Below the pieces are notes generated by a model that was not told where the DNA came from, ran no database searches, and saw nothing but the letters and a program-made list of their open reading frames with translations. This document shows positions 1 through 64,000 of a stretch of DNA of 64,000 bases, in pieces. Each line of letters starts with the position of its first letter. The first letter of the stretch is position 1. Location of the stretch: the IMG/VR virus record IMGVR_UViG_3300028393_000001, positions 32,001 to 96,000 of that record. One strand, given 5' to 3'. The translations under genes were made by a program, and so were the position numbers. The stretch is from a virus.

Positions 1-73
1 CTTACCAGCCCCCATACCCACCATGTAGCAACCTGGCAAAGGTTGCCATTTTGGTAAGGGTTGAGGCGCCAAA

Positions 74-102
74 ATTATACCCCTATCCTGGCCCTTTGTC
101 AA
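74..102 (-). promoter_or_regulatory. Leftward consensus sigma70 promoter (cassette copy 1)
   Basis: Minus strand TTGACA(97-102)-17 bp-TATAAT(74-79) followed by TTTGGCGCC. Confidence 0.75.
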
Positions 103-170
103 GCGATTTATTAATAACCTATTTTTTGTAGGGTTGTTTTATCTGCTGATTCTAGGCTATAATAAACCCA

Positions 171-343
171 TGACAACGACAAACCCCCAACCCTTAAATG
201 ATATCGAATTAGGCAATGATTTTTTTGCCATCGTGGGTGTACCCTGCGAACAACAACGCGCTCCAATGGATGCTGAAACAGCGGCGCGTGATGCTATAAT
301 GCGTAGGCATTATGCAGAATCTTATGGCGATATTTGTAATTGA
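171..343 (+). CDS. Hypothetical pre-early protein
   Basis: ATG at 171 just after TATAAT at 158-163; track ORF 134..343. Confidence 0.5.
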
Positions 344-441
344 AAGGACTTTATCATGTATATATTAAATATCATTTTGTCAATCATTGTCGGCCTGGCA
401 GTTGTTGGCTTTGTTATGTATGTTCAAAAAATTGATGGAGA

Positions 442-675
442 ATGGCTATGATTTTATCTTTTATGGAATTGGCAATTGATTCTAGACAATTCAATGGTCG
501 AAGCTCTCAAATGGCGCGCGCGCTGGTAATTAATAAGGCTTGTGATTATATCATGCACTACCTATACCCTCACAAGCATGAAGAAAATGTCGTACCCCAT
601 GCCGATTTGGCAATTGTTAATTTTGTGACTGGTACTGTTGAATTACCCGTTACGCTTCACCCTGAGTATCATTAA
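442..675 (+). CDS. Hypothetical protein
   Basis: ORF with GGAG RBS. Confidence 0.6.
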   Translation: MAMILSFMELAIDSRQFNGRSSQMARALVINKACDYIMHYLYPHKHEENVVPHADLAIVNFVTGTVELPVTLHPEYH

Positions 676-816
676 AATGAAACTGAAAAAGATTTCTAAA
701 AAGACAATTGAAAAATTCCAGAAAAAATTACAAGAAAAAATCAGGGGACGCGAAAAAAATCGCCAACAACACGAAAAAATGTGATATAATTTAATTTTAC
801 TTGAAAGGCCTTTATT

Positions 817-1200
817 ATGACTATCCTATCCTTCACCTCTGCCAATGGCGGCGTTTCCCATGTTGTCAAGGCAACTACTGCCAAGGCAGTAAATTACACC
901 CCCGAACAAACCGCCAAAATGGTTAGCGAATATCAATCGGGCAATACTGTTGAATCAATTGCCGAATCCCTTGGCAAAACTGTTCGTTCTGTTGTTGCTA
1001 AACTGTCCCGCGAAGGCGTATATCAGGCTAAAACCTACGTTAGCAAATCGGGCGAACCCGTTGCCAAAAAGGACATGGTTGCCGACGCTATTGGTAATGT
1101 TCTCGGTTTGACCGAAGCAGAAACCGAATCGCTTACCAAAGCGAATAAGACTGCGCTTTCGAAAATCTTTGCTGCTTTGGCAAATAGCAAACCCGTTTAA
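817..1200 (+). CDS. T5 A2-like DNA-binding protein, paralog 1
   Basis: HTH-like IAESLGKTVRSVVAKLSREGVY and ESLTKANKTAL resemble T5 A2; own promoter and terminator. Confidence 0.75.
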   Translation: MTILSFTSANGGVSHVVKATTAKAVNYTPEQTAKMVSEYQSGNTVESIAESLGKTVRSVVAKLSREGVYQAKTYVSKSGEPVAKKDMVADAIGNVLGLTEAETESLTKANKTALSKIFAALANSKPV

Positions 1201-1206
1201 GGTTTG

Positions 1207-1241
1207 GAAACCCTGGTCAATTTGACCAGGGTTTCTTTTTT
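1207..1241 (+). terminator. Rho-independent terminator
   Basis: GAAACCCTGGTCA/TGACCAGGGTTTC stem plus T tract. Confidence 0.85.
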
Positions 1242-1246
1242 GGTAT

Positions 1247-1267
1247 ATGGTCGCTTCAAGCGACCAT
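1247..1267. repeat. 21-bp palindrome, copy 1
   Basis: ATGGTCGCTT-C-AAGCGACCAT. Confidence 0.95.
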
Positions 1268-1298
1268 TACTATTTTGGTAAGCATTGGGGCGCCAAAA

Positions 1299-1327
1299 AT
1301 TATACCACAAAAACCTGGCTGTGTCAA
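1299..1327 (-). promoter_or_regulatory. Leftward consensus sigma70 promoter (copy 2)
   Basis: TTGACA(1322-1327)-17-TATAAT(1299-1304) on minus strand. Confidence 0.75.
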
Positions 1328-1383
1328 CTTATTTATTAATAACCTACTTTTTGTAGGGTCATTATATATGGTAGAATTTACCC

Positions 1384-1740
1384 ATGAAAACGCTACAACA
1401 CAAAATTGATTTTGTTACCAATGGCATTTGGCTTGCGCTAATGGAATCATATCCAAAATTGATACGATTCGATGCTCCAAAAATTGTGCTATGTAATCGG
1501 CTTACCCGCACGGCAGGCAAAAATTATCAGGAAGAAAATCGTATTCATTTAGGCAATAAATTCTTCGCTAATAATCATAAAGCTATGATGCTGGAAATTT
1601 TGCCGCATGAAATAGCGCATCAGGCCGATTTTAATTTATTCGGCGTATATGAAAAACATGGTGGGCATGGCCCTAATTGGTGTGAAATCATGGTAAAATT
1701 AGGCTTACCCGCTAATCGTTATCACTCACTCACAATATGA
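1384..1740 (+). CDS. SprT-like zinc metalloprotease domain protein
   Basis: RLTRTAG, HEIAH and GHGxxW motifs. Confidence 0.85.
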   Translation: MKTLQHKIDFVTNGIWLALMESYPKLIRFDAPKIVLCNRLTRTAGKNYQEENRIHLGNKFFANNHKAMMLEILPHEIAHQADFNLFGVYEKHGGHGPNWCEIMVKLGLPANRYHSLTI

Positions 1741-1949
1741 TAAAAATCACTTCATGGCTTGGCACAATCGCTTCAATCATTGGGGCTTTTTTGGTAGCAT
1801 CGCAAATTGTATTCATTGGCTATTTGGCATTTATTGTCGGGTCGGCATCATGGTTGATTGTGGGTGTAGCGCGTAGGGATTCATCACTAATCGTTTTGAA
1901 TTTCGTTTTCTTTTTGGCTAACATATTGGGGATATATAATGCTTGGTAA
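1737..1949 (+). CDS. Small 3-TM membrane protein
   Basis: Three hydrophobic segments; ATGA overlap with upstream gene. Confidence 0.7.
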   Translation: MIKITSWLGTIASIIGAFLVASQIVFIGYLAFIVGSASWLIVGVARRDSSLIVLNFVFFLANILGIYNAW

Positions 1950-2070
1950 AATTTTGGTAACTATTTTCTTTCCTGTAATTGCCCTCTTAGATTGGACAAT
2001 TTCAAATTATCCGCTTCGCGACTTCTGGAAAAATAACCGTGAAGCATACCTAGATTTTATGAAAGATTAA

Positions 2071-2097
2071 TCAAAAAGGCAACTATTGCCTTTTTGA
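2071..2097. terminator. Bidirectional terminator
   Basis: TCAAAAAGGCAA/TTGCCTTTTTGA. Confidence 0.75.
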
Positions 2098-2108
2098 AGG
2101 CACCAAAA

Positions 2109-2129
2109 ATGGTCGCTTCAAGCGACCAT
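2109..2129. repeat. 21-bp palindrome, copy 2
   Basis: ATGGTCGCTTCAAGCGACCAT. Confidence 0.95.
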
Positions 2130-2214
2130 TATCATTTTGACTACTATCGCCTGGGGCTGGTCAATAGAAAAATTCAATCGCAAAACCTGGCCGTGTTCAT
2201 GCTATAATTCGCCT

Positions 2215-2688
2215 ATGAAAAACATTATCATATTTGACCTAGACGAAACTGTCATAAATTCGTCACATCGCACACCTAATAACCCTGATGGCACTCTAAA
2301 TTTAGATGCCTATATTCGGTTACATAATCCCGAAAATGTCGCAAAAGATACATTATTGCCAATTGCACAATTAATGCGTGCTCGGTATGCAATGGGCGAT
2401 TATATCATTGTTTTGACTGCTCGCGATATGAAACCATGCGATTATCAATTCTTAAATGATTACAATTTGCCTTATCATAAAATAATGTCGCGTGACCAAG
2501 CAACGGCAAAGCATTACAAAATGAAAGACGGCGAATATAAAATGCGCTGGATTAAACCATTCTTAAATTTAAAACAATTTGCAGGTCGGCAAGTTGTTAT
2601 GTTCGATGATGCTAAACCCGTAAAATCAGCACTCAGAAAATTATTTCCTGTTTTATGTGCTCACAAAGTAAATGCACGTTTTGCGTGA
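2215..2688 (+). CDS. HAD-superfamily phosphatase
   Basis: FDLDET motif I, LTAR motif II, K and FDD motifs III/IV; start refined to ATG 2215. Confidence 0.85.
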   Translation: MKNIIIFDLDETVINSSHRTPNNPDGTLNLDAYIRLHNPENVAKDTLLPIAQLMRARYAMGDYIIVLTARDMKPCDYQFLNDYNLPYHKIMSRDQATAKHYKMKDGEYKMRWIKPFLNLKQFAGRQVVMFDDAKPVKSALRKLFPVLCAHKVNARFA

Positions 2689-2721
2689 TATAATAACTCT
2701 CTTATTAACTGAAAGCATATA

Positions 2722-3420
2722 ATGGCCAAAAAACAATTTTTCGCGATTCTCGACACCGAGACTACAATTTCGGATACTGTTGCCGATTTTGCAATTATTA
2801 TCGTTGACCGCGAAGGCAAAATTCACAATCAATGCGCGGTACTGGTTGCTGGTCATTATGGCAATCATGAGTTATTCCATGATAAAAATGCAAATGATAT
2901 TTGGGGGTACGCTGGTTTAGAAAAACGTAAAGCAAATTATGCGACAATGCTAGAATCGGGCAATCGTATGCTTGCTTCAACTAATGCTATCAATAAATGG
3001 ATTAATCAAGCAATTGGCAAGTATAACCCCTCATTGACTGCTTACAATTTGGCATTCGATTTGGCAAAATGTGCCAATACTGATATTGATTTATCAGGCT
3101 TTACTTCCAAATTTTGCCTATGGCAAGCGGCGGTAGGTAATATCTGCAATAAAAAAGCATTCAAGCAATTTGCCCTCGATAATCACGCATTTAATAATGC
3201 GACTAAACTAGGCAATATGACATTCAAAACCAATGCCGAGATTGTATGCGGTTTTATTAATAATAATTTCATTGAGGAACCACACACCGCCTTAGAAGAT
3301 GCCCGCGATTTTGAACTGCCTATTTTGACTACAGTTATCAAAAAACGCAATTGGCGCGATAATATCACTGCTTACGCTTGGCAAGATTTTCAAGTAAAAA
3401 ATCACTTTACCGCAAAGTAA
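2722..3420 (+). CDS. DEDDh 3'-5' exonuclease (DnaQ-like)
   Basis: LDTET, AYNLAFD and HTALEDA motifs. Confidence 0.85.
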   Translation: MAKKQFFAILDTETTISDTVADFAIIIVDREGKIHNQCAVLVAGHYGNHELFHDKNANDIWGYAGLEKRKANYATMLESGNRMLASTNAINKWINQAIGKYNPSLTAYNLAFDLAKCANTDIDLSGFTSKFCLWQAAVGNICNKKAFKQFALDNHAFNNATKLGNMTFKTNAEIVCGFINNNFIEEPHTALEDARDFELPILTTVIKKRNWRDNITAYAWQDFQVKNHFTAK

Positions 3421-3457
3421 AACGGTATCCAATTTGGCGATGGTCGCCAGGTTGGAT

Positions 3458-3478
3458 ATGGTCGCTTGAAGCGACCAC
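3458..3478. repeat. 21-bp palindrome, copy 3
   Basis: ATGGTCGCTTGAAGCGACCAC. Confidence 0.9.
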
Positions 3479-3547
3479 AATTTTAATCGGGTGTAATGGG
3501 GTAATTTTTCGGGTAATGGGGTAATAACTTTCATTATAGAATTGGCA

Positions 3548-3568
3548 ATGGTCGCTTGAAGCGACCCT
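3548..3568. repeat. 21-bp palindrome, copy 4
   Basis: ATGGTCGCTTGAAGCGACCCT. Confidence 0.9.
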
Positions 3569-3596
3569 TATCATTTTGATAAGGGTCTGCGCCAAA

Positions 3597-3625
3597 ATTT
3601 TATCATAAGCCTGGCCTGGTGTCAA
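3597..3625 (-). promoter_or_regulatory. Leftward sigma70 promoter (copy 3)
   Basis: TTGACA(3620-3625)-17-TAAAAT(3597-3602). Confidence 0.7.
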
Positions 3626-3712
3626 TAGGGATAAACCCTTATGTTGTATTTTTTCACACTTGCCCATTGGTGGGGTTTTCTGCTATAATAAATTTTTAAA
3701 TGAAAGGCTATT

Positions 3713-4342
3713 ATGATTAAATCTATCGGCGATAATTATGTGAGATTCGCAAAATCTGATTTTTCAGAATTACGGCGTCAATTGTCAATTCTTGAAGGTT
3801 ATATTTTTGGCAAGAATAAATCTGCAATGACTGCGGATTATTGGGGCGTATGCGAAGAAGGTGGCGAAGAAGATACCATTGTCAAATTGGCAGATGGTTT
3901 GACGGGTAAACCCTTGGGCATTACTTGGCAAAAAATCGTGAAACATTTTCCTGCACTAATTGCAGAATTAGACAAGCATGGTTTGCACTACTATATCGGC
4001 AAAAATTATGTTGGTAATTGGGGCGTTCATCGTCATATTTATGATGAATCTTCAACAATGAATTTGTGCCTGCTAGTAAACGGCAATAATGGCGGGACTG
4101 TTAACTTTCACGAATTTGACAATGATTCAGAATTTTTTGATGAATTGTCCGATGACCATATTTTCGATTTGCATCATGCATCGTTCGAAGAAGGAACAAT
4201 TACAGAATCGGTAAAGATTAAAGACGGCGACTGCTTCTCTTTTAATACTGGTCAATGGCACTCGCACATTGTCCAAGGCGAAAAAGCAGAATTATTTTTG
4301 CTACACTTTCGTGATGCCACTTCTGTACATGATTTAGCATAA
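3713..4342 (+). CDS. Hypothetical protein, possible cupin/oxygenase-like fold
   Basis: HRH and FNTGQWHSH motifs in beta-rich C-terminal half. Confidence 0.5.
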   Translation: MIKSIGDNYVRFAKSDFSELRRQLSILEGYIFGKNKSAMTADYWGVCEEGGEEDTIVKLADGLTGKPLGITWQKIVKHFPALIAELDKHGLHYYIGKNYVGNWGVHRHIYDESSTMNLCLLVNGNNGGTVNFHEFDNDSEFFDELSDDHIFDLHHASFEEGTITESVKIKDGDCFSFNTGQWHSHIVQGEKAELFLLHFRDATSVHDLA

Positions 4343-4345
4343 AAC

Positions 4346-4377
4346 AAGGGTTGCCAAATTGGCAACCCTCTTTTTTC
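4346..4377. terminator. Terminator, probably bidirectional
   Basis: AGGGTTGCCA/TGGCAACCCT stem with T tract downstream and A-rich tract upstream. Confidence 0.8.
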
Positions 4378-4381
4378 TATA

Positions 4382-4402
4382 ATGGTCGCTTTAAGCGACC
4401 AT
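4382..4402. repeat. 21-bp palindrome, copy 5
   Basis: ATGGTCGCTTTAAGCGACCAT. Confidence 0.95.
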
Positions 4403-4431
4403 TGTCATTTTGGCAAGGGGCTGGCGCCAAA

Positions 4432-4460
4432 ATTTTACTCTAACCCTGGCCCTTTGTCAA
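4432..4460 (-). promoter_or_regulatory. Leftward sigma70 promoter (copy 4)
   Basis: TTGACA(4455-4460)-17-TAAAAT(4432-4437). Confidence 0.7.
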
Positions 4461-4596
4461 TAGGTGTTTACCCCTATGTTGTATTTTCACAAAAATAAAA
4501 AATAACTTGAATTCCTGGCCTTTTGTCTATATAATAGAGGCTTAGCAGGCAGTAAAGGGAAACTGTAAAAAATCCCTGATTCTCTTGGAGTGTACT

Positions 4597-4923
4597 ATGG
4601 CAGAAAAAGCCGTCAATTATACCGCAGAACAAACTGCGGTAATGGTGTCCGATTACCAGTCGGGTGTAGGTGTGGAACAAATCGCTTTGTCGCTTGGCAA
4701 ATCGGTGCGTTCGGTGGTTGCGAAATTGTCTCGCGAAAAAGTATATGTTGCCAAAACGTATACTACCAAAACGGGCGAGGCCGTTGCCAAAAAGGATGCC
4801 GTTGCAGACGCAATCGGCGCGGTGCTCAAGCTCACTGAGGCTGAGACCGAATCCTTGACAAAAGCCAATAAAACGGCTTTGGCTAAAATTTTTGCGGCGC
4901 TTGCCAATAGCAAGCCCATGTAA
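4597..4923 (+). CDS. T5 A2-like DNA-binding protein, paralog 2
   Basis: Highly similar to 817..1200; GGAG RBS before ATG 4597. Confidence 0.75.
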   Translation: MAEKAVNYTAEQTAVMVSDYQSGVGVEQIALSLGKSVRSVVAKLSREKVYVAKTYTTKTGEAVAKKDAVADAIGAVLKLTEAETESLTKANKTALAKIFAALANSKPM

Positions 4924-4935
4924 AATTTGGCAATG

Positions 4936-4963
4936 AAAGCCCGCTTAGGCGGGTTTTCTTTTT
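4936..4963 (+). terminator. Rho-independent terminator
   Basis: CCCGC-TTAG-GCGGG plus T tract. Confidence 0.8.
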
Positions 4964-5004
4964 CCGCAATAGTTGCCTTTTTGGTAATGGTCACCAGGGT
5001 GATA

Positions 5005-5025
5005 ATGGTCGCTTCAGGCGACCAC
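5005..5025. repeat. 21-bp palindrome, copy 6 (imperfect)
   Basis: ATGGTCGCTTCAGGCGACCAC. Confidence 0.85.
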
Positions 5026-5070
5026 TATTTTTGCGAATCGTTGCCTTTTTGGCGACTACCACTAAATCGA

Positions 5071-5095
5071 TAACGGTCGCTTCAAGCGACCGTTA
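5071..5095. repeat. Palindrome, copy 7 (compensatory variant)
   Basis: TAACGGTCGCTT-C-AAGCGACCGTTA. Confidence 0.9.
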
Positions 5096-5187
5096 TTTTC
5101 GCATGCTTAAAGCATGCGCCAGTGGCTGCGCCAGTGGTCATATGAAATTCTGCTACCTCGTGTGCCCTGCGCCAGTGGCTGCGCCAA

Positions 5188-5217
5188 ATTATAACAGAAA
5201 GACTGAGGGCGTGTCAA
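5188..5217 (-). promoter_or_regulatory. Leftward sigma70 promoter (copy 5)
   Basis: TTGACA(5212-5217)-18-TATAAT(5188-5193). Confidence 0.65.
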
Positions 5218-5381
5218 GTAAATAATTTCTTACTTGAACCTGGTAGTCGGTTCCGCTATAATAATTACTTAGACAGGCAGATAGGGCCAAACGGGTACAA
5301 GAAGCGCAAAATTTCTTATTTGACTCTCAGCCCCTAATGCCTTATAATTTATTCATAAACAAACAAACCAAAGGAAGCAAA

Positions 5382-5693
5382 ATGACCGCAAAAATCGTAA
5401 ACTACACCGCAGACCAAGTTGAGAAGTTGGTCGCAGACTACCAGTCGGGCCAATCGGTCGAGATGATTGCTGACAGCCTAGGCAAGTCGGTGCGCTCGGT
5501 TGTGGCTAAGCTCAGTCGTGAAGGCGTGTACCAAGCTAGGAGCTACGTCTCTAAGACTGGTGCAAAGCCTGTTAAAAAGGACCTGGTTGCTGACCAGATT
5601 GCCAATATCCTCCTGCTTACTGAAGCAGAGGCAGATAGCCTGACCAAGGCTAACAAGACCGCCCTGACTAAAATCCTGGCTGGCTTGCAGTAA
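5382..5693 (+). CDS. T5 A2-like DNA-binding protein, paralog 3
   Basis: Same motifs as 817..1200; AAGGA RBS before ATG 5382. Confidence 0.75.
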   Translation: MTAKIVNYTADQVEKLVADYQSGQSVEMIADSLGKSVRSVVAKLSREGVYQARSYVSKTGAKPVKKDLVADQIANILLLTEAEADSLTKANKTALTKILAGLQ

Positions 5694-5724
5694 ACGCCGC
5701 AGTTTAGGGTCAAGAAATATTCAC

Positions 5725-5753
5725 TTGAATCATGACCCTAAACCTTGTATAAT
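5725..5753 (+). promoter_or_regulatory. sigma70 promoter of the large ncRNA, overlapped by an 11-bp inverted repeat
   Basis: TTGAAT-17-TATAAT; GTTTAGGGTCA(5702-5712)/TGACCCTAAAC(5733-5743). Confidence 0.75.
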
Positions 5754-5757
5754 AGAT

Positions 5758-6506
5758 TTATGATTAGGCGATAACATAATAAAAATTATAATTCGCCGAC
5801 TCATAATGCAGGAATCGGAAAAGTTAGTAGCTGGTTCGATGCCAGCCCCGTCATCTTAGGGTGCCGGGTATGCTTATGTAGGTAAAGCGACCACTTCCAG
5901 CCTGCAGAGAGGTACCGATCCTCCAAAAACGGCTGTGGTTGGGGGTAACATCTGAAGATAGGAACCCTGGGGTTACTAACACCATCATGAAAAGTTAGGG
6001 GAGAAAGAACTTCCGATCAAATACAGCTATCATCTAACAAAGATCTGGGTTTCATCCAGCCATGTAGGTATGGACTCCTACTAGCGCACGGACTTATACA
6101 CGTAGAGTCATAAAATATACGCGGTCGAATAGCCTATGTTACAGGCTTGACTAGGCAACTTTGAAGCATACTCCAGCTAACCACTGGCTAAGGCGCTCAG
6201 GTTTAGGGTCAGGTAAGGGGTGTGGTGCCCTGAGCCAACATGGAGAGTACAATGACAGTAACTATCCCAAACAAAAAACTGTTACTGAGGAAACCAGCAG
6301 AGAAAGGCAGTATGTAAGCTCCGGCTGTGTACGTTCTCTATAGGATAACCGATTAAAATTAGCACAGTTAGATAAGCTCTGACGTTCTCTACTACCATAT
6401 AACCCCTGACAAGGTTGCGGCTAGAGGCTCACCTTACGACTGTAGGCCTGTCAAGCCTTAGCTAATCAACTAGCCCCTACGGAGTCATGCCCGTAGGGGC
6501 TTTTTG
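5758..6506 (+). ncRNA. Large (~750 nt) structured non-coding RNA, family not recognised
   Basis: Promoter-to-terminator unit with no credible ORF; many helices including long-range 5814-5825/6008-6017 and 6143-6156/6446-6458; T-loop-like hairpin at 5830-5846. Confidence 0.7.
6472..6506 (+). terminator. Rho-independent terminator
   Basis: AGCCCCTACGG/CCGTAGGGGCT plus T tract. Confidence 0.9.
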
Positions 6507-6554
6507 TTGCTTAAAAATAAAGAACCTGCAGAATTCTGGACGTCCGGCGCCAAA

Positions 6555-6583
6555 ATTATACAGTGCCTGAGTGAGTTTGTCAA
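6555..6583 (-). promoter_or_regulatory. Leftward consensus sigma70 promoter (copy 6)
   Basis: TTGACA(6578-6583)-17-TATAAT(6555-6560), then TTTGGCGCC. Confidence 0.75.
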
Positions 6584-6824
6584 GTGTGGATTCCTCATCG
6601 TCTGAAGTGCCGCTGAATACAAGTCTGTTTTTTAAGGTGCCCTCTAATAGGTAGTCTGTTAATGAAACTCATAGGTTTTGTTTTTAAAAATTAGTGTAAC
6701 CTCTAGGTTCTGACCCTAAGCTGCCCAAATCAGGGCCCAGTTGCCCCTGAGTGCCCGAAATTAGCTTAATCTGACATAATTCGAGAAACCTGCGGAAATT
6801 TAGACATTTAGGACTTTAAAACGA

Positions 6825-6856
6825 AAAAAAGCCCCCTACTTTGACATAGGGGGCTA
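6825..6856 (-). terminator. Terminator of the A1-A2 unit
   Basis: AGCCCCCTA/TAGGGGGCT stem with A tract on the plus strand. Confidence 0.85.
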
Positions 6857-6862
6857 ATTGGC

Positions 6863-7165
6863 CTAATTTAGGGTCAGTTTCTTCTCAATTAAGGCTAAAA
6901 CTGACTTATTTACCTTCTCCAGCGATTCAAGCATATCCGAATTTACATCTAGTAGCTTAGCGATGCGCTCTATATATTCGTCCTTCTTCACAGGAACTTC
7001 ACCACGCTTGGTCAAGTACTCCTTCTTTTTGTACACGCCCAGACTGCTTAGCTTAGCGATGACTGATCTTTCTGGAACGCCCAGACCCTCAGCTAAAGCA
7101 GACACTGGCACTCCGGCCAAGTAATCCGCTTGTAATTTCTTTGTTGTTAGTTCGTCGTATTTCAC
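6863..7165 (-). CDS. T5 A2-like DNA-binding protein (next to A1)
   Basis: RSVIAKLSSLGVY and ESLEKVNK motifs; synteny with A1-like gene. Confidence 0.75.
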   Translation of the reverse strand: MKYDELTTKKLQADYLAGVPVSALAEGLGVPERSVIAKLSSLGVYKKKEYLTKRGEVPVKKDEYIERIAKLLDVNSDMLESLEKVNKSVLALIEKKLTLN

Positions 7166-7168
7166 TGC

Positions 7169-8035
7169 TTATTCCCAAGGTAATTTAGTTAGGGTAGTCC
7201 ACTTGGCTACTGGTTCTGTTTTGATAAGAGGTTCTGGGTGACTATCCCAATTTAAGGGATCACAGATCATGTCTTGATGTCTAAGGTCTGGATGACAGAC
7301 CCAACACTGTGTAATCATTAGTCTTGATAGCTTATTAAGTAAGCCAATCTCGGAATCATTAATACCATATAAAATCCAAGCAGCCTTAGGGTCTCTGCTG
7401 GTACCTTCACGAGGGCCTGATCGGACTAGGAGTCCTTCCTGGCGCAGCCTTAGTAACTCACCTATCTCGATCTCAGGCCACTCGGTGATACAGGCTTCAG
7501 CTAAGTCTTCTGGCATTACAGCCTCTAAACCTTCACGAGACCACTTAGAGTAGGGCACTCCCTGATAACGCTTAATTCCAGCTAAGATAAGTGGAGTTAA
7601 TGAGGAGAATTCTGGTTGTGCAATCTGTTTAGGCACTAGCTTGCTACGAGGTAATCTGCAGGCTAAAAACCAGCATCCTCGACTAAACTCTGACCCTAAG
7701 TTGAGCTTAGCTGTGCTTCTTGGGTCTACTAAACCATCTTTATACACTAAAGTCCATTGACCAAAATAGTGTAAGAGCTGGTCTAAGAACCAGCTAGACT
7801 GGCTAGCAAGTCCTACGGAGTCAGCTAGTTGAGCTAAGATAAGTGGGTTAGCCGTGTTAAAGGCTTGGATCGGCCAAGCCGTTAAATCCCGTTTTTTGCC
7901 TCGCGGCAGCTTATCGGGGGTGGGAATTTCAGTTCTATTTTGCATTTTTAAGATTAATTTTAGCTTTTTAAAATGGGATTTCTCCAACTTAGATGGAGGA
8001 ACAGGGGGACCCTCAATTGCAGACGGTTGCTGCAA
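7169..8035 (-). CDS. T5 A1-like protein (host DNA degradation / DNA transfer), short version
   Basis: PLILAGIKRYQGVPYSKW and QCWVCHPDLRHQDMI...EPL resemble the T5 A1 C-terminal half as recalled; real start may be ATG 7945. Confidence 0.7.
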   Translation of the reverse strand: MQQPSAIEGPPVPPSKLEKSHFKKLKLILKMQNRTEIPTPDKLPRGKKRDLTAWPIQAFNTANPLILAQLADSVGLASQSSWFLDQLLHYFGQWTLVYKDGLVDPRSTAKLNLGSEFSRGCWFLACRLPRSKLVPKQIAQPEFSSLTPLILAGIKRYQGVPYSKWSREGLEAVMPEDLAEACITEWPEIEIGELLRLRQEGLLVRSGPREGTSRDPKAAWILYGINDSEIGLLNKLSRLMITQCWVCHPDLRHQDMICDPLNWDSHPEPLIKTEPVAKWTTLTKLPWE

Positions 8036-8137
8036 ACATATCCTGTTGCTTCAAAAAATGGGATTTTTGTGTACGAACAGGGGTTTGCGCTGTCTGTTGA
8101 GGCCCCCCGTTGTACTGTATTCTTTGAATATACAATA

Positions 8138-8166
8138 ATTATATCACACTTTTTTTCATAAGTCAA
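8138..8166 (-). promoter_or_regulatory. sigma70 promoter for A1-A2
   Basis: TTGACT-17-TATAAT on minus strand. Confidence 0.75.
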
Positions 8167-8282
8167 CTACTTTTTTAAGCAAGGGTGAAAATTTACTAGA
8201 ATATGACCAGGATAGTGGGAGATTAACTTATTGAGGAAGGGTTCCCTTTGTAGGAATTCCCTCCGATGGCGGCGGTTTAGGG

Positions 8283-9170
8283 TCAACTAATTGCTGCTTG
8301 CTCTAGTAGTTGACGATGCTGAATCCATGACCTGAAGTTAGCAGACCACAGGGTGTTGAGCACGTCCATATGAGTCACGCCCTTTTCAACATCTAGGAAC
8401 GAGCCTGAGCGCATAGGAGTTGCCTGATGCTCGAATGGACTCGCATGCCAAGGACGTGCTTTTAACAGTCGTTTAGCTATACGTTCAGCTTTCTCTAGGC
8501 TTCGGTCTTGAAGTCGGTAACTTACCTGAGCACAGCAACTAGCTGAGATTAAACGTGCAGAGGCACGATCTAAGATGGTATCATCACCATAAAAAATTTG
8601 TCCAGACTCATCCTGACGGCGAGTCACATAGGGAACGTGCCAGTCACCTGCGTGTAGTTGCAGGGGCTTGCTTTCCAGAAATGCTTGACCCATTACCTTA
8701 GCTAGGGTTTGTATTTCCGGCTGAGCGTCTTCATGATCTCGCAATTCAAAAAAGTTCGCCCATTCAGTAGCTGTTAGGACTACACGAATCATCTGAAAAG
8801 GCTCAGTGACTCTGTTAACTATCTGCTTGTGAAGACCTAAACCCTTTAAGGTCTCTGCGTAGTCTAAGGCTGAGTAGCGTGCTGCATTCCAGTAGGTAAC
8901 AGCAACTTGGGTATCATCAATCTCCTCACGAGCCTGCATACCTGATTGCGCTCGGCCCCAGAATACAGGCTCTGCTGGGTTTGCGCTGACTAGCTGAAGC
9001 ATATCATCAACTGGTACAGCTCTTGAACTGGCAGAGTTTCTAGAGAACTGACGATGCGTAAGTACTTCAGCGTGGATAAAGCGAGGATACTCTAACTCCA
9101 GGGTAGTGATACGAACTCCGTTTGCTATGGAGTCTTGAACTACATTAGCGGTAATATTAGTTGTTTTCAT
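8283..9170 (-). CDS. thyX: Flavin-dependent thymidylate synthase (phage type)
   Basis: PRFIHAEVLTHRQFSRNSASSR, FFELR..AQPEI and HASPFEH motifs. Confidence 0.85.
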   Translation of the reverse strand: MKTTNITANVVQDSIANGVRITTLELEYPRFIHAEVLTHRQFSRNSASSRAVPVDDMLQLVSANPAEPVFWGRAQSGMQAREEIDDTQVAVTYWNAARYSALDYAETLKGLGLHKQIVNRVTEPFQMIRVVLTATEWANFFELRDHEDAQPEIQTLAKVMGQAFLESKPLQLHAGDWHVPYVTRRQDESGQIFYGDDTILDRASARLISASCCAQVSYRLQDRSLEKAERIAKRLLKARPWHASPFEHQATPMRSGSFLDVEKGVTHMDVLNTLWSANFRSWIQHRQLLEQAAIS

Positions 9171-9354
9171 TGGTAATCTCGGTAAAAAGTGATCTTCTTA
9201 TGTTTGGTCCTAGGACCCTGTCTAGCATTTCTCTAGTGCGAGAGATCATTCCACAAGCTAGGATTAGCATATCTCTGTGGTCATCACATTGCATGATGGC
9301 TTGATCGATGAGTACGAGTAACTCATCGTGTCGTTGTTGTCTTTGTTCACTCAT
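9157..9354 (-). CDS. Hypothetical protein (paralog of 18563..18763)
   Basis: LID.AI...D....L.LA..M..R pattern shared. Confidence 0.65.
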   Translation of the reverse strand: MSEQRQQRHDELLVLIDQAIMQCDDHRDMLILACGMISRTREMLDRVLGPNIRRSLFTEITNENN

Positions 9355-9970
9355 CTAGTTCCTCTACAAGGGGTGCCCCTAAAGTGCTGGTTGAAAGTTT
9401 ATTTTCAAAAAGACAAATAAATGAGTAAATAAATAGACCGTCGCGGATTCCCACTTGGTCTATTAATTTAACGTCTTGGACGTCGTGATTCTGCTTACAG
9501 TGCTTACAGTACACATACTTAATCATTGTTCTGGATCTTCCATGCTAATCTGAACCTGACGAACGCACTGTTTTAAAGTCTCTGTGAGTACGTCTATGTT
9601 AGAATGGTCTACGTGTAAATCTGTTAGCCTATGCTCAATAGAGCACGACTGATTCTTGTGAAAGTCACTTTCGTGTGTTACTTTAATTATCCACATTTTT
9701 TATCCTAAGTCCTAGCAAGCGGAAAAATAGTTGCCTAAAAAAGTTCTGCGGCCTCTTAGTCCTGAACACTAATTCATCTGTGTTAATATAGAAATTACCG
9801 CCTGAAATATTACTAGAGGTAATAAGGTATCCACTATCAATAATCTTAGAGGTAGTAGTCCAGGCCTTAGGTATTAAATGGTCGTCTAAGTCTAAGGGAA
9901 TCTGCTCCTGCATGGGCCAAAATAGTTTAAGTTCAAGTTGTTGCATTACTATCCTTAAAATGTTCTTGAA

Positions 9971-10171
9971 TCATTGTTCAACTCCAAAGTGTTCCATAAT
10001 CTCACCCATCAATGCGTAGGCCTTATGGTTGTAACCTATACCTAAACATTCTCTTACAATCAACTCGGCGAACTTTTCTTGATCCAATGTCATAATCGGT
10101 GTGTAGCCCCCATCTGTGTAGTACGCAACCTTTTGTGCCTGTTCAGCAAGTTTTCGAATTCGTTCGTTCAT
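9971..10171 (-). CDS. Small 'MNERI' family phage protein
   Basis: MNERIRKLA...FAELIVREC...FGVEQ. Confidence 0.7.
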   Translation of the reverse strand: MNERIRKLAEQAQKVAYYTDGGYTPIMTLDQEKFAELIVRECLGIGYNHKAYALMGEIMEHFGVEQ

Positions 10172-10983
10172 TCTTCAACTCCGTACACCAACCGCTCAGG
10201 TGCAGTAAAACAAAAAAAGCGTCTGTTGGTGGCTCGGCCTATGGCGCATAGGTTTAGTTTTTTTGCAATTTCATAACCCATTTCAGTAATACCACTGCGA
10301 GATATAACGATAGGCACCGCCATTTGTGCAGACTTAATAATCATCTCGCTGGTCAGTCTTCCAGTTGTGTAAAATACTCGGCCATTTACTGATATGCTAT
10401 CTTTAGGTTGTAATGCCAACCATCCGGCAATGGCATCTAATGCATTGTGTCGCCCCACATCTTCAATAAACACCAGCATGTTTTCACCTTGAAATAATGC
10501 ACAACCATGTACAGATCCAGCAGTTTTATAAATGCTGTCATTTGTGCGTATAGTATTTACAATAGCATACAACTGAGTTTGCGTGATCGAGGCTGGAGGC
10601 AATTGTATATCACTGATATTATCCATCAACTCTCCAAACATACTACCTTGCCCACAACCCGTGGTGACTGTACGTTTGGCTGTTTTCCTATTGAAATTCC
10701 TAATTCCATTATGGGTCTTTGCCGCAGCCGCCCCAACTTCCCAATCTACCGTTATTGAATCTATTTCTGCCGCAGAAGCAATCAGTCGTTGATTGAGCAA
10801 GTACCCCAACACCAACCATTCGGGATAGGCTCCTAGGGTCATCAGTGTGACAATTTCTTTTTTATCTACATAAACTGTCAGGGCACGTTCAGTAGGTATT
10901 TGTAATGTCTGCATCTCGCCGTGATGATTCAACACCGTAACGGTCCTTGTCAAGGAAACGTCGGATACTGTGATATTGTTCAT
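10168..10983 (-). CDS. fdhD: Formate dehydrogenase accessory sulfurtransferase
   Basis: TTGCGQG, HGCALF, EDVGRHNALD and TTGRLTSEM motifs. Confidence 0.93.
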   Translation of the reverse strand: MNNITVSDVSLTRTVTVLNHHGEMQTLQIPTERALTVYVDKKEIVTLMTLGAYPEWLVLGYLLNQRLIASAAEIDSITVDWEVGAAAAKTHNGIRNFNRKTAKRTVTTGCGQGSMFGELMDNISDIQLPPASITQTQLYAIVNTIRTNDSIYKTAGSVHGCALFQGENMLVFIEDVGRHNALDAIAGWLALQPKDSISVNGRVFYTTGRLTSEMIIKSAQMAVPIVISRSGITEMGYEIAKKLNLCAIGRATNRRFFCFTAPERLVYGVEE

Positions 10984-11079
10984 TCTATATGTCTCTTGGA
11001 ATCTACGTTAGAACGATGACACATGTACAACACACCCACTACATAACCCAATAAGAATCCCCAAAAAAATGTCATGATT

Positions 11080-11279
11080 TCATTGTCCTAAAAAACATTT
11101 TTGCACATAGTCATATACTCTTTGTCTACCATCAGCATCTTGTTGAAATATAAAATTAGGAGTATTAAATTCAAAATGTTTATTTGCTGTGTGCCACCAA
11201 ACTTCTATTAGCGCATGATCTTGAAAAAAAAAAGTTTGCCTAAAATATGATTGACATCTGCTTTAGTTATCTCGTTAAT
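11080..11279 (-). pseudogene. Disrupted small gene (ATT in place of ATG, frameshift in T10 run); weak MbcA/ParS C-terminal-like motif
   Basis: Reconstructed (M)NEITKADVNHILGKLFF/QDHALIEVWWHTANKHFEFNTPN...GQ*. Confidence 0.5.
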
Positions 11280-11482
11280 TCTTCAACCTCAAAACGTTCT
11301 TTAATTGCCTTAGCTGTGGCGGGATTACCACTAAATACAGCAATCTTACTACATTCAAATATAATCAACTCAGCGGTACGAAACTGAATCTCTTTGATTT
11401 TATCGTAACCTAACCTGGTCCAAGTTTCAGGCACTAATTCATCGAGCACTTGGCTGGCAAGTTCTTTAATTCGTTCGTTCAT
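11267..11482 (-). CDS. Small 'MNERI' family phage protein
   Basis: MNERIKELA...AELIIFEC...FEVEE. Confidence 0.7.
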   Translation of the reverse strand: MNERIKELASQVLDELVPETWTRLGYDKIKEIQFRTAELIIFECSKIAVFSGNPATAKAIKERFEVEELTR

Positions 11483-11868
11483 CGTTTATGCATCTCACAT
11501 AGGGTTGTAATCCATCCACTGCTACTTTGCGTAGCTGGATTACCGCACTCTTCGCAAGTAACACTGGTCATTGATTCTGCTAAGCGTACCATACCGTCAA
11601 TCGTGTCATCGCCGCCTGAGTAGTAGAAACGCAAGGTGCCAAACTTCTCCTTGACTTGATCTAAGGTAACTTGATCAACAACCAAACTGTTCTTATTCTT
11701 CCAGTCTAGGTGATGTTGAATACTACCCATAAGCTGATCTAAGATATTAAACCAACCATCACCACATTCAAATCCCCAGCACATACAAGTTTCTATCATG
11801 CTTTTGTTACGATTAACCATCATTTTTGGATATCGCTGGCATAGCAACTGGTCTAGTTCACGTTTCAT
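11479..11868 (-). CDS. Phage protein with C-terminal Zn ribbon
   Basis: GFECGDGW, QVKEKFGTLRFY and CEECG motifs. Confidence 0.75.
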   Translation of the reverse strand: MKRELDQLLCQRYPKMMVNRNKSMIETCMCWGFECGDGWFNILDQLMGSIQHHLDWKNKNSLVVDQVTLDQVKEKFGTLRFYYSGGDDTIDGMVRLAESMTSVTCEECGNPATQSSSGWITTLCEMHKR

Positions 11869-12905
11869 CTTTACCTCCAAAATATCGGATAAGTAAGTCT
11901 AGGGATATAACAAGCTGCATATTACCTACGACATCATCTGCGTTAAGATAGTATCCGGTAGGGTTATTCCGCCACTTTGTTAGTTGTTCTTGGAGTAGGT
12001 CACGGTGCTCCTCTAGCACAAGCAAGGCAATACGGTCAGCAATTTCACCATCTAATTCAATTTTTCTCATTACCAATCCTCCACACCTGATACTAGAATT
12101 GATACTTCTGCATCGTAGCCTGCAACCTCTGTATGATAGGTCATAGTAAGCGTACTGCCAATGCCACAGTCAGCAGTCTGTGTTAGCGTAAAGTAGTCTG
12201 TACCAACATCTTCACAGATAGTTTTAATTTTATTTAAATTATATACGCTCAGTTTCATTGTTTATCCTGCTTTTCCTAGTTGCTTTTCAAGATTATCAAT
12301 CTCATGATTAAGTCTAGCTCTAACATCTTGGAGTTCATCTTCTACTGAGGAAAGTTGTTCCTGTAAGTAGGTTACCTGACCTCTAAGATATTTAATCTCT
12401 TCATTTAACTCAAAGATTTTTTCTATGAGTTCTGCTTCTTTTTCTATATTCATTATTTATCCTTAAACAGTTCCCGTTTAGCATAGTGGAGATAGTCCTC
12501 AGTAGAGTTAATAATGTACTCTCTATCATCATACCAAATCTTGTTGCAACGACTATTACACTCGTATAAAAACCAGGCAACATCTTCATAGAGGTCACCA
12601 AGTAGTAGCCTGCTTAAATAGTCAATCATTGCCCCATCAATATTTGTATATGCATTCTCTAAAAATGAGTCTCGAATATCTTTAGGAATAGAACTAATGT
12701 AGAGCTCCTGCGCTCCAATACGCCGTTTCATAGCGACTACTAAGTCCTTAAATGTCTCATAGTTCATCTTTTATCTCCAAGGGACGACGAGGTCTATCCT
12801 TACAATACTCGCAAGTAGGATCATCGCAACGATCATCTAACCACTCATTACGAACAGGACTATAATTAGCATCATATTGCTCAGAATATTCAACTTTATA
12901 AAATG

Positions 12906-13250
12906 TCATCTTGACACCCTTATTTCTGCATCTGAATTATCCCAGCAGGCGTTGCGGTAATCGTATACAAAGTTGCATAACCCCTCATAGTTACCCCAAC
13001 CGTTCTCTGGTTCAAATTGTTTAAACTGTTCAGGGTCTGCAAGGAGTATATTCCAACCTTCATCTAGCAACTCTGCAATGTCTTTGGCAAATTTCAATCC
13101 TGCCTGTTCATCCGGCCGCCATAAAACATTGTATAAAGTCATACCATTTGACAATTTTACTTGGTCCGCCATTTTACCTAAATTATGGGTGATATTTGAC
13201 CCATAAACATCTGTTGGCATCAGTTTAGTTAAAGTTACATCTAAGCTCAT
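12906..13250 (-). CDS. Hypothetical phage protein
   Basis: NITHNL..MA and ENGWGNY motifs. Confidence 0.7.
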   Translation of the reverse strand: MSLDVTLTKLMPTDVYGSNITHNLGKMADQVKLSNGMTLYNVLWRPDEQAGLKFAKDIAELLDEGWNILLADPEQFKQFEPENGWGNYEGLCNFVYDYRNACWDNSDAEIRVSR

Positions 13251-13655
13251 ACTGTTTTTCCTGGTGTTTTAAGTGTTACAGCAATGCAGGTACCTTCTAA
13301 GATAGTTATCTCCGTATCTTTAGATAGTTGTGCCATTTCTGTTAATTGTGCTTTTTGTTGCTCAATGGACATTCTACATTGCAGTTCTGTTTTATGAGCC
13401 TGACTACCCTGCATAAAGTTACAGCTATCGCCTAAACATATAAAAAGTACAGCAATGTAAATATTCATATTAAATATCCTTGTCTATACGTTTAACTAAA
13501 TTAAGTAATAACTTACTAGGAGCTCTTGGATTAACTATTTGGAACCCGCCTCCCGCAACGCGTTTAATTTTAACGCCTGGATTTTGTTTCTTAATCTTTT
13601 TAATCATATCCTGATTATTATCTTTTTTCTCAACTGATTCTTCTTCACTCATTTT

Positions 13656-14321
13656 TTAATCCCACAGGTTCTGGTAGTATTTGCCGAATAAGCGGAAACC
13701 GTTAGTGATACGATCCTGCACTACTTTCATGCCGTCGTAATCACACTTGTAGGTGTGATTAGGGCCGTCCTTCATTTCATACATGGTAGGCTCGCCTTTT
13801 TCATCCCAAGCACAGGCGACTGTATCCCAGTCGGTCTCACCTGAACGAAACTGGTCTTCCCATGAATCATCTAGTTTGCACTCAAAGGCAAAAATCATTT
13901 CATCTAGTACCCACTCCCAACGCTTGAAGTGGTTGGAGTCAGTATCATATTCATTTTCTTTTGGATCTGCTTCTGTGCTCTGCAATCCAATACCCTTGGG
14001 TACGTCTTGGTCATCAACAAAGCCTGCTCCGTGTTGAGTAGCCTTTAATTGTTTGAGCATTGGCAAGATGATATGGGCTAGGGTAGCGTCCATATTCCAA
14101 GTATCCCAACGATCAAGCTTAACTACTACTTGGCGCTTCTGCTTAGAGTGAATCCAGGTGCACGCCCGCATTAACAAGCTGTCCTTTTTATCGCCGCCAG
14201 CAAGCCAAGTACCAAATTTGTGAACGCGCTTGTCCTCGTCTTTATCCAACCAGAAAAGCAACTTTTCAGCAATCTGGTAGGGTCCAATCCAGTCGGGATA
14301 ATTTCCGATTTTAACTCTCAT
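13656..14321 (-). CDS. Hypothetical phage protein
   Basis: DRWDTWNMD.TLAHII.PML...GFRLFGKYYQNLWD; long ORF in a co-directional block. Confidence 0.75.
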   Translation of the reverse strand: MRVKIGNYPDWIGPYQIAEKLLFWLDKDEDKRVHKFGTWLAGGDKKDSLLMRACTWIHSKQKRQVVVKLDRWDTWNMDATLAHIILPMLKQLKATQHGAGFVDDQDVPKGIGLQSTEADPKENEYDTDSNHFKRWEWVLDEMIFAFECKLDDSWEDQFRSGETDWDTVACAWDEKGEPTMYEMKDGPNHTYKCDYDGMKVVQDRITNGFRLFGKYYQNLWD

Positions 14322-15505
14322 GGTATAACTCCTTCTACCCAATTTTCAGCACAATCTTGTGCGTATTTCCTAGTTTGTCCAACTAAACTACGGGTTTCAA
14401 TCCAAGTATTTTCGTGGAAGAAAAGGACTAAATAGTCATTATCTATTCCACCTATGTATATACTAGCAGATCGTGGACCTTTTACAAATTCTTCTATAAA
14501 CTTCATATAATCTCGCATAGTTAATCCCAAGTGCGGTGATCTTCGGCAACATACTCTAAACCATCATACTCGTGGATGTGCCACTTAATACCTGCTGGAA
14601 TGTCTACAATTTTAAGTTGTGAGTAAGTATCATCAGCTTTTTCGCCCAGTTCTTGTACTACTTTTACTAGGTTAGGGTCGTTACGTTCTATCATACCTGG
14701 CCAGAAGTTGATGGGGCTGCAACCATCCAACTCACAAAATCGCTCGATTGCAGCATCCGATAGGCCAAAACCGCCAAAGCAGGTGTTAATTACGACTTTC
14801 ATTTTCAATTCCTAATGTTTGTGGTGAATGATCTAAATATTTGTTGTCGTATATATAGGCATCTGGGTCAACGATAGTAACTTCTAGGTCACAGTGTCTA
14901 ATATCATAGTCTGTGAACATATGATTATTGGTATAAACTCTAAACTTCATACCATGCCATGTATGTATAAGCATACCAGTTAAACCATTAGCTGATTTAG
15001 TTTCATTTTTAATTTCTGCAATAGTCTCTTTTAATTTTACAATCTCATCTGCGGCTTCTTCTAGTAAGTCTACAATACGATCAGGCGCTCCCTCCTGCAC
15101 ACTTTTTCTAGTGGGGATTTGGCGTCTGATCTCGGCACGATAGCGTAAGCGATATACTAAATCATTTTGCATAGGTATCTTTATACTCTAAGTTTAAGAA
15201 GTCAGTACTATCGGCTAAGATGTCAATATCAACACCATGACCTTTCTGTGCATCAATCATATCTTCAAGAACTCTGGTACCATATCCACTAGCCCCATAA
15301 CTACTTTTATGACAAGTGTAAGTAGAGCCGCTAGTACCTTTAAAGTAATAGCAGTTGTCGTCTTGGGTAACAGAGGTAATACCACTGTTCATTCTCCAAG
15401 AGTCAGAACCTAGATAACCACCATACCAAGAGCCAAATACTCTGTAATGACTGCCAGTTTCGTATTTAAGTTTAATAACTAACCATTTATCAGGACAATA
15501 TTCGC

Positions 15506-15742
15506 TCATACAAACTCCATTCCATAGCTATGTTCTGAGTCTTTATAGACGTTCAATTCCATATCAGAGAAGTCCCATCCCTTAGTTTCCAAGAACTCAC
15601 CAATACGATAACAACTCTCAGCACCTGGATGAGTCCCACCTAGACGAACATTCGCCATAAGAGTAGAAATAACTTGTAGGTCTGTATCTGACAAACCTTT
15701 TAGACTATAGGTGCCTTTATTTTCATTATATGTGAGTTTCAT
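15506..15742 (-). CDS. Hypothetical protein (paralog of 54177..54431)
   Basis: Shared LKGL...L...L...VRLG motif; own promoter at ~15764-15792. Confidence 0.65.
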   Translation of the reverse strand: MKLTYNENKGTYSLKGLSDTDLQVISTLMANVRLGGTHPGAESCYRIGEFLETKGWDFSDMELNVYKDSEHSYGMEFV

Positions 15743-15824
15743 TTGATTTTCCTAAAAGATTAATTATAACACGAAAAAAAGGGCAGTTCAAGTCAATATT
15801 TTTGACCTAAACTGCCCCTTGACC

Positions 15825-16655
15825 CTAAACCTCTACAGTTTTCGGTTGGTAACCAACAGCACTAGGCTCGTGTCCCGCGTATCCACGCGGATTGCACACA
15901 ACCTGAGTACCCTCTATTTGGTAGTCCCAAGGATCATGAGTATGACCATGAATCCATAACTTGATTTGTGGATGATCTTTTATAAACCAGTCCAGCTTTG
16001 AGGAGAAAGCACCATTCATGTCCCGCTCATGAGCAAACCTCGGGTGAGTGCTTAATCGGCTAGGCGCATGATGACTAACTACTACAAACTTATCATACCA
16101 ACGACCTTCTAACATGAACTCAAAATACCTTTTGGTATCTTGATGAACCTCTACTGAGTCTAGAGGAGAGAATCTTGGAGGACGTCCCCTAGAATGTGGT
16201 TTTAGGGAGTTATTAACACATCTGAAGTCATTCATCATGCCTCCTGTTATCTGTAAGGTTGAGGGTAGCCCCGCATTCATATCAGTCCAAAGAGTGCCGC
16301 ATAAGAAGGTAACATCCTCAATGACTGCTAACTCTTGCTCTAGGATACGTAAGTTTGGTAAGTAGCTTAACTGTGCACGTAAGTGTTCCAAGGTATTAGC
16401 ATAGTCACCATGATAGTGCTCGTGATTACCCATGATGTAGATTACATGAGGCCACTTACGGCAGCAATCTTGAAAAAATAGGTGATAGGTCTGAGATTTA
16501 TTGTTAAACCAGTTATCTTCAAAGTTGTCCTTGTCACCTAACATATTTGCAACGCAGATATCACCGGCCAGGACTAGTACTGTGGCCGAATCCACATTCT
16601 CTAATACAAGATACCTAACTTCAAGGTGTAAATCGCTGCAAACTGAGATTTTCAT
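15825..16655 (-). CDS. Calcineurin-like metallophosphoesterase
   Basis: SDLH, LAGD, GNHE, SHH and HGHTH motifs. Confidence 0.9.
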   Translation of the reverse strand: MKISVCSDLHLEVRYLVLENVDSATVLVLAGDICVANMLGDKDNFEDNWFNNKSQTYHLFFQDCCRKWPHVIYIMGNHEHYHGDYANTLEHLRAQLSYLPNLRILEQELAVIEDVTFLCGTLWTDMNAGLPSTLQITGGMMNDFRCVNNSLKPHSRGRPPRFSPLDSVEVHQDTKRYFEFMLEGRWYDKFVVVSHHAPSRLSTHPRFAHERDMNGAFSSKLDWFIKDHPQIKLWIHGHTHDPWDYQIEGTQVVCNPRGYAGHEPSAVGYQPKTVEV

Positions 16656-17045
16656 GGTAGTAGGTGTTTAATTAGTTGTTCTGCTAAGAGGTAGTAGCCG
16701 TAAGGAGGAAATATTACTGCAAAAAATACGCTCCAAAATCCTTTGGCAATGTAGATGCCCCCCACATAAAATAGCATTGCCCATCCTGAAAAGTAGGGAT
16801 GGCGTACTGTCTTTTCATTATTCATTATAGTGATTCTTTATCTAAATTTCAAGTAAATTATTGCCAGGCTGAGTAATAGGTAAGCCATTCATCTATACAA
16901 TTTTGTTCGTTTATTTCGTCTTCTCGTCCCATTTCTTCCATCTGCTGACTCCATTCAGAGAAGAATTGTCGTAAGATTTCAGCTTCTGAGATAACTGAGT
17001 ATCCAATACCGCCACCATCCTCTTCGAGAACATATTTCCAGTATT

Positions 17046-17327
17046 TCACAATATTGTATTACCTGGATTATCGTGCTTAAATGCAATTATACCATGAGTA
17101 AGAATCTTAACTTGTTCTTCACTCATTTTTAGGTTAAAACTATCACTTATAATATGTAAGATTTCATGTAGGACTGCAACCTGTTGTGTTTGCTGAGTGG
17201 CAGCTGCATTAATAGAGATCTCCTGCTGATTAAAGTTAGCAAGACCTAAGTTTCCCTGCATTTCTTCACCTGATTTATAGACTACATCGTACTGTAGGCC
17301 CGCGATTCGTACTTTAGTGTTTGTCAT
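17046..17327 (-). CDS. Small HExxH metallopeptidase-like protein
   Basis: LHEILH motif followed by EEQ. Confidence 0.6.
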   Translation of the reverse strand: MTNTKVRIAGLQYDVVYKSGEEMQGNLGLANFNQQEISINAAATQQTQQVAVLHEILHIISDSFNLKMSEEQVKILTHGIIAFKHDNPGNTIL

Positions 17328-18219
17328 TTTTTATTAAATTAATCCAATTATCAATTACCATTTTCCAGTCATAGTTTCTGATTGCGTGCTGCTGAATACT
17401 AACACAGCGTTCCTTAAACTCTCTGGGATTGTTTTTGTAGAATTGTATGGTTTCTACAGACCTCTCAACAAACTCTCGTTCCTCAACTGGAACCTCAACT
17501 GCACCACGTGGGCCAATTCTATTCCAGTGACCTACTGGTGTAGACACAACTAGGCGGCCTGCAGCTCCAGCTTCAAGGGCAGGTAGTCCTGCTCCTTCCC
17601 ACGTTGAGGACACTAATACGCAGCCTACAGTAGGGTAAAATCCTGGCATAGTAACAAAAGAGTTGTGGTAAAGTTGCGCTATTTTTAGGGGCAGTTTTAC
17701 CCTTTCAGCAACTTCGTCAATTAGGTGCGCACGTTTAATGTGGTTGTTATGACTAACCTTGTAGGCACCTGCATAGCCTAAGATTTCTAGTCGATCGGGT
17801 GGGTCTGCACGAAAGCGTTTTACATTCACAGCAATTGGAATAATAGTAGGCACTCTAGAGATGCCCAGTTCCTTAGCCTGTTCCTGCAGCCATTTTGAGA
17901 CTACTCCAAATCCCTTAAAACGGGCAGTTATTAGAATATCCATTTGTTGGTAGTATTCTAGGTCTTCACGGCTGTGAGCAACAGCAATACACTTTTCAGG
18001 AGGCACTCCATAGTGCTCTATACAAAGTCCACGTATACCTGTAGTAGAGGAGATAAAACAATCTATTTGACTGGTTAACTCCTGTACTTCATGTAGGGTA
18101 TATGCACGATTCCACGGCATAATAGCAGAAGTAATGTCATGCTCAGTTAGGTAGTTTGATAGGTCATAGTGTATAACACCATAAGCCCATTCAGGTTCAA
18201 TGTAGAATATTACTTTCAT
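17314..18219 (-). CDS. GT4-type glycosyltransferase
   Basis: SSTWEGAGLPALEAGAAGRLVVSTPVG (E-X7-E) and YDW motifs. Confidence 0.85.
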   Translation of the reverse strand: MKVIFYIEPEWAYGVIHYDLSNYLTEHDITSAIMPWNRAYTLHEVQELTSQIDCFISSTTGIRGLCIEHYGVPPEKCIAVAHSREDLEYYQQMDILITARFKGFGVVSKWLQEQAKELGISRVPTIIPIAVNVKRFRADPPDRLEILGYAGAYKVSHNNHIKRAHLIDEVAERVKLPLKIAQLYHNSFVTMPGFYPTVGCVLVSSTWEGAGLPALEAGAAGRLVVSTPVGHWNRIGPRGAVEVPVEEREFVERSVETIQFYKNNPREFKERCVSIQQHAIRNYDWKMVIDNWINLIKNDKH

Positions 18220-18562
18220 AGGACTAATACTGCTACCGCAAACAAGGATACAACTATAACTAATAAGTATATCTGTACGGGTTTCCAATCACGAGTTTTA
18301 TCAAACTCATGGTGTTCATCAAATCGTTTTAAGGCCATTAGCCTTTTGGAATTAAATCCTGACATCTCTATCTTTCATGTTTCAAAGTATTTTCTAATTT
18401 CTTTAAGAATTATCTCACGAGTAGCCTGAGCCATTCCTAGGTCGTAAGTTGTTGCAGCATGATGCATACCAATATCATTAACTACTGCATAAAGATGCGT
18501 GAATACTAATCGATTGTAATCACCTAAATCTTCTTTAAGTTGACACTGCTTTTGAATAACAT

Positions 18563-18763
18563 CTAAAATTTGCATTGTAATACGTCCTCGTATAATATTT
18601 TTCGCCCTGGTTTAGTTAAAAGACCGTCAAAAATATCTGTTGATCGTTGTAACATAGCAGATGCTAGTAACAATAATTCTGCATGGTTATCCGCAAGTTG
18701 AATAGAACTATCAATTAAGATCATCATTTCGCGCATTTTGCTAATTTTTTGTTCATTTGTCAT
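18563..18763 (-). CDS. Hypothetical protein (paralog of 9157..9354)
   Basis: Similarity to 9157..9354. Confidence 0.65.
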   Translation of the reverse strand: MTNEQKISKMREMMILIDSSIQLADNHAELLLLASAMLQRSTDIFDGLLTKPGRKILYEDVLQCKF

Positions 18764-18768
18764 ATTAT

Positions 18769-19092
18769 TTATACTGAAAAACTATTACCACATCCACAGC
18801 TATGTTTAGCATTAGGATTACTTATAACGAACTCTTTAGACATAAAAGAACCTTTATAGTCTATAGTAGCACCCGTTAGGTATTGCATACTAATCGCATC
18901 TATTAGTAGACGAAAGTTGTCTAAGGGTATTTCGAAATCATCTTCATTTGTTACCTCATCTAAGGTAAATCCGTAATTGAATCCCGAGCATCCACCACCT
19001 TGAACAAAAGTTCTAAGGCATATGCTTGGATTATCTTCTTCAATTAATATGTCTAATATTTTAGACTTTGCAGCATCGGTTACTGTAATCAT
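18769..19092 (-). CDS. erpA: A-type Fe-S carrier (ErpA/IscA)
   Basis: GGGCSGF.YGF and NPNA..SCGCG.SF motifs. Confidence 0.9.
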   Translation of the reverse strand: MITVTDAAKSKILDILIEEDNPSICLRTFVQGGGCSGFNYGFTLDEVTNEDDFEIPLDNFRLLIDAISMQYLTGATIDYKGSFMSKEFVISNPNAKHSCGCGNSFSV

Positions 19093-19444
19093 TTATGGCC
19101 GCCTTTATAGCATCTTCTGCTAAGATTGAACAATGTATTTTAACTGGAGGCAGGGCAAGCTCTTCAGCAATATGAGAATTATTAATAGTTAAAGCTTCAC
19201 TAAGTGTTTTACCTTTAACCCACTCGGTAACAAGTGAACTTGACGCAATCGCTGAGCCGCATCCATATGTTTTAAATTTGGCATCTGTTATAATTCCCTC
19301 AACTACTCGTATTTGTAATCGCATTACATCACCACAAGCAGGTGCCCCTACCATGCCTGTGCCAACTTCTGGATCATCTTTTTGGAATGATCCTACATTT
19401 CTAGGATTCTCATAGTGATCCAAAACTTTTGTGGAATAACTCAT
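19061..19444 (-). CDS. iscU: Fe-S cluster scaffold
   Basis: HYENPRNVG, APACGD, GCGSAIAS and LPPVKIHC motifs. Confidence 0.97.
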   Translation of the reverse strand: MSYSTKVLDHYENPRNVGSFQKDDPEVGTGMVGAPACGDVMRLQIRVVEGIITDAKFKTYGCGSAIASSSLVTEWVKGKTLSEALTINNSHIAEELALPPVKIHCSILAEDAIKAAINDYSNRCCKV

Positions 19445-21127
19445 TTTATTCTTCCCATAACTATCTTATGAACCCAACTATCTGTATAGTTAGGTTCTTC
19501 TATTACTTCTTCTATCTTAAATTCTTTTAATATACCAGCATAAGGGTCAAAATCGTTATAGAAGGCAACCTCAGCACAGTGACGAACTATAGATTCTGCA
19601 AACATATTAAGTGCCGTTTCAGGATCACTTAACTTACTGTCCTCTAGGGCTACAAGCATAAGTTCATCATACTCGTTAGCTACTAGGTGTATCCCTGCCT
19701 TATCCATATAATATTTTATAAATGCGTTCATTTTGGTTTCCTAGTAGACTCTATACTACAGTACGCATATGTGCCGGAGTTAGCACGTTCTGCTTTAGCC
19801 TGTGCGGTTAAGCAGCTACTTAATGTGAGGTATTTAAACTCTTCAAATTTAGATGGACGTGCTCCACCATCAATAAGAGTTATAACTAATAATATCCACA
19901 TTATTCTTCTTCCTCTTCTTCAATTTCTGTATCTTGGTCTGCTAAGGAGCCCGGGCACAAGGCCCAGTCTGATTGTACGCACTTAACATACCCATATATA
20001 ACATGAGTGCCAAAGAACAGTAATAAAACTGCTGTTGCAACGTATTTGTATATAAGTGGCATTTATGATTTAGATACTTGTTTTGATAATAATTCCATGT
20101 ATTTACCCATGCTTTCAATTTGAAAATGATGTAAGTACATATATAGTTTAGTTTCAGTAGGCCAGTCTTTGAATCTTTCAACTATGGCTGGATTAACTAT
20201 CTGTTCCATTTCTTTTAGGTATTCTTGTTGTTGTTTTTCAACTAAAGTCATGATCTTTCCAATGTTTCCAGGTCCATCCTAGAGTTTTTAAATCTTCTGT
20301 TACTTCTTCTGTGACTGTACCCTCTGGGACTACTTTCCAAGTAAGTGGAGGATCATCAAAGTCACCCCAGATACCAGAACAATACCAGCTCATGTAATCG
20401 CCTTCACCACGCATAGTGGCGATTACACTGCCTGAGTGACGCCAACTACAGTGCCAATCTTCTTGACCTTTAATCCACACAATATTGCATAGTGAGGCAT
20501 AAAGATGTTGAGCATAAAGCTCATTGCTTTGTACTTTTTCCATCATATAGGTGGAAGCATAGAGGTCGTGTTCTAAATTAACTTTCATTTTAATCTCTTC
20601 TATTACTCATTAGCTGAAGTTTAATACTAAAACCTAGTAAACTTAATTGTAGTTTTGGTCCCGCAAATAGTCGTGTATTCCAAGCAGCTTCTATGCCAAA
20701 TATGATATAACTATATCTAAATAATTCTAGGTTAAATGTATACCCATTCTTGAACACTTTTGAATAGTGAAAATACTCTCTAAAAGCTCCTGCTTTTTTC
20801 CACGGGTTTGTAATAACCAAATCTGCAAATATCATATTTTATCCTTTATTATACTAATCTTCAGGGTCTAAGTCAAGTGAGTATTGCTCGCGTTGACTAA
20901 ATCTACGTTCTTGAATAGTACGTTCTTTAAAAACTTTTTCTCTTGAGCACATTAGACACTTAGAATTACCACAATCTAAGGCATGATGCTTGGCTAATCT
21001 ATGCGGTTGAGATAGGTAGTAGTCTATACCAAATTCTTTAGCAATTTTTAATTGTTTAGCAATAGCGGCGTCATCTTTTAAAAGTCTTTTACTATGATTA
21101 AATTTATCCTGCTCATTGCTCATTGTA

Positions 21128-21463
21128 TTACCTGAAGAAAATAAGGGCCATAATAACTGATTGAATCATAAATCCAATAGTAATAACCATTACTATTAAT
21201 TGGTTCTTTTGAATCAAGGCTTGAGCAAACATTGCAAATAGGGCTGCCCATATTAATAATACCATATCTAGGATAGGTGTCTTATCGCTTAACCCGAACA
21301 TAAGTGTTAATAGGGTTGGTAGGGTTGAAGAGTGTAATAGGACTACTGATATAAGATGCAAACTAGTAGCGCTAATATTAGCAACGTGTTCTCCTATCCA
21401 AGACATAGGACTAAATTTATTTATTGTATCTTTAATGGTAAATTTCTCTATTTCGTCTATCAT
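21128..21463 (-). CDS. Membrane protein
   Basis: Three hydrophobic helices, directly downstream of the hydrolase. Confidence 0.65.
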   Translation of the reverse strand: MIDEIEKFTIKDTINKFSPMSWIGEHVANISATSLHLISVVLLHSSTLPTLLTLMFGLSDKTPILDMVLLIWAALFAMFAQALIQKNQLIVMVITIGFMIQSVIMALIFFR

Positions 21464-22017
21464 TTTACTCTTTCCGGTTTTGTTTGATAAAAAATATGGT
21501 GGCCTATCTTAGATACTTCTTCTAGACCTTTCCATTGTGGCTTTACATAGTCTGCGTGAAAGTATAAGGCGTTCTTTAGGCTAGGCAGGGTAAAACCTTC
21601 AAGTAATACCTTTTTAGCTGCTATTTCGCTGTCTTCCCAAACTTTTTTGTTTACTTTAAGTCTGCTTTCGCTGCCATCGCATAACCACGAAAATTGACAT
21701 ATTACTTTTTCATAGACAACATTTTTAGCATTGACCACGCCACAAATACCTGCGCCAAACCTGCCATCTTTTGCACGATTTAAAGTTACCTGGGCAACTG
21801 CGATCTTACCCTCAACTGGCTCACCGCTAGCTTCGTAGTACACATTGCGAGTCAAGCACTTTAACTCTCTATCCATTTCACTAATTGATTTAAACTTAAT
21901 GATTACATCACCATCTTGTTCCATTAACCTATTAGTTCTAAATTCATAAACCTTTTCAACAATAAGTAGGGGTATAATTAAAGTTGTAGAAAGGATTGCT
22001 GCTTTTATGATATTCAT
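21460..22017 (-). CDS. SleB-like cell wall hydrolase (Hydrolase_2)
   Basis: CLTRNVYYEASGE, AVAQVTLNR, CQFSW, LYFHA and IGHHIFY motifs. Confidence 0.9.
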   Translation of the reverse strand: MNIIKAAILSTTLIIPLLIVEKVYEFRTNRLMEQDGDVIIKFKSISEMDRELKCLTRNVYYEASGEPVEGKIAVAQVTLNRAKDGRFGAGICGVVNAKNVVYEKVICQFSWLCDGSESRLKVNKKVWEDSEIAAKKVLLEGFTLPSLKNALYFHADYVKPQWKGLEEVSKIGHHIFYQTKPERVK

Positions 22018-22995
22018 TTAGCATTCTCCTCTAGTAAACATAGTATAGCTGTTGTTATTTCTGTATCTGCTTTAACCAATTCAATTGCTTCTAAGTATGA
22101 ATTAGCCTGTACTTCCCACTGGGCTAGTTGACTGTCTATCTTTGCGTAAATTTTGTAACTGTGCATCCTGCTCCTTAATAGTCTGTCTGTACACCTCTAC
22201 CTCTTGTAGCAAGGCAGCTTCTCTTTGTTGAAGCTGCATTAATGCTTGCAAGTGTATTTGGTGTTGATCTTCCAGACTCTTGATATGAGATGCTGCTCTG
22301 GTAGCCAGAGCTGTTGGTGGACGGACAATTTGATTACCATTGGCATCAATTTCCATAGTTCCGTTAGTTAAAGCTGTTGCTATATCCATATTAATAATAA
22401 AATAATGATAGTTGAAGAAACATTATACGTGTTTTAGCTCATAAAATCAAGTCAATTTTTACGCACTCCTGCCCTTGGTCTACTGAGTTAAGCATATAAA
22501 TTTAAATTTGAAACTTTTTCTAAAATTTTGTAAAATATATCTTTAGAAGGAGACGACTATGACCGAGATTGAAGCAGCTTTTTTCTACGGAGACTTCAGC
22601 CTTATCAATGAGATTTTAGGAGATTTGCTTGGTGAGATTCATCAAGATACTCCCATAGCTTAAAAAATTTTTATTAAAGAACTTACAAAATGAAATACGA
22701 AAATTTTGATACCTGGATGACAATGGTCAACTTACAAGTTGAGCGCTTCTGCGGACTTGGAGTTGATGACATACCTGACTACAACTACTGGGATAACTTC
22801 GATGCTGGCATTAGTCCTGAGGACACTGCTCATGAAGCTCTTGAGGCCGCTGGCTATCAGTTTTAGAGTATAAAAATTTGGTATTGACTTGGTGTGGTGT
22901 TTAAGGTATAATAAATGTTCTATTAAAAATAGTCTGACAAAGTCTGATAATTTTTTATTTAACAAAAAAAGGAATATATCCAAAAAGGATTACTA

Positions 22996-23322
22996 ATGCC
23001 GCTAACTAAACCACAACCTTACACCGAGGAAGATACCACTACTATAGTTAGTAGGTATCGAGCAGGTGAAACAACGGAAACTATAGCTGAGAGTACTGGT
23101 AGGTCTCACCGATCTATTATTGCAAAACTTTCACGAGAAGGCGTATATGTTTCTAAAACGAAACCTCCGTCAACAAAGGCCACTAAAGTGGAGCTTATAA
23201 CACATATTGCAGAGATGGTAAATATTGATGTCAACGCGATCGCTACCTTAGAGAAGGCAACACATGATGCCTTACAAGAATTACACGATGCAATTCAAAT
23301 TCTTGCAAAGCAGGCAAAATAA
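22996..23322 (+). CDS. A2-like DNA-binding protein, paralog 5
   Basis: RSIIAKLSREGVY and TLEKAT motifs. Confidence 0.7.
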   Translation: MPLTKPQPYTEEDTTTIVSRYRAGETTETIAESTGRSHRSIIAKLSREGVYVSKTKPPSTKATKVELITHIAEMVNIDVNAIATLEKATHDALQELHDAIQILAKQAK

Positions 23323-23376
23323 AGCATAAAAAATTTATATTTGACTTTGAGTCCTCAATCCGGTATAATTTATTTA

Positions 23377-23504
23377 TAAACAGTCGGGAAGCCGATATGC
23401 ACAGGGGGTGCAATTAGCGTTTGTCAACGACACCTTCGACCACTACTCAGGCATTGTATAGGCCTACATCTGCGAAGTTAAGTCATAGTGGCAACGACTG
23501 TTTA
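23377..23504 (+). ncRNA. Helix-closed structured RNA
   Basis: Starts right after TTGACT-17-TATAAT (23341-23369); closing helix TAAACAGTCG/CGACTGTTTA. Confidence 0.6.
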
Positions 23505-23547
23505 ATTTTTTACTTGAATTATATAGTGTTTTACTGTATAATTGATA

Positions 23548-23639
23548 TTTATAAGGGTGGAAAGCGGATGCAATTCACGGCACGCTTCCTTAATTGTGGC
23601 GAATAACTTATCCGAGCCACAGCCCAAAGCCCTCATAAA
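23548..23639 (+). ncRNA. Helix-closed structured RNA
   Basis: After promoter 23514-23542; TTTATAAGGGT/GCCCTCATAAA closing helix with two inner stems. Confidence 0.5.
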
Positions 23640-23640
23640 C

Positions 23641-23766
23641 AAAAGTTCAGACAGTTCTAGACTGGCCGGATTAGCAACTGTGCGTAGATAACCCACGACT
23701 AGTAGTGCTCGGCCGAGCACCGAAAGCGTCCATGCTACGACATTGTTAATAGTTTGCTGAACTTTT
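23641..23766 (+). ncRNA. Helix-closed structured RNA
   Basis: AAAAGTTCAG/CTGAACTTTT closing helix; inner GTGCTC-GGCC-GAGCAC hairpin. Confidence 0.55.
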
Positions 23767-23856
23767 CTTTATGGGTGTTATGTGTTCCCCGCCCATGATA
23801 GGGAGTAACAACTTAATTGCAGGCGAAATCACTACCTGTAGCCCACCGTAATCTTT

Positions 23857-23931
23857 GCTCGATTCGTCTATCGGTTAGGACACCAGCCTTTCACGTTGGT
23901 AAGACCGGTTCGATTCCGGTATCGAGTACCA
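23857..23931 (+). tRNA. tRNA-Glu(TTC)
   Basis: Cloverleaf, CCA end. Confidence 0.95.
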
Positions 23932-24075
23932 AATTTCTATGTTGTTCTAGTTTGCTAGAGCACTTAGACACCCAAGATCAGACCAACAGTTAGTAATGAT
24001 AGATTATTTATAATCCGTCGAAACCTGCGGTGGCGTAACAACTGACTGAACTAGGCTGTCGCCTTGACCTAGTTC

Positions 24076-24224
24076 CTATTATTTAGTGTTATCAGGGTAT
24101 CGTCATAGGACGCTATGACTATGCGGGCCTAACTGTGCGAGGAACAGGTCCTAATATAACTGCTAGTCGCTTGCCAGAGGAAGCACCTTTGTTGGCAAAT
24201 TGGCACGATAGCACTAAATAATGG
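24076..24224 (+). ncRNA. Helix-closed structured RNA
   Basis: 18-bp closing helix 24076-24093/24207-24224 with several inner stems. Confidence 0.65.
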
Positions 24225-24227
24225 TAG

Positions 24228-24378
24228 AGAGTTAATGTTAAAAATGGGTACTCAAAATATCCGTTCTTGAAGGTTCAATTCCTTTAATTTGTAGTCAGGT
24301 GAGAAGCGTGGGCAAAGGTTAGAGATCAACTAACCGCTACAGATAATATGGTTATTAAGTAATAAAAACATAGACTCG
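24228..24378 (+). ncRNA. Structured RNA with T-loop-like hairpin
   Basis: AAGG-TTCAATT-CCTT; ends pair imperfectly. Confidence 0.45.
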
Positions 24379-24474
24379 CCATATATTAGCATTCTGTAAT
24401 TCAAGAGGCAGAGAAGCCCTTTAATATGGGGTGTCGTGTAGATTTCAAGTATCTACCAGAGTGCTAATATATGG
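24379..24474 (+). ncRNA. tRNA-like cloverleaf on an 18-bp extended acceptor helix, no CCA
   Basis: D-like arm, GCCCT-TTAATAT-GGGGT arm and GTAGAT-TTCAAGT-ATCTAC arm. Confidence 0.6.
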
Positions 24475-24555
24475 GAGAGTACGGGTGATATGTAAGGGTT
24501 TCTCTAAGCCCTGATGATTGGAATTCCTAAGTTAGCCAACAACTAACCCCATAAC

Positions 24556-24659
24556 TTATCCTTCTGATGAGCTTGTGAAATTCAAGCGAAACTCTAACAC
24601 AACCCGCTAGGGTCTTACCCTTTCAACCTAGTTTGAGGCGTTACGAGTCAAGGAATAAA
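24556..24659 (+). ncRNA. Type I hammerhead ribozyme
   Basis: Stem I TCCTT/AAGGA, CTGATGA 24564-24570, stem II GCTTG/CAAGC, GAAA 24588-24591, stem III CTC/GAG, GTC cleavage triplet 24647-24649. Confidence 0.88.
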
Positions 24660-24716
24660 AAAGATAGCCGTGTTGCCACTTATAGTATTGCGTCGCCGCT
24701 GGAACTAATTCCTCTT

Positions 24717-24752
24717 AGCCCTGTAAGGTTTGCCCTTACAGGGCTTTGCTTT
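24717..24752 (+). terminator. Terminator of the ncRNA operon
   Basis: AGCCCTGTAAGG/CCTTACAGGGCT plus T-rich tail. Confidence 0.8.
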
Positions 24753-24836
24753 CACTAAAATATGTTACCATAAAAATTTTAGCTGTTGACATAAGATGCC
24801 ATAACTGGTATAATAAGGCAAAATAAAGGTCTACCA

Positions 24837-25031
24837 ATGAGTTCTTCTTATACCTATGTCAAAGAGTTAGAGTTATTAATTTTGGATAAATTACTTCCTG
24901 TTTATGAAAAGCACCAGAAGTCTCAAGGAGTAATAAGCCCCTTTCAGGGTATTAATCAAGATTTATTATCTCAGATAAAAGCAAAGAAAAAACTCCCTGC
25001 GCTCCTTAGGGCTAAGGAAAAACACACTTGA
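24837..25031 (+). CDS. Hypothetical protein
   Basis: Follows TTGACA-16-TATAAT. Confidence 0.6.
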   Translation: MSSSYTYVKELELLILDKLLPVYEKHQKSQGVISPFQGINQDLLSQIKAKKKLPALLRAKEKHT

Positions 25032-25268
25032 CCTGGCCAGAGAATTCAAGTATAATTACTTATTGCGCGGAATTTGGCGTTGTCCGCGTTTATTTAAATT
25101 AATCATAACTGTCTACAATTCATCATCGAAGCACGGCTCTGCACAGCCACGCAGGACAGACTGAATGTAGTATAATAAGTCTTTTTGCAGAAAGCATATA
25201 CGGTAGTCTCTTTTACAAGAGATTACTATAGTATTTAAGGTAAGTACTATACTAATCTTTATAATAAC

Positions 25269-25733
25269 ATGATAACACCTACAACAATACCAGCAATACC
25301 AGCAATAACTCCTGAAGAGCTAAAAGCCCTCTGGCCAGACCATCCAGCACATAGTACGGATACCGCAACAACAGAAACATTTACTGACCCTAAATCGTGG
25401 CCGTTTCCAGAAATAGACCATGACTGGAACCGCTTAGCAATAGACCTAAACACTCTTCCTCAAGACTCAACCCTTCAAGTCTTAGATGAACGTGCAAAAA
25501 ATTACGGTAAGTTCTCAGGTATTGGACAACTTACGCAGACGTTTAAAGAGATTATGCGCCAAGCCCCCTCATGGGAAGGGATGCAGCCAGATCAAAAGGA
25601 GAGCCTGGAGATGATAGTGCATAAGCTGGCGCGAATTCTTAACGGAAACCCTGACTACGCAGATAGCTGGGTTGATATTGCTGGTTACGCACGCCTAGTA
25701 TCAGAACGTCTAGAAACAGGATTAGAAAGATAA
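25269..25733 (+). CDS. Phage protein, DUF6378-like
   Basis: ER...YG.F, QKESLEMIVHKLARILNG and DSWVDIAGYA motifs. Confidence 0.75.
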   Translation: MITPTTIPAIPAITPEELKALWPDHPAHSTDTATTETFTDPKSWPFPEIDHDWNRLAIDLNTLPQDSTLQVLDERAKNYGKFSGIGQLTQTFKEIMRQAPSWEGMQPDQKESLEMIVHKLARILNGNPDYADSWVDIAGYARLVSERLETGLER

Positions 25734-25765
25734 ACTTGATTTAGTAGTTAAATCTATTTATAATA

Positions 25766-26779
25766 GTGGCTATGTTTAATCAAAATCAAAAACGCGTTGG
25801 CTTTGCGTGTAAAATTCAAAGCCAAGAATCTACAGATTTAGCCAGTTGTAAGACCAAAGGTACTACAATTACATGGCTAAATAGCCAAACTAAACAAGCA
25901 GCCGCAGAGCGACTGTGGACCTTAATGCAAACTAATATAGCAGCCCTTAGTGCACAAGCAGATTGGGTAGCACAGCAACCACCAGGTTTGCGAATGTTTC
26001 GCCTAAGCAGCGACTTACTAACTGCATACTCTCACGATGACTGGATGTGGTTTTACTTTCAATCAGATGTAGTAGACTTCTTAGAACGGAATCTACTAAA
26101 AATCGGTGATAAGTTCCGTGCAGCAGATGTACGTGTTAGCTTTCATCCAGGTCAGTTCTGTGTCTTAGCATCAGATAATCCAGGTGTAGTTGAAAATTCA
26201 ATTACCGAGTTCGAGTACCATGCCGACCTTATCAGGTACATGGGCTATGGTAAAAAGTTTCAAGACTTTAAATGTAATGTACACATTGGCGGTAAACAAG
26301 GCCCCAAAGGTATTATCTCAGCCCTACAACGACTAACACCCGAGGCCCGTAATTGTTTAACTATTGAGAACGCAGAGTTTACCTGGGGTTTAGATGCCTC
26401 ATTAGAACTAGTAGACCACTGTGCCTTAGTCCTAGACATTCATCACCACTGGATTCATTCAGGAGAGTATATTAACCCAGAGGATAGTCGTGTTAAACGA
26501 ATTCAAGAATCTTGGCGCGGTGTCAGACCAGTTATCCACTATTCAGTTAGTAGGGAGGACGTACTCCCAGATCATTGTGGACGAACACGGCCTGACCTCC
26601 GAGAGCTTAAATCAATGGGATTTACAGCAGCTAAACTCCGAGCACACTCAGAGTTCTACTGGAATCAAGATGTAAATCAGTGGGCTACCACTTTCCTAGA
26701 CCACGCCGACATTATGTGCGAGTCTAAGCAGAAAAATACTGCCTCTGAACAGTTTGCCAAAGAAGTAGGTCATGTATAA
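25766..26779 (+). CDS. uvsE: UV damage endonuclease
   Basis: GFAC, MFRLSS, SFHPGQFCVL.S, TIEN, LDIHHH and IMCESK motifs. Confidence 0.92.
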   Translation: MAMFNQNQKRVGFACKIQSQESTDLASCKTKGTTITWLNSQTKQAAAERLWTLMQTNIAALSAQADWVAQQPPGLRMFRLSSDLLTAYSHDDWMWFYFQSDVVDFLERNLLKIGDKFRAADVRVSFHPGQFCVLASDNPGVVENSITEFEYHADLIRYMGYGKKFQDFKCNVHIGGKQGPKGIISALQRLTPEARNCLTIENAEFTWGLDASLELVDHCALVLDIHHHWIHSGEYINPEDSRVKRIQESWRGVRPVIHYSVSREDVLPDHCGRTRPDLRELKSMGFTAAKLRAHSEFYWNQDVNQWATTFLDHADIMCESKQKNTASEQFAKEVGHV

Positions 26780-26868
26780 TATACTACAAGTTATAGTGGG
26801 TATTTATTTATTTGAAATACTTACAGCTATAGTAATAGCTATATGGTTTCATTATAGGGGTTATTAGT

Positions 26869-27138
26869 ATGATACACGTATACGCAAGATTAGATAATCC
26901 AGTTGGAGAGCACGACTACCACAATTTGGGTTGCTATAATAAACAGCTTACTAAAAATAAAACACTAGAACTTGAACACAGTTTTTACTTAGGCATACTA
27001 TTTGCCCTAGACTTTCAATTCTATCCTCGCGCAGATCATGGCGGATTACGAATACACTTAGGCCTATTAGGTTACAATGTTGATTTTCAAATTCGCGATA
27101 ACAGGCATTGGGACGGTGATATGAATGACTGGCATTAG
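26869..27138 (+). CDS. Hypothetical protein (similar to 20590..20835)
   Basis: NP..., LE and G..I.L.LLG pattern. Confidence 0.6.
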   Translation: MIHVYARLDNPVGEHDYHNLGCYNKQLTKNKTLELEHSFYLGILFALDFQFYPRADHGGLRIHLGLLGYNVDFQIRDNRHWDGDMNDWH

Positions 27139-27203
27139 TATAATGGATAATACAGGGGATTTCTACTCCCTAGATGTGGGTTCGATTCCTGCATGCCGGA
27201 CCA
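27129..27203 (+). tRNA. tRNA-Arg(TCT)
   Basis: Cloverleaf, CCA end. Confidence 0.9.
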
Positions 27204-27469
27204 AATTATTAACTTGAATCTCTAGTTAAAATCAGTTATAATAAATCTTTTCGGAGACTACTATGGCAGGATATTCAAGAGAATTTTTAATTGATGCCTT
27301 TGTTAGCCGTTATGAGGTACTTAGTGACGAAGTAGTCGCTAGACAAAGGCAGTTAGCAGAAAAAACATACGATGAAGTTGGTAAAGATAAATTCCGTGTT
27401 CTTGCATCTTTAGATGCAGATGCCATTAAGGAATTTAAAGTTGCAACGGGTCGTAAAGGATAATTAGTT

Positions 27470-27558
27470 ATCTAAGATGTGCACCGCGTACCACCTAGCC
27501 CCTTGGCAATATTAATTGCGAAGATTTTAATATATAGGGCGCATCGCACATCTTAGAT
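27470..27558 (+). ncRNA. Helix-closed structured RNA
   Basis: Perfect 13-bp closing helix ATCTAAGATGTGC/GCACATCTTAGAT. Confidence 0.6.
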
Positions 27559-27564
27559 TTATAT

Positions 27565-27653
27565 GGAGACGTGTGCCGAATTGGTTGAAGGCAAGGGACT
27601 GTAAATCCCCCACATAAGAAACGCTGTAGGTTCGAGTCCTACCGGCTCCACCA
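27565..27653 (+). tRNA. tRNA-Tyr(GTA)
   Basis: Cloverleaf with long variable region, CCA end. Confidence 0.92.
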
Positions 27654-27698
27654 TTATCTTTGAAAGTATTACTACTAGTAGTAGTTTCAAAAATAATC

Positions 27699-27774
27699 GC
27701 CCCGGTGACGGAATGGTATACGTACTGGTCTTAGAAACCAGGTTCTGGGAGTTCGAGTCTCCCCTAGGGCACCA
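27699..27774 (+). tRNA. tRNA-Leu(TAG), short variable arm
   Basis: CTGGT-CTTAGAA-ACCAG anticodon arm, 76 nt. Confidence 0.9.
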
Positions 27775-27779
27775 CTTAC

Positions 27780-27856
27780 CCGTGTATAGCGCAGCCTGAT
27801 AGCGCATCTCGTTTGGGACGAGAGGGTCGAAGGTTTGAATCCTTCTATACGGACCA
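27780..27856 (+). tRNA. tRNA-Pro(TGG)
   Basis: Cloverleaf, CCA end. Confidence 0.9.
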
Positions 27857-27874
27857 ATAAAAAAAGGAATTACT

Positions 27875-28318
27875 ATGTTAGTAGATAATATGAAAACCCT
27901 TATAGGGTCAACCTTTAGCCTTTACATTAAAGCTGCTAATTTTCATTGGAACATTGAAGGGGAAAATTTTCCTCAATATCATGCTTTCCTAGATAATTAT
28001 TATAATGATGTTTATGGTACAATTGATCAAGTTGCCGAATATATTCGTGCCCTAGATAGTTATACACCAGCAAGTTTAAAGCGTTTTCAAGAGTTAACTT
28101 TTATTCAAGATCAAACTATGCAACAACCCCCTATGGGAATGTTTCAAGAATTGTTCAATGATAATGCAACAATGTTAAAGTTTTTAACTGATACGTTTGA
28201 TGTAGCTACTGCGGAAAGACAGCAAGGAATTGCTAATTTTATTGCTGAAAGAATTGACGCGCATCAGAAACATCAGTGGATGATTCGCAGTATTTTAAAG
28301 AGCGTAGCTTCTCTATAA
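27875..28318 (+). CDS. dps: Dps ferritin-like DNA protection protein
   Basis: NFHWNIEG..F..YH, D.VAEYIR and HQKHQWM motifs. Confidence 0.92.
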   Translation: MLVDNMKTLIGSTFSLYIKAANFHWNIEGENFPQYHAFLDNYYNDVYGTIDQVAEYIRALDSYTPASLKRFQELTFIQDQTMQQPPMGMFQELFNDNATMLKFLTDTFDVATAERQQGIANFIAERIDAHQKHQWMIRSILKSVASL

Positions 28319-28329
28319 AAAGCTAAAAC

Positions 28330-28403
28330 GGGCTTATAGTTAAACGGTATAACGGTAGCTTTGCAAGCTTCAATTCGGAGTTCGATTCTCCGTTGGTCCA
28401 CCA
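28330..28403 (+). tRNA. tRNA-Ala(TGC)
   Basis: TGC anticodon, G3:U70 pair, CCA end. Confidence 0.88.
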
Positions 28404-29204
28404 CTTACACACACAAGGACATAATATGTTTTCACTAGATTTTTACATTGACTCTTTTCAATCAACAAAAAGAGCTTTAACCAATCAGGTCTTTACTGAC
28501 CCTAAACTGAACAAGGCTGCAAATAAATTTATTGACGCACAAACTCAGTTTGCAAAAATGCTTGCACAAAATACAGTAGATATGCTAAAGTATTCCGCCG
28601 ACGCTGTTACTAACAAAGCATTTCCAAAGGCGACCAAAAATGACACCGTTTGAAATTCGTGCAGACCTGCTTAAACTAGCAGCAGATCACCTAGAAAAAC
28701 AGTTTACAGCAAATGTAAAGTTTGCAACAGAATATAACAAGGCTATGTTCCAAGCAGGAACTGCTGCTGCTACTGAAGCCTTAGTTAAAATGCCTACATA
28801 CTTTACATCTGAAGATGTAATTAAAAAGGCAACAGAATTTTATAGTTTTGTTCAAACAAAATGAAGTTATTTAAGTGCTTAAAACAATTCTTTGAGCCTA
28901 AAAATCCAATGCAAGATTTCATTGAGCGTCATAATCCTCAATCGGTTTATGATGTAGAACGATTGCAAAAAGAGTACGACAATCTTATATTTAAACTTAA
29001 GTAATATGCCCCTAGTAATTAAAGACCGTAAAGTAGTTTATCAGAAGCCAACTGTGGATGAAATGCCTAAGATTGGTAAATATGTTAGCCTGAATCCAAT
29101 CTTTCAAATGCATCGGGCACACGCTCATATTAGAAATCTATCAGAATCTATGAGTGTACTACAACGTAGTTTAATTCCTGGTGCATTAGAGCAATTAAAA
29201 TAAT

Positions 29205-29280
29205 TCCCTAGTAGCACAGCGGTAGTTGCACTTGACTGTTAATCAAGTTGTCCGTGGTTCGATCCCACGCTGGGGAGCCA
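29205..29280 (+). tRNA. tRNA-Asn(GTT)
   Basis: Cloverleaf, CCA end. Confidence 0.93.
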
Positions 29281-29381
29281 TAAAATAGGCCTAAACAGGC
29301 TAGTCCAGGTGCAAGTCCTGGAATTTGTACTTGAATTTTCCTTAAAAATCAATTAAAATAATCCTTTAACTAGGAACACTT

Positions 29382-29846
29382 ATGATTAAACTAAACGACT
29401 TTTTAAACATTACCGAATATGAAACTGGACACCTTGAGGTTGTCCATCAACAAGACGTATATGGCAAAACTGCTATTAGTCTTGAAGTCTATGGCTTTGA
29501 ATTTAATAAACTAATATGCGTATATGATATAGTATCGCAAGAAGTCCTAGAAATCATAGCCAAAGACGATGCTGCTGGTAAAAGTTATGTGTGGCAAACT
29601 TCAGACATTAAAGGTTTAGGCAACTATCGCGACTACCTAATTGAGCTAGAAGCAGAAGAAGATATTTTAGAAAAAGCTGAAGCTATTTTCTTTAATAAGC
29701 CTTATGATTCACGAATAGTTGTTCCTATTGATATTAAAGACGAAGACTTCCTCTTATACGCAAAAGCTGCACATAAACTAGACATTACTATTAATGAGTT
29801 TATGGAACAAGCCATTCAGGAAATGGTAGAAAAATATAAAGGATAA
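29382..29846 (+). CDS. Hypothetical protein with C-terminal ribbon-helix-helix-like segment
   Basis: AHKLDITINEFMEQAI. Confidence 0.6.
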   Translation: MIKLNDFLNITEYETGHLEVVHQQDVYGKTAISLEVYGFEFNKLICVYDIVSQEVLEIIAKDDAAGKSYVWQTSDIKGLGNYRDYLIELEAEEDILEKAEAIFFNKPYDSRIVVPIDIKDEDFLLYAKAAHKLDITINEFMEQAIQEMVEKYKG

Positions 29847-30371
29847 CATATGAACGTAAACAGAGTTTCTCTTCAAAAGGAAGAAGTGTACCGCCAGTGG
29901 GAAATTAAAAAGTTAGACAAGCGGCACGAAGAACTTCGAATAGAAGAACAACGTGCTAAGTTAGATCTTATAGACAATGAGCAAGCAAGAGTTGAAATGA
30001 ATCGTCGAATGAATCGTCCAGGACAAAATGTAGATAGGATGGCATAATGGCGAAACCTAAACCAAAACGTAAACCCACGGGGGCTATCGACATTCAGCCA
30101 GAAGGTCCACACGTTCCGGCTATGCCTCCAGTACAAGGAAGTTCAATGATTAGTCCAGTAAGTCCCGTCGAGGCGGGTGGTGGAACGTATAACCGTCCAC
30201 CGCCTAAGCCTCAACCTTCAAAACCAATGAAGACTCCTAAACCTAAACCTCCGATGCCTAAGGCTTAGTATGCCCAGTCCTCGTAGAACCAGTCAGATTT
30301 TAAAGGGGAAGAAGCCGCCTAAGCCCCGAAGCCTAAATGCAATGGCTAAAAGATCGGCGCGCAAAAAATAA

Positions 30372-30458
30372 GGAAGATGTGTTGCAAGGTGCAACAGAGG
30401 CTTGCTAAGCCTTCGTCTAGAAATAGGCCGATAGGTTCGATTCCTATATCTTCCGCCA
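30372..30458 (+). tRNA. tRNA-Ser(GCT)
   Basis: Long variable arm, G73, CCA end. Confidence 0.9.
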
Positions 30459-30461
30459 CTT

Positions 30462-30536
30462 AGCCGTGTAGCTCAGAGGAAGAGCAAACGCTTGATAAGC
30501 GTTAGGTCGACATCTCGGAATTGTCCATGGCTACCA
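30462..30536 (+). tRNA. tRNA-Ile(GAT), atypical T-loop
   Basis: Cloverleaf; T-loop CTCGGAA. Confidence 0.85.
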
Positions 30537-30763
30537 TAATTATCATTAGAAGGATATAATATGAAATACCAAAATTCAATGTGGGGCGATTACAGCCCTA
30601 CTCCAGCGGTTGAACAGATCGGCGTGCAGATAGAAGCAGACAATCAACCTGAGATGGTTGTAACAGCCCAACAAATGGCTACAGACCCCTCGTGTACTAC
30701 AACAGAGGATATGATTGCAGCAATGGGTACAGTACCAGCACGCTCATAAAGCTAATTTTAAGT

Positions 30764-30838
30764 GTCTCTCTAGTGTAATGGCAGCATCACAGATTCCAAA
30801 TCTGTTAGGTCAGGGTTCGAGTCCTTGGGGGGATGCCA
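30764..30838 (+). tRNA. tRNA-Trp(CCA)
   Basis: Cloverleaf, CCA end. Confidence 0.9.
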
Positions 30839-30858
30839 ACTTTTTAACAGGATATTTT

Positions 30859-31278
30859 ATGAAAAAATTTATTTCAATTGCCGTTATCTCTTTTGCTGGC
30901 GTTGTTAATGCCGGAGAAATTACAGCCTCCTACTTAACCGATAGCGGACGTGATGGATATGCCATTAGTACACAGGTCAAAGGCGTTACCCTTGGAGCCT
31001 CACACGTTGATCGTGTTTATGACCGCTTCTCAGTAGGTAAATCTTTTGATATTGCTAAAGTCGGACCACTACAACTAGCAGCAGGCGGAAGCGGAGTATA
31101 TCAAAGTACTCTTGCTAAAAATGATAGTGGTTATGGCCTAGCAGCTCAGGTAACAGCAACTGCTGCGGTCAATAAAAACGTTGACGTAGTTGCTGGCGTA
31201 CAGAAGTTCTGGGGACAGGACCGCGTGAGTGCTCAAAATGGTAACTCGGCTACTGTTGGAATTAAAGTTAAGTTTTAA
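30859..31278 (+). CDS. Outer-membrane beta-barrel protein
   Basis: Signal peptide MKKFISIAVISFAGVVNA, amphipathic strands, terminal VGIKVKF beta-signal. Confidence 0.75.
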   Translation: MKKFISIAVISFAGVVNAGEITASYLTDSGRDGYAISTQVKGVTLGASHVDRVYDRFSVGKSFDIAKVGPLQLAAGGSGVYQSTLAKNDSGYGLAAQVTATAAVNKNVDVVAGVQKFWGQDRVSAQNGNSATVGIKVKF

Positions 31279-31281
31279 TTT

Positions 31282-31378
31282 AAATACACTACTTGCCACT
31301 TAATAAATATATGCGGAGACGTTCCGGACTGTGTCATTCCGCGGGTAACTGGGAGCACCCAGCATAGGTAGTGTGTTT
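31282..31378 (+). ncRNA. Helix-closed structured RNA
   Basis: AAATACACTACTT/AGGTAGTGTGTTT closing helix. Confidence 0.55.
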
Positions 31379-31386
31379 TTTATTTT

Positions 31387-31680
31387 ATAGTTGTATGAAG
31401 TAGACAGAAAAGTGTCTTGGACGGGGGTGCGAATCCCCCCAGGTCCACCAGAAGTATATTCGACCTCACACGCGGAGAGGTGAAATATAACAGAATATAC
31501 TTCTGATGGGCCTGCATAGTTTCGACAGGGCAAAGAGTAGGAAAATGGACAACTCGGTAGGCGATGACCGTTAATCAAGCAAAACAAGTAAACGCAAACG
31601 ACTCACAGTTCGCATTAGCAGCCTAAACACTGCTTAGGGTTTTGATAAGTTTTCCTCGTAACAGAATAAACTTATCTCAA
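31387..31680 (+). ncRNA. ssrA: Circularly permuted two-piece tmRNA, tag (A)ANDSQFALAA
   Basis: 3' acceptor piece ends CAGGTCCACCA at 31450; 5' GGGCCTG at 31508 gives G3:U70; tag frame 31594-31626. Confidence 0.93.
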
Positions 31681-31684
31681 ATAC

Positions 31685-31760
31685 CGCAGAGTATGGAAGT
31701 GGTCATCCGTCTGGTCTCATAAGCCTGAAATCGTTGGTTCGAATCCAACCTCTGCATCCA
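31685..31760 (+). tRNA. tRNA-fMet-like (CAT)
   Basis: C1:A72 mismatch, CAT anticodon, CCA end. Confidence 0.85.
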
Positions 31761-32019
31761 ATACGAAAGGAAAATTGTATGAAATTAAAATCTACTCCAG
31801 GTGCAATGGCAAATGCCAAGATACCTACATCCGTAAGCTACGGAGCAGATGCCCCCTCCTTAGATGCTGATATGGGTGTAGAGGATATTAGTCCTACAGG
31901 TACTGATATGGATGATATTCCACCAGGCAGTTTTGAGTTATTGACTCCAACAGTTAATAATATTAAAATTACACACGAAGGTGATATGGGACGACTAAGT
32001 CCCCTAGAATAAAAGATGA

Positions 32020-32094
32020 GCGGGCATGGTGCTAGTGGTAACACATATCCTTGCCAAGGACAAGTTGCGAGTTCGATTCTCGCTGCCCGCTCCA
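32020..32094 (+). tRNA. tRNA-Gly(GCC)
   Basis: Cloverleaf, CCA end. Confidence 0.92.
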
Positions 32095-32185
32095 TATATA
32101 AATATACTACTAAACCCGCTGAGTCAGGTTTAACTACTGGAGTTCTGAAAAGAAGGTGTCGTAAGAGTAGTATATTTATATATGG
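32092..32185 (+). ncRNA. Inter-tRNA helix-closed structured RNA
   Basis: Perfect 20-bp closing helix CCATATATAAATATACTACT/AGTAGTATATTTATATATGG. Confidence 0.65.
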
Positions 32186-32275
32186 AAGATAATGCAGCGG
32201 GGTTGGTCCTGCGACTGGCCTTGAAAACCAGGTTCTCTTAACAGGGATGGGGTTCGACTCCTCTGTCTTCCGCCA
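32184..32275 (+). tRNA. tRNA-Ser(TGA)
   Basis: Long variable arm, CCA end. Confidence 0.88.
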
Positions 32276-32280
32276 ATATT

Positions 32281-32847
32281 ATGAAAAAAACAATATTATC
32301 ACTATTTGATTACTCAGGTAATTGGCCTAGCCCTTATAAACGGGCAGGGTATGATGTGTATCAAGTTGACGTTAAACTAGGTATAGATATCTTAGAACTT
32401 CAACCCGAGGACATACCTGATAATGTCTATGGTATATTAGCTGCTCCTCCTTGTACAGATTTTGCAGGCTCAGGAGCACAGTACTGGAAAGCTAAAGACA
32501 TAGACGGACGTACTGATAGTAGTCTAGCCCTAGTAGATAAAACATTAGAAATTATTTCTTGGTGTGACCCTAAATTTTGGGTGCTGGAAAATCCTGTAGG
32601 TAGACTAAGTAAACTTAGACCCAAACTAGGAGATCCCTGGTATTTTCAGCCTTGGCATTATGGTGATGCCTATACTAAGAAAACAGGGTTATGGGGTAAT
32701 TTCAATAAAAGTTTAGTAAAACAGGAGGTAATTCCTGATCCTAATTCTTGGATAATGAAACTAGGTGGTAAATCGGAGAGAACAAAAGAATTACGCTCAA
32801 TGACTCCTTTAGGATTTGCAGAGGCTTTCTTTAAAGCAAACCCATAA
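32281..32847 (+). CDS. Compact C5 cytosine methyltransferase-like protein
   Basis: LSLF..SG, PPCTDF and LENPVG motifs. Confidence 0.8.
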   Translation: MKKTILSLFDYSGNWPSPYKRAGYDVYQVDVKLGIDILELQPEDIPDNVYGILAAPPCTDFAGSGAQYWKAKDIDGRTDSSLALVDKTLEIISWCDPKFWVLENPVGRLSKLRPKLGDPWYFQPWHYGDAYTKKTGLWGNFNKSLVKQEVIPDPNSWIMKLGGKSERTKELRSMTPLGFAEAFFKANP

Positions 32848-33119
32848 ATTTAGATTTGAACTGTGAGTTAAAATTCTTTATAATATCAGTATGAAAAAGA
32901 AATTTAATATCCAATCTCTCTCGCCGCAAATGTCTACACCTAGAGTAACTCGCACGGATATTCCGAGCTTGTATACTCCTGGGGGTAACTGTACCCTAAA
33001 AGAAACACCTAAGTATACAGGCGACCAAATGATTGGTATTTCAATCATTCATAAGTCCTGCCTACAACCTATCTTTAGTCAACAAGAGGCTATTGATGCA
33101 GCAAGTATGCGACGTTAGT

Positions 33120-33401
33120 ATGGCTAAGTCGTTTGCAGAAATTAAAAAATCATTAGGCTTACTAGACTTTATCCAGTTTGGTAAGTATCGTGGTTGTCGT
33201 GTAGACTCCATAGTTGCTATGGATGACGACTACCTTCGTTATATGCAAACACAAGGTATCAAGTTTGATGCTAGTGTAATGGATGCACTAACCAATAAGT
33301 TTTCAGCTGATTCTATAGAAGTAGGGTATGACCCTCGTGAAGTTCAAGAAGTAGATGAGCATGGTTATGGCCCTATATATTTTGGCGACGTGCCTTGGTA
33401 A
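33120..33401 (+). CDS. Small FGKY-motif protein
   Basis: FGKYRG...D..YL.Y. Confidence 0.6.
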   Translation: MAKSFAEIKKSLGLLDFIQFGKYRGCRVDSIVAMDDDYLRYMQTQGIKFDASVMDALTNKFSADSIEVGYDPREVQEVDEHGYGPIYFGDVPW

Positions 33402-33452
33402 ATTAATAATAAGGAGAGCTGTCATGACAAGTGACAAGAGTGACAAACTGCC

Positions 33453-33527
33453 GGGGGTATAACTTAGCGGCTAAAGTAACTGGCTTTTAACCAGTAAATC
33501 AGGGTTCGATTCCCTGTGCCCCTACCA
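33453..33527 (+). tRNA. tRNA-Lys(TTT)
   Basis: Cloverleaf, CCA end. Confidence 0.92.
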
Positions 33528-33606
33528 TATAAAAATACACTGTCCTAGGCTGTGACCTAGTCCATCAGAAGTCCTCAGAGACAGAAGCAGTGTGTTTCTA
33601 TATGGT
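33524..33606 (+). ncRNA. Inter-tRNA helix-closed structured RNA
   Basis: ACCATATA-AAAATACACTG/CAGTGTGTTTC-TATATGGT. Confidence 0.55.
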
Positions 33607-33678
33607 AATGTAGGACAATGGTAGTCCACCTCCTTCATACGGAGAATGCTAGTGGTTCGAGTCCACTCATTACCACCA
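33604..33678 (+). tRNA. tRNA-Met(CAT)
   Basis: Cloverleaf, CCA end. Confidence 0.9.
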
Positions 33679-33684
33679 AGTTAT

Positions 33685-33757
33685 GTGTGAGAGCCAGATT
33701 AGTGATGGTGCTGATGTATTTCAGTGAAAGAGTGAGCGAACCCACTTCCACACACCA
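33685..33757 (+). ncRNA. Pseudo-tRNA / tRNA mimic ending in CCA
   Basis: GTGTG/CACAC-ACCA acceptor, D-like arm, 6-nt anticodon loop, degenerate T-loop. Confidence 0.6.
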
Positions 33758-33759
33758 AG

Positions 33760-33981
33760 TTTTGTTAAAGTGTTAGCAAGAGAAATCACGCTGATTAGTA
33801 TTCTTCGAAGGTACTAATCAGTAGAAAGTTGCGGGTTCGATTCCCGACTTATCGCCGTTTACGGTGGAGGTATACAGGGGCGTATCAACTGGATGAATCC
33901 CAAGTAACGTACCGAGACCTTGCCGGCCTTGTATAATAAGGTGAATGGTTCCGATAATATGGGTGGAACTACTTTAACAAA
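33760..33981 (+). ncRNA. ~220-nt structured RNA with T-loop hairpin
   Basis: TTTGTTAAAGT/ACTTTAACAAA closing helix; CTGATTAGTA/TACTAATCAG stem; CGGG-TTCGATT-CCCG. Confidence 0.7.
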
Positions 33982-33989
33982 TTAAATAC

Positions 33990-34063
33990 TGGGGGATAGT
34001 TAAACGGTATAACCGCGGATTTTGATTCCGCTATCCTAGGTTCGATTCCTAGTCCCTCTGCCA
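33990..34063 (+). tRNA. tRNA-Gln(TTG)
   Basis: Cloverleaf, CCA end. Confidence 0.92.
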
Positions 34064-34078
34064 CCTAAGTGTTTAGGC

Positions 34079-34150
34079 GTGGCCATGTTGTAACGGTTAG
34101 CAACAGAGATTGTGATTCTCTTAGTCTGGGTTCGATTCCCAGTGGTCACC
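34079..34150 (+). tRNA. tRNA-His(GTG), no encoded CCA
   Basis: Cloverleaf inside flanking helix AAGTGTTTAGG/CCTAAACACTT. Confidence 0.88.
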
Positions 34151-34162
34151 CCTAAACACTTT

Positions 34163-34237
34163 CGGTCTTTAGTAAAATGGATATTACACAACGCTACGAA
34201 CGTTGGAGTGGGAGTTCGATTCTCTCAGGATCGACCA
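34163..34237 (+). tRNA. tRNA-Arg(ACG)
   Basis: Cloverleaf, CCA end. Confidence 0.92.
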
Positions 34238-34243
34238 ATTAAT

Positions 34244-34317
34244 GCGGAGTTAGTTTAATGGTAAAACAGCAGATTTCCAATCTTCGGTCAAGGGTTCGAT
34301 TCCCTTACCCCGCTCCA
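34244..34317 (+). tRNA. tRNA-Gly(TCC)
   Basis: Cloverleaf, CCA end. Confidence 0.9.
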
Positions 34318-34501
34318 GTCTAAAATACTATGCTTAGTAAAAAAGAATTTCACGGCGACCAGTTCTATGCTTGGGCCGCCCAACAATATGAAGCTGCCCG
34401 AGTTTACTTAAAGAATTGTGGTAGACCCAAAGATGAATATGATCGTTGGCTTATTGAACAGGCCAAATTTGACGCAGTTCTCTTCAAAAGATTTATTTAA
34501 T

Positions 34502-34576
34502 GCATCCTTAGCTCAGGGGTAGAGCGTCTCTTTTACACGGAGAGGGTCCGCGGTTCGAAACCGTGAGGATGTACCA
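34502..34576 (+). tRNA. tRNA-Val(TAC)
   Basis: Cloverleaf, CCA end. Confidence 0.93.
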
Positions 34577-34578
34577 AC

Positions 34579-34654
34579 GCAACTTTAGCTGATGTGGTCA
34601 TAGCGCTGGTCTGAAGAACCAGTGAACTAGGTTCGATTCCTAGAGGTTGCACCA
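34579..34654 (+). tRNA. tRNA-Phe(GAA)
   Basis: Cloverleaf, CCA end. Confidence 0.92.
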
Positions 34655-34661
34655 GATATAT

Positions 34662-34737
34662 ATAGGCGTGCGCTGAACGGCGAGGCAGTGGATTGCAAAT
34701 CCTCATAATGCAGGTTCGAGTCCTGTCGCCTATTCCA
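34662..34737 (+). tRNA. tRNA-Cys(GCA)
   Basis: GCA anticodon, U73, CCA end. Confidence 0.88.
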
Positions 34738-34812
34738 GGTCTTAAAGTGTTCATGGACGCACACAACACTGTCACTGTTGAAGAAGGGGATCGTTACCCC
34801 TTGAGACCGCCA
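34738..34812 (+). tRNA. tRNA-Asp(GTC), atypical T-loop
   Basis: Cloverleaf; T-loop ATCGTTA; abuts tRNA-Cys. Confidence 0.88.
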
Positions 34813-34887
34813 AATTTTTGCAATGCTCATTATGAGATTGCACCTGGGCATGTTGCCCAAAAGTTCTTGCTTATAAAAGGAGAAAAT

Positions 34888-35310
34888 ATGACAGAACTAA
34901 CCGTGGGTCAAGTAAACTTTGGATCCAACCTCAATCGTGCTTTAATTGGTTTTGACCAACTATTCAATAACTTAGAATATGTACAAACTACAAATTATCC
35001 ACCGTACAACGTAATCAAATCTGATGAAGATAATTATATCATTGAAGTGGCTGTAGCTGGTTTCAAGAAACCGGAAATTAAAGTAGAAATTGACAATAAT
35101 AAACTATCAGTAAAAGGTTCTAAAGAGAAAGAGGATACAAAAACGCAGTATCTTCACCATGCACTTAGTGCTAGAAACTTTAATCATCAGTTTACTATTG
35201 CAGAAAATATGGTGATTAAGTCAGCCACTTTGGAAGATGGAATACTTCAAGTATTAATTAAACGTATTGTTCCAGAATCCAAAAAAGTACGTACAATAGA
35301 TATTCTATAA
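34888..35310 (+). CDS. Small heat shock protein Hsp20 (IbpA-like)
   Basis: NYPPYN, EVAVAGF, R.F...F and L.DGIL motifs; AGGAG RBS. Confidence 0.92.
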   Translation: MTELTVGQVNFGSNLNRALIGFDQLFNNLEYVQTTNYPPYNVIKSDEDNYIIEVAVAGFKKPEIKVEIDNNKLSVKGSKEKEDTKTQYLHHALSARNFNHQFTIAENMVIKSATLEDGILQVLIKRIVPESKKVRTIDIL

Positions 35311-35427
35311 TCGTAATCTTAATAAGAGGACTAAAGACAACTTTAGTCCTCTTTTTAGTTTAAAAATTATATACTTGAAATACTATTCAAATTTTGATAT
35401 AATTATATCTTACAAACACATTATATT

Positions 35428-35859
35428 ATGAAAAACCCTATGTTTCCCTTTCCAATGATTACAGTCAAAAATGCTCGTGACGATGGCACTAATGTACAGG
35501 ATGTTATTAACCATATTAAATTAGCTGAGGATAATCTTCGTAAAGAGATGTTGCTTAAAGCTAAACTTTGTGGTGTTGGTATTGTACATATTAAAAGTGC
35601 AGAAGGCGAGTGGCGTAAAGGCGGTATGACAGTTGCCTTTAAAAAGTCTAATCAATATAAGTATGGCCGTATGGTAGAAGTAGCCGTGGCTGTTTGTAGC
35701 CCAGAAGATACTTTTAGCCGTAAAATCGGTACTCAAATGGCCCTAGAAAAATTCTTCTCACAAAAAGTAATTGAGTTGCCCTTGTTAGAATTTTATGGTC
35801 AGGAAGATATTAACATGGCAGTTAAAAAAGCATTTACAGCTATGTGGCACGCGATATAA
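35428..35859 (+). CDS. Hypothetical phage protein
   Basis: GGMTVA...AVCSPEDTFSRKIG; own promoter. Confidence 0.7.
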   Translation: MKNPMFPFPMITVKNARDDGTNVQDVINHIKLAEDNLRKEMLLKAKLCGVGIVHIKSAEGEWRKGGMTVAFKKSNQYKYGRMVEVAVAVCSPEDTFSRKIGTQMALEKFFSQKVIELPLLEFYGQEDINMAVKKAFTAMWHAI

Positions 35860-35864
35860 TTAAT

Positions 35865-35947
35865 GCGGGTGTGGTGGAATGGTAGACACAGGAGACTTAA
35901 AATCTCCCGCTTTATGCGTGCTGGTTCGACTCCAGTCACCCGTACCA
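35865..35947 (+). tRNA. tRNA-Leu(TAA)
   Basis: Cloverleaf, long variable arm. Confidence 0.93.
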
Positions 35948-35952
35948 AAATC

Positions 35953-36027
35953 TCCTGTCTAGCATAATGGTAGTGCCGCGAACTCATAATTCGTACAGTC
36001 TGGGTTCGACTCCCGGGGCAGGAACCA
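35953..36027 (+). tRNA. tRNA(CAT), Ile2 or Met
   Basis: Third CAT-anticodon tRNA; CCA end. Confidence 0.85.
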
Positions 36028-37043
36028 AATTTTGTAATCTTAATAAGGAAAATCTAAGTGGCAATTAAACGTGGTAAATCAGCAGAAAGTCATTTTGCAT
36101 CATATAAAACTTCAAAGCGTTGGGAATCTAATCGCAGGAAGAAGCTAGAACGTCAACTTAAACTACAGCCTAACAATGAGCAAGTAAAGAAAGCCTTCTC
36201 TAATATTCATTACAGACGTAAAACTCCTGTAGTACGTGAATGGAGTGCCACTACGATTAGAATGGCTAAAATAGTTAAACTATTTACAGGTAGGTTTGAT
36301 CGAGATATTTTAAGCTCAAATAAAGATACAGCATCCTTAGCTATTCAGAAATCAGCATCTAGACCAGAGCAACAAAAAAGTAAAATCCAGATTGCAGACA
36401 AAAACTTCTTCTCCATTGGTGCTCGCCTAAGTAGTGGCTCGCTTGCATGAGTTTTATTGACTGGTATTTACTATTCAGTTTAACAACAGCAGTATGTGCA
36501 GTATGGGAACTACTAGTTCCTGTAATGAATACAGAAAAAGAAGAAATGGGTAAGATTGACGCAGAAAAACTAATATATATAGTGTTTTTTATAATGTCAA
36601 TTATATTAGCTCCTTTAGTATTTCTTAGTTGTATAATCCCCTCTATGAGCGATAGATTTAGAAGTTCGTTACATAGTGGGCTTTTTCCCAAAGAATAAAA
36701 AATTTGCAGTTGCACTGTAATGCTTAAACAGGTATAATATATACTTAAACAGCCCAATAAACAACTATGAAAACACTAACATTTAAATACGCAAAAGCAG
36801 ATGGTTCAGTTTCTTATCGCTCACTTCTAGTGATGGTATCCCCTAATACTATGTATGAGGGCCTGGATATTTCAGAACTAGAGTCAGCAGACCAAGCTGA
36901 ATTTGAGTCCCTAATGAGTTCAGCGTACAATAATTATATTAATGAAATTAATACTCTAAAAGAAGAGTTTGACATTAAGCACAGTTATCGTCGTTTTGAC
37001 CCCAAGAAAATGACTGAGATCAATGAATTGGAAAAAGTATAAC

Positions 37044-37118
37044 GCCGGATTAGCATAGTGGTAGTGCTCCCGCCTTGTAAGCGGGAGGTCGTTAGTTCGA
37101 TTCTAACATCCGGCACCA
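37044..37118 (+). tRNA. tRNA-Thr(TGT)
   Basis: Cloverleaf, CCA end. Confidence 0.93.
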
Positions 37119-37414
37119 CATATGTAGTAATTATGGAACAAAAACGTAATCCTAGAAAATTTAGACTTTGGGATAGTAATGCACTACACGAAAATTTACA
37201 AGTATGTATACAGTATCAAACTGCAATTGAAGAAGCAGTAAAGCAGTCAACAATTGATGATACTCCAGTATTAAATTCAACTATACCTACAAACTCACTA
37301 TATGACATTGTTACTTGTTATATAGCAATGTATGAAAAAATATTAGCTGAAGATTTACTTCAGACTAATGGCACTCCCGTAAACAGAAACCAAATCCACT
37401 AAGGAAATTTAAAA

Positions 37415-37768
37415 ATGGCATGGACAGAAGAACAAAAACAGTCAGTTATCGAAGCATATAAAGCAGGTGACCCGACCCCCGAAAACTCAACAGAGTTGAT
37501 TAAAGAAATTGCAGAAGAAATGGAACAGAGTGCAAACGGTGTTCGTATGATTCTAGTACAGGCAGGTGTATATGTGAAGAAAGAAGCTTCTACATCTATT
37601 GCCAAAGGCGGTACTTCTAAGTCTACAGGTACTCCTCGTGTTTCTAAGGACTCACAGATTGCAGAGTTGCGTGCTCTCATTGAAGCTAAAGGCGCTGAAG
37701 TGGATGACGAGATTCTTACAAAGCTGACTGGCAAAGCCGCAGCTTACTTCGCCAAAGTAATGGCGTAA
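37415..37768 (+). CDS. T5 D3-like DNA-binding protein
   Basis: NGVRMIL..AGVYVKK and KLTGKAA motifs. Confidence 0.8.
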   Translation: MAWTEEQKQSVIEAYKAGDPTPENSTELIKEIAEEMEQSANGVRMILVQAGVYVKKEASTSIAKGGTSKSTGTPRVSKDSQIAELRALIEAKGAEVDDEILTKLTGKAAAYFAKVMA

Positions 37769-37807
37769 TTAATGGCAGCTTAGGCTGCCATTTTTATTTA
37801 TACAATT

Positions 37808-38080
37808 ATGTTTATAGTATATTCAAAAGAAAACTGCCCCTACTGTGTGCAGTCTAAAGCCCTACTCAAGTCTAAGGGACTAGAGTACATAGAACTAATG
37901 CTAGACTTGGGCCAGTCCCACAAACCTGATACTGAGTATGTATTCTTACATGATTTAGAAAAAATATTACCAGGTGTGCAATCAGTGCCTCAAATCTTTG
38001 AACGTCTTGATGGAGCAGCTCCTGCAACTCAACACATTGGCGGTTTCAAAGAGTTAAAGGAATACCTCAATAAATCTTAA
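37808..38080 (+). CDS. Glutaredoxin
   Basis: CPYC, VPQIF and IGGF motifs. Confidence 0.92.
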   Translation: MFIVYSKENCPYCVQSKALLKSKGLEYIELMLDLGQSHKPDTEYVFLHDLEKILPGVQSVPQIFERLDGAAPATQHIGGFKELKEYLNKS

Positions 38081-38288
38081 CTTGTAATTTTTGCCTTAAA
38101 GTGTTATAATTATTCTTTAACGGAGATAATATGAAACAGCCCGACCCTAAATTGCATATGCTTATTAGTTTTGCTAAAAGTGCGTGTCGCATTATTGCGG
38201 CAGTACTACTAGCTGTTGGTGTATTTAAGTCGGCTGGTTTAATGTTCTTGATTGCAGAAGCGCTAGGAATTGTAGAGGAGTTAGTATA

Positions 38289-38894
38289 ATGGCAAGAGCA
38301 GCTAAAGAAAACGAACTGTTAACAGACGCTAACATCGAGCGAGTTATTGCAGGATTTGAGTCAACACCTAAGATGACTAAAAAAGATGCGTGTGCCATTT
38401 TAGGCATCGCATACAATACAACTCGCCTGGATTCCCTAGTTGAAAAATATTTGGAAAAGAAGGCACGAGATGCTCAACGTCGAGCAAACCTTCGCGGTAA
38501 GCCTGCAACTCAAGACGAAGTAGTATATGTAATTCAGGAATACCTAGAGGGTGCTACAATTGATGCCATTAGCAAGGCTACCTATCGCGGTAGTAACTTT
38601 GTTAAACATATACTAGAGAAGTACGAGGTACCTATTCGACAAACCTCTCACGACTATTTCAAACCTGAACTTATTCCAGACGGAGCTACGCGTGACCGCT
38701 TCCAGGTTGGAGAAGTCGTCTACTCGGCTAGGTATGACTCTGTGGCACGCATCGACGCAGAGCAACATGACCATCGGCACGGATGGATTTATCGAGTTTG
38801 GCTACTCTCTGAAAAGTGGAAACAGTCAGCGTATCAAGAGGCTTGTGAGTTAGCCTCCTTAGAACACTTACGAACAGCAGGAGTACGAGTATGA
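38289..38894 (+). CDS. T5 D2-like protein
   Basis: TKKDAC.ILG, YRVWLLSE and ELASL.HL motifs. Confidence 0.8.
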   Translation: MARAAKENELLTDANIERVIAGFESTPKMTKKDACAILGIAYNTTRLDSLVEKYLEKKARDAQRRANLRGKPATQDEVVYVIQEYLEGATIDAISKATYRGSNFVKHILEKYEVPIRQTSHDYFKPELIPDGATRDRFQVGEVVYSARYDSVARIDAEQHDHRHGWIYRVWLLSEKWKQSAYQEACELASLEHLRTAGVRV

Positions 38895-38958
38895 AAGCAC
38901 TTTGGGATAAGTTTAATAAGTGGTGTGAAAAATACTTTAAAGCTAATAAGGAGTATCA

Positions 38959-39255
38959 ATGACAGAAGAACCATATTACGAAAAACTAGTTTATGAAAAT
39001 GAAATCAAAGGCTATCAACTAAAATTAGTAGTCAATGAATTTCGTGGTAAGCAGTATATTCACATACGCAAATACTTTCTTTCCTATGAGGGAGAGTATG
39101 TACCCTCTCGCGAAGGTGTAAGTATGGAGGCATCACTTCATAATATATTCTCCTTGTTAGACGGATTAATGGAAATTTGCTCTAAGGAAGAATCCGCAGA
39201 GGCAATACTTACCTATTTTAGCGATAAAATTACTCACTTGAAGAATTTAGAATAA
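38959..39255 (+). CDS. PC4/p15-like ssDNA-binding protein
   Basis: VNEFRG..YIHIRKYF...P..EGV; T5 synteny. Confidence 0.75.
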   Translation: MTEEPYYEKLVYENEIKGYQLKLVVNEFRGKQYIHIRKYFLSYEGEYVPSREGVSMEASLHNIFSLLDGLMEICSKEESAEAILTYFSDKITHLKNLE

Positions 39256-39273
39256 ACTGCTATAATATACTTT

Positions 39274-40227
39274 ATGAACAAGATAAAAGCCTACTTAGAT
39301 GAAGCCTCGATTGCCTACTACTCGGGTAGTCCTATTATTAGTGATGAAGCATTCGACAGATTAGCCGAAACCTCAGGCTATATGAAGGTAGGCGCTCGTC
39401 AACACGATAATATCGCAAAACACCTCTACCCTATGTACAGTTTGCAAAAGTACTACGAGGATGAAGGTGTAGCCCCCATTCAAGGGGTCAAAGACATTAC
39501 TGTAAGTGTTAAACTAGATGGCGCTGCTGTCAGCCTACTTTATGCGAACGGAGAGTTAGTTCAAGCTCTTACTCGTGGAGACGGCATTGAAGGCACAGAT
39601 ATTACAGAAAAATTCCTTGCCCGCCGAGATCTAGCCCCCTTAAAAGTACCCAGGCTTGATGTATTTCAGGTTACTGGTGAAATTGTCGCGTCTAAGGAAA
39701 TTCCAAATAGTCGTAACTATGCGGCAGGTGCTCTTAACTTAAAAGATATGAATGAGTTTAGGACTCGTGCAGTATCTTTCTATGCTTACGGCGTATTTCC
39801 TTATGAGCAGCCTACCTTTGTCCGAGACATGGTTATCTTGACTACTCAAGGTTTTCAAACCATAATAGCTAAAGAACTAGATAAAATCTATCCATGTGAT
39901 GGATTAGTATTCCGAGTAAATGACAATCACGAATTTGAAAAACTTGGATATACTTCAAAACATCCTCGCGGAGCATATGCAAAAAAAGAACGCCAAGCCG
40001 CTGTTGAGACAACTATCGTATCAGTAGAGTGGAATGTAGGTAAATCAGGTAAAGTAACCCCCGTAGCCCACTTAGACCCAGTTTATATTGGTGATAAGTT
40101 AGTGAGTAAAGCAACCTTAAACAATCCTGGGTTTATTGAAATGTTGAATATCTGCATAGGCGACCGAGTAGGAGTTATACTAGGCGGAGAGATTATTCCA
40201 TGCATTACCCACAAAGTAGAATCATAA
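39274..40227 (+). CDS. NAD-dependent DNA ligase subunit A
   Basis: KLDG, TRGDG, DGLV and GKVTPVA motifs. Confidence 0.93.
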   Translation: MNKIKAYLDEASIAYYSGSPIISDEAFDRLAETSGYMKVGARQHDNIAKHLYPMYSLQKYYEDEGVAPIQGVKDITVSVKLDGAAVSLLYANGELVQALTRGDGIEGTDITEKFLARRDLAPLKVPRLDVFQVTGEIVASKEIPNSRNYAAGALNLKDMNEFRTRAVSFYAYGVFPYEQPTFVRDMVILTTQGFQTIIAKELDKIYPCDGLVFRVNDNHEFEKLGYTSKHPRGAYAKKERQAAVETTIVSVEWNVGKSGKVTPVAHLDPVYIGDKLVSKATLNNPGFIEMLNICIGDRVGVILGGEIIPCITHKVES

Positions 40228-40320
40228 TAAATTCAATCATACACATTAGACCAGCACAGAAAAAATAGACTTGCCAAGGCACTCTAAATACAGTATAATA
40301 ACACATAAATTGATAATACT

Positions 40321-41076
40321 ATGCAAAAGATTGAAATTCCTACAACTTGTCCATGCTGTTCCTACAAGCTAGAAATAGTCAATGAACAACTGTTCTGTAG
40401 AAATCTATCCTGCGAGGCTCAATTAGGTAAAAAGCTAGAGCATTTTACAAAGACTTTAGGTATCAAAGGTTTTGGCCCTAAGACTATTGAGAAACTTGGT
40501 TTAGCTGATATTACAGAACTTTTTTACTTAGATAAGGCTTCCGTTGTTGAAGCACTTGGAAGTGAGAAAGTAACAGATAAGCTCCTAGATGAAATCGAAA
40601 GAGCTAAAGGTGCAGATCTAGCCACCGTTTTAGCGTCATTTTCTATCCCTTTAGTGGGTGGAACTGCTTCTAAGAAAATTGCTAGTGTAGTTAGTTCTAT
40701 AGAAGAAATTACACAAGAAACCTGCAAACAAGCAGGCCTTGGAGATAAAGTTACTTCTAATCTATTGAACTGGATTAGTATGGATTATCCAGAAGTAAAA
40801 GAGTTCTTGCCATTCTCTTTTAAGTCCAGTGAAGTAAAACCTGTTAGTACAAGTGGCCCAACTATTTGTATTACTGGTAAGTTATCCTCATTTAAAACAA
40901 AATCAGAAGCAACCAAGATATTGGAAGCAGCAGGTTTTATAGTAGTAGAGTCCGTAACAAAGACTTTAAAGTATCTAGTAGATGAGGACAGCAAAGGAAG
41001 TACAAAGCGCAAAAAAGCAGAAGAATATGGCGTAACAATAGTAACAAATCTAACCGATTTTGTATCAAAATTTTAA
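40321..41076 (+). CDS. NAD-dependent DNA ligase subunit B (Zn finger, HhH, BRCT)
   Basis: CPCC...C..C, IKGFG and CITG motifs. Confidence 0.92.
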   Translation: MQKIEIPTTCPCCSYKLEIVNEQLFCRNLSCEAQLGKKLEHFTKTLGIKGFGPKTIEKLGLADITELFYLDKASVVEALGSEKVTDKLLDEIERAKGADLATVLASFSIPLVGGTASKKIASVVSSIEEITQETCKQAGLGDKVTSNLLNWISMDYPEVKEFLPFSFKSSEVKPVSTSGPTICITGKLSSFKTKSEATKILEAAGFIVVESVTKTLKYLVDEDSKGSTKRKKAEEYGVTIVTNLTDFVSKF

Positions 41077-41090
41077 AAAAGAGAAAATAA

Positions 41091-41834
41091 ATGAGTGAAA
41101 AAGCTAAAAAATGGTCTGACGAAACTGTAGCCCAACTATTGTCGATTGTTGGTCATGATAGTCCAGTAAGCGTCGCGCGGGTTGAGCAAGCAGCCGAAGC
41201 ATTGGGTGTTACAGAACGCTCAGTTGCATCTAAACTGCGTCAACTAGACCGTGAAGTTGCTTCTATGGCAAAAGAAAAGGTATCGGCCTTTACCCCCGAG
41301 CAAGGTGCTGCATTGTCTAGTATGGTTAGCAGCAATTCTGGTGTGTATACTTATAAAGATATTGCTGAGCGTTTTGAGCACGGTACTTTCACTGCTAAAC
41401 AAATTCAGGGCAAATTACTTGCTTTGGAATTGACTGGCAATGTTAAGCCTGCTGAAAAAGTAGAAGCAGCTCGTACCTACTCTGATGCTGAAGAAAGCAC
41501 TTTCATCAAGATGGCTCAAGCAGGTAAGTACATTGAAGAAATCGCAGTTACCCTAGGTAAGAGCATTCCTTCTGTTCGTGGCAAGGCACTTAGCCTGACA
41601 CGTAAAGGTCAAATTGACCGCATTCCGGCACAAAAAGATAGCCATGCTAAGAACACTGTTGATCCAGTGACTGCACTTGGTATGAGCATTGTTAACATGA
41701 CTGTTGCAGAAATTGCAGCTGCTGTTGATAAAACAGAGCGTGGTCTGAAAACACTTCTTACTCGTCGTGGTATTTCTGTTAAAGATTACGATGGTGCGGC
41801 AAAGAAGGCTAAAGCCGAAGCTAAAGCAGCTTAA
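41091..41834 (+). CDS. T5 D5-like DNA-binding protein
   Basis: Repeated HTH units, RGLKTLLTRRG..DYDG; position after ligase. Confidence 0.85.
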   Translation: MSEKAKKWSDETVAQLLSIVGHDSPVSVARVEQAAEALGVTERSVASKLRQLDREVASMAKEKVSAFTPEQGAALSSMVSSNSGVYTYKDIAERFEHGTFTAKQIQGKLLALELTGNVKPAEKVEAARTYSDAEESTFIKMAQAGKYIEEIAVTLGKSIPSVRGKALSLTRKGQIDRIPAQKDSHAKNTVDPVTALGMSIVNMTVAEIAAAVDKTERGLKTLLTRRGISVKDYDGAAKKAKAEAKAA

Positions 41835-41899
41835 TTGTAACCTGTAGGTTATTCAAGGCCAGGAGTTAATTTTAGCTCTTGGCCTTTTTTATTTGTAAT

Positions 41900-42199
41900 A
41901 TGAAAATAACAATTACTTACCACGATACAGAGTCGTTCACTGTGGAAGAAGTGGTTAAACAAGCAGAACATAATTACGGTAAATCTATTAAGGTAGATAT
42001 TACCCCTGAATCAAATAAACCCCATGATTTAATATACTTCGGGTTACAACAAATTATAACACACCAACAGCTAGGACTATTATTTAATGATAAGTTCGGC
42101 TATCAAGCTAGCCTGCAAAAATTACGCAATGAGACTCTATATAAGTTACAAGAAATTTTAGATCAAGTAATTATTGACAACGAAAGTAAGGTAGAGTAA
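41900..42199 (+). CDS. Hypothetical protein
   Basis: ORF coupled to the helicase gene. Confidence 0.6.
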   Translation: MKITITYHDTESFTVEEVVKQAEHNYGKSIKVDITPESNKPHDLIYFGLQQIITHQQLGLLFNDKFGYQASLQKLRNETLYKLQEILDQVIIDNESKVE

Positions 42200-43581
42200 T
42201 GGATATTAGCGCAGTTGTCATTAATAAACTACTAACAGAAAAGAATTTAGATGTTTGGAGCAAATTAAAGCTCGCGTTCCTTGACCCTGCCTACTCCTCA
42301 GTATATAGTTTAATTACTAGATACTATGACAAGTATAGTACTATACCATCGTTCGATGACTTAGACGCTATTGCTAGAGAGGGGTTGGCGCAAAAGACGC
42401 TAGCAACCCTTCGTCTTATTGATGAAACTGACGTTACTGCAGAAGTTGCCCTAGATGCACTTATAGATCAGTATACTCAGAATCAAACTATTATTTTATT
42501 GGATAAGTTTATTGACAAACTACCAGTTTATGATAGTACAGAAATCAAAGAAAATTTAGCGAGTATAGTACTAACCTTAGATGAAAAAACTTTAACAACT
42601 GAAGGCGTGTATACCATGAGCGATATCATGGTTTTTATACGACCAGATGAATTAGCTAAAAATCGCGTACACTTAGGACTTAATAATACTTTCGATAGTG
42701 TGCTTGGCGGCGTAGCTAGACAAGAACTTATTTTAATTGGCGGAAAGCGTGGATCTGGTAAATCTATTACTTGCAGTAATATTATGATTAATCAGTACGA
42801 GGCCGGTAATGCCTCCATATACTTTACAATTGAAATGGAAGCTCATGAAACCTTACAACGTAACATGAGTATCTTAGCCAATGTAAATCACCAAAATCTT
42901 AAAAATAATACTTTAACAGATTCAGAACTATTACAAGTAGTTAAATCTAGAGCAGGTATGTATGAAGATTCAGACAAATTAGTTATGGCATTTATTAAAG
43001 ATAGAGATCAATATAAGTTTGAGGAAACCTTAGTACGAGAATACGCTCTTAAGGATCAAAACCAGATGGTTATCATTGATGATAGAGCATTGACCCTAAG
43101 CTCTATCGATTTGCACTTAGGTAAGATGAAATCTCGTTTTGGCGATAAGTTTACTGTAGCAGTTATTGATTACTTAAATCAGATCGTTGTAGAGGGCGCA
43201 TCACAGTTTGACTGGCAACCACAAGTTATTATATCTAAGAAGCTAAAAGAGTTTGCTCGTAAGTATGATATTGTAATGGTAAGCCCATATCAGATTGATG
43301 CTAGTGGCGAAACACGCTTTGCAAAAGGCATCTTAGATGCAGCAGACATTGCCCTACTAATGGAAGCAAACGCAAAAGAGGACGCAGCAATGAGTTTTGA
43401 GACAACAAAGATACGCGGCGCCAAAGAGATGCGATTTACTAGTGGCATGGATTGGGATAGCTTACGTATTAGTCCTGTTTCAATTGAAAAACCTGCTGTT
43501 AAAGAAGATAAACCAAAAAAGATTAAACGAGCAGGAACTAAAGTGGACGAACCTGCATCAGACTTACCCTGGGATACATAA
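42199..43581 (+). CDS. DnaB-like replicative helicase
   Basis: GKRGSGKS, FTIEM, IDYLN and PYQ motifs. Confidence 0.92.
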   Translation: MDISAVVINKLLTEKNLDVWSKLKLAFLDPAYSSVYSLITRYYDKYSTIPSFDDLDAIAREGLAQKTLATLRLIDETDVTAEVALDALIDQYTQNQTIILLDKFIDKLPVYDSTEIKENLASIVLTLDEKTLTTEGVYTMSDIMVFIRPDELAKNRVHLGLNNTFDSVLGGVARQELILIGGKRGSGKSITCSNIMINQYEAGNASIYFTIEMEAHETLQRNMSILANVNHQNLKNNTLTDSELLQVVKSRAGMYEDSDKLVMAFIKDRDQYKFEETLVREYALKDQNQMVIIDDRALTLSSIDLHLGKMKSRFGDKFTVAVIDYLNQIVVEGASQFDWQPQVIISKKLKEFARKYDIVMVSPYQIDASGETRFAKGILDAADIALLMEANAKEDAAMSFETTKIRGAKEMRFTSGMDWDSLRISPVSIEKPAVKEDKPKKIKRAGTKVDEPASDLPWDT

Positions 43582-44432
43582 TGAGCGATCCAGTATTAGA
43601 CTTACTTAAAGATAAGGGAGTACCTTTTCAAATTTCTGGAAAAGACTATGTAACTAAATGTTTTAATCCAGAGCATGATGACACTAACCCTAGCTTTCGT
43701 ATTGACCGAATGACTGGAATAGCTCACTGTTTTTCTTGTGGATTTAAGACAAATATATTTAAATACTATGGTCTACTAACTAATAATGTTTCTGTAAGAG
43801 TAGCAAAATTAAAAGAAAAACTAAATATTTTAAAAGAGAGTAGTGCAGGACTAGATCCCCTAGAGGGAGCAAAACCTGTTACACAGTCTTTTAGAGGTAT
43901 CTCTACTCAAACATTAAAATACTTTAAGGCTTTTGAAACAGATCAAGTAGAAAAAATGCTAGATCGCATTGTCTTTCCAATTACAGATGTTAGAGGAAAA
44001 ACTGTTTGCTATGTTGGGCGTCACTCAATGTCAAATGGTAATCCTAGGTATGTTAATTACCCTAGTGGTGCTACAATTCCCTTATTCCCAGCTAAGTTTG
44101 CGGAAAAGCATAGAACAGTAGTCCTAGTAGAAGGCATATTTGATATGCTAAATTGCTACGATAAGGGTTTAAAGAATACAGTTTGTACCTTTGGTACTAG
44201 TAAATTACTAAACGATGTTCCACAAAAACTACTTAGCTATAAAGTAATGGGTATTGAGAAAGTATTTATTCTCTATGACGGAGACGATGCAGGACGCGAA
44301 GCAGCTAAGAAGATTAAGCCGTTGATAGAAGAAGCAGGTTTCATAACAGAAATCATTGATTTACCTGAAGGACAAGATCCTGGGGTAATTACACAAGAGG
44401 ATGTAAACTCTTTAATAGAATATACAAAATGA
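43581..44432 (+). CDS. DNA primase
   Basis: CHC2 Zn finger; TOPRIM VEGIFD and YDGDDAG motifs. Confidence 0.93.
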   Translation: MSDPVLDLLKDKGVPFQISGKDYVTKCFNPEHDDTNPSFRIDRMTGIAHCFSCGFKTNIFKYYGLLTNNVSVRVAKLKEKLNILKESSAGLDPLEGAKPVTQSFRGISTQTLKYFKAFETDQVEKMLDRIVFPITDVRGKTVCYVGRHSMSNGNPRYVNYPSGATIPLFPAKFAEKHRTVVLVEGIFDMLNCYDKGLKNTVCTFGTSKLLNDVPQKLLSYKVMGIEKVFILYDGDDAGREAAKKIKPLIEEAGFITEIIDLPEGQDPGVITQEDVNSLIEYTK

Positions 44433-46714
44433 CAAAAATTTGCATTATAGATAAAGCCCCAAGTAGAAATAATTATAGTATCTACTTTAATTTTGATTTT
44501 GAACTATTTCACATGAGTCAAGTACCTATTACTAAACTCCTTAAGAAAGATGTGGACTTAGATATTGACTTAGAGCCGTATGACTTTGTTATCCTAGTAG
44601 GGGCTGAAGCAGCAAAAGAATATGCTAAAGTTAGTTCTGTAACTAACTATGCCGGACAACTAATGCATGATAAATTCATATGTATTAGCAACCCAGCGAT
44701 GCTACACTTCAAGCCAGAAGGTAAGCCTGATTTTCAAAGATCAGTAGATCGTATTCATAAGTACATTGAAGGCTCTATTAAGAATGCAAGTATTACTGGA
44801 GATTATTTGGGTATTGTAAATACTACCCAAGCATTAAAATTCTTACAAGAAGTTTTTGATAATGCTGAAGGTTATGTAGCAATGGATACAGAAACAACAG
44901 CCTTATATCCTAGAGATGGATATGTGCTGGGATTGTCTATTAGCTATAAAGATAAGCATGGCGCATATATTAGCACTGAGTGTTTAGACGAAGAGTGTCT
45001 TGAAAAAGTACAGCAGATTGCTGATAAATATGAAATAGTTTTTCATAATATGAAGTTCGACATTAAGATGATCGAATATCATTTAGGAATTAAATTCAAT
45101 AGAGCACGAGTACATGACACAATGCTAATGCACTATGCATTAGACGAAAACGATAGTCACGGCTTAAAACCTTTGGCTCTTAAATATACTGAGTATGGTG
45201 ATTATGATGCAGAATTAGATAGTTTTAAGAAGGAATACTGCTCTAGCAAGGGATTATTACTTGAAGATTTTACTTATGACCTAATTCCTTTTGATGTAAT
45301 TGCAAAATATGCTGCAATTGATACAGCAGTAACTATTACTTTATTCCATAAATTCTGGCCTAATGTTCAAAAGAATACTAAGCTATTATGGGTATATAAG
45401 AACATTTTAATACCTGGTACCCTATTCTTAATGGATATGGAAGAAGTAGGTATTCCAATTGATCGTGAAAGAATGACTTCAGCCGAGGGTTTCTTAGACT
45501 TACAAATTGCAGAAGCAAAACAAGAAGTATATGCTTTTCAAGAAGTTAAAGACTTTGAAAAAGACGCAGGAATTATATTTAATCCAAACTCAGTACAACA
45601 ACTTAGAAAAGTTTTGTTCGACTATGTTAAACTTACTCCCACCGGAAAGAAGACCGGCACCGGAGCTATTTCAACTGATGCCGAAGTGCTTGAAGAACTA
45701 TCCGAAGAACACCCACTACCAGCAGCCATACTTAAAGTTAGACAGCTTGGTAAGATCAAGAATACTTACATCAGTAAAATCCTACCAGAGTTAGACAAAG
45801 ATGGCCGAATTCGTACAAATTTTAATCTTATTTTTACCACTAGTGGGCGTTTGTCTAGTAGTGGGAAATTTAATGCTCAACAGATTCCACGAGATAATTC
45901 AATCATCAAAGGATGTATTAAGGCACCTGAAGGTTACAAAATAGTATCACAAGACTTAACAACAGCTGAAATGTACTATGCGGCCGTTCTTAGTACTGAT
46001 AAGAATCTTCAACAAGTTTTTATATCAGGCGGCGACTTTCACAGTACTATTGCTAAAATGGTGTTTGATCTAGTTTGCGAGGTTGAAGATGTTAAGAACA
46101 CTTTTGGTTCTATGCGTCAATCAGCAAAAGCAATTTCATTCGGAATCTTATATGGTTCTGGCCCTCAAAAAGTATCTGATACAGTATCAAAATCAACAGG
46201 TGAATACTATGGTATCGACAGAGCAAAACAAGATATTAAATCTTACTTTGAAAAATTCAATAAACTTAAAAAGTGGCTGGATAGCCGTAAAGAATTTATT
46301 CAAGCTAATGGTTACACTTATAGCTTTTTTGGCAGGAAGCGTCGTCTTATCAATGTGTTCTCCACAGATAAGGGAATTGCTGCCCACGAGGTACGTTCCG
46401 GAATCAATGCAGAAGTACAATCTTTAGCAAGTGATATGAACCTATTTGGCGCTATGGATACTGCTAATGAAATCAAAGCTAAAGGTATAGACGCTAAAAT
46501 ATTCATGTTAGTACATGACTCAATTGTAGCCTTAGTTAAAGACGAGTGTGTAGAAGAATATTGCGAAATATTGAAGAGAAATACTCAAAAAGATCGTGGT
46601 TGTTCTATACAAGGTTATCCAATTGGTGTAGATCAAGAAGTAGGACAGGATTATAGTTTTGGAAAATTTGATAAACAGTATCTCGTTGAAGGACATAGCT
46701 TATCCAGTATTTAA
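44429..46714 (+). CDS. Family A DNA polymerase with 3'-5' exonuclease
   Basis: DTET, HNMKFD, GRLSS, RQSAKAISFGILYG and VHDS motifs. Confidence 0.96.
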   Translation: MTKICIIDKAPSRNNYSIYFNFDFELFHMSQVPITKLLKKDVDLDIDLEPYDFVILVGAEAAKEYAKVSSVTNYAGQLMHDKFICISNPAMLHFKPEGKPDFQRSVDRIHKYIEGSIKNASITGDYLGIVNTTQALKFLQEVFDNAEGYVAMDTETTALYPRDGYVLGLSISYKDKHGAYISTECLDEECLEKVQQIADKYEIVFHNMKFDIKMIEYHLGIKFNRARVHDTMLMHYALDENDSHGLKPLALKYTEYGDYDAELDSFKKEYCSSKGLLLEDFTYDLIPFDVIAKYAAIDTAVTITLFHKFWPNVQKNTKLLWVYKNILIPGTLFLMDMEEVGIPIDRERMTSAEGFLDLQIAEAKQEVYAFQEVKDFEKDAGIIFNPNSVQQLRKVLFDYVKLTPTGKKTGTGAISTDAEVLEELSEEHPLPAAILKVRQLGKIKNTYISKILPELDKDGRIRTNFNLIFTTSGRLSSSGKFNAQQIPRDNSIIKGCIKAPEGYKIVSQDLTTAEMYYAAVLSTDKNLQQVFISGGDFHSTIAKMVFDLVCEVEDVKNTFGSMRQSAKAISFGILYGSGPQKVSDTVSKSTGEYYGIDRAKQDIKSYFEKFNKLKKWLDSRKEFIQANGYTYSFFGRKRRLINVFSTDKGIAAHEVRSGINAEVQSLASDMNLFGAMDTANEIKAKGIDAKIFMLVHDSIVALVKDECVEEYCEILKRNTQKDRGCSIQGYPIGVDQEVGQDYSFGKFDKQYLVEGHSLSSI

Positions 46715-47210
46715 ATTAGGGTTAATTAAACCTGAAACTATGGATAAAGTAGTTTTCTACCTATATCAATATGAGTCAGAAGATAATGAAACTATTGCAA
46801 AGTTAAAAATAGTAGACGATTTAAATATAGACAAAGATAGTTTAGCACTTAGAAGATTAAAATTAAAATCTGAAGGTGCTAACCTATTCAAAATTAATAA
46901 AGCTGTATATTTTATTGGCGACTTAATTAAAATAGCTACACCACATACGTGGTTTATAGACTCTAATGGAAAAATATTTAAATATGCAAAAACTACTAAA
47001 GCTAAACTTAAATTTCATAAAATAAAAGCACTAATACCAATAAAAGGAGGCGGAGTAATAATAGAAGTAGAAGATCTAAATACTAGATTTAAAGCTCTGT
47101 ATACTCCCGAAAGCATGAATAGATACGCAGGAATCTTACATTATGGTAAATCTTTGATTTTATATGGCTTTTATGATAAGGCGTATGAAGAAACTTGGAG
47201 AAAGATTTAA
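46659..47210 (+). CDS. Conserved T5-like hypothetical protein
   Basis: Between polymerase and D10; FIDS.G..F.Y.K. Confidence 0.7.
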   Translation: MENLINSISLKDIAYPVFKLGLIKPETMDKVVFYLYQYESEDNETIAKLKIVDDLNIDKDSLALRRLKLKSEGANLFKINKAVYFIGDLIKIATPHTWFIDSNGKIFKYAKTTKAKLKFHKIKALIPIKGGGVIIEVEDLNTRFKALYTPESMNRYAGILHYGKSLILYGFYDKAYEETWRKI

Positions 47211-48505
47211 TGCCTAAAGCAATTATATCAAATAAAATTTACCTAGAAACCACAACTGAATTAGCACAGAAGTTAATTAAAACTCTTACTTATAAAATCC
47301 GTAGAAATATTCCTGGTGCTAAAAGTCATTTTATTCAATTTGACATAGTTAAGAATTATAAAGTAATGCCTAAGGGTGTTATGTCTATACCTGTGGGTAG
47401 AATAGATTTAATTCCTGAAGGGTATGAAATTACAGACAAAAGAATAATAAATGAGCTACCATTTCCCAATCCTAAATTTCCACTAAGAGGAAGTCAGCTT
47501 GACGTATATAATAAGGTTGATGATACCTGCTTTATTAATGCAATGGTAGGTTGGGGTAAAACTTTTACTGCCTTACATATTGCTAGAAAATTAGGTCAAA
47601 AAACACTTATAGTATGTCACAATACTATGCTGAGAGATCAATGGATAGAAGAAGTTGAGAAATTATATGAAATGCCTGTTGGAGTTATTGGTTCTGGCAA
47701 ATTTGATATAGATCACTCCATAGTAGTAGGAAACATACAGACTTTAGTAAAGTTAATACCACAAATTGCAAAAGAGTTTGGCACAGTAATAGTTGATGAA
47801 GCCCACCACTGCCCGGCTAGTACTTTTACTGCTTTTATTGATAGTATGCATGCCCGTTATAAAATTGGGCTTAGTGGTACTATGCAACGTAAAGACGGTA
47901 AACAGATATTATTTAAAGACTTCTTTGGTACAAAACTATATCAACCCCCACAAGAAAACACTCTTACTCCCACAGTACAGGTTATTAAAACAGGTATTTC
48001 TCTTTCACCTGGAGAACCTTGGGTTAAAAAAATAAATAATCTATTATACGATCCAGACTATCAACATTTTATAGCTGCTGCTGCTAAAATACAGATTGAT
48101 AAAGGCCACAAAGTCCTTGTTATTGCAGATAGGGTAGAATTTCTTAAACAAGTAGGAGAACTAATTGGTGAAACGTGTGTGTGCATTGTTGGTGGGACAA
48201 CCTTTGAAGAAAGAATCCTACTCAAAGAACAAATTGAATCAGGAGAAAAAAGTTGCATTGCTGGAAGTAGACAGATTTTCTCAGAAGGTATATCAGTCAA
48301 CATCCTTAGCTGTGTAATACTAGCTGTACCAATAGCAAATGACGGTCTATTAGAGCAGATTATTGGACGAATAATGAGACAACATGAAAATAAGTTATCT
48401 CCATTAGTGGTAGATATGATGTTTAGTGGTGCAAGCGACAGAAAGCAAAACAAAGATCGCATAGCATTTTATATGAGAAAGGGTTGGACGATACTAGGCT
48501 TATGA
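47210..48505 (+). CDS. D10-like SF2 helicase
   Basis: GWGKT, DEAHH, SGT and QIIGRIMR motifs. Confidence 0.92.
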   Translation: MPKAIISNKIYLETTTELAQKLIKTLTYKIRRNIPGAKSHFIQFDIVKNYKVMPKGVMSIPVGRIDLIPEGYEITDKRIINELPFPNPKFPLRGSQLDVYNKVDDTCFINAMVGWGKTFTALHIARKLGQKTLIVCHNTMLRDQWIEEVEKLYEMPVGVIGSGKFDIDHSIVVGNIQTLVKLIPQIAKEFGTVIVDEAHHCPASTFTAFIDSMHARYKIGLSGTMQRKDGKQILFKDFFGTKLYQPPQENTLTPTVQVIKTGISLSPGEPWVKKINNLLYDPDYQHFIAAAAKIQIDKGHKVLVIADRVEFLKQVGELIGETCVCIVGGTTFEERILLKEQIESGEKSCIAGSRQIFSEGISVNILSCVILAVPIANDGLLEQIIGRIMRQHENKLSPLVVDMMFSGASDRKQNKDRIAFYMRKGWTILGL

Positions 48506-48562
48506 AAAATACACTTGCAAACGTATTCCAATAATGCTATAATATGTATTCCAGCGATAATT

Positions 48563-48943
48563 ATGGCTTTGTTCTTTAACTTAAAAACTCTTGAACAACA
48601 ATCAAATGGTGATAGTAGTAGTTTTATGGCAATGCTAGAGTATCATTACTCTAAAAGATTACCTTATAAATATTCTAAACATAAACCTAGTAAAGTATCA
48701 CTGGCTGGTAACTGTTTTATTTTAAATCCAGAGGCACTATTTGCGGACAAACCAACAGATATATTATTTAAAATCCAATATATCAAACTAGCTGCTAGGC
48801 GTGACTATAATTTATATAAACAGTACAATTATCGGGCACTACAAAAATCATACTACCCTGATATAGACTATACTTCAATCAAATACAATCCGTTATTAAT
48901 AATAACAAATACAGAGATACTCTTTAAATACGAGGAAAATTAA
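48563..48943 (+). CDS. Conserved T5-like hypothetical protein
   Basis: Synteny between D10 and D11. Confidence 0.65.
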   Translation: MALFFNLKTLEQQSNGDSSSFMAMLEYHYSKRLPYKYSKHKPSKVSLAGNCFILNPEALFADKPTDILFKIQYIKLAARRDYNLYKQYNYRALQKSYYPDIDYTSIKYNPLLIITNTEILFKYEEN

Positions 48944-48946
48944 AAA

Positions 48947-49594
48947 ATGGCATTAGCTTTTTCACAAACCAAAGGTAAAGCAATCAAAAAATCTTTTGAT
49001 GCTTATGAATATAAGGACGGAGAAAACACTGTTCGAATTGTTGGAGGTATTTTACCTCGCTATGTTTACTGGCTCAAAGGCACAAATGCTAAGGATATTC
49101 CAGTTGAATGCTTAGCATTTGACCGCGAAGCTGAAAAGTTCAACAACAAGGAATATGATCATGTTCCTGACTACTTCTCAGATAAAAAATGTTCTTGGTC
49201 TTATAGCACAAATTGCATCGATCTAAAAGACGGTAAAGTCAAAATCTTAAACTTGAAAAAGAAATTGTTTGAACAAATTTGTCAAGCAGCAGAAGATTTA
49301 GGCGACCCTACTGATACAGATAGTGGATGGGATGTAGTATTTAAACGTGTTAAGACTGGCCCCCTGCCTTTCAACGTTGAATATACTCTTTCAGTTCTAC
49401 GTTGCAAAAAGCGGGCACTTACTGAAGCTGAAATAGAGGCTGCAACAGCTTCTGAGAGTATCGATGTGAAATATCCTCGTCAAACTCCAGAAGAGGTAAA
49501 AGCCACACTGGAGCGTATCTTGAAGGGCCCTGCCGGAGAAGAAGCAGCAGACTCAACAACGGATAACGAAGCAGTTAGCGATCTAGCACATTAA
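48947..49594 (+). CDS. D11-like ssDNA-binding protein
   Basis: RYVYW, ECL.FDR and KTGP..NVEY motifs; acidic tail. Confidence 0.85.
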   Translation: MALAFSQTKGKAIKKSFDAYEYKDGENTVRIVGGILPRYVYWLKGTNAKDIPVECLAFDREAEKFNNKEYDHVPDYFSDKKCSWSYSTNCIDLKDGKVKILNLKKKLFEQICQAAEDLGDPTDTDSGWDVVFKRVKTGPLPFNVEYTLSVLRCKKRALTEAEIEAATASESIDVKYPRQTPEEVKATLERILKGPAGEEAADSTTDNEAVSDLAH

Positions 49595-49645
49595 TAAATA
49601 AGCCCCTAAGTATTAGTAACTTAGGGGCTTTTTTCACTATAAATT

Positions 49646-50596
49646 ATGAAAGTTTTATTTACAGCAGATATTCATATTAAACTAGGTCAAAAAAACGTCC
49701 CAATTGATTGGGCTAAAAGCAGGTATGATAAGTTTATAAAACAACTATCTACTCTACAACAAAACTGTGACCTTTTAGTATTAGGCGGCGATATATTTGA
49801 TCGTATGCCAACAATGGATGAATTAGAAGTCTATTTTGACCTTATAGCATCCATTTCAATACCTTGTATTATATATGCAGGGAACCACGAGGCATTAAAG
49901 AAAGACACAACATTCTTTACTAGCCTTAAGCGTAGTACTCAAAGACTTAACTCAAAAGTTACAGTTATAGATGATTATTACTCTTTGGAGAATATGGACT
50001 TTATTCCATATAATAAATTAAAAGATTTTAATCCTAATGATTTTACTGGTAATATTCTTTTTACTCATGTACGTGGCGAAATCCCTCCGCATGTAAAACC
50101 TGAAGTTGACTTAGATGTATTTAATCGCTGGGACGTAGTACTGGCCGGAGACCTACATAGTTATGAGAATTCACAGAGAAACATTTTATATCCTGGCAGC
50201 CCTTGTACTACTAGCTTTCATAGAAATAGAGTTAATACAGGCGTCATCTGTTTTGATACTACTACTCTTCAACATGACTGGGTACATCTCGAACTTCCTC
50301 AGCTAATACGTAAAACTATTAGGGCTGGAGATGAAATGCCTGGCACTGACTACGATCATACCATATACGAAGTTGAAGGTGACATGAGCGAACTGGGCGC
50401 CATGGAGGACAATACGCTTATAGATAAAAAAGTAGTTCGTAGACAAACAGATACTGCTCTTATACTTGATCCTAGTATGACACTAGCTGCAGAATTAACC
50501 GAATACTTACTATATATTTTGCAGCTTCCAGATAATACAGTTCAAGATATAGTACAAATCTTAAACAATAACTTAGATAAGATTACTACAGAATGA
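49646..50596 (+). CDS. D12 / SbcD-Mre11-like nuclease
   Basis: ADIH, GGDIFD, GNHE, GDLH and YPGS motifs. Confidence 0.92.
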   Translation: MKVLFTADIHIKLGQKNVPIDWAKSRYDKFIKQLSTLQQNCDLLVLGGDIFDRMPTMDELEVYFDLIASISIPCIIYAGNHEALKKDTTFFTSLKRSTQRLNSKVTVIDDYYSLENMDFIPYNKLKDFNPNDFTGNILFTHVRGEIPPHVKPEVDLDVFNRWDVVLAGDLHSYENSQRNILYPGSPCTTSFHRNRVNTGVICFDTTTLQHDWVHLELPQLIRKTIRAGDEMPGTDYDHTIYEVEGDMSELGAMEDNTLIDKKVVRRQTDTALILDPSMTLAAELTEYLLYILQLPDNTVQDIVQILNNNLDKITTE

Positions 50597-52401
50597 TTAT
50601 ATTTAAAGAAATTAGATGGAGTAATGCTTTCTCATATGGACCTAATAATGTAATTAAATTAGACAGTGCTCCATTAACACAAATTGTTGGTAAGAATGGA
50701 CACGGCAAAAGTTCTATAGCTTTAATTCTTGAAGAAGTCCTTTACAACCAAAACTCCAAAAAAATAAAGAAAGCAGATATACTTAATAGATACACATCTG
50801 ATAAAACCTACTCAATAGAGTTAGATTTTAATAAAGATGGTGCAGACTATACAGTAAAAACATCAAGAACCAATGCATCTACCTCTGTAAAATTGCTAAG
50901 AGACAGTGTAGATATTAGCAGTCATACTGCCACTAACACCTATAAAGCCATAGAAACTATAATTGGTTTTGATCATAAAACTTTTAGTCAAATAGTTTAT
51001 CAAAGTAGTGTTTCTAGTTTAGAATTTTTAACAGCAACAGATACGGCAAGAAAGAAGTTTTTAATAGAATTATTAAATCTATCTATGTATACCAAAGCTT
51101 CTGAGTGTTTCAAAGAACTTACCTCAGATATGAATAAGAAAGTAGATGCTATTCAAGCCAAACTTTCAACTGTACGTAGTTGGTTATCTAAATATGAAAA
51201 AGAAGATTTATCACTTAAAGAACTAGAAGAAGAAATAGAGCCGCCAACAGAACAAACTTCTAAATTAACTTTATTAAAACACGAATTATTAAATATAGAG
51301 ACTACTAATAAAAAGATTGTGCAAAATAACACGTACAAACAGATTATTAATAGTATAGTACTTGATGACCCTGCTCCACCTTCTATAGATGATAGCTTCC
51401 TTAATGCTTTAAAAGTAGAATTATCTAGCAAAGACTCAAAACTTAGGGAAGGTACGACTTTATCTAAAAAGTGTCTAGGTCCTACTATTAAGTGTCCAAC
51501 TTGTTCTCAAGATATGGATAACAGCACTATGTTTACCCTAGTAGAACAATTCAAAATAGACAAAATATCCCTTGAAAAAGATATTAAAGGTCTAAATGCA
51601 AAAATAGAGACCTCTGAGAGTATTATTTCTAAGTATAAAGCACACCAGAAAAAAGTAATTGAGTGGGAAAAGTACTATGCTTTAATAGATAACGATCTAA
51701 CTAGTGAGTTATTAAATAAAGACGAACTATCTAGTAAGATTATTGGATTAGAAAAATCTATAAATGAAGTTAATAGTGCGATTACTAAAATTAGAACTAA
51801 GAATAAGAGTGTTAATGAACATAACTCTAAGGTAATAGTTATTAGTAGTCAAATGGCTGATATGAGAGAAGAATTAGCAGAATACTCTACAGAATTATCA
51901 AAATATACAGCAGAGTTATCTAATTTACAAGTATTAGTTAAAGCGTTCTCTACTACTGGATTAGTAGCATATAAGATCGAGTGTTTAGTCAAAGATCTAG
52001 AAAGTCTTACTAACGAATACTTAGCCGAGTTAGCTGATGGTAGATTTCAGTTAGCATTTAAAATAGCTTCTTCGGATAAACTAAATGTTGTTATTATTGA
52101 CAATAGTCATGACGTGGATATCCTTGCTCTTTCTAGTGGTGAGCGTGCTCGCGTTAATGTGGCTACTTTGCTTGCTATTCGTAAACTTATGCAGACTTTA
52201 TCTAACTCGCGTACTAATCTTCTTATCCTCGACGAAACAGTGGAAAATCTTGATGCAGAAGGTAAAGAAAAGTTGATTGAAGTTCTCTTAAAAGAAGAAA
52301 GCTTAAATACTTTCTTAATATCTCACGGATTTACGCATCCTCTACTAGAAAAACTACAGGTGCTTAAACAGCGCAATATGTCAAGGATAGATAATGGTTG
52401 A
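50593..52401 (+). CDS. D13 / SbcC-Rad50-like ATPase
   Basis: GKNGHGKS, CPTC zinc hook, LSSGE and LDE motifs. Confidence 0.93.
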   Translation: MIIFKEIRWSNAFSYGPNNVIKLDSAPLTQIVGKNGHGKSSIALILEEVLYNQNSKKIKKADILNRYTSDKTYSIELDFNKDGADYTVKTSRTNASTSVKLLRDSVDISSHTATNTYKAIETIIGFDHKTFSQIVYQSSVSSLEFLTATDTARKKFLIELLNLSMYTKASECFKELTSDMNKKVDAIQAKLSTVRSWLSKYEKEDLSLKELEEEIEPPTEQTSKLTLLKHELLNIETTNKKIVQNNTYKQIINSIVLDDPAPPSIDDSFLNALKVELSSKDSKLREGTTLSKKCLGPTIKCPTCSQDMDNSTMFTLVEQFKIDKISLEKDIKGLNAKIETSESIISKYKAHQKKVIEWEKYYALIDNDLTSELLNKDELSSKIIGLEKSINEVNSAITKIRTKNKSVNEHNSKVIVISSQMADMREELAEYSTELSKYTAELSNLQVLVKAFSTTGLVAYKIECLVKDLESLTNEYLAELADGRFQLAFKIASSDKLNVVIIDNSHDVDILALSSGERARVNVATLLAIRKLMQTLSNSRTNLLILDETVENLDAEGKEKLIEVLLKEESLNTFLISHGFTHPLLEKLQVLKQRNMSRIDNG

Positions 52402-52846
52402 TAGTAGAGAAAAAGGCGCCAGGGCTGAAACATTAGCTAGAGACGCTCTTAGAAAACTATCTAAATTACAATGGGAAAGAACGCCAGGATCTGGCGCTCT
52501 TGACCCTAAACATTTGCTAAAAGGTGACTTGTACATACCTGGTGAGAAAAATCTTTATGTAGTAGAAGTAAAACATTACGCAGAAGATCATCTTACTAGT
52601 GCCTTATTAACCCATAAAAAGCCGCAATTTTTTGAGTGGTGGGAGCAGGCGGTAAGGCAGGGTAAGCAAGTAAAACAAAAACCTTTACTTATATTTAAAT
52701 TTGATAGATCTAAGCTATTCGTAGGGTATGAGGATATACCTTCTGGCGTATACAACTATATGTTTGTAAATGCCCATGGGTACGAAGTATATATTAGTCT
52801 CCTAGAAGATTGGTATGAGAACGAGCAACCAAAATTTATCGCTTGA
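52394..52846 (+). CDS. D14-like PD-(D/E)xK nuclease (resolvase-like)
   Basis: SREKGAR.E, GD and EVK motifs. Confidence 0.85.
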   Translation: MVDSREKGARAETLARDALRKLSKLQWERTPGSGALDPKHLLKGDLYIPGEKNLYVVEVKHYAEDHLTSALLTHKKPQFFEWWEQAVRQGKQVKQKPLLIFKFDRSKLFVGYEDIPSGVYNYMFVNAHGYEVYISLLEDWYENEQPKFIA

Positions 52847-52877
52847 CAAAGGTCACTAGATTTGGTATAATATACAC

Positions 52878-53741
52878 ATGACAAAAACATTTGAACAACT
52901 AAACCAGTCTGACCCTAAATCGTTAATGATTTTGGATTCCCTAAACCTTGCCTTTCGCTATAAGCATTCAAAGGCAGTAGATTTTGCCACAGATTATATG
53001 CGGACTGTTGAAAGTCTCCAGAAATCTTACAAAACTAAAAAACTTATTATTGCAGGTGATATGGGCGCTAGTTCATATCGCAAAGCTCTTTACCCTCTCT
53101 ACAAACAGAATCGCAAAGATAAGTATGCGAATCAAACTGAGGAAGAGGCTGCTGAGTTTGAGGCATTCTTTGAAGAAGTACAAGTTATCCTTTCAACATA
53201 CGAAGATGAAGGTAAGTTTCCTGTTGTGCGTTTCCCAAATGTAGAAGCAGATGATATTGCCGCTTACATAGTATCAAAACGTAAAAAGTATAGTATTAAT
53301 CAAGTATGGTTAGTATCATCTGACAAAGATTGGGACTTGCTAGTAGCTCCTGGAGTTTCACGTTTCTCATACGTTACTCGCAAAGAGATAACTCATGATA
53401 ACTGGGATACACATTACGAGTGTACACAAGATGAGTATATTTCTATTAAATGCCTTATGGGTGACTCAGGCGACAATGTTGTGGGCGTTCCTGGTGTGGG
53501 GCCAAAACGTGCGCTTCAGCTTGTCCAAGATTATGGTAGTGCTTATGACATTATCGCAGCTTTGCCTATCAGTAGTAAGTATAAATATATTACCGCACTT
53601 AATGAGTTCGGTAGTGAAGGTTTAATGCTAAACTACAAATTAATGGATTTAGTTACCCACTGCGAAGAAGCAATTGGTGAAGAAAATTGTAAAAATATTA
53701 ACAAAGTAATGGACTTTTATTTAAATGAAGATATTAGTTAA
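52878..53741 (+). CDS. D15 flap endonuclease / 5'-3' exonuclease
   Basis: YK.NR, EADD, SSDKD and GDSGDNV.GVPGVG motifs. Confidence 0.95.
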   Translation: MTKTFEQLNQSDPKSLMILDSLNLAFRYKHSKAVDFATDYMRTVESLQKSYKTKKLIIAGDMGASSYRKALYPLYKQNRKDKYANQTEEEAAEFEAFFEEVQVILSTYEDEGKFPVVRFPNVEADDIAAYIVSKRKKYSINQVWLVSSDKDWDLLVAPGVSRFSYVTRKEITHDNWDTHYECTQDEYISIKCLMGDSGDNVVGVPGVGPKRALQLVQDYGSAYDIIAALPISSKYKYITALNEFGSEGLMLNYKLMDLVTHCEEAIGEENCKNINKVMDFYLNEDIS

Positions 53742-54159
53742 AACAGATGATAGTAGAGCAGTGCCTTTTAGGGCACACCCTACAGATGCAGGTGCAGACT
53801 TAGTTTCTAATAAAGAGATAGCACTATATCCTGGTGAAACAAAATTAGTAGACACTGGTGTTGCGGTTAAAATTCCTGAGAATTATGTTGGTTTAGTATT
53901 TAACCGATCATCACAGGGTAAAATTCATGTAACTATACCTCATTCAGTTGGAGTAATTGACTCAGACTATCGTGGTAATATTAAAGTCCTATTACAAAAT
54001 AACGGGGAAGACCCCTACTTTATCTCTCGTTATACAACCCGAATTGCACAGCTAGTAGTTGTACCAATAGTTCTTCCTGATTTTAAAGGATGGGATTCAA
54101 CTACTGAGCCTTGGGATGATACTACTAGAGGTGCAGGCGGATTTGGAAGTACTGGTTAA
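53725..54159 (+). CDS. dut: dUTPase
   Basis: AGADL, RSS, GVIDSDYRG and RG.GGFGSTG motifs. Confidence 0.96.
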   Translation: MKILVKTDDSRAVPFRAHPTDAGADLVSNKEIALYPGETKLVDTGVAVKIPENYVGLVFNRSSQGKIHVTIPHSVGVIDSDYRGNIKVLLQNNGEDPYFISRYTTRIAQLVVVPIVLPDFKGWDSTTEPWDDTTRGAGGFGSTG

Positions 54160-54176
54160 TTAAAAAAGGAAATAAA

Positions 54177-54431
54177 ATGATTAAACTTAAATATAAAGAA
54201 GATGGTAGTATTACACTTAAAGGTCTAAATGAGTATCACTTAGACCTTATTGCAGTTTTGGTTAATAGCGTGCGACTGGGCGACGAAACCCCTAGTTCTC
54301 AAGCCGCTTTTGACTTATGTGAGTTCTTTGAACAGGAACAATTCCCTGAAGAAGAAATCGAATTAGTAGTTGTTAATAATAAAAACGACAAACACATTGA
54401 AGATTTTACCTTAGAAGTAAATCAGTTATAA
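54177..54431 (+). CDS. Hypothetical protein (paralog of 15506..15742)
   Basis: LKGL...VRLG motif. Confidence 0.65.
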   Translation: MIKLKYKEDGSITLKGLNEYHLDLIAVLVNSVRLGDETPSSQAAFDLCEFFEQEQFPEEEIELVVVNNKNDKHIEDFTLEVNQL

Positions 54432-54624
54432 TCAGAAAGAAGTAAATGAGCCATTATACAGTAATAGTAGAAGAAGATCCAGAAACAAAGGATTTACTAC
54501 TCCAACTTCCTGAAGAAGTTTTAGCAGAACTAAAATTAGTTGAAGGAGACGTTCTTAATTGGGAAGATGCAGGTGGTGGTTCATTTATTTTAACTAAAAA
54601 GTTAAAAACTTTAGAAGGGGAATA

Positions 54625-56589
54625 ATGACGGTCTCAACAAGAGCACAAGTAATTACACGCAGAACATACAACAGACCTTTATCAGATGACGGAAAAACTT
54701 TTGAAACTTGGCAGGAGACAGTTTCAAGAGTAATAGACCACCAACAATGGTTATGGGAACGAGCAGCCCGTAGAGAATTAACAGACCTAGAGTTTGCTGA
54801 ACTATATGATTTAGAACAGCTAATGTTAGATCGTAAAGTTTCTATGAGTGGTCGTTCCCTTTGGCTTGGTGGAACAACAGTTGCACAAAAACGAGAAGCC
54901 TCACAATTTAATTGTAGTTTCACAGAAGTTGAAACAGTATACGATGTAGTAGATTGTTTATGGTTACTTCTACAAGGTTGCGGTGTTGGGTTTAAACCCG
55001 TAGTTGGAACACTAAATGGTTTTTCGAAACCTATTAAAAATATTAGAGTAGTACGCAGTACTCGTACCGCAAAAGGCGGAAGTGAACATAATACAGAAAC
55101 TTGGGATAGTGATACTAAAACGTGGACTATTCAAGTAGGTGATTCAGCAGAAGCTTGGGCAAAGTCAGTAGGTAAACTAATGGCAGGTAAGTATCCTGCA
55201 AAAGAGTTAGTTTTAGACTTCAGTCAACTACGTCCTGCTGGCGAAAGATTAAAAGGATATGGTTGGATTTCTAGTGGCGATAGTGCTATTAGTACTGCCT
55301 ACCTAGCTATTGCTAAAATTCTTAATGGTAGATCTGATAGCCTTCTTACAAGAATGGATATCATGGATATTATTAACTGGCTTGGTACTATCCTATCTAG
55401 CCGCCGTTCTGCTGAAATTGCTCTTTTTGAGTATGGGCAACCTGAGTGGGAAGAATTTGCTACAGCTAAAAAAGATTGGTGGCTGCATAATAACTCGCAT
55501 AGGCAGCAATCAAACAATAGCTTAGTTTTTAAGGAAAAACCCTTATATGTTGACTTACGAAAAATCTTTGATCTTATGGAAGACGCTGGAGGATCCGAGC
55601 CAGGGTTCATTAATGCAGTGGAAGCTACTAGAAGAGCACCATGGTTTGCAGGATGCAATCCCTGTGTCGAAATCCTACTGGGAAATAAGTCCTTCTGTAA
55701 TCTCACTGAAACCGACATCGGCAAATTTAAAGGGGATACCGCAGGATTACACGAAGCTATTAGGCTTGCCGCCCGTGCAAACTACAGGCAAACTTGCGTT
55801 AATTTAAATGACGGAATCCTTCAGGAGAGTTGGCATCTCAATAATTATTTCCTTCGTCTGTGTGGAGTTGGCCTTACTGGTATTGCCAAACGCCCTGATA
55901 TGGGCGGTTATGATTACGAATACCTCAAGCGTACTGCTACCGCTGCTGCCATTGGTATGGCTGACGAGCTTGACCTTCCTAGCCCAAAAAACATAACCTG
56001 TGTTAAGCCTTCGGGAACTCTTTCAAAGATCATGGATACTACCGAGGGAATTCACAAGCCTTTAGGTAAGTACATTTTTAATAATGTTCAGTTTAGTAAG
56101 TATGACCCAGTAGTTGATAAACTACGGGCTGCTAACTATAATGTTATTAATCATCCTACCGATGACTCAGGTGTATTAATTACTTTTCCAGTAAGATGGG
56201 ATGACGTTCCCTTTCACAAAGTGAACGGCAAAGAGGTAAATTTAGACTCCGCAATAGAACAACTAGAAAAATACAAATTAATCCAGACCAGCTGGACTCA
56301 GCAGAACACTTCTGTAACTATCTCCTATGGCTTAAATGAAGTAGAAGAAATTATTAAGTGGCTGCTAAATAACTGGGATTGTTATGTAGGTGTTAGTTTT
56401 ATTTATCGTACTGACCCTAGTATGACAGCTAAAGATCTTGGGTACTTATATCTTCCACAAGAAGTAGTAAGTGAACAAGATTATAACGACTACGTTAAAC
56501 TTCTTCAACCCGTTAGTCTAGAGGATACAAATAGTTTCGATGAAATTGTAGCTGAAGACTGCTCAACTGGAAGTTGTCCCATTAAATGA
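54625..56589 (+). CDS. nrdJ: Class II (B12-dependent) ribonucleotide reductase
   Basis: RTY.R, FNCSF, GCGVGF, NPCVEI, CNL, VKPSGT and C-terminal C....CP motifs; no beta subunit next to it. Confidence 0.9.
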   Translation: MTVSTRAQVITRRTYNRPLSDDGKTFETWQETVSRVIDHQQWLWERAARRELTDLEFAELYDLEQLMLDRKVSMSGRSLWLGGTTVAQKREASQFNCSFTEVETVYDVVDCLWLLLQGCGVGFKPVVGTLNGFSKPIKNIRVVRSTRTAKGGSEHNTETWDSDTKTWTIQVGDSAEAWAKSVGKLMAGKYPAKELVLDFSQLRPAGERLKGYGWISSGDSAISTAYLAIAKILNGRSDSLLTRMDIMDIINWLGTILSSRRSAEIALFEYGQPEWEEFATAKKDWWLHNNSHRQQSNNSLVFKEKPLYVDLRKIFDLMEDAGGSEPGFINAVEATRRAPWFAGCNPCVEILLGNKSFCNLTETDIGKFKGDTAGLHEAIRLAARANYRQTCVNLNDGILQESWHLNNYFLRLCGVGLTGIAKRPDMGGYDYEYLKRTATAAAIGMADELDLPSPKNITCVKPSGTLSKIMDTTEGIHKPLGKYIFNNVQFSKYDPVVDKLRAANYNVINHPTDDSGVLITFPVRWDDVPFHKVNGKEVNLDSAIEQLEKYKLIQTSWTQQNTSVTISYGLNEVEEIIKWLLNNWDCYVGVSFIYRTDPSMTAKDLGYLYLPQEVVSEQDYNDYVKLLQPVSLEDTNSFDEIVAEDCSTGSCPIK

Positions 56590-56666
56590 GGTATTAAAAT
56601 TTAGTATTGTATAAATCATGTCCTTGTGTTATAATAATTTTTATATTATTTAATTGGGCATGATTT

Positions 56667-57362
56667 ATGGCTTCAGGTATTTACTTATTAAGATTTTCAA
56701 ACGGTAGTATATATATTGGGCAGTCAGTTAATATTTATGGACGGTATAAGGCACACTGTAATAAATTAATTAAAGGTACTCATATAAATTCAAAAATGTC
56801 TATAGCGTATACTAAATACGGAATACCTTCTCTAGAAATTTTAATAGAGTGTCTTAAAGATGAACTAGATGCTAATGAAATAGCTGCAATTGAGGTTTTT
56901 GATAGTATTAATAATGGATTAAATATATCTCCTGCAGCAGGAGAGTTTCCTATATTAAATGGAGAATATAATGGCTCATCTAAGTATAGAGATAGCGATA
57001 TTATACTAATAGTAGAATATCTGGTTGCAAATTTAGAGCAGCCACTTAAACTATCAGCTTCTATATTAGGTATGCATTATTCTACAATTAAAAATATTGC
57101 TAATGGTACATCTCATAGATGGTTAATGGAAAGAATACCTGAAAGTTATAATAAATTAATAGCATTTAAAGGTAAACGTAGTATAAATACTAGTAAAGGA
57201 AAAGGGCTTAATTATAATATACTAAGTCCAGATAATATAATATATCCTATAACAAATATAATTACTTTTTCCAAAGAACATTCCCTTAATGCAGGTGCAT
57301 TAGGGGAAGTATTAAGAGGTAATACTCTTCAACATAAAGGCTGGAAATCTCCGCCTATTTAA
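56667..57362 (+). mobile_element. Free-standing GIY-YIG homing endonuclease
   Basis: SGIY...YIGQS...R...H; AT-rich; C-terminal HKGW. Confidence 0.85.
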
Positions 57363-57573
57363 TTAATAAAAATAAATGGAACCACAAAAATAATATGACA
57401 ACAGAAGAAAATACTACTCCACAAACATACTCCTTCTTATTCACACAGGAAGAAGCAAATATTATTCTTAATGCTTTAGCAGAACTACCTTTCAAGGTAT
57501 CTAATCCATTAATTGCTAATATGATTAAACAATTCCAAGAGCATACGCAATTAGCTAACGAAGAATAAAAAAT

Positions 57574-57608
57574 AAAGCCCCTAAATCTTGCGATTTAGGG
57601 GCTTTTTG
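57574..57608. terminator. Bidirectional terminator at the early/late convergence
   Basis: AAAGCCCCTAAATC/GATTTAGGGGCTTT. Confidence 0.9.
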
Positions 57609-57917
57609 CATTTAAGCTTTTACAAATGTTTCAAATTCTTCTATGAGCATACTAATTGCTTCTTTGCCTGTTTCAGATTTAAAGTAAGCATCCATTTTAT
57701 CCAAATTTTTGGAAATAAATACTTGCTGGGGTTGGGTTAGTGCTTTCCCAAAACTTTGATAAGTGCTTTCAAATAATGATAACATTTTTTGAGCTTGTGC
57801 CATATTATTATTAATATTAGGCATTATCATTTGAGGGGAAATAAGTTTAAGTAATTGTTCCAGCATTATTTTTCCATATAAAAAGGTAGATGTTCTAATT
57901 TGTACATAATTTATCCT

Positions 57918-58388
57918 TTAATTATTATTTGCCATTATATTCCACTGTGTGCCGTCAAATATTACTATAATTCCTTTATTTATTTCTAAATTTTGTGTTG
58001 AATTACCATCTATTTTTTGACCGCTAGTACCAGTAACACTAATATTACCGGTAACCTGAGTTTTTATTGCATATGTTTTACCTAATACACCCAATGGTAG
58101 GGTAATTGTAATATCTTTTTTAGTTGCAGCGATAAAGTAATCGTTAGCAGTAGCAGTATAATTAATAGAAGTTAATTTTACAGTCTGTAAATTGTTAGTA
58201 GTTGCGCTTAATACACCTAAAGATGTAATGGACAAACCGCTACCGACTTGAATAATGCCTAAACTAGTAGTAGTTGCTATATCAGATTCCAGCGAATAAT
58301 CAAATACGCCAGAACTACTTTCACTAGGTACAGCTGGGACTCTTTTTAGTCCACGCCCAGGTTGGACTGGTGGTCTACTATAAGCCAT
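57918..58388 (-). CDS. Putative virion/tail accessory protein (repeat-domain family)
   Basis: ITLP.G..G..Y.IK...IDG...FDG.QW domain. Confidence 0.6.
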   Translation of the reverse strand: MAYSRPPVQPGRGLKRVPAVPSESSSGVFDYSLESDIATTTSLGIIQVGSGLSITSLGVLSATTNNLQTVKLTSINYTATANDYFIAATKKDITITLPLGVLGKTYAIKTQVTGNISVTGTSGQKIDGNSTQNLEINKGIIVIFDGTQWNIMANNN

Positions 58389-58394
58389 AATAGT

Positions 58395-58793
58395 TTAAGT
58401 TAATAACCACTGTACACCATCATAGATAAGTGTTAGTGAACCATAAGGTGTGTTAATTGTAGCGTTTACAGCACCATCAATGGTACCTGCAGTTGGAACA
58501 ATAGTAATAGGTGTAGCAACACTAGCTAGACCTAAACCATCTTTGATAATAAAAGTTTGCCCTGCTACGCCAGCCGGTAGGTTTACTGCTACTGGAACTG
58601 GTCCAGGTACTTGTACTGCAATTGCAGCATCTGCACTTAAGACTGCTATGGGTGTTGCTACTGCAATTCGGATTGCTGTAATTACTACACCACCAGCACT
58701 AATAGTAATTCTATTTGCTCCAGTGCCTGTAGTAGGTGTGACTATGATACCAGTACCTGCAATAATACTGGTAGGATTATTTGTATATGACAT
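58395..58793 (-). CDS. Putative virion/tail accessory protein (repeat-domain family)
   Basis: VNLPAG..GQTFIIKD...IDG...YGSLTLIYDG.QW. Confidence 0.6.
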   Translation of the reverse strand: MSYTNNPTSIIAGTGIIVTPTTGTGANRITISAGGVVITAIRIAVATPIAVLSADAAIAVQVPGPVPVAVNLPAGVAGQTFIIKDGLGLASVATPITIVPTAGTIDGAVNATINTPYGSLTLIYDGVQWLLT

Positions 58794-58807
58794 ATGTGTC
58801 CTTAAAA

Positions 58808-59281
58808 TTAAGTTATGCTCCAGTTGGAGCCATTAAATACTACTGTAATACTACCAAATGGTACATCAATAGTAGCTGTGCCGATATCAACATTTTGTGC
58901 TGTTCCTTGTATTGTAATAGGTGCATTATTTGCATTTCCACTACAATCCTTAATTACGTATACTGTACCTAATATGCCTGTAGGTAATGTAATTGTTACT
59001 GGTGCTACGCTTAATACACATAGAAAATAGTCTGTGGCTAAAGCAGTATAAGTTGCTGTTGTTACATCAGTAACAGGCACTACGCCAGGTGTACCTGGTG
59101 GTCCTGGAGGCCCTGGAGGTCCAGGCGGTCCAACGGGTCCAGGTGGTCCAACTACTAGACTATTATTAATAAATAAGTCTTTGTCAGGAATATATGGAAA
59201 TATTGGATAAATAGGAGGAAACATTTGCATTTGCATTTGTCCCTCTGGTCCTTGGTTCTGCATTTGTTGTGGAAAAAACAT
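58808..59281 (-). CDS. Collagen-repeat protein with the same C-terminal domain
   Basis: (GPP)n tract, then TLP.G..G..Y.IKD...FGSIT.VFNG..W. Confidence 0.65.
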   Translation of the reverse strand: MFFPQQMQNQGPEGQMQMQMFPPIYPIFPYIPDKDLFINNSLVVGPPGPVGPPGPPGPPGPPGTPGVVPVTDVTTATYTALATDYFLCVLSVAPVTITLPTGILGTVYVIKDCSGNANNAPITIQGTAQNVDIGTATIDVPFGSITVVFNGSNWSIT

Positions 59282-59345
59282 AAAGTTTCCTTAATAAAAA
59301 GCCCCCTCGACTTATGGTTGAGAGGGCTTAAAACTACACCAAATA

Positions 59346-60413
59346 TTAACGAATAGAAGTATTTGTGTTAGTTGGGTTAGCTGTTAGTGTACCAGAACCA
59401 ACATTAATTGCACCATTTGTAATGTTTTGGCCTAATCCGTAGATTAGATTAGCCAATGATGCGTATTGCTGTTGTTGCTGTGCTTGTTGTTGCATTTGAT
59501 TAATGTTATTTGTAGTAGTAACGTTAATACCAGCTGTAGCTGCTTGTAGACGACCATCGCCACGTAGTTCAATAATTTCTGCATTTGCATCAGTTAGTTG
59601 ACGATTTAATGTTTGTTCGTATTGACTTACAATCAGTGCACGAGTAGTAGTACCATCAGCAGTAATAGCACGTTCTGTGTTATTAAAACCAACTAACATA
59701 TTTGTGTTAACTTGATTTAGTTGTTGCATTACTGCAACTGCATTTGCATTAACAGCATCTTTTACGCCATCAATACGATTAACTAAACTACCTGTAGTAG
59801 AGTTAAATTGATTTGTCAAACCAATTGTTTGGTTAGCTTGACTAGCTTCCATTGCTGCTTGACCTACTGCTACTGCTTTGTCAACTTGACCAATACTTTG
59901 CATTAATTGCATATTAGCCGTAGCTTGACCAGTTACGGCACTTTCGCCGCCATTGCCATTACCACCAAATAAACCACCACCGCCTTGGCGTAGGAGGCTT
60001 CCTAAGATTAATCCACCAATCAATCCGCCACCACTACCAAAACCTAGACCACCATCTCCGCCGCCACTCATCATCATTCCTGCTGGGTTTAGAACTTCTG
60101 CCATTTTTTTCTTCCTTGTTTCATTATCAAAATAATTTGTTCCTGTTGACTCTATTGCAAAAGGAACCTCTATGTTACTGACTGTATCTCCGTACATTAT
60201 AGTTACAGTACCTGTAACCCCTGGAGCATCCTTGATTTCAAAATATACTGGTTTTCCTGCAGGCCCCCAGAACTTATCTACTGGTGTAGTTAAGTTTCCG
60301 TCAACATACGCAACCACTTGTATATTATCAGGTTTGCTGACAGTTATCATACCGTCAGTGGGTATAATAACTGTGTTAGTAATCCCAGTAATGGGTTTTA
60401 CTATTGACCACAT
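59346..60413 (-). CDS. Gly-rich / coiled-coil protein, probably structural
   Basis: Long ORF; internal RBS and ATG at 60104. Confidence 0.6.
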   Translation of the reverse strand: MWSIVKPITGITNTVIIPTDGMITVSKPDNIQVVAYVDGNLTTPVDKFWGPAGKPVYFEIKDAPGVTGTVTIMYGDTVSNIEVPFAIESTGTNYFDNETRKKKMAEVLNPAGMMMSGGGDGGLGFGSGGGLIGGLILGSLLRQGGGGLFGGNGNGGESAVTGQATANMQLMQSIGQVDKAVAVGQAAMEASQANQTIGLTNQFNSTTGSLVNRIDGVKDAVNANAVAVMQQLNQVNTNMLVGFNNTERAITADGTTTRALIVSQYEQTLNRQLTDANAEIIELRGDGRLQAATAGINVTTTNNINQMQQQAQQQQQYASLANLIYGLGQNITNGAINVGSGTLTANPTNTNTSIR

Positions 60414-60458
60414 TATATTTCCCTTCTCTTAATTTGTAATCTTACGATTACTGCATCC

Positions 60459-60986
60459 CTAGTTATCCCTATGATAACTAGGTAATTTTTCATTAATTAT
60501 AGACCAATTGATAGTATTCCAGATATTATCAATATAGCCCCCTTTATTTGCGTGGTAATCTAAAGCCCATGAGTGTTCCCACCAATCTATTAATACAACA
60601 ATGTCATTAAATATTGCATGATTTTTTATTGTACGTATTTTACCATCACTAGAAAGATATACCCATCCGCTGCCTTGTATTTCAAAAGCAGCCTTTTTAA
60701 TTTCTTGTTTAAATTTACTAAAATCTTCGTAGTAATGATTAATAAAGTCTAAGCTTTTGCCAAAAGGCTGATTAGTTTCCGAATATGGTTGTAGTTGTTG
60801 AAAAAAGATATTATGTAAAAAAGCACCTGCTTCATTAAATACAGGGTCGCCCTCATTATTATTAAATCTTGTTACGTAACCACGAGCTAAGTTCTCGTAA
60901 TGGTAATCTAAAGTTTCCGCACTCATAGCAGGACTTAATTCAGTTACACTATATGGAAGCGGGGCTAATACTAATATCTTATTCAT
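60459..60986 (-). CDS. Fe/Mn superoxide dismutase
   Basis: YH, LHN.FF, GSGWV.L and DWWEHSW metal ligands. Confidence 0.9.
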   Translation of the reverse strand: MNKILVLAPLPYSVTELSPAMSAETLDYHYENLARGYVTRFNNNEGDPVFNEAGAFLHNIFFQQLQPYSETNQPFGKSLDFINHYYEDFSKFKQEIKKAAFEIQGSGWVYLSSDGKIRTIKNHAIFNDIVVLIDWWEHSWALDYHANKGGYIDNIWNTINWSIINEKLPSYHRDN

Positions 60987-61279
60987 AGCGTACTCCACTC
61001 TATACTATTATATATAAAAGTTATGCTACCAAAATTTTTATTAATAACTTTAGTTAATTTTCCGTCTATAGTATTAGACTCACTACTAACCGTAATATTA
61101 TTTATTTTTGCTCTACCACTAAAATCTTTAACTATATATAATTTTCCAGGTTTAGAATCAGATGGTAATATAATCTCTACGCCTTCATCTGTAGCTAAAA
61201 AATGCTCTTCGCTGGTAGGGGTATATGGGGAATCGGTAACAAAACTAGTTGATATTATTCCAGAGGACTTTTGAAACAT
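60983..61279 (-). CDS. Repeat-domain protein, fourth copy
   Basis: ILP....GKLYIVKD...IDG...FGSITFIYN..EW. Confidence 0.6.
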   Translation of the reverse strand: MFQKSSGIISTSFVTDSPYTPTSEEHFLATDEGVEIILPSDSKPGKLYIVKDFSGRAKINNITVSSESNTIDGKLTKVINKNFGSITFIYNSIEWSTL

Positions 61280-61434
61280 CGGATTACCTTTATTTTATAG
61301 ATACCAAAACTTTTTGTACCAATTTATTTTACAATTATATACTTTATACCAAAAAAGTGCAATACCAAAAATTTGTGCTATAAAATCCAAGCATGAAAAA
61401 GCCCCTATAAGTATTACTACCTATAGGGGCTTTT

Positions 61435-62106
61435 TTAATTTCTATAAGCCATTATGATTTGTTTACATAGTTTACTTCGTACTATATCTTCATCTAAAAA
61501 TCTGATTATTTCAATGCCAGGAATACCTTCAAGTCTATGAACTGCGTCATCTAATCCTGAATCTTCGATGTCACTTTGTTCAGAGTCTCCTGAAAAAATC
61601 ATTTTAGTATTTTTACCGATTCTGGATAAAATCATTTTCATCTCAGTAACGGTGGCGTTCTGAGCTTCATCTACTAATACAATTGCATTATCAAATGTTG
61701 CTCCTCTCATAAAACCAAGTGGTCTTGGTTCAATAGTCTTAGTTTTTAACGCGTACTCATAAAATCCTTTACCTAAAGCCCTAGCAAATACACTATCAAA
61801 AGGATCTAAATAAGGTGCATACTTTTCTTCCAGTGTTCCGGGTAAGAAGCCTAAACCTCTACCTGTTTCAACATTTGGTCTTGTTAGTATTATCTTATCT
61901 ACTCTACGATGAAATAATTCTGAGGCAGCATAACTAGCTGCTACATAGGTTTTTCCAGTTCCTGCACTACCTACTCCAAATATAATATCATTATGTTTAA
62001 TAGCATCTAGATATTCTCCTTGGATAAAGTTTAATGGTTGTACTTCTTTAAAAGAAGCACTATAACTTTCACCTTCATTTCTTCGACTCTTTTTACCAGT
62101 AGCCAT
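61435..62106 (-). CDS. phoH: PhoH-like ATPase
   Basis: GSAGTGKT, LGFLPG, MRG.TF, DEAQN and GD..Q.D motifs. Confidence 0.95.
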   Translation of the reverse strand: MATGKKSRRNEGESYSASFKEVQPLNFIQGEYLDAIKHNDIIFGVGSAGTGKTYVAASYAASELFHRRVDKIILTRPNVETGRGLGFLPGTLEEKYAPYLDPFDSVFARALGKGFYEYALKTKTIEPRPLGFMRGATFDNAIVLVDEAQNATVTEMKMILSRIGKNTKMIFSGDSEQSDIEDSGLDDAVHRLEGIPGIEIIRFLDEDIVRSKLCKQIIMAYRN

Positions 62107-62327
62107 ATGTTCTCCAAAAATGATTAATAAATTACTTCTTTTTTACAGGAATTTTTGTTCCTTGATGTTTTTTATGTAACTTTTTAACCTTTTTGGCGGG
62201 TTTTTTAAATTTTGCGGTTTGTGTTGTAGTACTTACAGGTTTTTCTGGTACTGAGGCAGTTGCCAAACCAGAACTTACTAAAAACACTAATGAAAGCAGA
62301 GTTAAATATACTTTACTCATAACAGCC

Positions 62328-62666
62328 TTATAAAATTGGATCATTTGAATTTGGAATGACCTTACCAATCCTACTTGGAGTAGTAGGAGTAACTGAGCTA
62401 GCAGGCATACTAGTTCCAGTTATTTTTTCTTGTGTACGACCATAAGCCGCAATACCAAGCACAGCACCCATAGCAATATGAAATAAGCCTGCGCCTTGCA
62501 AGGTTAATGGTTGCCATTGTGTAGAAATTTGTCCGTGCCCTATTTGTTGTAGTAAACTCCATAATATAGGAAATACCATAAAATCACAACTACATACAGC
62601 CATGTACATCCAGCCCATAGCTGGTCTCCATTTAGCAGTAACCCAATGTTCTTTATCATCTTCCAT
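62328..62666 (-). CDS. Putative holin
   Basis: WRPAMGW motif, TM helices and YGRTQEK. Confidence 0.65.
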   Translation of the reverse strand: MEDDKEHWVTAKWRPAMGWMYMAVCSCDFMVFPILWSLLQQIGHGQISTQWQPLTLQGAGLFHIAMGAVLGIAAYGRTQEKITGTSMPASSVTPTTPSRIGKVIPNSNDPIL

Positions 62667-62794
62667 AAATACTCCTATCTATGTCTATCATTTAACCAGT
62701 CTTTAAACATTACCCAAAATATCATTACTAAAGGTACGCATCCTAATAAAAATAAGGCATCATTAAATGTAATAATTATATTAAAATGCATAAA

Positions 62795-63412
62795 TTATCC
62801 TCCACTTTTTGCGGCTGTTTCAATTTGTTTCTTCTGCTCTTGTTCTCTAGCCCACTGTTGTTCTCTAATAATTTTTGCACGTTTTGCTTGTGCAATTTCA
62901 AACTCTTTTTGTTGTTCGGTCATACTATAAAACTGTACACCTAACATAATAAACGCAGACAACACTAACCCAAATCCCACTGTATACATAGTCATCATAA
63001 AGTACTTAGCCATTTTTTCTTTATGTAACTGTTTAGCTTTTGCTATTGCTTCTTCGCCCGCACGTTTTTCTTTTATTAGTCTAGTACGCTCAGCAATCAT
63101 CTCTTGCCAAATTTGAGGTTTACCTAGCTGCCAATAAATCATATCCTTTAAAGCTCTTTCATCCTCACGTAGTTGATTACTACGCATAGCAAACTCAAGT
63201 GCTTGACGCCCAAGTTGAGCATCAGTTTTTCCAATAGATTCATGCTTAGCCTTAATACTAGCCATATGAACTTGATCAGCAGATTCGAAAAAATGCCCTA
63301 CTTGCCCAATAATGCTATTAACATCCTTGCCCATAGCAATTGCTTGCTTAATACCGCTAATTGCTGACTGCGCTGCTGAAAAAGCAAGACTTATAGTAAT
63401 TGGATCAATCAT
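62795..63412 (-). CDS. Membrane-anchored coiled-coil phage protein
   Basis: MIDPIT...; single TM segment. Confidence 0.6.
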   Translation of the reverse strand: MIDPITISLAFSAAQSAISGIKQAIAMGKDVNSIIGQVGHFFESADQVHMASIKAKHESIGKTDAQLGRQALEFAMRSNQLREDERALKDMIYWQLGKPQIWQEMIAERTRLIKEKRAGEEAIAKAKQLHKEKMAKYFMMTMYTVGFGLVLSAFIMLGVQFYSMTEQQKEFEIAQAKRAKIIREQQWAREQEQKKQIETAAKSGG

Positions 63413-63612
63413 TTTTTAATAGTATCTTTACAGCATACTAACTCCATCTTACAAACTTTTCCTGCCTTGACATATTCATTAACACCATATGTTTTTCTAC
63501 CTGTTTCACAAATTTCTTTAAGTACTAATTCAGTATTAGGCCAAGGCTTATATGAATCAGCACTAGATGCTAAACAGATAACCGTAAGTGCTAAAAGAAT
63601 ATATCTCATAGA

Positions 63613-63999
63613 TTACTCCTCAAATATTTTCTTTTGTTTACGATACCACTCTTGCCAACCTTTTACTTGCTCTACTACTTGGTAATAGGTTCCGTAATTT
63701 TCGTTAACTGTGGAGATAAAGTCACTTGCTTTAACATCGGAGGTTCCTTGAGCAACTCCTCCGGTACTTCCGGGAACTTCCTCTTTACTGGCGGCGTTGA
63801 CGAGCACGACTGCAGCATTAGTAAGCTTGCAATTATTATCCAAGTCTTTAGCAACATTTTGTGTGATGTATTGCTGATTTGCATTAGTATCCTCCTTGAT
63901 CTTTATAGTTTTAGTTAATATTTTAGTTACTATTACTGTATTAACTTCACTAGATTTAGCCTCTGCTTGGGCAACTTTAATTTGTTCTTCTACTATCTT
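63613..63999 (-). CDS. Rz-like i-spanin (5' end outside the window)
   Basis: Frame open to the window edge, coiled coil, hosts an embedded lipoprotein ORF. Confidence 0.6.
   Translation of the reverse strand, partial: KIVEEQIKVAQAEAKSSEVNTVIVTKILTKTIKIKEDTNANQQYITQNVAKDLDNNCKLTNAAVVLVNAASKEEVPGSTGGVAQGTSDVKASDFISTVNENYGTYYQVVEQVKGWQEWYRKQKKIFEE
63675..63857 (-). CDS. Rz1-like o-spanin lipoprotein embedded in another frame
   Basis: Signal peptide with lipobox LQSC; Pro-rich. Confidence 0.6.
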   Translation of the reverse strand: MLLKTWIIIASLLMLQSCSSTPPVKRKFPEVPEELLKEPPMLKQVTLSPQLTKITEPITK

Positions 64000-64000
64000 A

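Follow-up and report, generated by a model that had tools for sequence, protein, structure and literature searches.

Backward-facing sigma70-type promoters joined to hairpins as possible boundary modules in the pre-early-like block of T5-related lake phages

What might a phage gain from a series of consensus promoters that face backward among its genes and have no gene of their own to express? We considered this question in a 64,000-nucleotide stretch of an uncultured virus (positions 32,001 to 96,000 of IMG/VR record IMGVR_UViG_3300028393_000001, hereafter the window), for which a sequence-only reading had claimed six minus-strand promoters spread from 74-102 to 6555-6583. All six are present in the window exactly as that reading described them, each following the pattern TTGACA-N17/18-TA(T/A)AAT-T(2-4)GGCGC (Table 1). 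The -10 box is TATAAT in four copies and TAAAAT in the other two, and the spacer measures 17 nt in five copies and 18 nt in copy 5 alone; scored against the sigma70 hexamers, four copies reach 12/12 and two reach 11/12, with the hexamers inside the range of 16-18 nt usual for a sigma70-type promoter. A shared flank, CATTTTGGTAAG, and the word CCTGGC in the spacers, both reported from the same reading, proved to be real features of the window sequence, and copies 1-5 do stand back-to-back with a rightward promoter, which beside copies 1 and 2 is weaker and was read by eye.

Table 1. Promoter modules and surrounding features, in window coordinates
Feature	Position	Strand	Details
Module 1	65..102	-	-35 TTGACA 97-102; -10 TATAAT 74-79; TTT; GGCGCC 65-70; 17-nt spacer with CCTGGCC (plus strand, 87-93); predicted start ~67
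Module 2	1290..1327	-	-35 1322-1327; -10 TATAAT 1299-1304, TG-extended; TTTT; GGCGC (plus-strand GCGCC 1290-1294); predicted start ~1292
Module 3	3589..3625	-	-35 3620-3625, adjoined by dyad TAGGGATAAACCCTTA (3626-3641); -10 TAAAAT 3597-3602; TTT; GGCGC 3589-3593; 10-bp hairpin (3563-3587) directly downstream; predicted start ~3590
Module 4	4423..4460	-	-35 4455-4460, adjoined by dyad TAGGTGTTTACCCCTA; -10 TAAAAT 4432-4437; TTT; GGCGCC 4423-4428; predicted start ~4425
Module 5	5181..5217	-	-35 5212-5217; 18-nt spacer; -10 TATAAT 5188-5193; TT; GGCGC 5181-5185; short direct repeats GCCACTGGCGCAG downstream; predicted start ~5181
Module 6	6546..6583	-	-35 6578-6583; -10 TATAAT 6555-6560; TTT; GGCGCC 6546-6551; aimed into terminator of ~750-nt non-coding RNA; predicted start ~6548
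21-bp palindrome ATGGTCGCTTCAAGCGACCAT	1247..1267		first hairpin reached by leftward module 2 transcript; TACTATTTTGG comes next on plus strand
Palindrome (2108-2130) and decayed module	2108..2165		CATTTTGA...CTGGTCAATAG; -10/GGCGC part of module gone
Two palindromes	3458-3477, 3549-3566		downstream of module 3
Palindrome	4381..4402		downstream of module 4
Two palindromes	5006-5024, ~5074-5092		downstream of module 5
Intrinsic terminator	1206..1236	+	canonical; of 127-aa gene
Further intrinsic terminators	4347-4369, 4935-4958, 6472-6501	+	rightward
Rightward promoter	3660..3689	+	TTGCCC-18-TATAAT, TG-extended; back-to-back with module 3
Further rightward promoters	4507-4535, 5234-5262, 5320-5348, 5725-5753	+
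Weaker rightward promoters	134-163, ~1350-1377	+	read by eye
127-aa HTH protein	817..1200	+	first of three paralogues
Other two HTH paralogues	4597-4923, 5382-5693	+
HAD phosphatase	2215..2688	+	homologue of T5 pre-early 5'-deoxyribonucleotidase Dmp

Several counts argue against a chance origin of these elements. Across the whole 123,962-bp genome a perfect TTGACA-N16-18-TAnAAT occurs 11 times, and six of these occurrences are the modules, all on one strand and all within 6.5 kb; they are also the six best among 42 promoter-like matches in window positions 1-7200. The string TTTGGCGC appears genome-wide in 8 minus-strand and 3 plus-strand copies, with six of the 8 minus-strand copies belonging to the modules. 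A fixed-spacer pattern allowing up to 3 mismatches, which misses copy 5 with its 18-nt spacer, matched the 64-kb window 5 times where 0.06 matches were expected, and 0/100 shuffled windows reached 5.

A search of related phages, which the sequence-only reading had proposed as a check, recovered the element in 62 IMG/VR viral stretches, with ~230-240 unique copies and 6-15 per genome; 596 Gb of prokaryote genomes and 50,697 deposited phages proved essentially free of it. Using as an unbiased anchor only AAT-T(1-3)-GGCGC, we collected 253 unique sites in relatives, of which 194 carry a perfect TTGACA and 33 more a 5/6 match; the distance is 16-18 nt, so that the -35/-10 spacing, on whose conservation in relatives the proposal had been staked beforehand, is indeed conserved. 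In an 89%-identical relative (L034) the spacers differ while the hexamers and GCGCC are kept. The GGCGC never varies and keeps to a single strand, and the CCTGGC(C) of the spacers is likewise strand-specific. To judge from these matches, the device recurs in dozens of related uncultured lake phages, relatives of T5. With a perfect or 5/6 -35 at most of the relatives' anchor sites, the claim that these are selected sigma70-type RNA-polymerase sites rather than chance matches holds up, and we consider the six elements most likely to be genuine host sigma70 promoters kept by selection, whose firing we infer.

Inspection of the open reading frames gave no credible gene downstream of any of the six window copies, as the earlier reading had maintained. 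The only ATG-started minus-strand ORF just behind any copy (3292-3534, 80 aa) has no Shine-Dalgarno sequence; its N-terminal 38 residues, which are intergenic, are matched only in L034, and its other matches reflect its overlap with a conserved 232-aa gene on the opposite strand. This gene-less, antisense state holds across the lineage. The element is nearly always antisense to the genes that flank it. Of 227 copies classified by crude ORF calls, 176 are followed by an ORF on the other strand, 32 by one on their own strand and 19 by none; in each of 5 whole relatives the matches are all on one strand, with none for a reversed-pattern control. A convergent stop codon lies within 400 nt of 162 of 242 modules, often at 20-100 nt and at a median gap of 71.5 nt (with 42 gaps of only 20-39 nt), and another module follows within 150 nt in a further 44; the other 36 have no such ORF or module close by.

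What the modules do face is usually a hairpin. Of 226 copies, 190 have a perfect stem of 6 bp or more, which begins between -2 and +5 nt from GGCGC in 148; a dyad covers the -10 in 84 of 152 spacer-18 copies, and the distance from -10 to GGCGC varies by 0-5 nt in step with the dyad. The hairpins of the relatives are not flanked by T-rich tails in either direction (2.4 T of 8 past the stem, 1.1 A before it). Their stems are perfect in 132 cases against 18 with one mismatch, and the mismatches include 1 G.T against 6 A.C; perfect stems with no preference for G.T are what would be expected if both RNA strands must fold. In our genome, 17-21-bp palindromes with the core GGTCGC-N5-GCGACC number 8, all from window position -17 to 5091. 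The sequence downstream of the modules is conserved neither between copies nor between phages and is mostly a perfect palindrome lacking a U-tract; this does not fit the suggested family of hairpin sRNAs, if its members are to have a product in common.

The genes around the modules place them in a recognizable context. The HAD phosphatase aligns with T5 Dmp over 171 positions at 30% identity (E 2e-13), and the three HTH paralogues weakly match GcrA, T5 A2 and members of the PHROG 'D5-like regulator' family; by this homology of genes, clear for Dmp and weak for A2, the block is a counterpart by descent of the T5 pre-early (first-step-transfer) region. By the T5 record AY587007 and the Davison 2020 preprint, the two regions also share an abundance of palindromes and a one-strand GCGC signal adjoining a hairpin. 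They differ in that T5 has no backward (antisense) consensus promoters in its terminal repeat, and in that the T5 repeats lie in untranslated regions with paired DnaA boxes (Davison 2020 preprint), a pairing absent here, where DnaA boxes number 9 in 64 kb against 9.05 expected, one of them inside the block.

We tentatively favor, as the likeliest single reading but one held at somewhat less than even confidence, that the six elements are functioning sigma70 promoters and the window's representatives of a boundary module found throughout the lineage. Each module would combine a backward consensus promoter with GGCGC where transcription starts and with a palindromic hairpin, and would close a gene cassette of the T5-pre-early-like block at its 3' end. 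Host polymerase would load at the backward promoter and either sit there or fire a few tens of nucleotides into the hairpin, where it would block, or collide head-on with, any polymerase that had run on past the end of the cassette before it. Both transcripts would need the hairpin, which would fix the stopping point of both polymerases, so that each cassette would be insulated from its neighbors without a U-tract terminator or Rho, and the leftward RNA would be a by-product. The observed geometry, a hairpin lacking intrinsic-terminator features between two converging sources, fits this proposal if the backward promoter fires. A similar arrangement is known from bidirectional terminators between convergent units in Escherichia coli, which are unlike intrinsic terminators and which, according to Wang et al. 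2022 (bioRxiv 10.1101/2022.10.23.513370), require head-on collision, with the hairpin fixing the site and a trailing polymerase helping (collision-driven bidirectional terminators are also attributed there to Ju et al. 2019). In E. coli, however, the opposing polymerase comes from a true gene that converges from kilobases away (10.1101/2022.10.23.513370), whereas here it would come from a dedicated promoter that has no gene and lies 0-60 nt from the hairpin. Several observations count against the boundary-module reading: four window cassettes already have canonical U-tract terminators, the first strong hairpin does not abut GGCGC but is set off by ~19-63 nt in modules 1, 2, 4, 5 and 6, and 36 of the 242 modules lack both a convergent ORF and a further module close by. 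A polymerase a few nucleotides from its start would moreover be a promoter complex and not the elongation complex of the cited work, and this reading does not explain why GGCGC never varies, why CCTGGC(C) in the spacers keeps to one strand, or why a dyad spans the -10 in 84 of the 152 spacer-18 copies.

Promoters of host type directed against or away from early genes with no protein to express have precedents. Lambda OOP RNA overlaps the 3' end of cII and acts on cII, and T7 has a leftward A0 promoter at its left end with no known role; both are single copies, OOP with a defined product, unlike the 6-15 copies per genome and non-conserved products here. By an OOP-like route, a short stable leftward RNA of ~85-250 nt with a 5' hairpin might pair with the pre-early mRNA before it, at the 3' end of that message, and limit the message's life or output. 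We regard such cis-antisense control as unlikely, even though the promoters are strong and converge on gene 3' ends, a hairpin a few nucleotides from the 5' end would stabilize the RNA, and minus-strand terminator-like sites lie within ~85-240 nt of three of the six window copies (4370-4346, 3427-3408, 4953-4940); for module 4, for instance, the palindrome and a bidirectional terminator at 4346-4370 would give an RNA of ~85 nt. The product sequence is not conserved, most hairpins have no U-tract and thus leave the RNA length undefined, and the predicted RNAs, although they fold well (z-scores -2.4 to -8.2), do so because of palindromes that are equally foldable on the other strand; constitutive antisense to the phage's own earliest genes would also need a timing device, and none is seen. 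Sequestration of host polymerase, as had been suggested, would be implausible with so few sites per genome. It is distinctly unlikely that the modules hold very stable, poorly escaping promoter complexes on the first DNA to enter, whether to anchor or ratchet the genome, to make it pause or to protect it, like a T5 injection-stop region spread over many sites: the T5-like character of the block and promoters that seem too perfect, yield no product and share one strand are consistent with polymerase docking of this kind, but it does not predict the tight tie to gene 3' ends, and the paired DnaA boxes that are the hallmark of the T5 stop region are missing. We think it very unlikely that the true signal is a strand-specific DNA site, G^GCGC with a hairpin, which would work as a T5-type nick site or like Chi and whose overlap with a promoter would be incidental. 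T5's major nicks do fall on one strand at R^GCGCRGG, with nick 1 overlapping a palindrome and nick 3 a terminator hairpin, and GGCGC here is invariant and confined to one strand; yet G^GCGC is followed by RGG in none of the six window copies, leaving only ~5 nt in common with the T5 motif, T5's four annotated nick sites have no adjoining promoter and two lie inside genes, and the variable distance from -10 to GGCGC tracks the dyad. Least probable of all, and remote in our view, are late promoters resembling lambda PR', at which a phage factor would permit leftward reading through the hairpins into packaging and structural genes on the same strand. The modules aim at an adjacent same-strand cluster in the window and in 5 of 7 relatives (L053, L061, L057, L016, L013), and the 17-bp palindrome core is conserved in sequence, but L012 gives a mixed picture, L052 shows no clear fit in spite of same-strand ORFs to the left, the cluster has its own 11/12 promoter directly upstream (genome 30229-30257), the nearest module is ~1.9 kb from it across rightward genes, and the copies are many and scattered where one at the cluster would be expected.

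The closest relatives in kind are the promoter-early stem-loops (PeSLs) of T4-type phages, on which Comeau et al. 2014 have reportedly also written. In Arbiol et al. 2010 (PMC2839356), PeSLs are described as repeated intergenic units of a consensus sigma70 promoter and a stem-loop, which may overlap the -10 or sit just downstream, and these units crowd among small variable early genes, marking sites of cassette exchange and mediating the shuffling. PeSL promoters there face forward and run into the Shine-Dalgarno sequence and start codon of the gene that follows (PMC2839356), whereas in our T5-like, not T4-like, phage the promoter faces the previous gene, drives none, carries the invariant GGCGC and leaves the next gene to a separate rightward promoter, so that by analogy the modules may be likened to PeSL-like cassettes with the promoter reversed. 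The statement that no T5-like system of this layout has been described stands for the literature searched, where we found none, but needs qualifying in that PeSLs come close in kind. The intergenic unit might accordingly be mainly a homology patch for cassette swaps between co-infecting phages, with the backward promoter as a passenger or secondary function. In the single close relative L034, a divergent allele stands in place of the Dmp-like gene (window 2208-2702), with conserved intergenic units on either side, and an extra cassette at window 335/343 comprises a tRNA-like sequence, a palindrome, a module and the rightward promoter in copy; this one allele swap and one cassette indel are too small a sample for statistics on cassette gain and loss. 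We nevertheless judge recombination as the main role unlikely, as a homology patch needs neither a perfect -35 and -10 at exact spacing, nor hexamers that are conserved while spacers drift, nor a fixed orientation relative to genes, and this role is compatible with, not exclusive of, that of boundary module. If the boundary-module reading is right, these phages would carry a built-in two-way stop sign for transcription that closes their earliest gene cassettes.

The sequence-only reading had placed six minus-strand elements of the form TTGACA-17/18 nt-TA(T/A)AAT-T(2-4)-GGCGC near the start of the window, and all six were recovered at exactly those positions, with no credible leftward gene behind any of them, again as had been stated. 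A fixed-spacer pattern matched five of these modules against 0.06 expected, the sixth having an 18-nt spacer, and together the modules make up 6 of only 11 perfect TTGACA-N16-18-TAnAAT promoters in the whole genome; they are also the best six promoter-like matches in positions 1-7200, with every rightward promoter scoring lower. TTTGGCGC is rare elsewhere (genome-wide, 8 copies on the minus and 3 on the plus strand), and all eight of the genome's palindromes with a GGTCGC-N5-GCGACC core lie inside the block of small rightward genes that hosts the modules. The module feature is real, strongly non-random and conserved.

Coordinates of the modules and of other features of the genome
Feature	Position	Strand	Remark
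Module 1	window 65-102	-	spacer-17
Module 2	window 1290-1327	-	spacer-17
Module 3	window 3589-3625	-	spacer-17
Module 4	window 4423-4460	-	spacer-17
Module 5	window 5181-5217	-	spacer-18
Module 6	window 6546-6583	-	spacer-17
TAGGG-N5-CCCTA dyads	window 3626-3641, 4461-4476		also in relatives
Small rightward genes	window 1-5700	+	block, with the non-coding RNA
Non-coding RNA	window 5758-6506		~750 nt
-10 box to gene start	window 158-172	+	TATAAT-AAACCC-ATG
-10 box to gene start	window 1369-1386	+	TGgTAGAAT-TTACCC-ATG
-10 box to gene start	window 2200-2217	+	TGcTATAAT-TCGCCT-ATG
SprT-like gene	window 1384-1740		HExxH
SprT-like gene, second	genome 31629-31955		HExxH; found by eye
HAD phosphatase	window 2215-2688		aligns with T5 Dmp
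Open frame	window 4653-4994	-	113 codons
Leftward genes	from window 6863	-	
23 tRNA matches and permuted tmRNA	window 23.8-37 kb		
DnaB-like helicase, family-A polymerase, SNF2-type helicase and SbcC-like genes	window 42-52 kb		
Tape-measure protein	genome 9441-16520		2359 aa
Single ORF	genome 98400-114260	-	5286 aa
18-nt tandem repeats	genome 31088-31180		five copies, just left of the window
Perfect consensus promoter	genome 31284-31312	+	downstream of the repeats

The window spans bases 32001-96000 of a single viral contig of 123,962 bp whose layout is T5-like. Because T5 Dmp (the pre-early 5'-deoxyribonucleotidase) aligns with the HAD phosphatase (30% identity, 171 aligned positions, E 2e-13), and because three helix-turn-helix (HTH) paralogues of 103-127 aa weakly match GcrA and the PHROG 'D5-like regulator' family, the block is the counterpart of the T5 pre-early region. 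The match of these paralogues to T5 A2 is weak (E 0.008, 43 residues), and a solved-structure search with one of them as query returned designed repeat proteins only. The same pre-early block carries two SprT-like zinc-metallopeptidase genes, and antisense to an HTH gene lies a 113-codon open frame 'matching' all relatives, which we read as the shadow of the conserved sense gene and not as a gene. The repeat unit upstream of the perfect rightward promoter is CTATTGCCACAATGCATA. Three rightward genes begin exactly 6 nt past the -10 box, and their mRNAs are probably leaderless; at the third such site the allele of L034, the closest relative, has an ordinary leader that includes a ribosome site.

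As the sequence-only reading had recommended, we sought the same element in related phages, and IMG/VR, scanned with the exact pattern, yielded 62 stretches, in which a regular expression counted 227 copies. By crude ORF calls, the ORF downstream of the promoter lies on the opposite strand in 176 of these copies and on the same strand in 32, and is absent in 19. Since the exact scan required a perfect promoter, we re-anchored it in two ways. With AAT-T(1-3)-GGCGC alone as anchor, 194 of 253 unique sites have a perfect TTGACA and 33 have five of its six bases, at 16-18 nt, and the remaining 26 lie mostly within coding sequence. With the promoter alone as anchor, T(0-5)GGCGC follows 231 of the 425 unique TTGACN-N16-18-TAnAAT sequences in the stretches, and GGCGC is therefore the mark of one promoter class. 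Five related records were scanned whole (~100 kb; three have end repeats). Each carries its matches, 15 in total, on a single strand and gathered in a span of a few kb; the one outlier, in the record G001, sits close to the opposite end of the contig, across the junction. The reversed-pattern control in these records gave zero matches.

Across 596 Gb of prokaryote genomes the pattern is almost never seen, and at the sensitivity used it is absent from 50,697 deposited phages, in which window 1-7000 (blastn) and a 232-aa protein (tblastn) also found no match. The 38-nt module returned from deposited phages only two 31-nt matches of 90% identity within a Staphylococcus phage gene, which we discarded. 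Host mimicry was likewise rejected, as the prokaryote scan yielded only 13 stretches, in scattered taxa and with one probably a binned phage contig.

Conservation of the -35/-10 spacing, on which the earlier proposal had been made to depend, is borne out in L034 (~89% identity), where the hexamers, their spacing and GCGCC are conserved and the spacer sequences differ. The hexamers change only in one -35, now TTGACG, and in two -10 boxes that are swapped between TATAAT and TAAAAT. L034 also has a divergent allele in place of the Dmp-like gene, bounded by conserved intergenic units, and an extra cassette consisting of a tRNA-like sequence, a palindrome, a module and a copy of the rightward promoter. 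The tRNA-like sequence that opens this cassette (L034 ~5375-5290; window junction 335/343) has a TTCGAATCC loop and a CCA end, and replaces a protein gene.

The modules fall into two classes by spacer length. In the spacer-17 class, to which five of the six window copies belong, a TAGGG-N5-CCCTA dyad often abuts the -35, between the back-to-back promoters, and resembles the operator of a dimeric regulator; the spacer often contains CCAGG, and a dyad over the -10 is found in only 2 of 80 copies. The spacer-18 class has a dyad across the -10 (e.g., CCAAAATTATA-TGn-TATAATTTTGG), which reaches 9 bp or more in 84 of the 152 copies and whose arms covary with T-run length (mean 6.93 pairs vs. 4.87 with shuffled partners, maximum 5.29 in 200 shuffles); module 5, the window's spacer-18 copy, lacks it. 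The word CCTGGCC occurs at window positions 87, 2186, 3610, 4445 and 4514, and CCTGGC also at 32, 394, 1314 and 5675. It is strand-specific, the 6.8-kb block holding 9 of the genome's 17 plus-strand copies, which sit within promoter spacers, and 1 of its 14 minus-strand copies. In these spacers the word always lies on the plus strand, for leftward and rightward promoters alike, and it might mark the site of a factor or of methylation.

Downstream of GGCGC, 190 of 226 unique copies have a perfect hairpin whose stem measures 6 bp or more; it starts at -2 to +5 nt in 148, and neither flank is rich in T (of 8 nt, 2.4 T past the stem and 1.1 A ahead of it). Raising the minimum stem to 8 bp leaves 132 perfect hairpins and 18 that carry a single mismatch (1 G.T, 6 A.C, 11 other), so that the comparison of G.T with A.C for the transcribed hairpin strand, 1 vs. 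6, comes from only 18 imperfect stems. A convergent ORF has its stop codon within 400 nt of 162 of 242 modules (median 71.5 nt; 42 at 20-39 nt); in 44 a second module comes next within 150 nt, and for 36 neither holds. A divergent promoter with a score of 10/12 or more is present within 150 nt of only 83 of 240 modules, and in these the commonest -35-to--35 gap is 30-37 bp, with no single fixed phase between the back-to-back boxes.

A search for public runs gave 24, of which 6 are recorded as RNA; the RNA data used consisted of four runs as Logan contigs, in which strand, starts and ends are not preserved. Contigs from three lake metatranscriptomes fall on genes and on the non-coding RNA (5818-6314, far deeper) and none on modules, which is uninformative for leftward transcription; the fourth run, a viral-fraction RNA library, gave short pieces over nearly everything. 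Contig depths on the non-coding RNA are ~95-435, compared with 2-8 on neighbouring genes, in those metatranscriptomes. An Rfam search of window 1-7200 returned no family, this RNA having no match at gathering score. A transcript from module 6 would be antisense to it.

Both hexamers and their spacing are conserved, which shows that binding of sigma70 polymerase is under selection, and with no product conserved it is probably the binding or firing itself that counts and not the RNA. The fixed convergent orientation, the adjacency to stop codons and the perfect, U-less palindrome at the start site suggest a boundary function. As described by Wang et al. (2022, bioRxiv 10.1101/2022.10.23.513370), E. 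coli bidirectional terminators between convergent units are unlike intrinsic terminators, require head-on collision at a site fixed by the hairpin, and are improved by trailing polymerases. Putting these module features together with that work, we infer, as a tentative reading that falls somewhat short of an even chance, that at the end of each cassette the backward promoter provides a polymerase that blocks or collides with oncoming transcription. The hairpin would have to form in both transcripts, which would explain the perfect palindromic stems, and tandem modules would be a source of trailing polymerases. Against this proposal, four window cassettes already have canonical terminators, and only the hairpin of module 3 abuts GGCGC; GGCGC itself, the word CCTGGC(C) and the dyad over the -10 are unaccounted for. 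More doubtful is the stronger claim that the modules are purpose-built 'active terminators', with a gene-less consensus promoter serving solely to supply the polymerase at a U-less palindromic hairpin, which would give every pre-early cassette factor-independent, two-way insulation.

Among other explanations, OOP-like antisense RNAs seem unlikely. Recombination patches of the kind formed by the promoter-early stem-loops (PeSLs) of T4-type phages are compatible with the collision or roadblock reading, and we think them rather improbable. PeSLs are nevertheless the nearest described kind: according to Arbiol et al. (2010, PMC2839356), they combine a consensus promoter with a stem-loop among variable early genes and mediate shuffling. 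In a PeSL, however, the promoter is co-directional with the next gene, and since the modules lack this defining feature, they are a variant with the promoter reversed, carried by another group of phages, and not PeSLs.

Polymerase docking for DNA entry has a slim chance of being correct, as the paired DnaA boxes that are a hallmark of the T5 injection stop are absent here. A nick or Chi-like strand signal has a slimmer one: G^GCGC is common to the modules and to the one-strand nicks of T5 (R^GCGCRGG), but only that part of the nick motif is matched, and T5 nick sites have no adjoining promoter. Late antiterminated promoters are very improbable, given that the late gene cluster has its own promoter. 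We also considered an N4-like virion RNA polymerase with hairpin promoters. Of the genome ORFs of 5286, 2359, 1717 and 1319 aa, only the first three were run through Pfam and PHROGs; they gave a Laminin-G/tail-fibre match (for the 5286-aa ORF its sole family match, near residue 2940), a tape-measure match and none, respectively, and the idea was dropped because no polymerase appeared among these three.

The T5 terminal repeat has no backward consensus promoters, and, in agreement with the sequence-only reading, our search of the literature on T5 nicks, pre-early promoters, the injection stop and T5-like antisense promoters turned up no account of modules with backward promoters in T5-like phages. 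If the backward promoters serve specifically as collision or roadblock partners, they would constitute the first natural promoters kept for stopping transcription and not for starting a product, and the 100-bp module, with E. coli and sigma70 holoenzyme, would offer a simple experimental system for the recently proposed collision termination. As compact bidirectional insulators, the modules could also serve as synthetic biology parts. In a bolder version of the 'active terminator' reading, the strand-specific G^GCGC and hairpin, which recall the context of T5's unexplained nicks, would couple the loading of polymerase with nicking or with the entry of DNA in two steps. The modules delimit pre-early cassettes by sequence alone in a large uncultured lake phage group, and they may bear on two puzzles of T5, namely the purpose of its one-strand GCGC nicks and the handling of its first-transfer DNA.

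Follow-up and report, generated by a model that had tools for sequence, protein, structure and literature searches.

A stretch of about 750 nt in the genome of a freshwater phage (124 kb with direct terminal repeats; complete record of 123,962 bp) is bracketed by its own promoter and intrinsic terminator, and the question that it raises is whether an RNA is made there and, if so, of which class. The stretch occupies positions 5758-6506, on the + strand, of the window, a term used here for the whole 64,000-nt piece of DNA that was analysed. A preliminary description had proposed a large phage non-coding RNA, possibly of a new class, and this proposal holds in the light of the transcription unit, the non-coding character, the depth in RNA libraries, the covariation and the absence of any Rfam match at threshold. 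The reading preferred here, to which a probability of about 0.75 is given, is that 5758-6506 encodes an independently transcribed ncRNA belonging to a family of phage RNAs that is modular and not yet catalogued.

The elements that delimit the transcription unit are the following:

5704-5743, no strand assigned: inverted pair of a recurrent motif, (G)TTTAGGGTCA / TGACCCTAA(AC), straddling the -35 box, with exact motif starts at 5704 and 5733
5725-5753, + strand: sigma-70-type promoter, TTGAAT-17-TATAAT, with 10 of 12 consensus bases
6472-6506, + strand: intrinsic terminator, an 11-bp stem (6472-6501) with 8 G-C pairs, followed by TTTTTGTTG

The promoter stands where it had first been placed, but it is near-consensus rather than consensus, since 10 of the 12 bases agree. 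Its -10 region, GTATAATAGATT, is unchanged across the four window-type sequences that form this sub-lineage among those compared (the window, L002, L279 and L296), and the terminator, already described as strong, is kept in all four. The inverted motif pair is kept in L279 and partly in L296, and represents a possible operator. A conserved leftward promoter adjoins the stretch. As far as can be read from the sequence, the host RNA polymerase would use the near-consensus promoter and the RNA would end at the intrinsic terminator. The unit is independent and non-coding: the longest ORF on either strand is the weak 60-codon TTG ORF noticed before (6161-6343), whose frame is disrupted by a 46-nt indel in L296, in L279 and in one RNA contig. 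Folding of the + strand gives z = -3.9, with none of 20 shuffles as good, while the - strand of the same stretch gives z = -1.4. The gene was correctly placed outside the phage tRNA cluster, which is about 17 kb away.

In four lake RNA libraries, contigs from this locus reach a high depth. Over 5806-6433, depth is 179.6 in run X4, 9.8 in X20, 70.2 in X21 and 284 in X23, with flanks at 0-8 in the same libraries and a 20-100x ratio to the flanks in X4 and X23; the four runs were picked because they contain 5758-6506, contig depth is unfit for ranking genes, RNA libraries can contain DNA, and uncovered parts of the flanks do not indicate silence. These data are assembled contigs, from which neither strand nor ends can be read; individual contigs run from 5806 to 6407 and from 5815 to 6433, spans that do not prove single RNA molecules. 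The contigs listed begin at 5806, 5815 (with adapter-like letters), 5818 and 5854, leaving out the 5' hairpin at 5758-5806; these starts fall in a strain-variable zone and are therefore not taken as RNA ends. One contig of run X20 skips an optional insert at about 6239-6284.

A cmscan against Rfam, the first check proposed for this RNA, returned no family at its threshold, and no description of the family turned up in literature searches; Supplemental Table S2 of PMC4201824, which lists phage YrlA RNAs, may show whether this lineage had been noticed before. A DNA similarity search against cultured phages gave no match, nor did a neighbouring protein searched against phages. At least 43 related loci, corresponding to 36 distinct sequences, were collected from phage and metagenome contigs, and all 43 have in common a hub of about 90 nt; the RNA family is modular and previously uncatalogued. 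Scanning of metagenomes by pattern produced at least 117 stretches and, among the matches listed, six are true (L279, L237, L250, L296, L316 and the partial L307). None of the at least 119 cellular-genome pattern matches listed was validated as a member, a result that does not prove absence from cells. The pattern AAAGAA..AAATACAG proved too loose for viral contigs: it retrieved 115 stretches, the best 80 of which contained no convincing match to hub model R1 (best E 0.047), and the remaining 35 gave no match by nhmmer. Around protein anchors, the hub was found within 4 kb in only 5 of 76 loci; at least 18 of the 76 contigs carry it at another place, as later scans matched via contig names indicate.

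The defining feature of the family is its conserved hub, made up of P(-1), P0, the linker and a four-way junction, after which come a variable 3' domain and a terminator; common to all 43 loci are the P0 hairpin and the four-way junction. In the window these parts are:

5943-5967, + strand: hairpin P(-1), with a GGGT/ACCC stem and the conserved loop RACA...AGGA, found in 29 of 43 members with four stem variants
5999-6014, + strand: hairpin P0, with the invariant hexaloop AAAGAA on a freely covarying stem (covariation, 36 distinct sequences)
between P0 and P1, + strand: linker ..AAATAC (UAAAAUAC) of the hub
6015-6089, + strand: four-way junction of the hub (model R1, 87.2 bits in the window; covariation)
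6026-6029/6082-6085, + strand: helix P1 (covariation)
6032-6035/6041-6044, + strand: helix P1a (read by eye; predicted by RNAalifold)
6045-6049/6055-6059, + strand: helix Pa (covariation)
6064-6068/6077-6081, + strand: helix Pb (covariation)

Collection of homologs with a search for covariation had also been proposed, and it revealed strong covariation both in the hub and in a tRNA mimic described below. Across the 36 distinct sequences of alignment A4, 94.7% of 680 hub cells are paired (74.0% in shuffles) and 132 are altered on both sides (41.3 in shuffles), with compensatory changes at 15 of 19 pairs and only 25-44% pairing in slid controls; A4 was fitted to the model structure, and these pair counts lean towards that structure. 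The first MAFFT alignment of 13 sequences, which was not fitted, gives 88.0% against 70.0%, a value reached by none of 500 shuffles. P0 changes on both sides at five of its five pairs and is 92.8% paired; in P1a, UCU/AGA becomes GCC/GGC in L030; P(-1) is paired in 116 of 116 cells among accepted members, whose screen demanded at least three of four pairs. By the author's count, the + strand of the hub helices contains 28 G-U or U-G cells; read on the opposite strand, or as DNA, these would amount to A-C mismatches.

No Rfam family matches the hub, that is, the AAAGAA hairpin with the four-way junction. Two other identities were considered for it and rejected. P0 and the linker have what we take to be a resemblance to the pistol ribozyme; no Pistol match was obtained in the Rfam scan, and the hub is a four-way junction. 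A tmRNA-like tag, GCU-AUC-AUC-UAA, was suggested by conservation that ends at the stop codon and by an in-frame 3-nt insert in L071; this reading was discarded because the apparent Ala codon, GCY, forms helix P1 with URGC and covaries with it, the change from GCU to GCC being matched by that from UAGC to UGGC. L030 has no stop codon at that place, and tmRNA models gave no match.

Upstream of the hub, the window RNA presents a different kind of module:

5758-5806, + strand: 5' hairpin with a GGCGA/TCGCC core and an AU-rich apical hairpin
5807-5906, + strand: circularly permuted, anticodon-less, YrlA-like tRNA mimic (sub-threshold Rfam YrlA match; covariation)
5807-5812/5901-5906, + strand: closing helix of the mimic
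5817-5820/5895-5898, + strand: mimic helix GGAA/TTCC
5823-5825/5889-5891, + strand: mimic helix GTT/GAC
5830-5846, + strand: T-arm of the mimic
5847-5868, + strand: closed acceptor-like hairpin of the mimic, 9 bp
5872-5888, + strand: D-arm-like element of the mimic
5909-5923, + strand: small hairpin GAGG/CCTC (RNAalifold)

The 5' hairpin, described earlier as TTATGA..GGCGA/TCGCC..TCATAA, is predicted by both MFE folding and RNAalifold, with one pair changed on both sides. That 5807-5906 is a permuted tRNA mimic in the window's sub-lineage is supported by covariation: in the four sequences 95.9% of cells are paired against 86.4% in shuffles, a value reached by none of 500, and changes on both sides affect 8 of the 31 pairs. 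The T-loop-like GCTGG-TTCGATG-CCAGC of the preliminary description is a real T-arm, while TGCAGG/CCTGCA does pair, with compensatory changes in L002, as the nested closing helix of the module and not as the pseudoknot envisaged. Overall that description was incomplete, as it missed the YrlA-like mimic and the hammerhead-bearing modular family, and two of its helices were wrong. The GAGG/CCTC hairpin shows no covariation because its stem is invariant; its loop varies in L002.

YrlA (RF02553) is the only Rfam signal in the window RNA, with 33 bits and E 4.5e-05 against a gathering threshold of 69. YrlA RNAs bind Ro60, are modified by TruB and DusA and are encoded beside the Ro60/Rsr (TROVE) gene. 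According to PMC4201824, they contain a T-arm, a closed acceptor stem and a D-arm in permuted order, their Ro60-binding module bears the conserved motif GNCGAAN0-1G, the YrlA of Mycobacterium smegmatis, with a 7-bp acceptor stem, is cut by RNase P, and phages are known to encode Y RNAs. The 5' module of the window resembles these RNAs in its entry stem, its T-arm with a UUCGA loop, its closed acceptor-like stem-loop and its D-arm with GG; the cmscan alignment gives the same permuted order, and in its 9-bp acceptor-like stem the module is similar to the M. smegmatis RNA cut by RNase P. A true Y RNA of the YrlA class, acting with a host Ro60/Rsr and carrying the extra 600 nt as an appended effector-tethering module, would account for this signal (repeated in L002 at 30.1 bits), for the order of the arms and for the precedent of phage Y RNAs in the same source. 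It is nevertheless improbable, as the score is under half of 69 bits and the model also gives sub-threshold matches in 13 of 14 control genomes; GNCGAAN0-1G has no match, by regular expression, in any of the four window-type RNAs, and the positions of the Ro-binding stem are deleted in the alignment. A search of the complete phage record for TROVE/Ro60 (PF05731) found no match at E<=1, with the control matching two genomes; a Ro protein could still be supplied by the host. Moreover, only about 100 of the 750 nt belong to the mimic, whose place is taken by a hammerhead in 29 of 40 relatives.

Two-piece tmRNA likewise joins a permuted tRNA-like portion to a long structured RNA, and a true two-piece (permuted) tmRNA (RF04321/RF01850) is found at 31336-31679 of the window. 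However, tmRNA models (RF00023 clan, RF04321) gave no match in 5600-6700 at E<=10, the acceptor-like stem has no conserved G-U, and most relatives are without the tRNA-like part.

In most relatives a type I hammerhead motif, located some 30-200 nt before the hub, occupies the place that the mimic takes in the window's sub-lineage. Of the 40 members whose sequence extends 300 nt or more upstream of the hub, 29 have a complete type I core, against none in reverse complements, none downstream and none in 800 shuffles. It comprises CUGANGA, a stem II closed by G-C, GAA, a stem III opening with an A-U pair and a GUC site, and stems I-III covary among relatives. The core elements, the predicted GUC cleavage site and the open stem I are those of type I hammerheads (RF00163), from which these differ by an insert of 41-50 nt in stem III; Rfam hammerhead models do not match the relatives even at E<=5. 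No such arrangement exists on either strand of the window, and thus none in the window RNA, where CUGAAGA (5953) and CUGAGGA (6283) were considered and rejected, as they are not conserved in L002 and belong to no full arrangement. The 5' modules are swapped among members, and real tRNA-Glu genes adjoin the locus or sit inside it in ten of them. In relatives the hammerhead motif would remove a 5' leader. The 5' module, be it ribozyme or tRNA mimic, may set or shield the 5' end and prolong the life of the RNA, and RNase P may cut the mimic in its acceptor-like hairpin loop, as reported for M. smegmatis YrlA (PMC4201824); such a cut would leave the pieces base-paired, so that the mimic could not be simply equated with a hammerhead that removes the leader.

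The recurrent DNA motif TTTAGGGTCA inside the stretch (a copy lies at 6202-6211, in the 3' domain) and the adjoining leftward promoter could also be expected of a DNA-level element, such as a replication origin, an injection stop or a regulatory region, with inverted repeats acting as DNA and transcription being incidental. This explanation is barely credible in view of the strand-specific fold excess (z = -3.9 vs -1.4), the 28 G-U cells in covarying helices, the tRNA-type T and D loops, the hammerhead core on the same strand in relatives and the depth of 20-100x the flanks in X4 and X23.

Around and beyond the hub, two larger domains are predicted:

5935-6184, + strand: central domain, closed by GTGGTTGG (5935-5942) with CTAACCAC (6177-6184), RNAalifold prediction
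6186-6463, + strand: variable 3' domain, closed by GGCTAAGG (6186-6193) with CCTTAGCT (6456-6463), RNAalifold prediction

In L279 and L296 the central domain is 93.7-96.3% identical to the window, compared with 85-86% for the third positions of codons in the adjacent gene; since the central 330 nt are near-invariant in the four sequences, the long-range helices remain predictions. The 3' domain is only 42-79% identical to its relatives, with many indels, and its optional insert (6239-6284) is missing from L296 and L279. Some helices proposed earlier fared as follows. The one pairing 5814-5825 with 6008-6017 clashes with the covarying P0 (5999-6014) and is broken in L002 and L279, and CAGTAAC/GTTACTG lies inside the optional insert, present only in the window and L002; both are abandoned. 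The helix 6143-6156/6446-6458 is missing from the RNAalifold consensus, where 6186-6193 pairs with 6456-6463, and GCTCAGG/CCTGAGC is weaker in L296 and re-registered in L279.

Such mosaic architecture could mean that the transcript is a precursor of several independent small RNAs (mimic, hub RNA and 3' pieces) whose modules share only the promoter and the terminator. Indeed, L096 has a unit of about 150 nt that consists of nothing but the hub and a terminator of its own; the swapping of 5' modules and the poor conservation of the 3' domain also fit, the hammerhead of relatives implies at least two cleavage pieces, and this phage has a separate "5' domain" RNA locus at 23545-23856. (The longest complement between that RNA and the one studied here is 8 nt, no better than in shuffles, so that no trans pairing is apparent.) Against this, helices predicted by RNAalifold, which are invariant, would enclose the hub (5935-5942/6177-6184) and the 3' domain, and single RNA contigs span 5806-6407 and 5815-6433, though contigs are not molecules. 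We regard a set of small RNAs as a minority possibility, to be kept in mind beside the preferred reading of one modular RNA.

Among the known large phage RNAs, GOLLD is a homo-oligomeric RNA nanocage encoded by phages near tRNA islands. The window RNA is reminiscent of GOLLD and ROOL, as it is phage-encoded, several hundred nt long and found at high contig depth, and of GOLLD in particular because a conserved region is joined to a 5' region that varies, because tRNAs lie within the locus or beside it, and because covarying stems carry invariant A-rich loops. According to bioRxiv 10.1101/2024.12.08.627333, GOLLD itself combines a conserved 3' region with a 5' region that is variable and has tRNAs in its linker; its A-rich loops, borne on variable stems, form A-minor contacts, and its name derives partly from lake metagenomes. 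A very divergent GOLLD (or ROOL), beyond the reach of the Rfam models, would agree with the phage origin, a size of 0.7-1.2 kb, the conserved hub with a variable 5' part, the tRNA-Glu in ten members, the A-rich loops on variable stems and, according to the same source, the lake origin of the name. It is, however, quite improbable. GOLLD (RF02032) gave no match at E<=10 in the records of the phage and of four relatives; ROOL (RF03087) gave none at E<=10 either, a weak negative because the control matched no genome. Neither family appeared in whole-library cmscans, run on the whole window at gathering thresholds and on the 5758-6506 stretch with its relatives at permissive E-values. The check for GOLLD and ROOL proposed at the outset is thus negative for both models. 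In addition, the window copy lies about 17 kb from the tRNA island, and the likeness observed is one of architecture.

As to function, our best guess, by analogy, is a stable, GOLLD-like scaffold RNA. Tentatively, the hub and the 3' domain might form a compact particle through A-minor contacts of the invariant A-rich loops, serving as a stable scaffold or sequestering RNA in host takeover, as proposed for GOLLD and ROOL.

To our knowledge, only a few families of very large structured RNA, mainly GOLLD and ROOL, have been described in phages, and no function is known for any of them. The finding adds another one, with at least 36 distinct members; its carriers are uncultured freshwater phages for which the cultured-phage collection offers no close relative. 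The compact, strongly covarying hub suits structural work. More speculatively, and with a probability that we would put low, the RNA may represent a class of large, ornate phage RNAs not described before, in which the hub is an RNA-only assembly module (after GOLLD and ROOL, a third nanocage type) or a novel fold that catalyses or binds a ligand, and in which 5' cassettes are interchangeable: mostly a hammerhead, a genuine tRNA-Glu in some members and a Ro-independent YrlA-type mimic here. If so, tRNA mimics and self-cleaving ribozymes would be swapped as equivalent devices for RNA maturation or stabilisation. That one and the same position can hold a real tRNA, a mimic of one or a hammerhead constitutes a natural experiment, and a YrlA-type mimic in a phage with no Ro60 gene of its own widens the possible roles of such mimics, which may include RNA end formation, stability and the capture of tRNA-binding host proteins.

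The target RNA (~750 nt, 5758-6506, + strand) is established as a genuine non-coding RNA gene, structured and belonging to a new modular family; its preliminary description as a large phage non-coding RNA, possibly of a new class, is borne out by the lack of any Rfam 15 match at gathering thresholds in the target stretch, by a covarying core element and by RNA contigs. The promoter and terminator said to bracket it were both recovered:

5725-5753, + strand: promoter-like site, TTGAAT-17-TATAAT, 10/12
6472-6501, + strand: terminator, 11-bp stem with 8 G-C pairs, then a T-run

The single weak TTG ORF of 60 codons was also recognized correctly, since none longer occurs within the stretch on either strand, and a 46-nt indel disrupts its frame in two relatives as well as in an RNA contig. 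The predicted fold of the + strand reaches -234 kcal/mol (z = -3.9, equalled by 0/20 shuffles), with z = -1.4 for the - strand. Part of the stretch is present in 24 public runs listed, six of them lake metatranscriptomes; four of these six, coded as four studies that may be one campaign, were compared over 3000-10000.

RNA contigs over the target stretch (one depth figure per contig, carrying neither strand nor ends; RNA libraries can contain DNA)
5854-6168: library X4, depth 179.6
5818-6238: library X23, depth 284
5815-6433: library X21, depth 70.2
5806-6407: library X20, depth 9.8

Flanking contigs in X4 and X23 have depths of 2-8, a comparison limited to runs chosen for holding the target stretch.

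The first 76 loci were gathered through the neighbouring protein gene. Searches with nhmmer detected a full-length homologue in L002, a window-type relative, and an ~80-nt conserved core in the related locus L040; by iteration and pattern scans the family reached at least 43 loci, at least 36 of them distinct. With the most specific pattern, 37 of 49 stretches on viral contigs are true members; among 119 matches listed from cellular genomes, none is. The phage itself has a single copy. All members have in common a ~90-nt hub, formed by hairpin P0 (4-5-bp stem, invariant loop AAAGAA), the linker UAAAAUAC and helix P1 (AGCYA/URGC); within P1 lie the short helix P1a (UCU/AGA), the variable hairpin Pa and hairpin Pb, the last of these stacking on P1. 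In 29/43 members another hairpin, P(-1), lies 5' of P0, in four stem variants, all paired. In the window these elements are:

5943-5967, + strand: P(-1), loop RACA..AGGA
5999-6014, + strand: P0, hexaloop AAAGAA
6026-6085, + strand: hub junction with P1, P1a, Pa and Pb

In L002, the closest relative of the window RNA, the ~65-nt P(-1) module is duplicated in tandem (960-1065).

The preliminary description had called for covariation among homologues, and compensatory changes were found in the hub in two alignments. In a MAFFT alignment of 13 sequences, not fitted to structure, 88.0% of cells are paired vs 70.0% in shuffled alignments and 54 vs 19.7 are changed on both sides, values reached by 0/500 shuffles, with 31-45% pairing in slid controls. 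In a model-fitted alignment of 36 distinct sequences, which leans towards the fitted structure, the corresponding figures are 94.7% vs 74.0% and 132 vs 41.3, with 15/19 pairs changed on both sides and slid controls at 25-44%. The 28 G-U cells of the + strand, counted from the pair table, argue for the hub being an RNA of that strand. Some other RNA contigs match the hub alone and then diverge (one at depth 99.1), thus other family members are also present in RNA. The locus L096 (1160-1310, on a contig shared with L237) has the hub alone, ~150 nt directly 3' of a small ORF and with its own terminator; this form shows the hub, as judged from sequence, to be the likely functional heart of the RNA.

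Outside the hub, RNAalifold on four full-length sequences recovered the 5' hairpin already described, a tRNA-like module, P0 and the junction, together with two long-range helices (5935-5942/6177-6184 and 6186-6193/6456-6463), which remain predictions because they never vary. Two earlier pairings are not supported: helix 5814-5825/6008-6017 is incompatible with P0 and disrupted in both L002 and L279, and the CAGTAAC/GTTACTG hairpin lies in an optional insert. The central domain shares 94-96% identity with the window-type relatives L279 and L296, compared with 85-86% at third codon positions in the adjacent gene; faster evolution is seen in the tRNA-like module (72-85% identity) and in the 3' domain (42-79%, with many indels).

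The 5' module differs among members. A complete type I hammerhead arrangement (CUGANGA, G-C-closed stem II, GAA, stem III beginning with A-U, GUC, stem I) lies ~30-200 nt upstream of the hub in 29/40 members with at least 300 nt upstream, and it occurs 0 times in reverse complements, downstream or in 800 shuffles; all three stems covary. Rfam hammerhead models do not match these cores, probably due to a 41-50 nt insert in stem III. The cores with long stem III are unannotated (L040 ~5640-5730, L362, L366, L338 and 25 other loci), and in many relatives the putative cleavage site GUC sits within a recurrent phage motif, YUUAGGGUC-A. No such arrangement was found in the window RNA, L002, L296 or L279, which have in its place a YrlA-like, permuted tRNA mimic:

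5807-5812/5901-5906, + strand: closing helix
within it, + strand: inner helices GGAA/UUCC and GUU/GAC
5830-5846, + strand: T-arm, UUCGA loop
5847-5868, + strand: closed acceptor-like hairpin
5872-5888, + strand: D-arm-like hairpin, GG in the loop

Across the four sequences 95.9% of cells are paired vs 86.4% shuffled (matched by 0/500 shuffles), and 8/31 pairs are changed on both sides, five of them within the acceptor-like hairpin. The T-loop-like GCTGG-TTCGATG-CCAGC noted previously is the T-arm; TGCAGG/CCTGCA does pair, as the closing helix rather than as a pseudoknot. In ten further members a genuine tRNA-Glu(UUC) precedes the hub by 410-690 nt. The occurrence of hammerhead or tRNA mimic at the same place, and of tRNA-Glu further upstream in some members, suggests that these cassettes may serve RNA end formation or stability.

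In the Rfam scan proposed at the outset, the only notable match at E<=10 was YrlA (RF02553; 5806-5910, 33 bits vs a threshold of 69, E 4.5e-05); neither the phage nor four relatives' records matched GOLLD (RF02032) or ROOL (RF03087) at E<=10, permissive scans of the relatives' RNAs listed no known family, and a literature search found no description of the hub RNA family. In the account of Chen et al. 2014 (PMC4201824), YrlA is defined by a tRNA-like domain, a Ro-binding module with GNCGAAN0-1G and a position adjoining Ro60. The target RNA shares the tRNA-like domain, whereas the motif is absent in 4/4 window-type sequences and no TROVE gene was found in the complete phage record. The same account describes M. 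smegmatis YrlA, with a 7-bp acceptor stem, as cut by RNase P and extended with CCA; as the window hairpin has 9 bp, a similar RNase P cut is conceivable.

The virus record (123,962 bp, direct terminal repeats, completeness rated 100%; the window is its bases 32001-96000) carries downstream of the target RNA 24 tRNA matches (23857-37115) and a permuted two-piece, beta-type tmRNA gene (31336-31679; 116.9 and 136.8 bits). The RNA is flanked by a gene for a small DNA-binding-like protein, weakly matching GcrA and transcription regulators, and by a leftward operon:

4585-4923, + strand: small protein gene
5337-5693, + strand: small DNA-binding-like protein gene
6863-7165, - strand: small protein gene
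6555-6583, - strand: leftward promoter, TTGACA-17-TATAAT, perfect 12/12, directly 3' of the terminator

The three small genes adjoin the RNA in many relatives; two of their products are clear paralogues with the common motif SVRSVVAKLSREGVY, the third has a similar motif, and their matches (GcrA or D5-like regulator) are all weak and below threshold. The leftward promoter, conserved in sequence in L040, L015 and L296, would give transcription antisense into the terminator hairpin; a weak Rfam trpB-motif match (E 0.27, - strand) lies in the same region. A recurrent 9-11-mer occurs as TTAGGGTCA (5704, 6203, 6868, 8277) and as TGACCCTAA (5733, 6711, 7691, 15820 and six more), with an inverted pair around the -35 box of the target RNA, one copy inside the RNA and others at operon borders; in the relatives' RNAs it could pair with its complement. 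A polynucleotide kinase/phosphatase-like protein (2137-2688, + strand; phrog_415, E 1.3e-21) is encoded ~3 kb upstream; enzymes of this type heal RNA ends, and a tie to the target RNA is speculative. A second ORF-less unit (23509-23931, + strand) combines a promoter-like TTTACTTGAAT..TGTATAAT with an RNA of ~300 nt; this RNA contains two CUUAAUUG...CAGCCC modules and leads directly into tRNA-Glu(UUC) (23857-23931). Its 5' domain motif is found in upstream sequence of 20 relatives, immediately 5' of the hub RNA where inspected; the two units, linked in relatives, are ~17 kb apart in this phage.

As to function, a stable scaffold or assembly RNA ranks ahead of a precursor of smaller RNAs, a new ribozyme and a decoy for host factors that bind tRNA. 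According to a bioRxiv preprint (10.1101/2024.12.08.627333), GOLLD has a variable 5' region alongside a conserved one, with tRNAs located in its linker; A-minor contacts are made by its invariant A-rich loops, which sit on variable stems. The closest parallels of the target RNA family are with GOLLD, in the conserved and variable 5' regions, the tRNAs and the invariant A-rich loops on variable stems; by this analogy the RNA may tentatively be regarded, with a chance of roughly three in ten, as a stable scaffold or assembly RNA of the phage.

Follow-up and report, generated by a model that had tools for sequence, protein, structure and literature searches.

The window analysed here comprises 64,000 nucleotides of the viral record IMGVR_UViG_3300028393_000001, and its positions 23341-24752 hold a 1.4-kb RNA block that runs from promoter to terminator around a single tRNA-Glu. 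Besides this tRNA, the block contains a type I hammerhead and ten RNA modules (U1-U10) that are unrelated in sequence. The block is non-coding, and comparison with related uncultured phages gives good support to the view that it is an array of separate genes for small non-coding RNAs. Compensatory changes preserve the predicted folds of nine of its parts, namely eight modules and the hammerhead. The genome that carries the block is that of a distant T5-like lake phage, whose DNA polymerase shares 49% identity with its counterparts in T5-like Vibrio phages, and the block lies in its early tRNA region. We consider it probable that the block is a promoter-to-terminator array of independent small stable RNA genes around tRNA-Glu, of the same class as the stable RNAs of phage T5. 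All features described below are on the plus strand.

Promoters, terminator and coding content

Both promoters and the terminator that the earlier note had placed at 23341, 23514 and 24717 are present, and the promoters are close to consensus. P1 (23341-23369, TTGACT-17-TATAAT) agrees with the consensus at 11 of 12 positions and would start transcription at about 23376-23377, the first base of the closing helix of U1; P2 (23514-23542, TTGAAT-17-TATAAT, 10 of 12) would do so at about 23549, the start of U2. Counterparts occupy the same relative places in two related phages, L011 (4273-4302 for P1 and 4447-4475 for P2) and L028 (2365-2394 and 2539-2567). The block ends in a strong intrinsic terminator, a 12-bp stem followed by a T-run (24717-24745). 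The earlier note had gone further, reading the block as a polycistronic array of non-coding RNAs released by processing. The array of distinct RNAs stands; we infer polycistronic transcription from the conserved promoter and terminator positions in L011 and L028, and release by processing is suggested by the need to excise the tRNA and by the presence of a hammerhead and terminal helices. Assembled contigs from four RNA libraries (runs X19-X22) cover parts of the array in close relatives, and one of them extends upstream of P1. The ends and strand of these contigs are not readable and DNA is a possible source; they were used for sequence variants only, not for relative levels, and parts without coverage are uninformative.

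The longest open reading frames in the block are 61 aa on the plus strand and 72 aa on the minus strand, within what shuffled versions of the block contain (n = 200; mean longest frame 77 aa, with 72 aa or more in 59%). The 61-aa frame is only 35 aa long in L011 and L028, and no frame is conserved in length, in agreement with the proposal that the block holds no credible ORF. The units likewise differ in sequence as had been claimed, with no similarity among themselves or to the rest of the genome. A search of positions 23200-24900 against Rfam 15 at E values up to 10 returned tRNA-Glu and, besides it, no more than a weak hammerhead and two terminator-like matches attributable to chance (the three non-tRNA matches had E values of 0.54-6.6). 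The units are not all members of known families, only the tRNA passing, and eight related loci searched at E up to 1 gave tRNAs only. When the block was searched with blastn in 50,697 records of cultured phages, tRNA-Glu was the sole match. RtcB, Ro/TROVE and a CCA-adding enzyme, any of which could have indicated a pathway, were sought in the phage genome and none was found.

Closing helices and comparative support of the modules

The earlier note had described every unit as closed by its own terminal helix. This holds for seven of the listed units: U1 (23377-23504, 10 bp), U2 (23548-23639), U3 (23641-23766, 10 bp), U4 (23772-23845, 5 bp), U6 (24076-24224, 18 bp, fold z -5.98), U7 (24229-24378, 5+5 bp) and U8 (24379-24474, 18 bp, z -6.48). 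The unit placed at about 23985-24076 is not closed in the window, and its true start is at about 23974. The two uninterrupted 18-bp helices exceed chance, since a helix of at least 18 bp occurred in just one of 200 dinucleotide shuffles and the longest helix in seven coding stretches of equal length was 10-13 bp. Helices of at least 9 bp are not enriched in the block (19 seen vs. 18.7 in shuffles), so that the shorter closing helices draw their support from comparative evidence rather than from counts. Homologues from related uncultured phages provide such evidence for U1, U2, U4-U9 and the hammerhead, showing that interiors do covary, and for U1, U2, U4, U6 and the hammerhead the compensatory changes persist at 70-75% identity. 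No compensatory change was found for U3, whose support is weak, or for U10, which has none, and U4, U9 and the window's copy of U5 fold no better than shuffles. The retention of G-U pairs, together with a weak reverse-strand score of U6, indicates selection at the RNA level on the plus strand. One count goes against the interiors as folded: when substitutions between the window and L008 are placed on single-sequence minimum-energy folds, pairs are mostly broken, a count that we distrust, as indels shift the register and the comparative folds are not the same as the minimum-energy ones, but that remains a contrary result. A global fold of 23377-24752 was discarded, its long-range pairs being spurious; no long-range pairing is supported.

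U1 (23377-23512) is a small RNA of about 130 nt whose 10-bp closing helix is followed by a T-run, and it may be a separate transcript of its own. It is conserved in L008, L011, L026/L028 and L122. Two of its 23 predicted pairs are compensatory; read by eye, the alignment has an invariant closing helix and a first hairpin that differs by lineage (GCAC/GUGC, GAAC/GUUC or GGCAU/AUGCC). U2 (92 nt, 23548-23639; z -1.97) combines a conserved UGUGG/CCACA hairpin with a variable first hairpin; nhmmer matched it in L008 and L026/L028, and two of 11 predicted pairs are compensatory in an alignment of four sequences. U3 (126 nt, 23641-23766; 10-bp closing helix, z -3.28) is the least supported of the large units and was found only in the 90%-identical L008 group. 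In a two-sequence consensus with L008, four changes fall on predicted pairs and all are kept by passing to or from G-U, with no pair broken and none compensatory, whereas on the window's own minimum-energy fold four of six changes at paired positions break pairs. U4 (23770-23856) is a structured leader of two hairpins directly 5' of tRNA-Glu, a place that it also holds in L008, L011 and L028. Its closing helix is UGGGU/GCCCA (23772-23776 with 23841-23845), and six of 14 predicted pairs are compensatory among four sequences; its single-sequence fold is unexceptional (z +0.29). The tRNA-Glu itself (UUC anticodon, 23857-23931) was called by ARAGORN, scores 55.2 bits with the Rfam tRNA model and has its CCA encoded.

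U5 (23974-24076) is a conserved pseudoknotted motif, aligned in ten copies (alignment A9). An irregular hairpin with UCAG/CUGA and ACC/GGU pairings and a variable tip is accompanied by a second hairpin whose loop, CGCC, would pair with an upstream GGCG. In this alignment 94.6% of cells are paired, compared with 21-44% in slid controls, and six pairs are compensatory; among these are the pseudoknot, which reads GGCA/UGCC in L030 and L038, and a change to UCAA/UUGA in both copies of L023. Most relatives have a terminal helix, and the outer AUGGG/CCCAU helix is missing from the window copy. When model R1, built for U5, was run on the window, T5 and 100 other tRNA-array loci, it detected no further copy. 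A scan of genome contigs for the U5 loop motif gave seven stretches, six of them without wider similarity to U5; the only real U5 was in L045, a 103-kb MAG contig. With its invariant junctions and pseudoknot, U5 may be an undescribed ribozyme or ligand-binding RNA.

Two modules downstream have tRNA-like features. The closing helix of U7 (150 nt, 24229-24378; z -3.51) encloses two hairpins, one resembling an anticodon arm (loop CUCAAAA) and the other a T arm (GAAGG-UUCAAUU-CCUUU), as well as an insert. The T-loop motif of U7, GTTCAATTC at 24273, is one of 27 matches to GTTCRANTC in the window, where 2.4 are expected. A short form of U7 in L045 retains both loops and has its closing helix changed from GAGU/ACUC to UAGU/ACUA; alone it folds poorly, no better than shuffles (z +1.14). 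U8 (24379-24474) carries D-like, anticodon-like and T-like arms on its 18-bp stalk, lacks CCA and has a z of -6.48. Its homologues in L010 and L039 fold as four-arm cloverleaves (z -4.04 and -6.45) with a T-like loop of UUCAAGU or UUCGAGU, and in the window the minimum-energy fold leaves the D-like hairpin open. By eye, compensatory changes are seen in the stalk and in two of the arms (T and anticodon-like). Neither module is called as a tRNA by ARAGORN or by the Rfam tRNA model at E up to 10. Compared with a true tRNA, U8 has the 18-bp stalk and no CCA, and U7 has no acceptor stem or D arm.

U9 (24475-24545; z +0.15) consists of two hairpins without a closing helix between U8 and the hammerhead; the earlier note had not listed this segment among its units. 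By eye, in an alignment of the window with L008 and L010, one pair of hairpin 1 appears as A-U, G-U and G-C, and hairpin 2 changes from GUUAG/CUAAC to GCUAG/CUAGC. U10 (24650-24752; z -3.48) is a tail of about 100 nt that lies 3' of the predicted hammerhead cut and ends in the terminator. It was found only in the L008 and L010 groups. A resemblance of U10 to the 3' end of a large RNA in L028 (20 of 23 bases by eye) had no nhmmer match, and we make no claim of it.

The hammerhead (24556-24658) is of type I and has a complete core and three stems: an open stem I (24559-24563 with 24650-24654), the core CUGAUGA (24564-24570), stem II (24571-24587), GAAA (24588-24591) and the GUC triplet (24647-24649). 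About 45 nt are inserted into stem III; they form a helix of their own and include a conserved CCUUUC loop. Neither core nor GUC varies among the six aligned sequences, save for the permitted N7 (U or C). In this alignment 92.8% of cells are paired, compared with 20-47% in slid controls (stems I and II 100%, stem III 89.6%), and seven compensatory pairs are spread over stems I, II and III and the insert helix. The earlier note's hammerhead is thus borne out by its complete conserved core and covarying stems, but its Rfam score is below the gathering threshold (15.8 vs. 48.5 bits, E 6.6), which we attribute to the stem III insert, absent from the model. Compared with the type described in Rfam clan CL00010, it has the same core, three stems and GUC plus the extra insert. 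It is predicted to cleave itself at 24649|24650. Hammerheads have been proposed as processors of long phage transcripts (Perreault et al. 2011, PMC3088659); the one described here differs in position, lying inside a non-coding RNA array and not between protein genes.

The U6 family and the exchange of cassettes

U6 (149 nt, 24076-24224) has three hairpins inside its 18-bp closing helix and an invariant single-stranded stretch, UCCURAUAUAACUGC. In a first alignment of six sequences, 15 of 47 pairs were compensatory; in a larger one of 25 sequences the figure is 31 of 40, and one pair is kept as G-U in 23 of the 25. Candidate loci were found by searching for the 15-base pattern, which occurs in at least 117 viral stretches, and filtering with covariance model R2; 82 of 115 new pattern-matched loci had no match to R2. 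The model matches at least 33 other viral loci at 54-155 bits. The 166 bits that it gives to U6 in the window are circular, as the window and its near relatives supplied the sequences for R2; on the reverse strand the score is 23 bits. A U6 variant from RNA-library run X20 has three compensatory pairs in hairpin 1. Searches with two other U6 members against the 50,697 cultured-phage records found nothing.

Members are about 150 nt long and single-copy, have a closing stem of 18-21 bp and often end a few bases before a tRNA-Asp. Among the matches listed, U6 is conserved over 28 distinct sequences on contigs of 5 to 345 kb; the nearest upstream tRNA is tRNA-Glu in 14 of the 27 loci with one in the DNA retrieved, and in nine U6 overlaps its last 4-5 bases. 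Downstream, 19 of 29 loci have the start of another tRNA no more than 10 nt away. U6 stands alone between tRNAs in at least 31 loci, whereas in the window it is flanked by other RNA modules and touches no tRNA. On these comparisons, U6 is a widespread predicted RNA family of phage tRNA arrays, linked to tRNA-Glu and absent from Rfam.

Related phages differ by the gain, loss and re-ordering of entire modules, cassette by cassette, and the changes lie exactly at the predicted module borders. L010 lacks exactly U7, and L008 has 187 extra nucleotides exactly at the border of U7 and U8, flanked by a 7-bp direct repeat (TCGCCAT) and folding no better than shuffles. The order in L011 is U1-U2-U6-U4-tRNA-Glu-P3-hammerhead. 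In L039 U5 abuts U8, and in L045 U5 is followed by the short U7. Downstream of the hammerhead, L011, L028 and L020 have, in place of U10, a conserved RNA of 0.8-1.0 kb that lacks ORFs. Accessory functions under changing selection would be expected to show cassette turnover of this kind between close relatives.

Readings of the block and comparison with known systems

If the block is an array of independent small stable RNA genes, P1 would give U1, and P2 a single precursor from U2 to the terminator. RNase P and 3' tRNA-trimming enzymes would excise tRNA-Glu and thereby split this precursor, and the hammerhead would cut it at its predicted site. The 18-bp terminal helices of U6 and U8 would act as rRNA-like processing stalks, being targets of RNase III and blocks to exonucleases, with the result that the modules would build up as separate RNAs whose ends are paired. 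As to function, the earlier note had suggested possible decoys or sponges for host anti-phage nucleases or RNA-binding proteins. Our tentative guess, which we regard with rather low confidence, is that the RNAs act in trans on host enzymes by which tRNA is bound, modified or cut, and do so by mimicking parts of tRNA; U7 and U8 would be such mimics, and perhaps U6 together with tRNA-Glu. A larger version, which we regard as speculative and on the whole unlikely, is that the block is an RNA-only island for counter-defence or takeover of translation, its cassettes being nuclease-resistant mimics of different host RNA targets. U7 would then imitate an anticodon arm plus a T arm, U8 the body of a tRNA that cannot be charged, and U6 would act as a partner to tRNA-Glu; phages would swap cassettes much as they do anti-defence genes.

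The most serious alternative, which we think rather improbable, is that the modules are cis-acting leaders, trailers and spacers, scaffolds for the transcription, folding and processing of tRNA-Glu (elsewhere of neighbouring tRNAs) with no role after release. U4 always lies directly 5' of tRNA-Glu, U6 elsewhere usually occupies the space from tRNA-Glu to the tRNA that follows and has a closing helix that pairs the CCA end, and the closing helices resemble rRNA processing stalks. Yet 1.3 kb would be spent on one tRNA, U5-U10 lie 3' of it and are dispensable for it in L011, L028 and L020, and the long invariant unpaired stretches of U6 and U5, as well as the pseudoknot, exceed what a stalk needs; moreover, the window's U6 is in contact with no tRNA and U1 has its own promoter. 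It is very unlikely that the block is one large structured RNA acting as a whole, in the manner of T5 RNAX, GOLLD or ROOL. RNAX, at 719 nt with an embedded tRNA-like element, would be a precedent, as would the 0.8-1.0 kb of conserved RNA headed by the hammerhead in three relatives, but modules occur apart and in other orders, with U6 solitary between tRNAs in dozens of loci (at least 31), P2 splits off U1, and neither a GOLLD or ROOL match (Rfam, E up to 10) nor supported long-range pairing was found.

We give very little credence to a graveyard of decayed tRNA genes and spacers retained through close kinship only: the tRNA-like arms of U7 and U8 and the restriction of U3 and U10 to relatives of 90-98% identity would fit it, but five parts retain compensatory changes at 70-75% identity, and U6 is conserved across the 28 distinct sequences among the matches listed. 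That the units are MITE-like mobile DNA whose terminal inverted repeats merely resemble RNA helices is scarcely credible, for despite the 18-bp repeats, the presence or absence of units as wholes and the direct repeat in L008, each unit is single-copy in the genome, the arms covary and keep G-U pairs (not complementary as DNA), the interiors are conserved and structured, and no transposase lies nearby.

On the reading as an array of independent RNA genes, the block brings together for study, in little space, at least nine RNA structures with comparative support, among them the U6 family of dozens of uncultured phages with its tie to tRNA-Glu, the U5 pseudoknot, two tRNA-like RNAs and a hammerhead; if the RNAs were mere processing scaffolds, the finding would be ordinary.

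Several known RNAs bear on this reading. In bacterial rRNA operons, a long helix formed by the ends (the RNase III stalk) brackets each mature RNA within a polycistronic transcript. As a working analogy, the 18-bp helices of the block resemble these leader-trailer stalks, with a cargo here of 60-110 nt of RNA. GOLLD and ROOL are phage or prophage RNAs found near tRNAs, and YrlA, a bacterial Y RNA, carries a tRNA-like module on a long stem; the block differs from all three in having no Rfam match to them at E up to 10, no Ro/TROVE, and separable modules in place of a single large fold. The species 1 and species 2 RNAs of T4 (rnaC and rnaD) are small, stable, and co-transcribed and co-processed with the T4 tRNA cluster; they belong to a different phage family from the block. 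To our knowledge, the stable RNAs of the T4 and T5 tRNA clusters have been known for decades, none of them with a function.

The closest likeness is to phage T5 itself. Its record (NC_005859) annotates eight RNAs in the tRNA region (RNAIII, RNAI, RNA1, RNA2H, RNAIV, RNA2, RNA3 and RNAX) as 'stable RNA with unknown functions', so that our finding is less unprecedented than the earlier note had implied. Our literature search found no paper on the function of these RNAs; PMC11464382 cites Glukhov et al. 2018 on deletions in the T5 tRNA region. Neither R1 nor R2 had a match in the T5 region, blastn of the block gave no match to a T5 RNA, and Rfam detected no hammerhead there at E up to 1. Given this lack of sequence or model similarity, the block is put in the same class by analogy, for where it lies and what it looks like. 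As in the block, the T5 RNAs are non-coding, lie in the tRNA region and have early sigma-70-type promoters. They are 73-172 nt long apart from RNAX (719 nt, with its tRNA-like element), RNAIII, RNAI and RNA1 stand back to back beside tRNA-His, six of seven that were folded have a terminal helix, and T-arms occur in RNA1 and RNA2. The block differs from them in packing ten modules together with a tRNA, uninterrupted by any ORF, in its hammerhead and in the shuffling of its cassettes among relatives, and is a richer version of the unexplained RNAs already known beside phage tRNA genes.

Layout, folding and covariation of the array

The array combines a non-coding layout with conserved folds, cassette behaviour among its relatives and a complete ribozyme core. 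On the + strand, promoters P1 (TTGACT-17-TATAAT, 23341-23369) and P2 (TTGAAT-17-TATAAT, 23514-23542) and a 12-bp GC-rich terminator (24717-24745) enclose the block, as the earlier note had proposed; the next promoter, a 12/12 consensus match, lies at 24786. The longest ORFs between the block signals, 61 aa (+) and 72 aa (-), are below the mean longest ORF of the shuffled block (77 aa), and the 61-aa frame is shortened to 35 aa in two relatives (L011 and L028), so that the claim of no credible ORF holds. The units do differ in sequence, no paralogue of any being found elsewhere in the genome. A search of the block against Rfam, carried out as the note suggested, recognised tRNA-Glu (23857-23931) alone.

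That each unit is closed by its own helix survives in part. Segments 24076-24224 (U6) and 24379-24474 (U8) have fold z-scores of -5.98 and -6.48, both with 18-bp closing helices; a helix of at least 18 bp arose in just one of 200 shuffles, and the longest in seven coding controls reached 10-13 bp. Helices of at least 9 bp are not enriched in the block. Scores of -3.3 to -3.5 were obtained for 23641-23766 (U3), 24229-24378 (U7) and the 3' tail, and weak or null ones for 23377-23504 (-1.15), 23770-23850 (+0.29) and 24475-24560 (+0.15).

Compensatory pairs are present in U1, U2, U4-U9 and the hammerhead, but not in U3 and U10. U5 (23974-24076) has 94.6% of cells paired and six compensatory pairs, pseudoknot included, over 10 copies (leaving out L010, identical over U5, and partial L029); the hammerhead (24556-24658) has 92.8% paired and seven compensatory pairs in six sequences (duplicates, partial L027 and L122 set aside). 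In U6, compensatory changes affect 15 of the 47 pairs when six sequences are aligned and 31 of 40 when 25 are, the latter alignment excluding L008, L026, L082 (= L056), partial L093 and 10 matches found later. A variant of U6 hairpin 1 in RNA run X20 adds three compensatory pairs through joint changes at 24104/24117, 24105/24116 and 24108/24113. With four sequences each, the counts are 6/14 for U4 (23770-23856), 2/23 for U1 (23377-23512) and 2/11 for U2 (23548-23639). U8 is a cloverleaf on a stalk in the common fold of L010 and L039, its D-like hairpin being open in the window's own fold; read by eye, the alignment keeps pairing through changes in the stalk, T arm and third arm, and U7 and U9 (24475-24545) show one or two compensatory pairs apiece. 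The sole relative of U3 is 90% identical, with four changes on consensus pairs, all pairing-neutral and none compensatory, and comparison gave no structural support for U10 (24650-24752).

Cassette turnover and the hammerhead

The homologue collection that the note called for, gathered via two flanking proteins and motif scans, revealed compensatory changes and also gain and loss of whole units, with rearrangement borders at helix ends. The L008 group, 90-98% identical to the block, has 187 additional bases precisely at the U7/U8 border, with a 7-bp repeat on both sides. This insertion (L008:1546-1742; direct repeat TCGCCAT) has little structure (z -0.11), and the form carrying it turns up in contigs assembled from two RNA libraries (runs X20 and X21). 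The L010 group lacks precisely 24227-24379, that is, U7; in L039, U5 adjoins U8 elsewhere in the tRNA region, and in L045 a short U7 follows U5. At ~74% identity, the L011 and L026/L028/L122 groups have the order P1-U1-P2-U2-U6-U4-tRNA-Glu, then a third promoter, the hammerhead and a different stretch of conserved RNA, 0.8-1.0 kb long and free of ORFs; L020 has only tRNA-Glu, promoter, hammerhead and long RNA.

This promoter-hammerhead-RNA unit runs to a terminator in three related lineages (L011:4902-5912, L028:2981-3912 and L020:1076-2192); its long RNA contains blocks of conserved sequence and matches no Rfam family. Judged from its position directly after its own promoter, the hammerhead would there serve to shorten the long RNA at its 5' end; Perreault et al. 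2011 (PMC3088659) proposed that hammerheads cleave long transcripts of phages. In the window the ribozyme, complete in core, stems and GUC, stands between U9 and a 100-nt tail; the window retains just this ribozyme and tail.

Expression, proposed working and the U6 family

Part of the block occurs in 24 public runs, including six RNA libraries. In close relatives, contigs of four of these libraries span U1-U2 and U3-U7; such contigs give neither ends nor strand and are possibly DNA-derived. Transcripts from P1 and P2 would start exactly where a closing helix does, at its first base, and the P2 transcript would be cut by tRNA-Glu excision and by the hammerhead. The long end-to-end helices may act as processing stalks and shield the released RNAs. 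Our leading guess, a tentative one, is that some of the modules mimic parts of tRNAs and are aimed at host tRNA-directed enzymes; its main rival is a purely cis role of the modules in processing.

By model match, U6 is a widespread family among viral loci. A 15-base motif scan, filtered with R2 (a covariance model built from the window and near relatives), gave matches in 23 of 78 and 10 of 37 loci among the motif matches listed (E 1e-10 to 1e-34; contigs of 5 to 345 kb), with none in T5 or cultured phages. Genomic context was read from 31 full-length loci, representing 28 distinct sequences (three identical pairs). The nearest upstream tRNA is tRNA-Glu in 14 of the 27 loci having one, and in nine loci the match overlaps its last 4-5 bases, so that the U6 closing helix takes in its CCA end. 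Examples of a U6 start on this CCA end are L084:2567-2790, L103:271-492 and L090:2772-2992. The following tRNA starts at most 10 nt after U6 in 19/29 loci; typically U6 ends 2-8 nt ahead of it, and it is frequently tRNA-Asp, tRNA-Tyr or tRNA-Lys. The window has U6 144 nt downstream of tRNA-Glu, with U5 in between. A 225-kb viral contig with U6 also has, in its tRNA array, an ARAGORN tRNA with anticodon CUA (L083:1637-1715; amber-reading, labelled Pyl).

Phage setting and comparison with T5

The source viral record is 123,962 bp long with direct terminal repeats, the window being its bases 32001-96000, and the phage DNA polymerase shares 49% identity with the enzymes of T5-like Vibrio phages, pVp-1 among them. 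Three other traits also fit a distant T5-type phage: the genome size, the direct repeats at its ends and the large extent of its early tRNA region. ARAGORN called 23 tRNAs and one tmRNA at 23.8-37.1 kb of the window, and Rfam added tRNA matches at 27565-27650 (46.0 bits) and 30462-30533 (48.6 bits). The tmRNA (31336-31679; tag ANDSQFALAA) is classed as permuted, scoring 136.8 bits with the permuted and 116.9 bits with the betaproteobacterial model; tmRNAs also lie within the tRNA arrays of L080 and L111. T-loop motifs (GTTCGANTC) at 32252-32260 and 33835-33843, outside all called tRNAs, probably mark more tRNA-like modules within the main tRNA cluster. Upstream of the array, a 108-aa ORF (22996-23322) weakly matches D5-like transcriptional regulators; directly downstream, a 337-aa ORF (25766-26779) matches phage endonuclease family phrog_8420 (E 1e-73).

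In the T5 RefSeq tRNA region, RNAIII, RNAI, RNA1, RNA2H, RNAIV, RNA2, RNA3 and RNAX are annotated as 'stable RNA with unknown functions'. Our units resemble none of these by sequence or by model. Of seven T5 stable RNAs folded, six have a terminal closing helix and two have T-arms, and RNAX (L042:14849-15567, 719 nt) contains an Rfam tRNA match of 38.3 bits, above the gathering score, at a place where the record annotates no tRNA. The RNA families of the array are new to Rfam, while their kind, the stable RNAs of phage tRNA clusters, is already annotated in T5.
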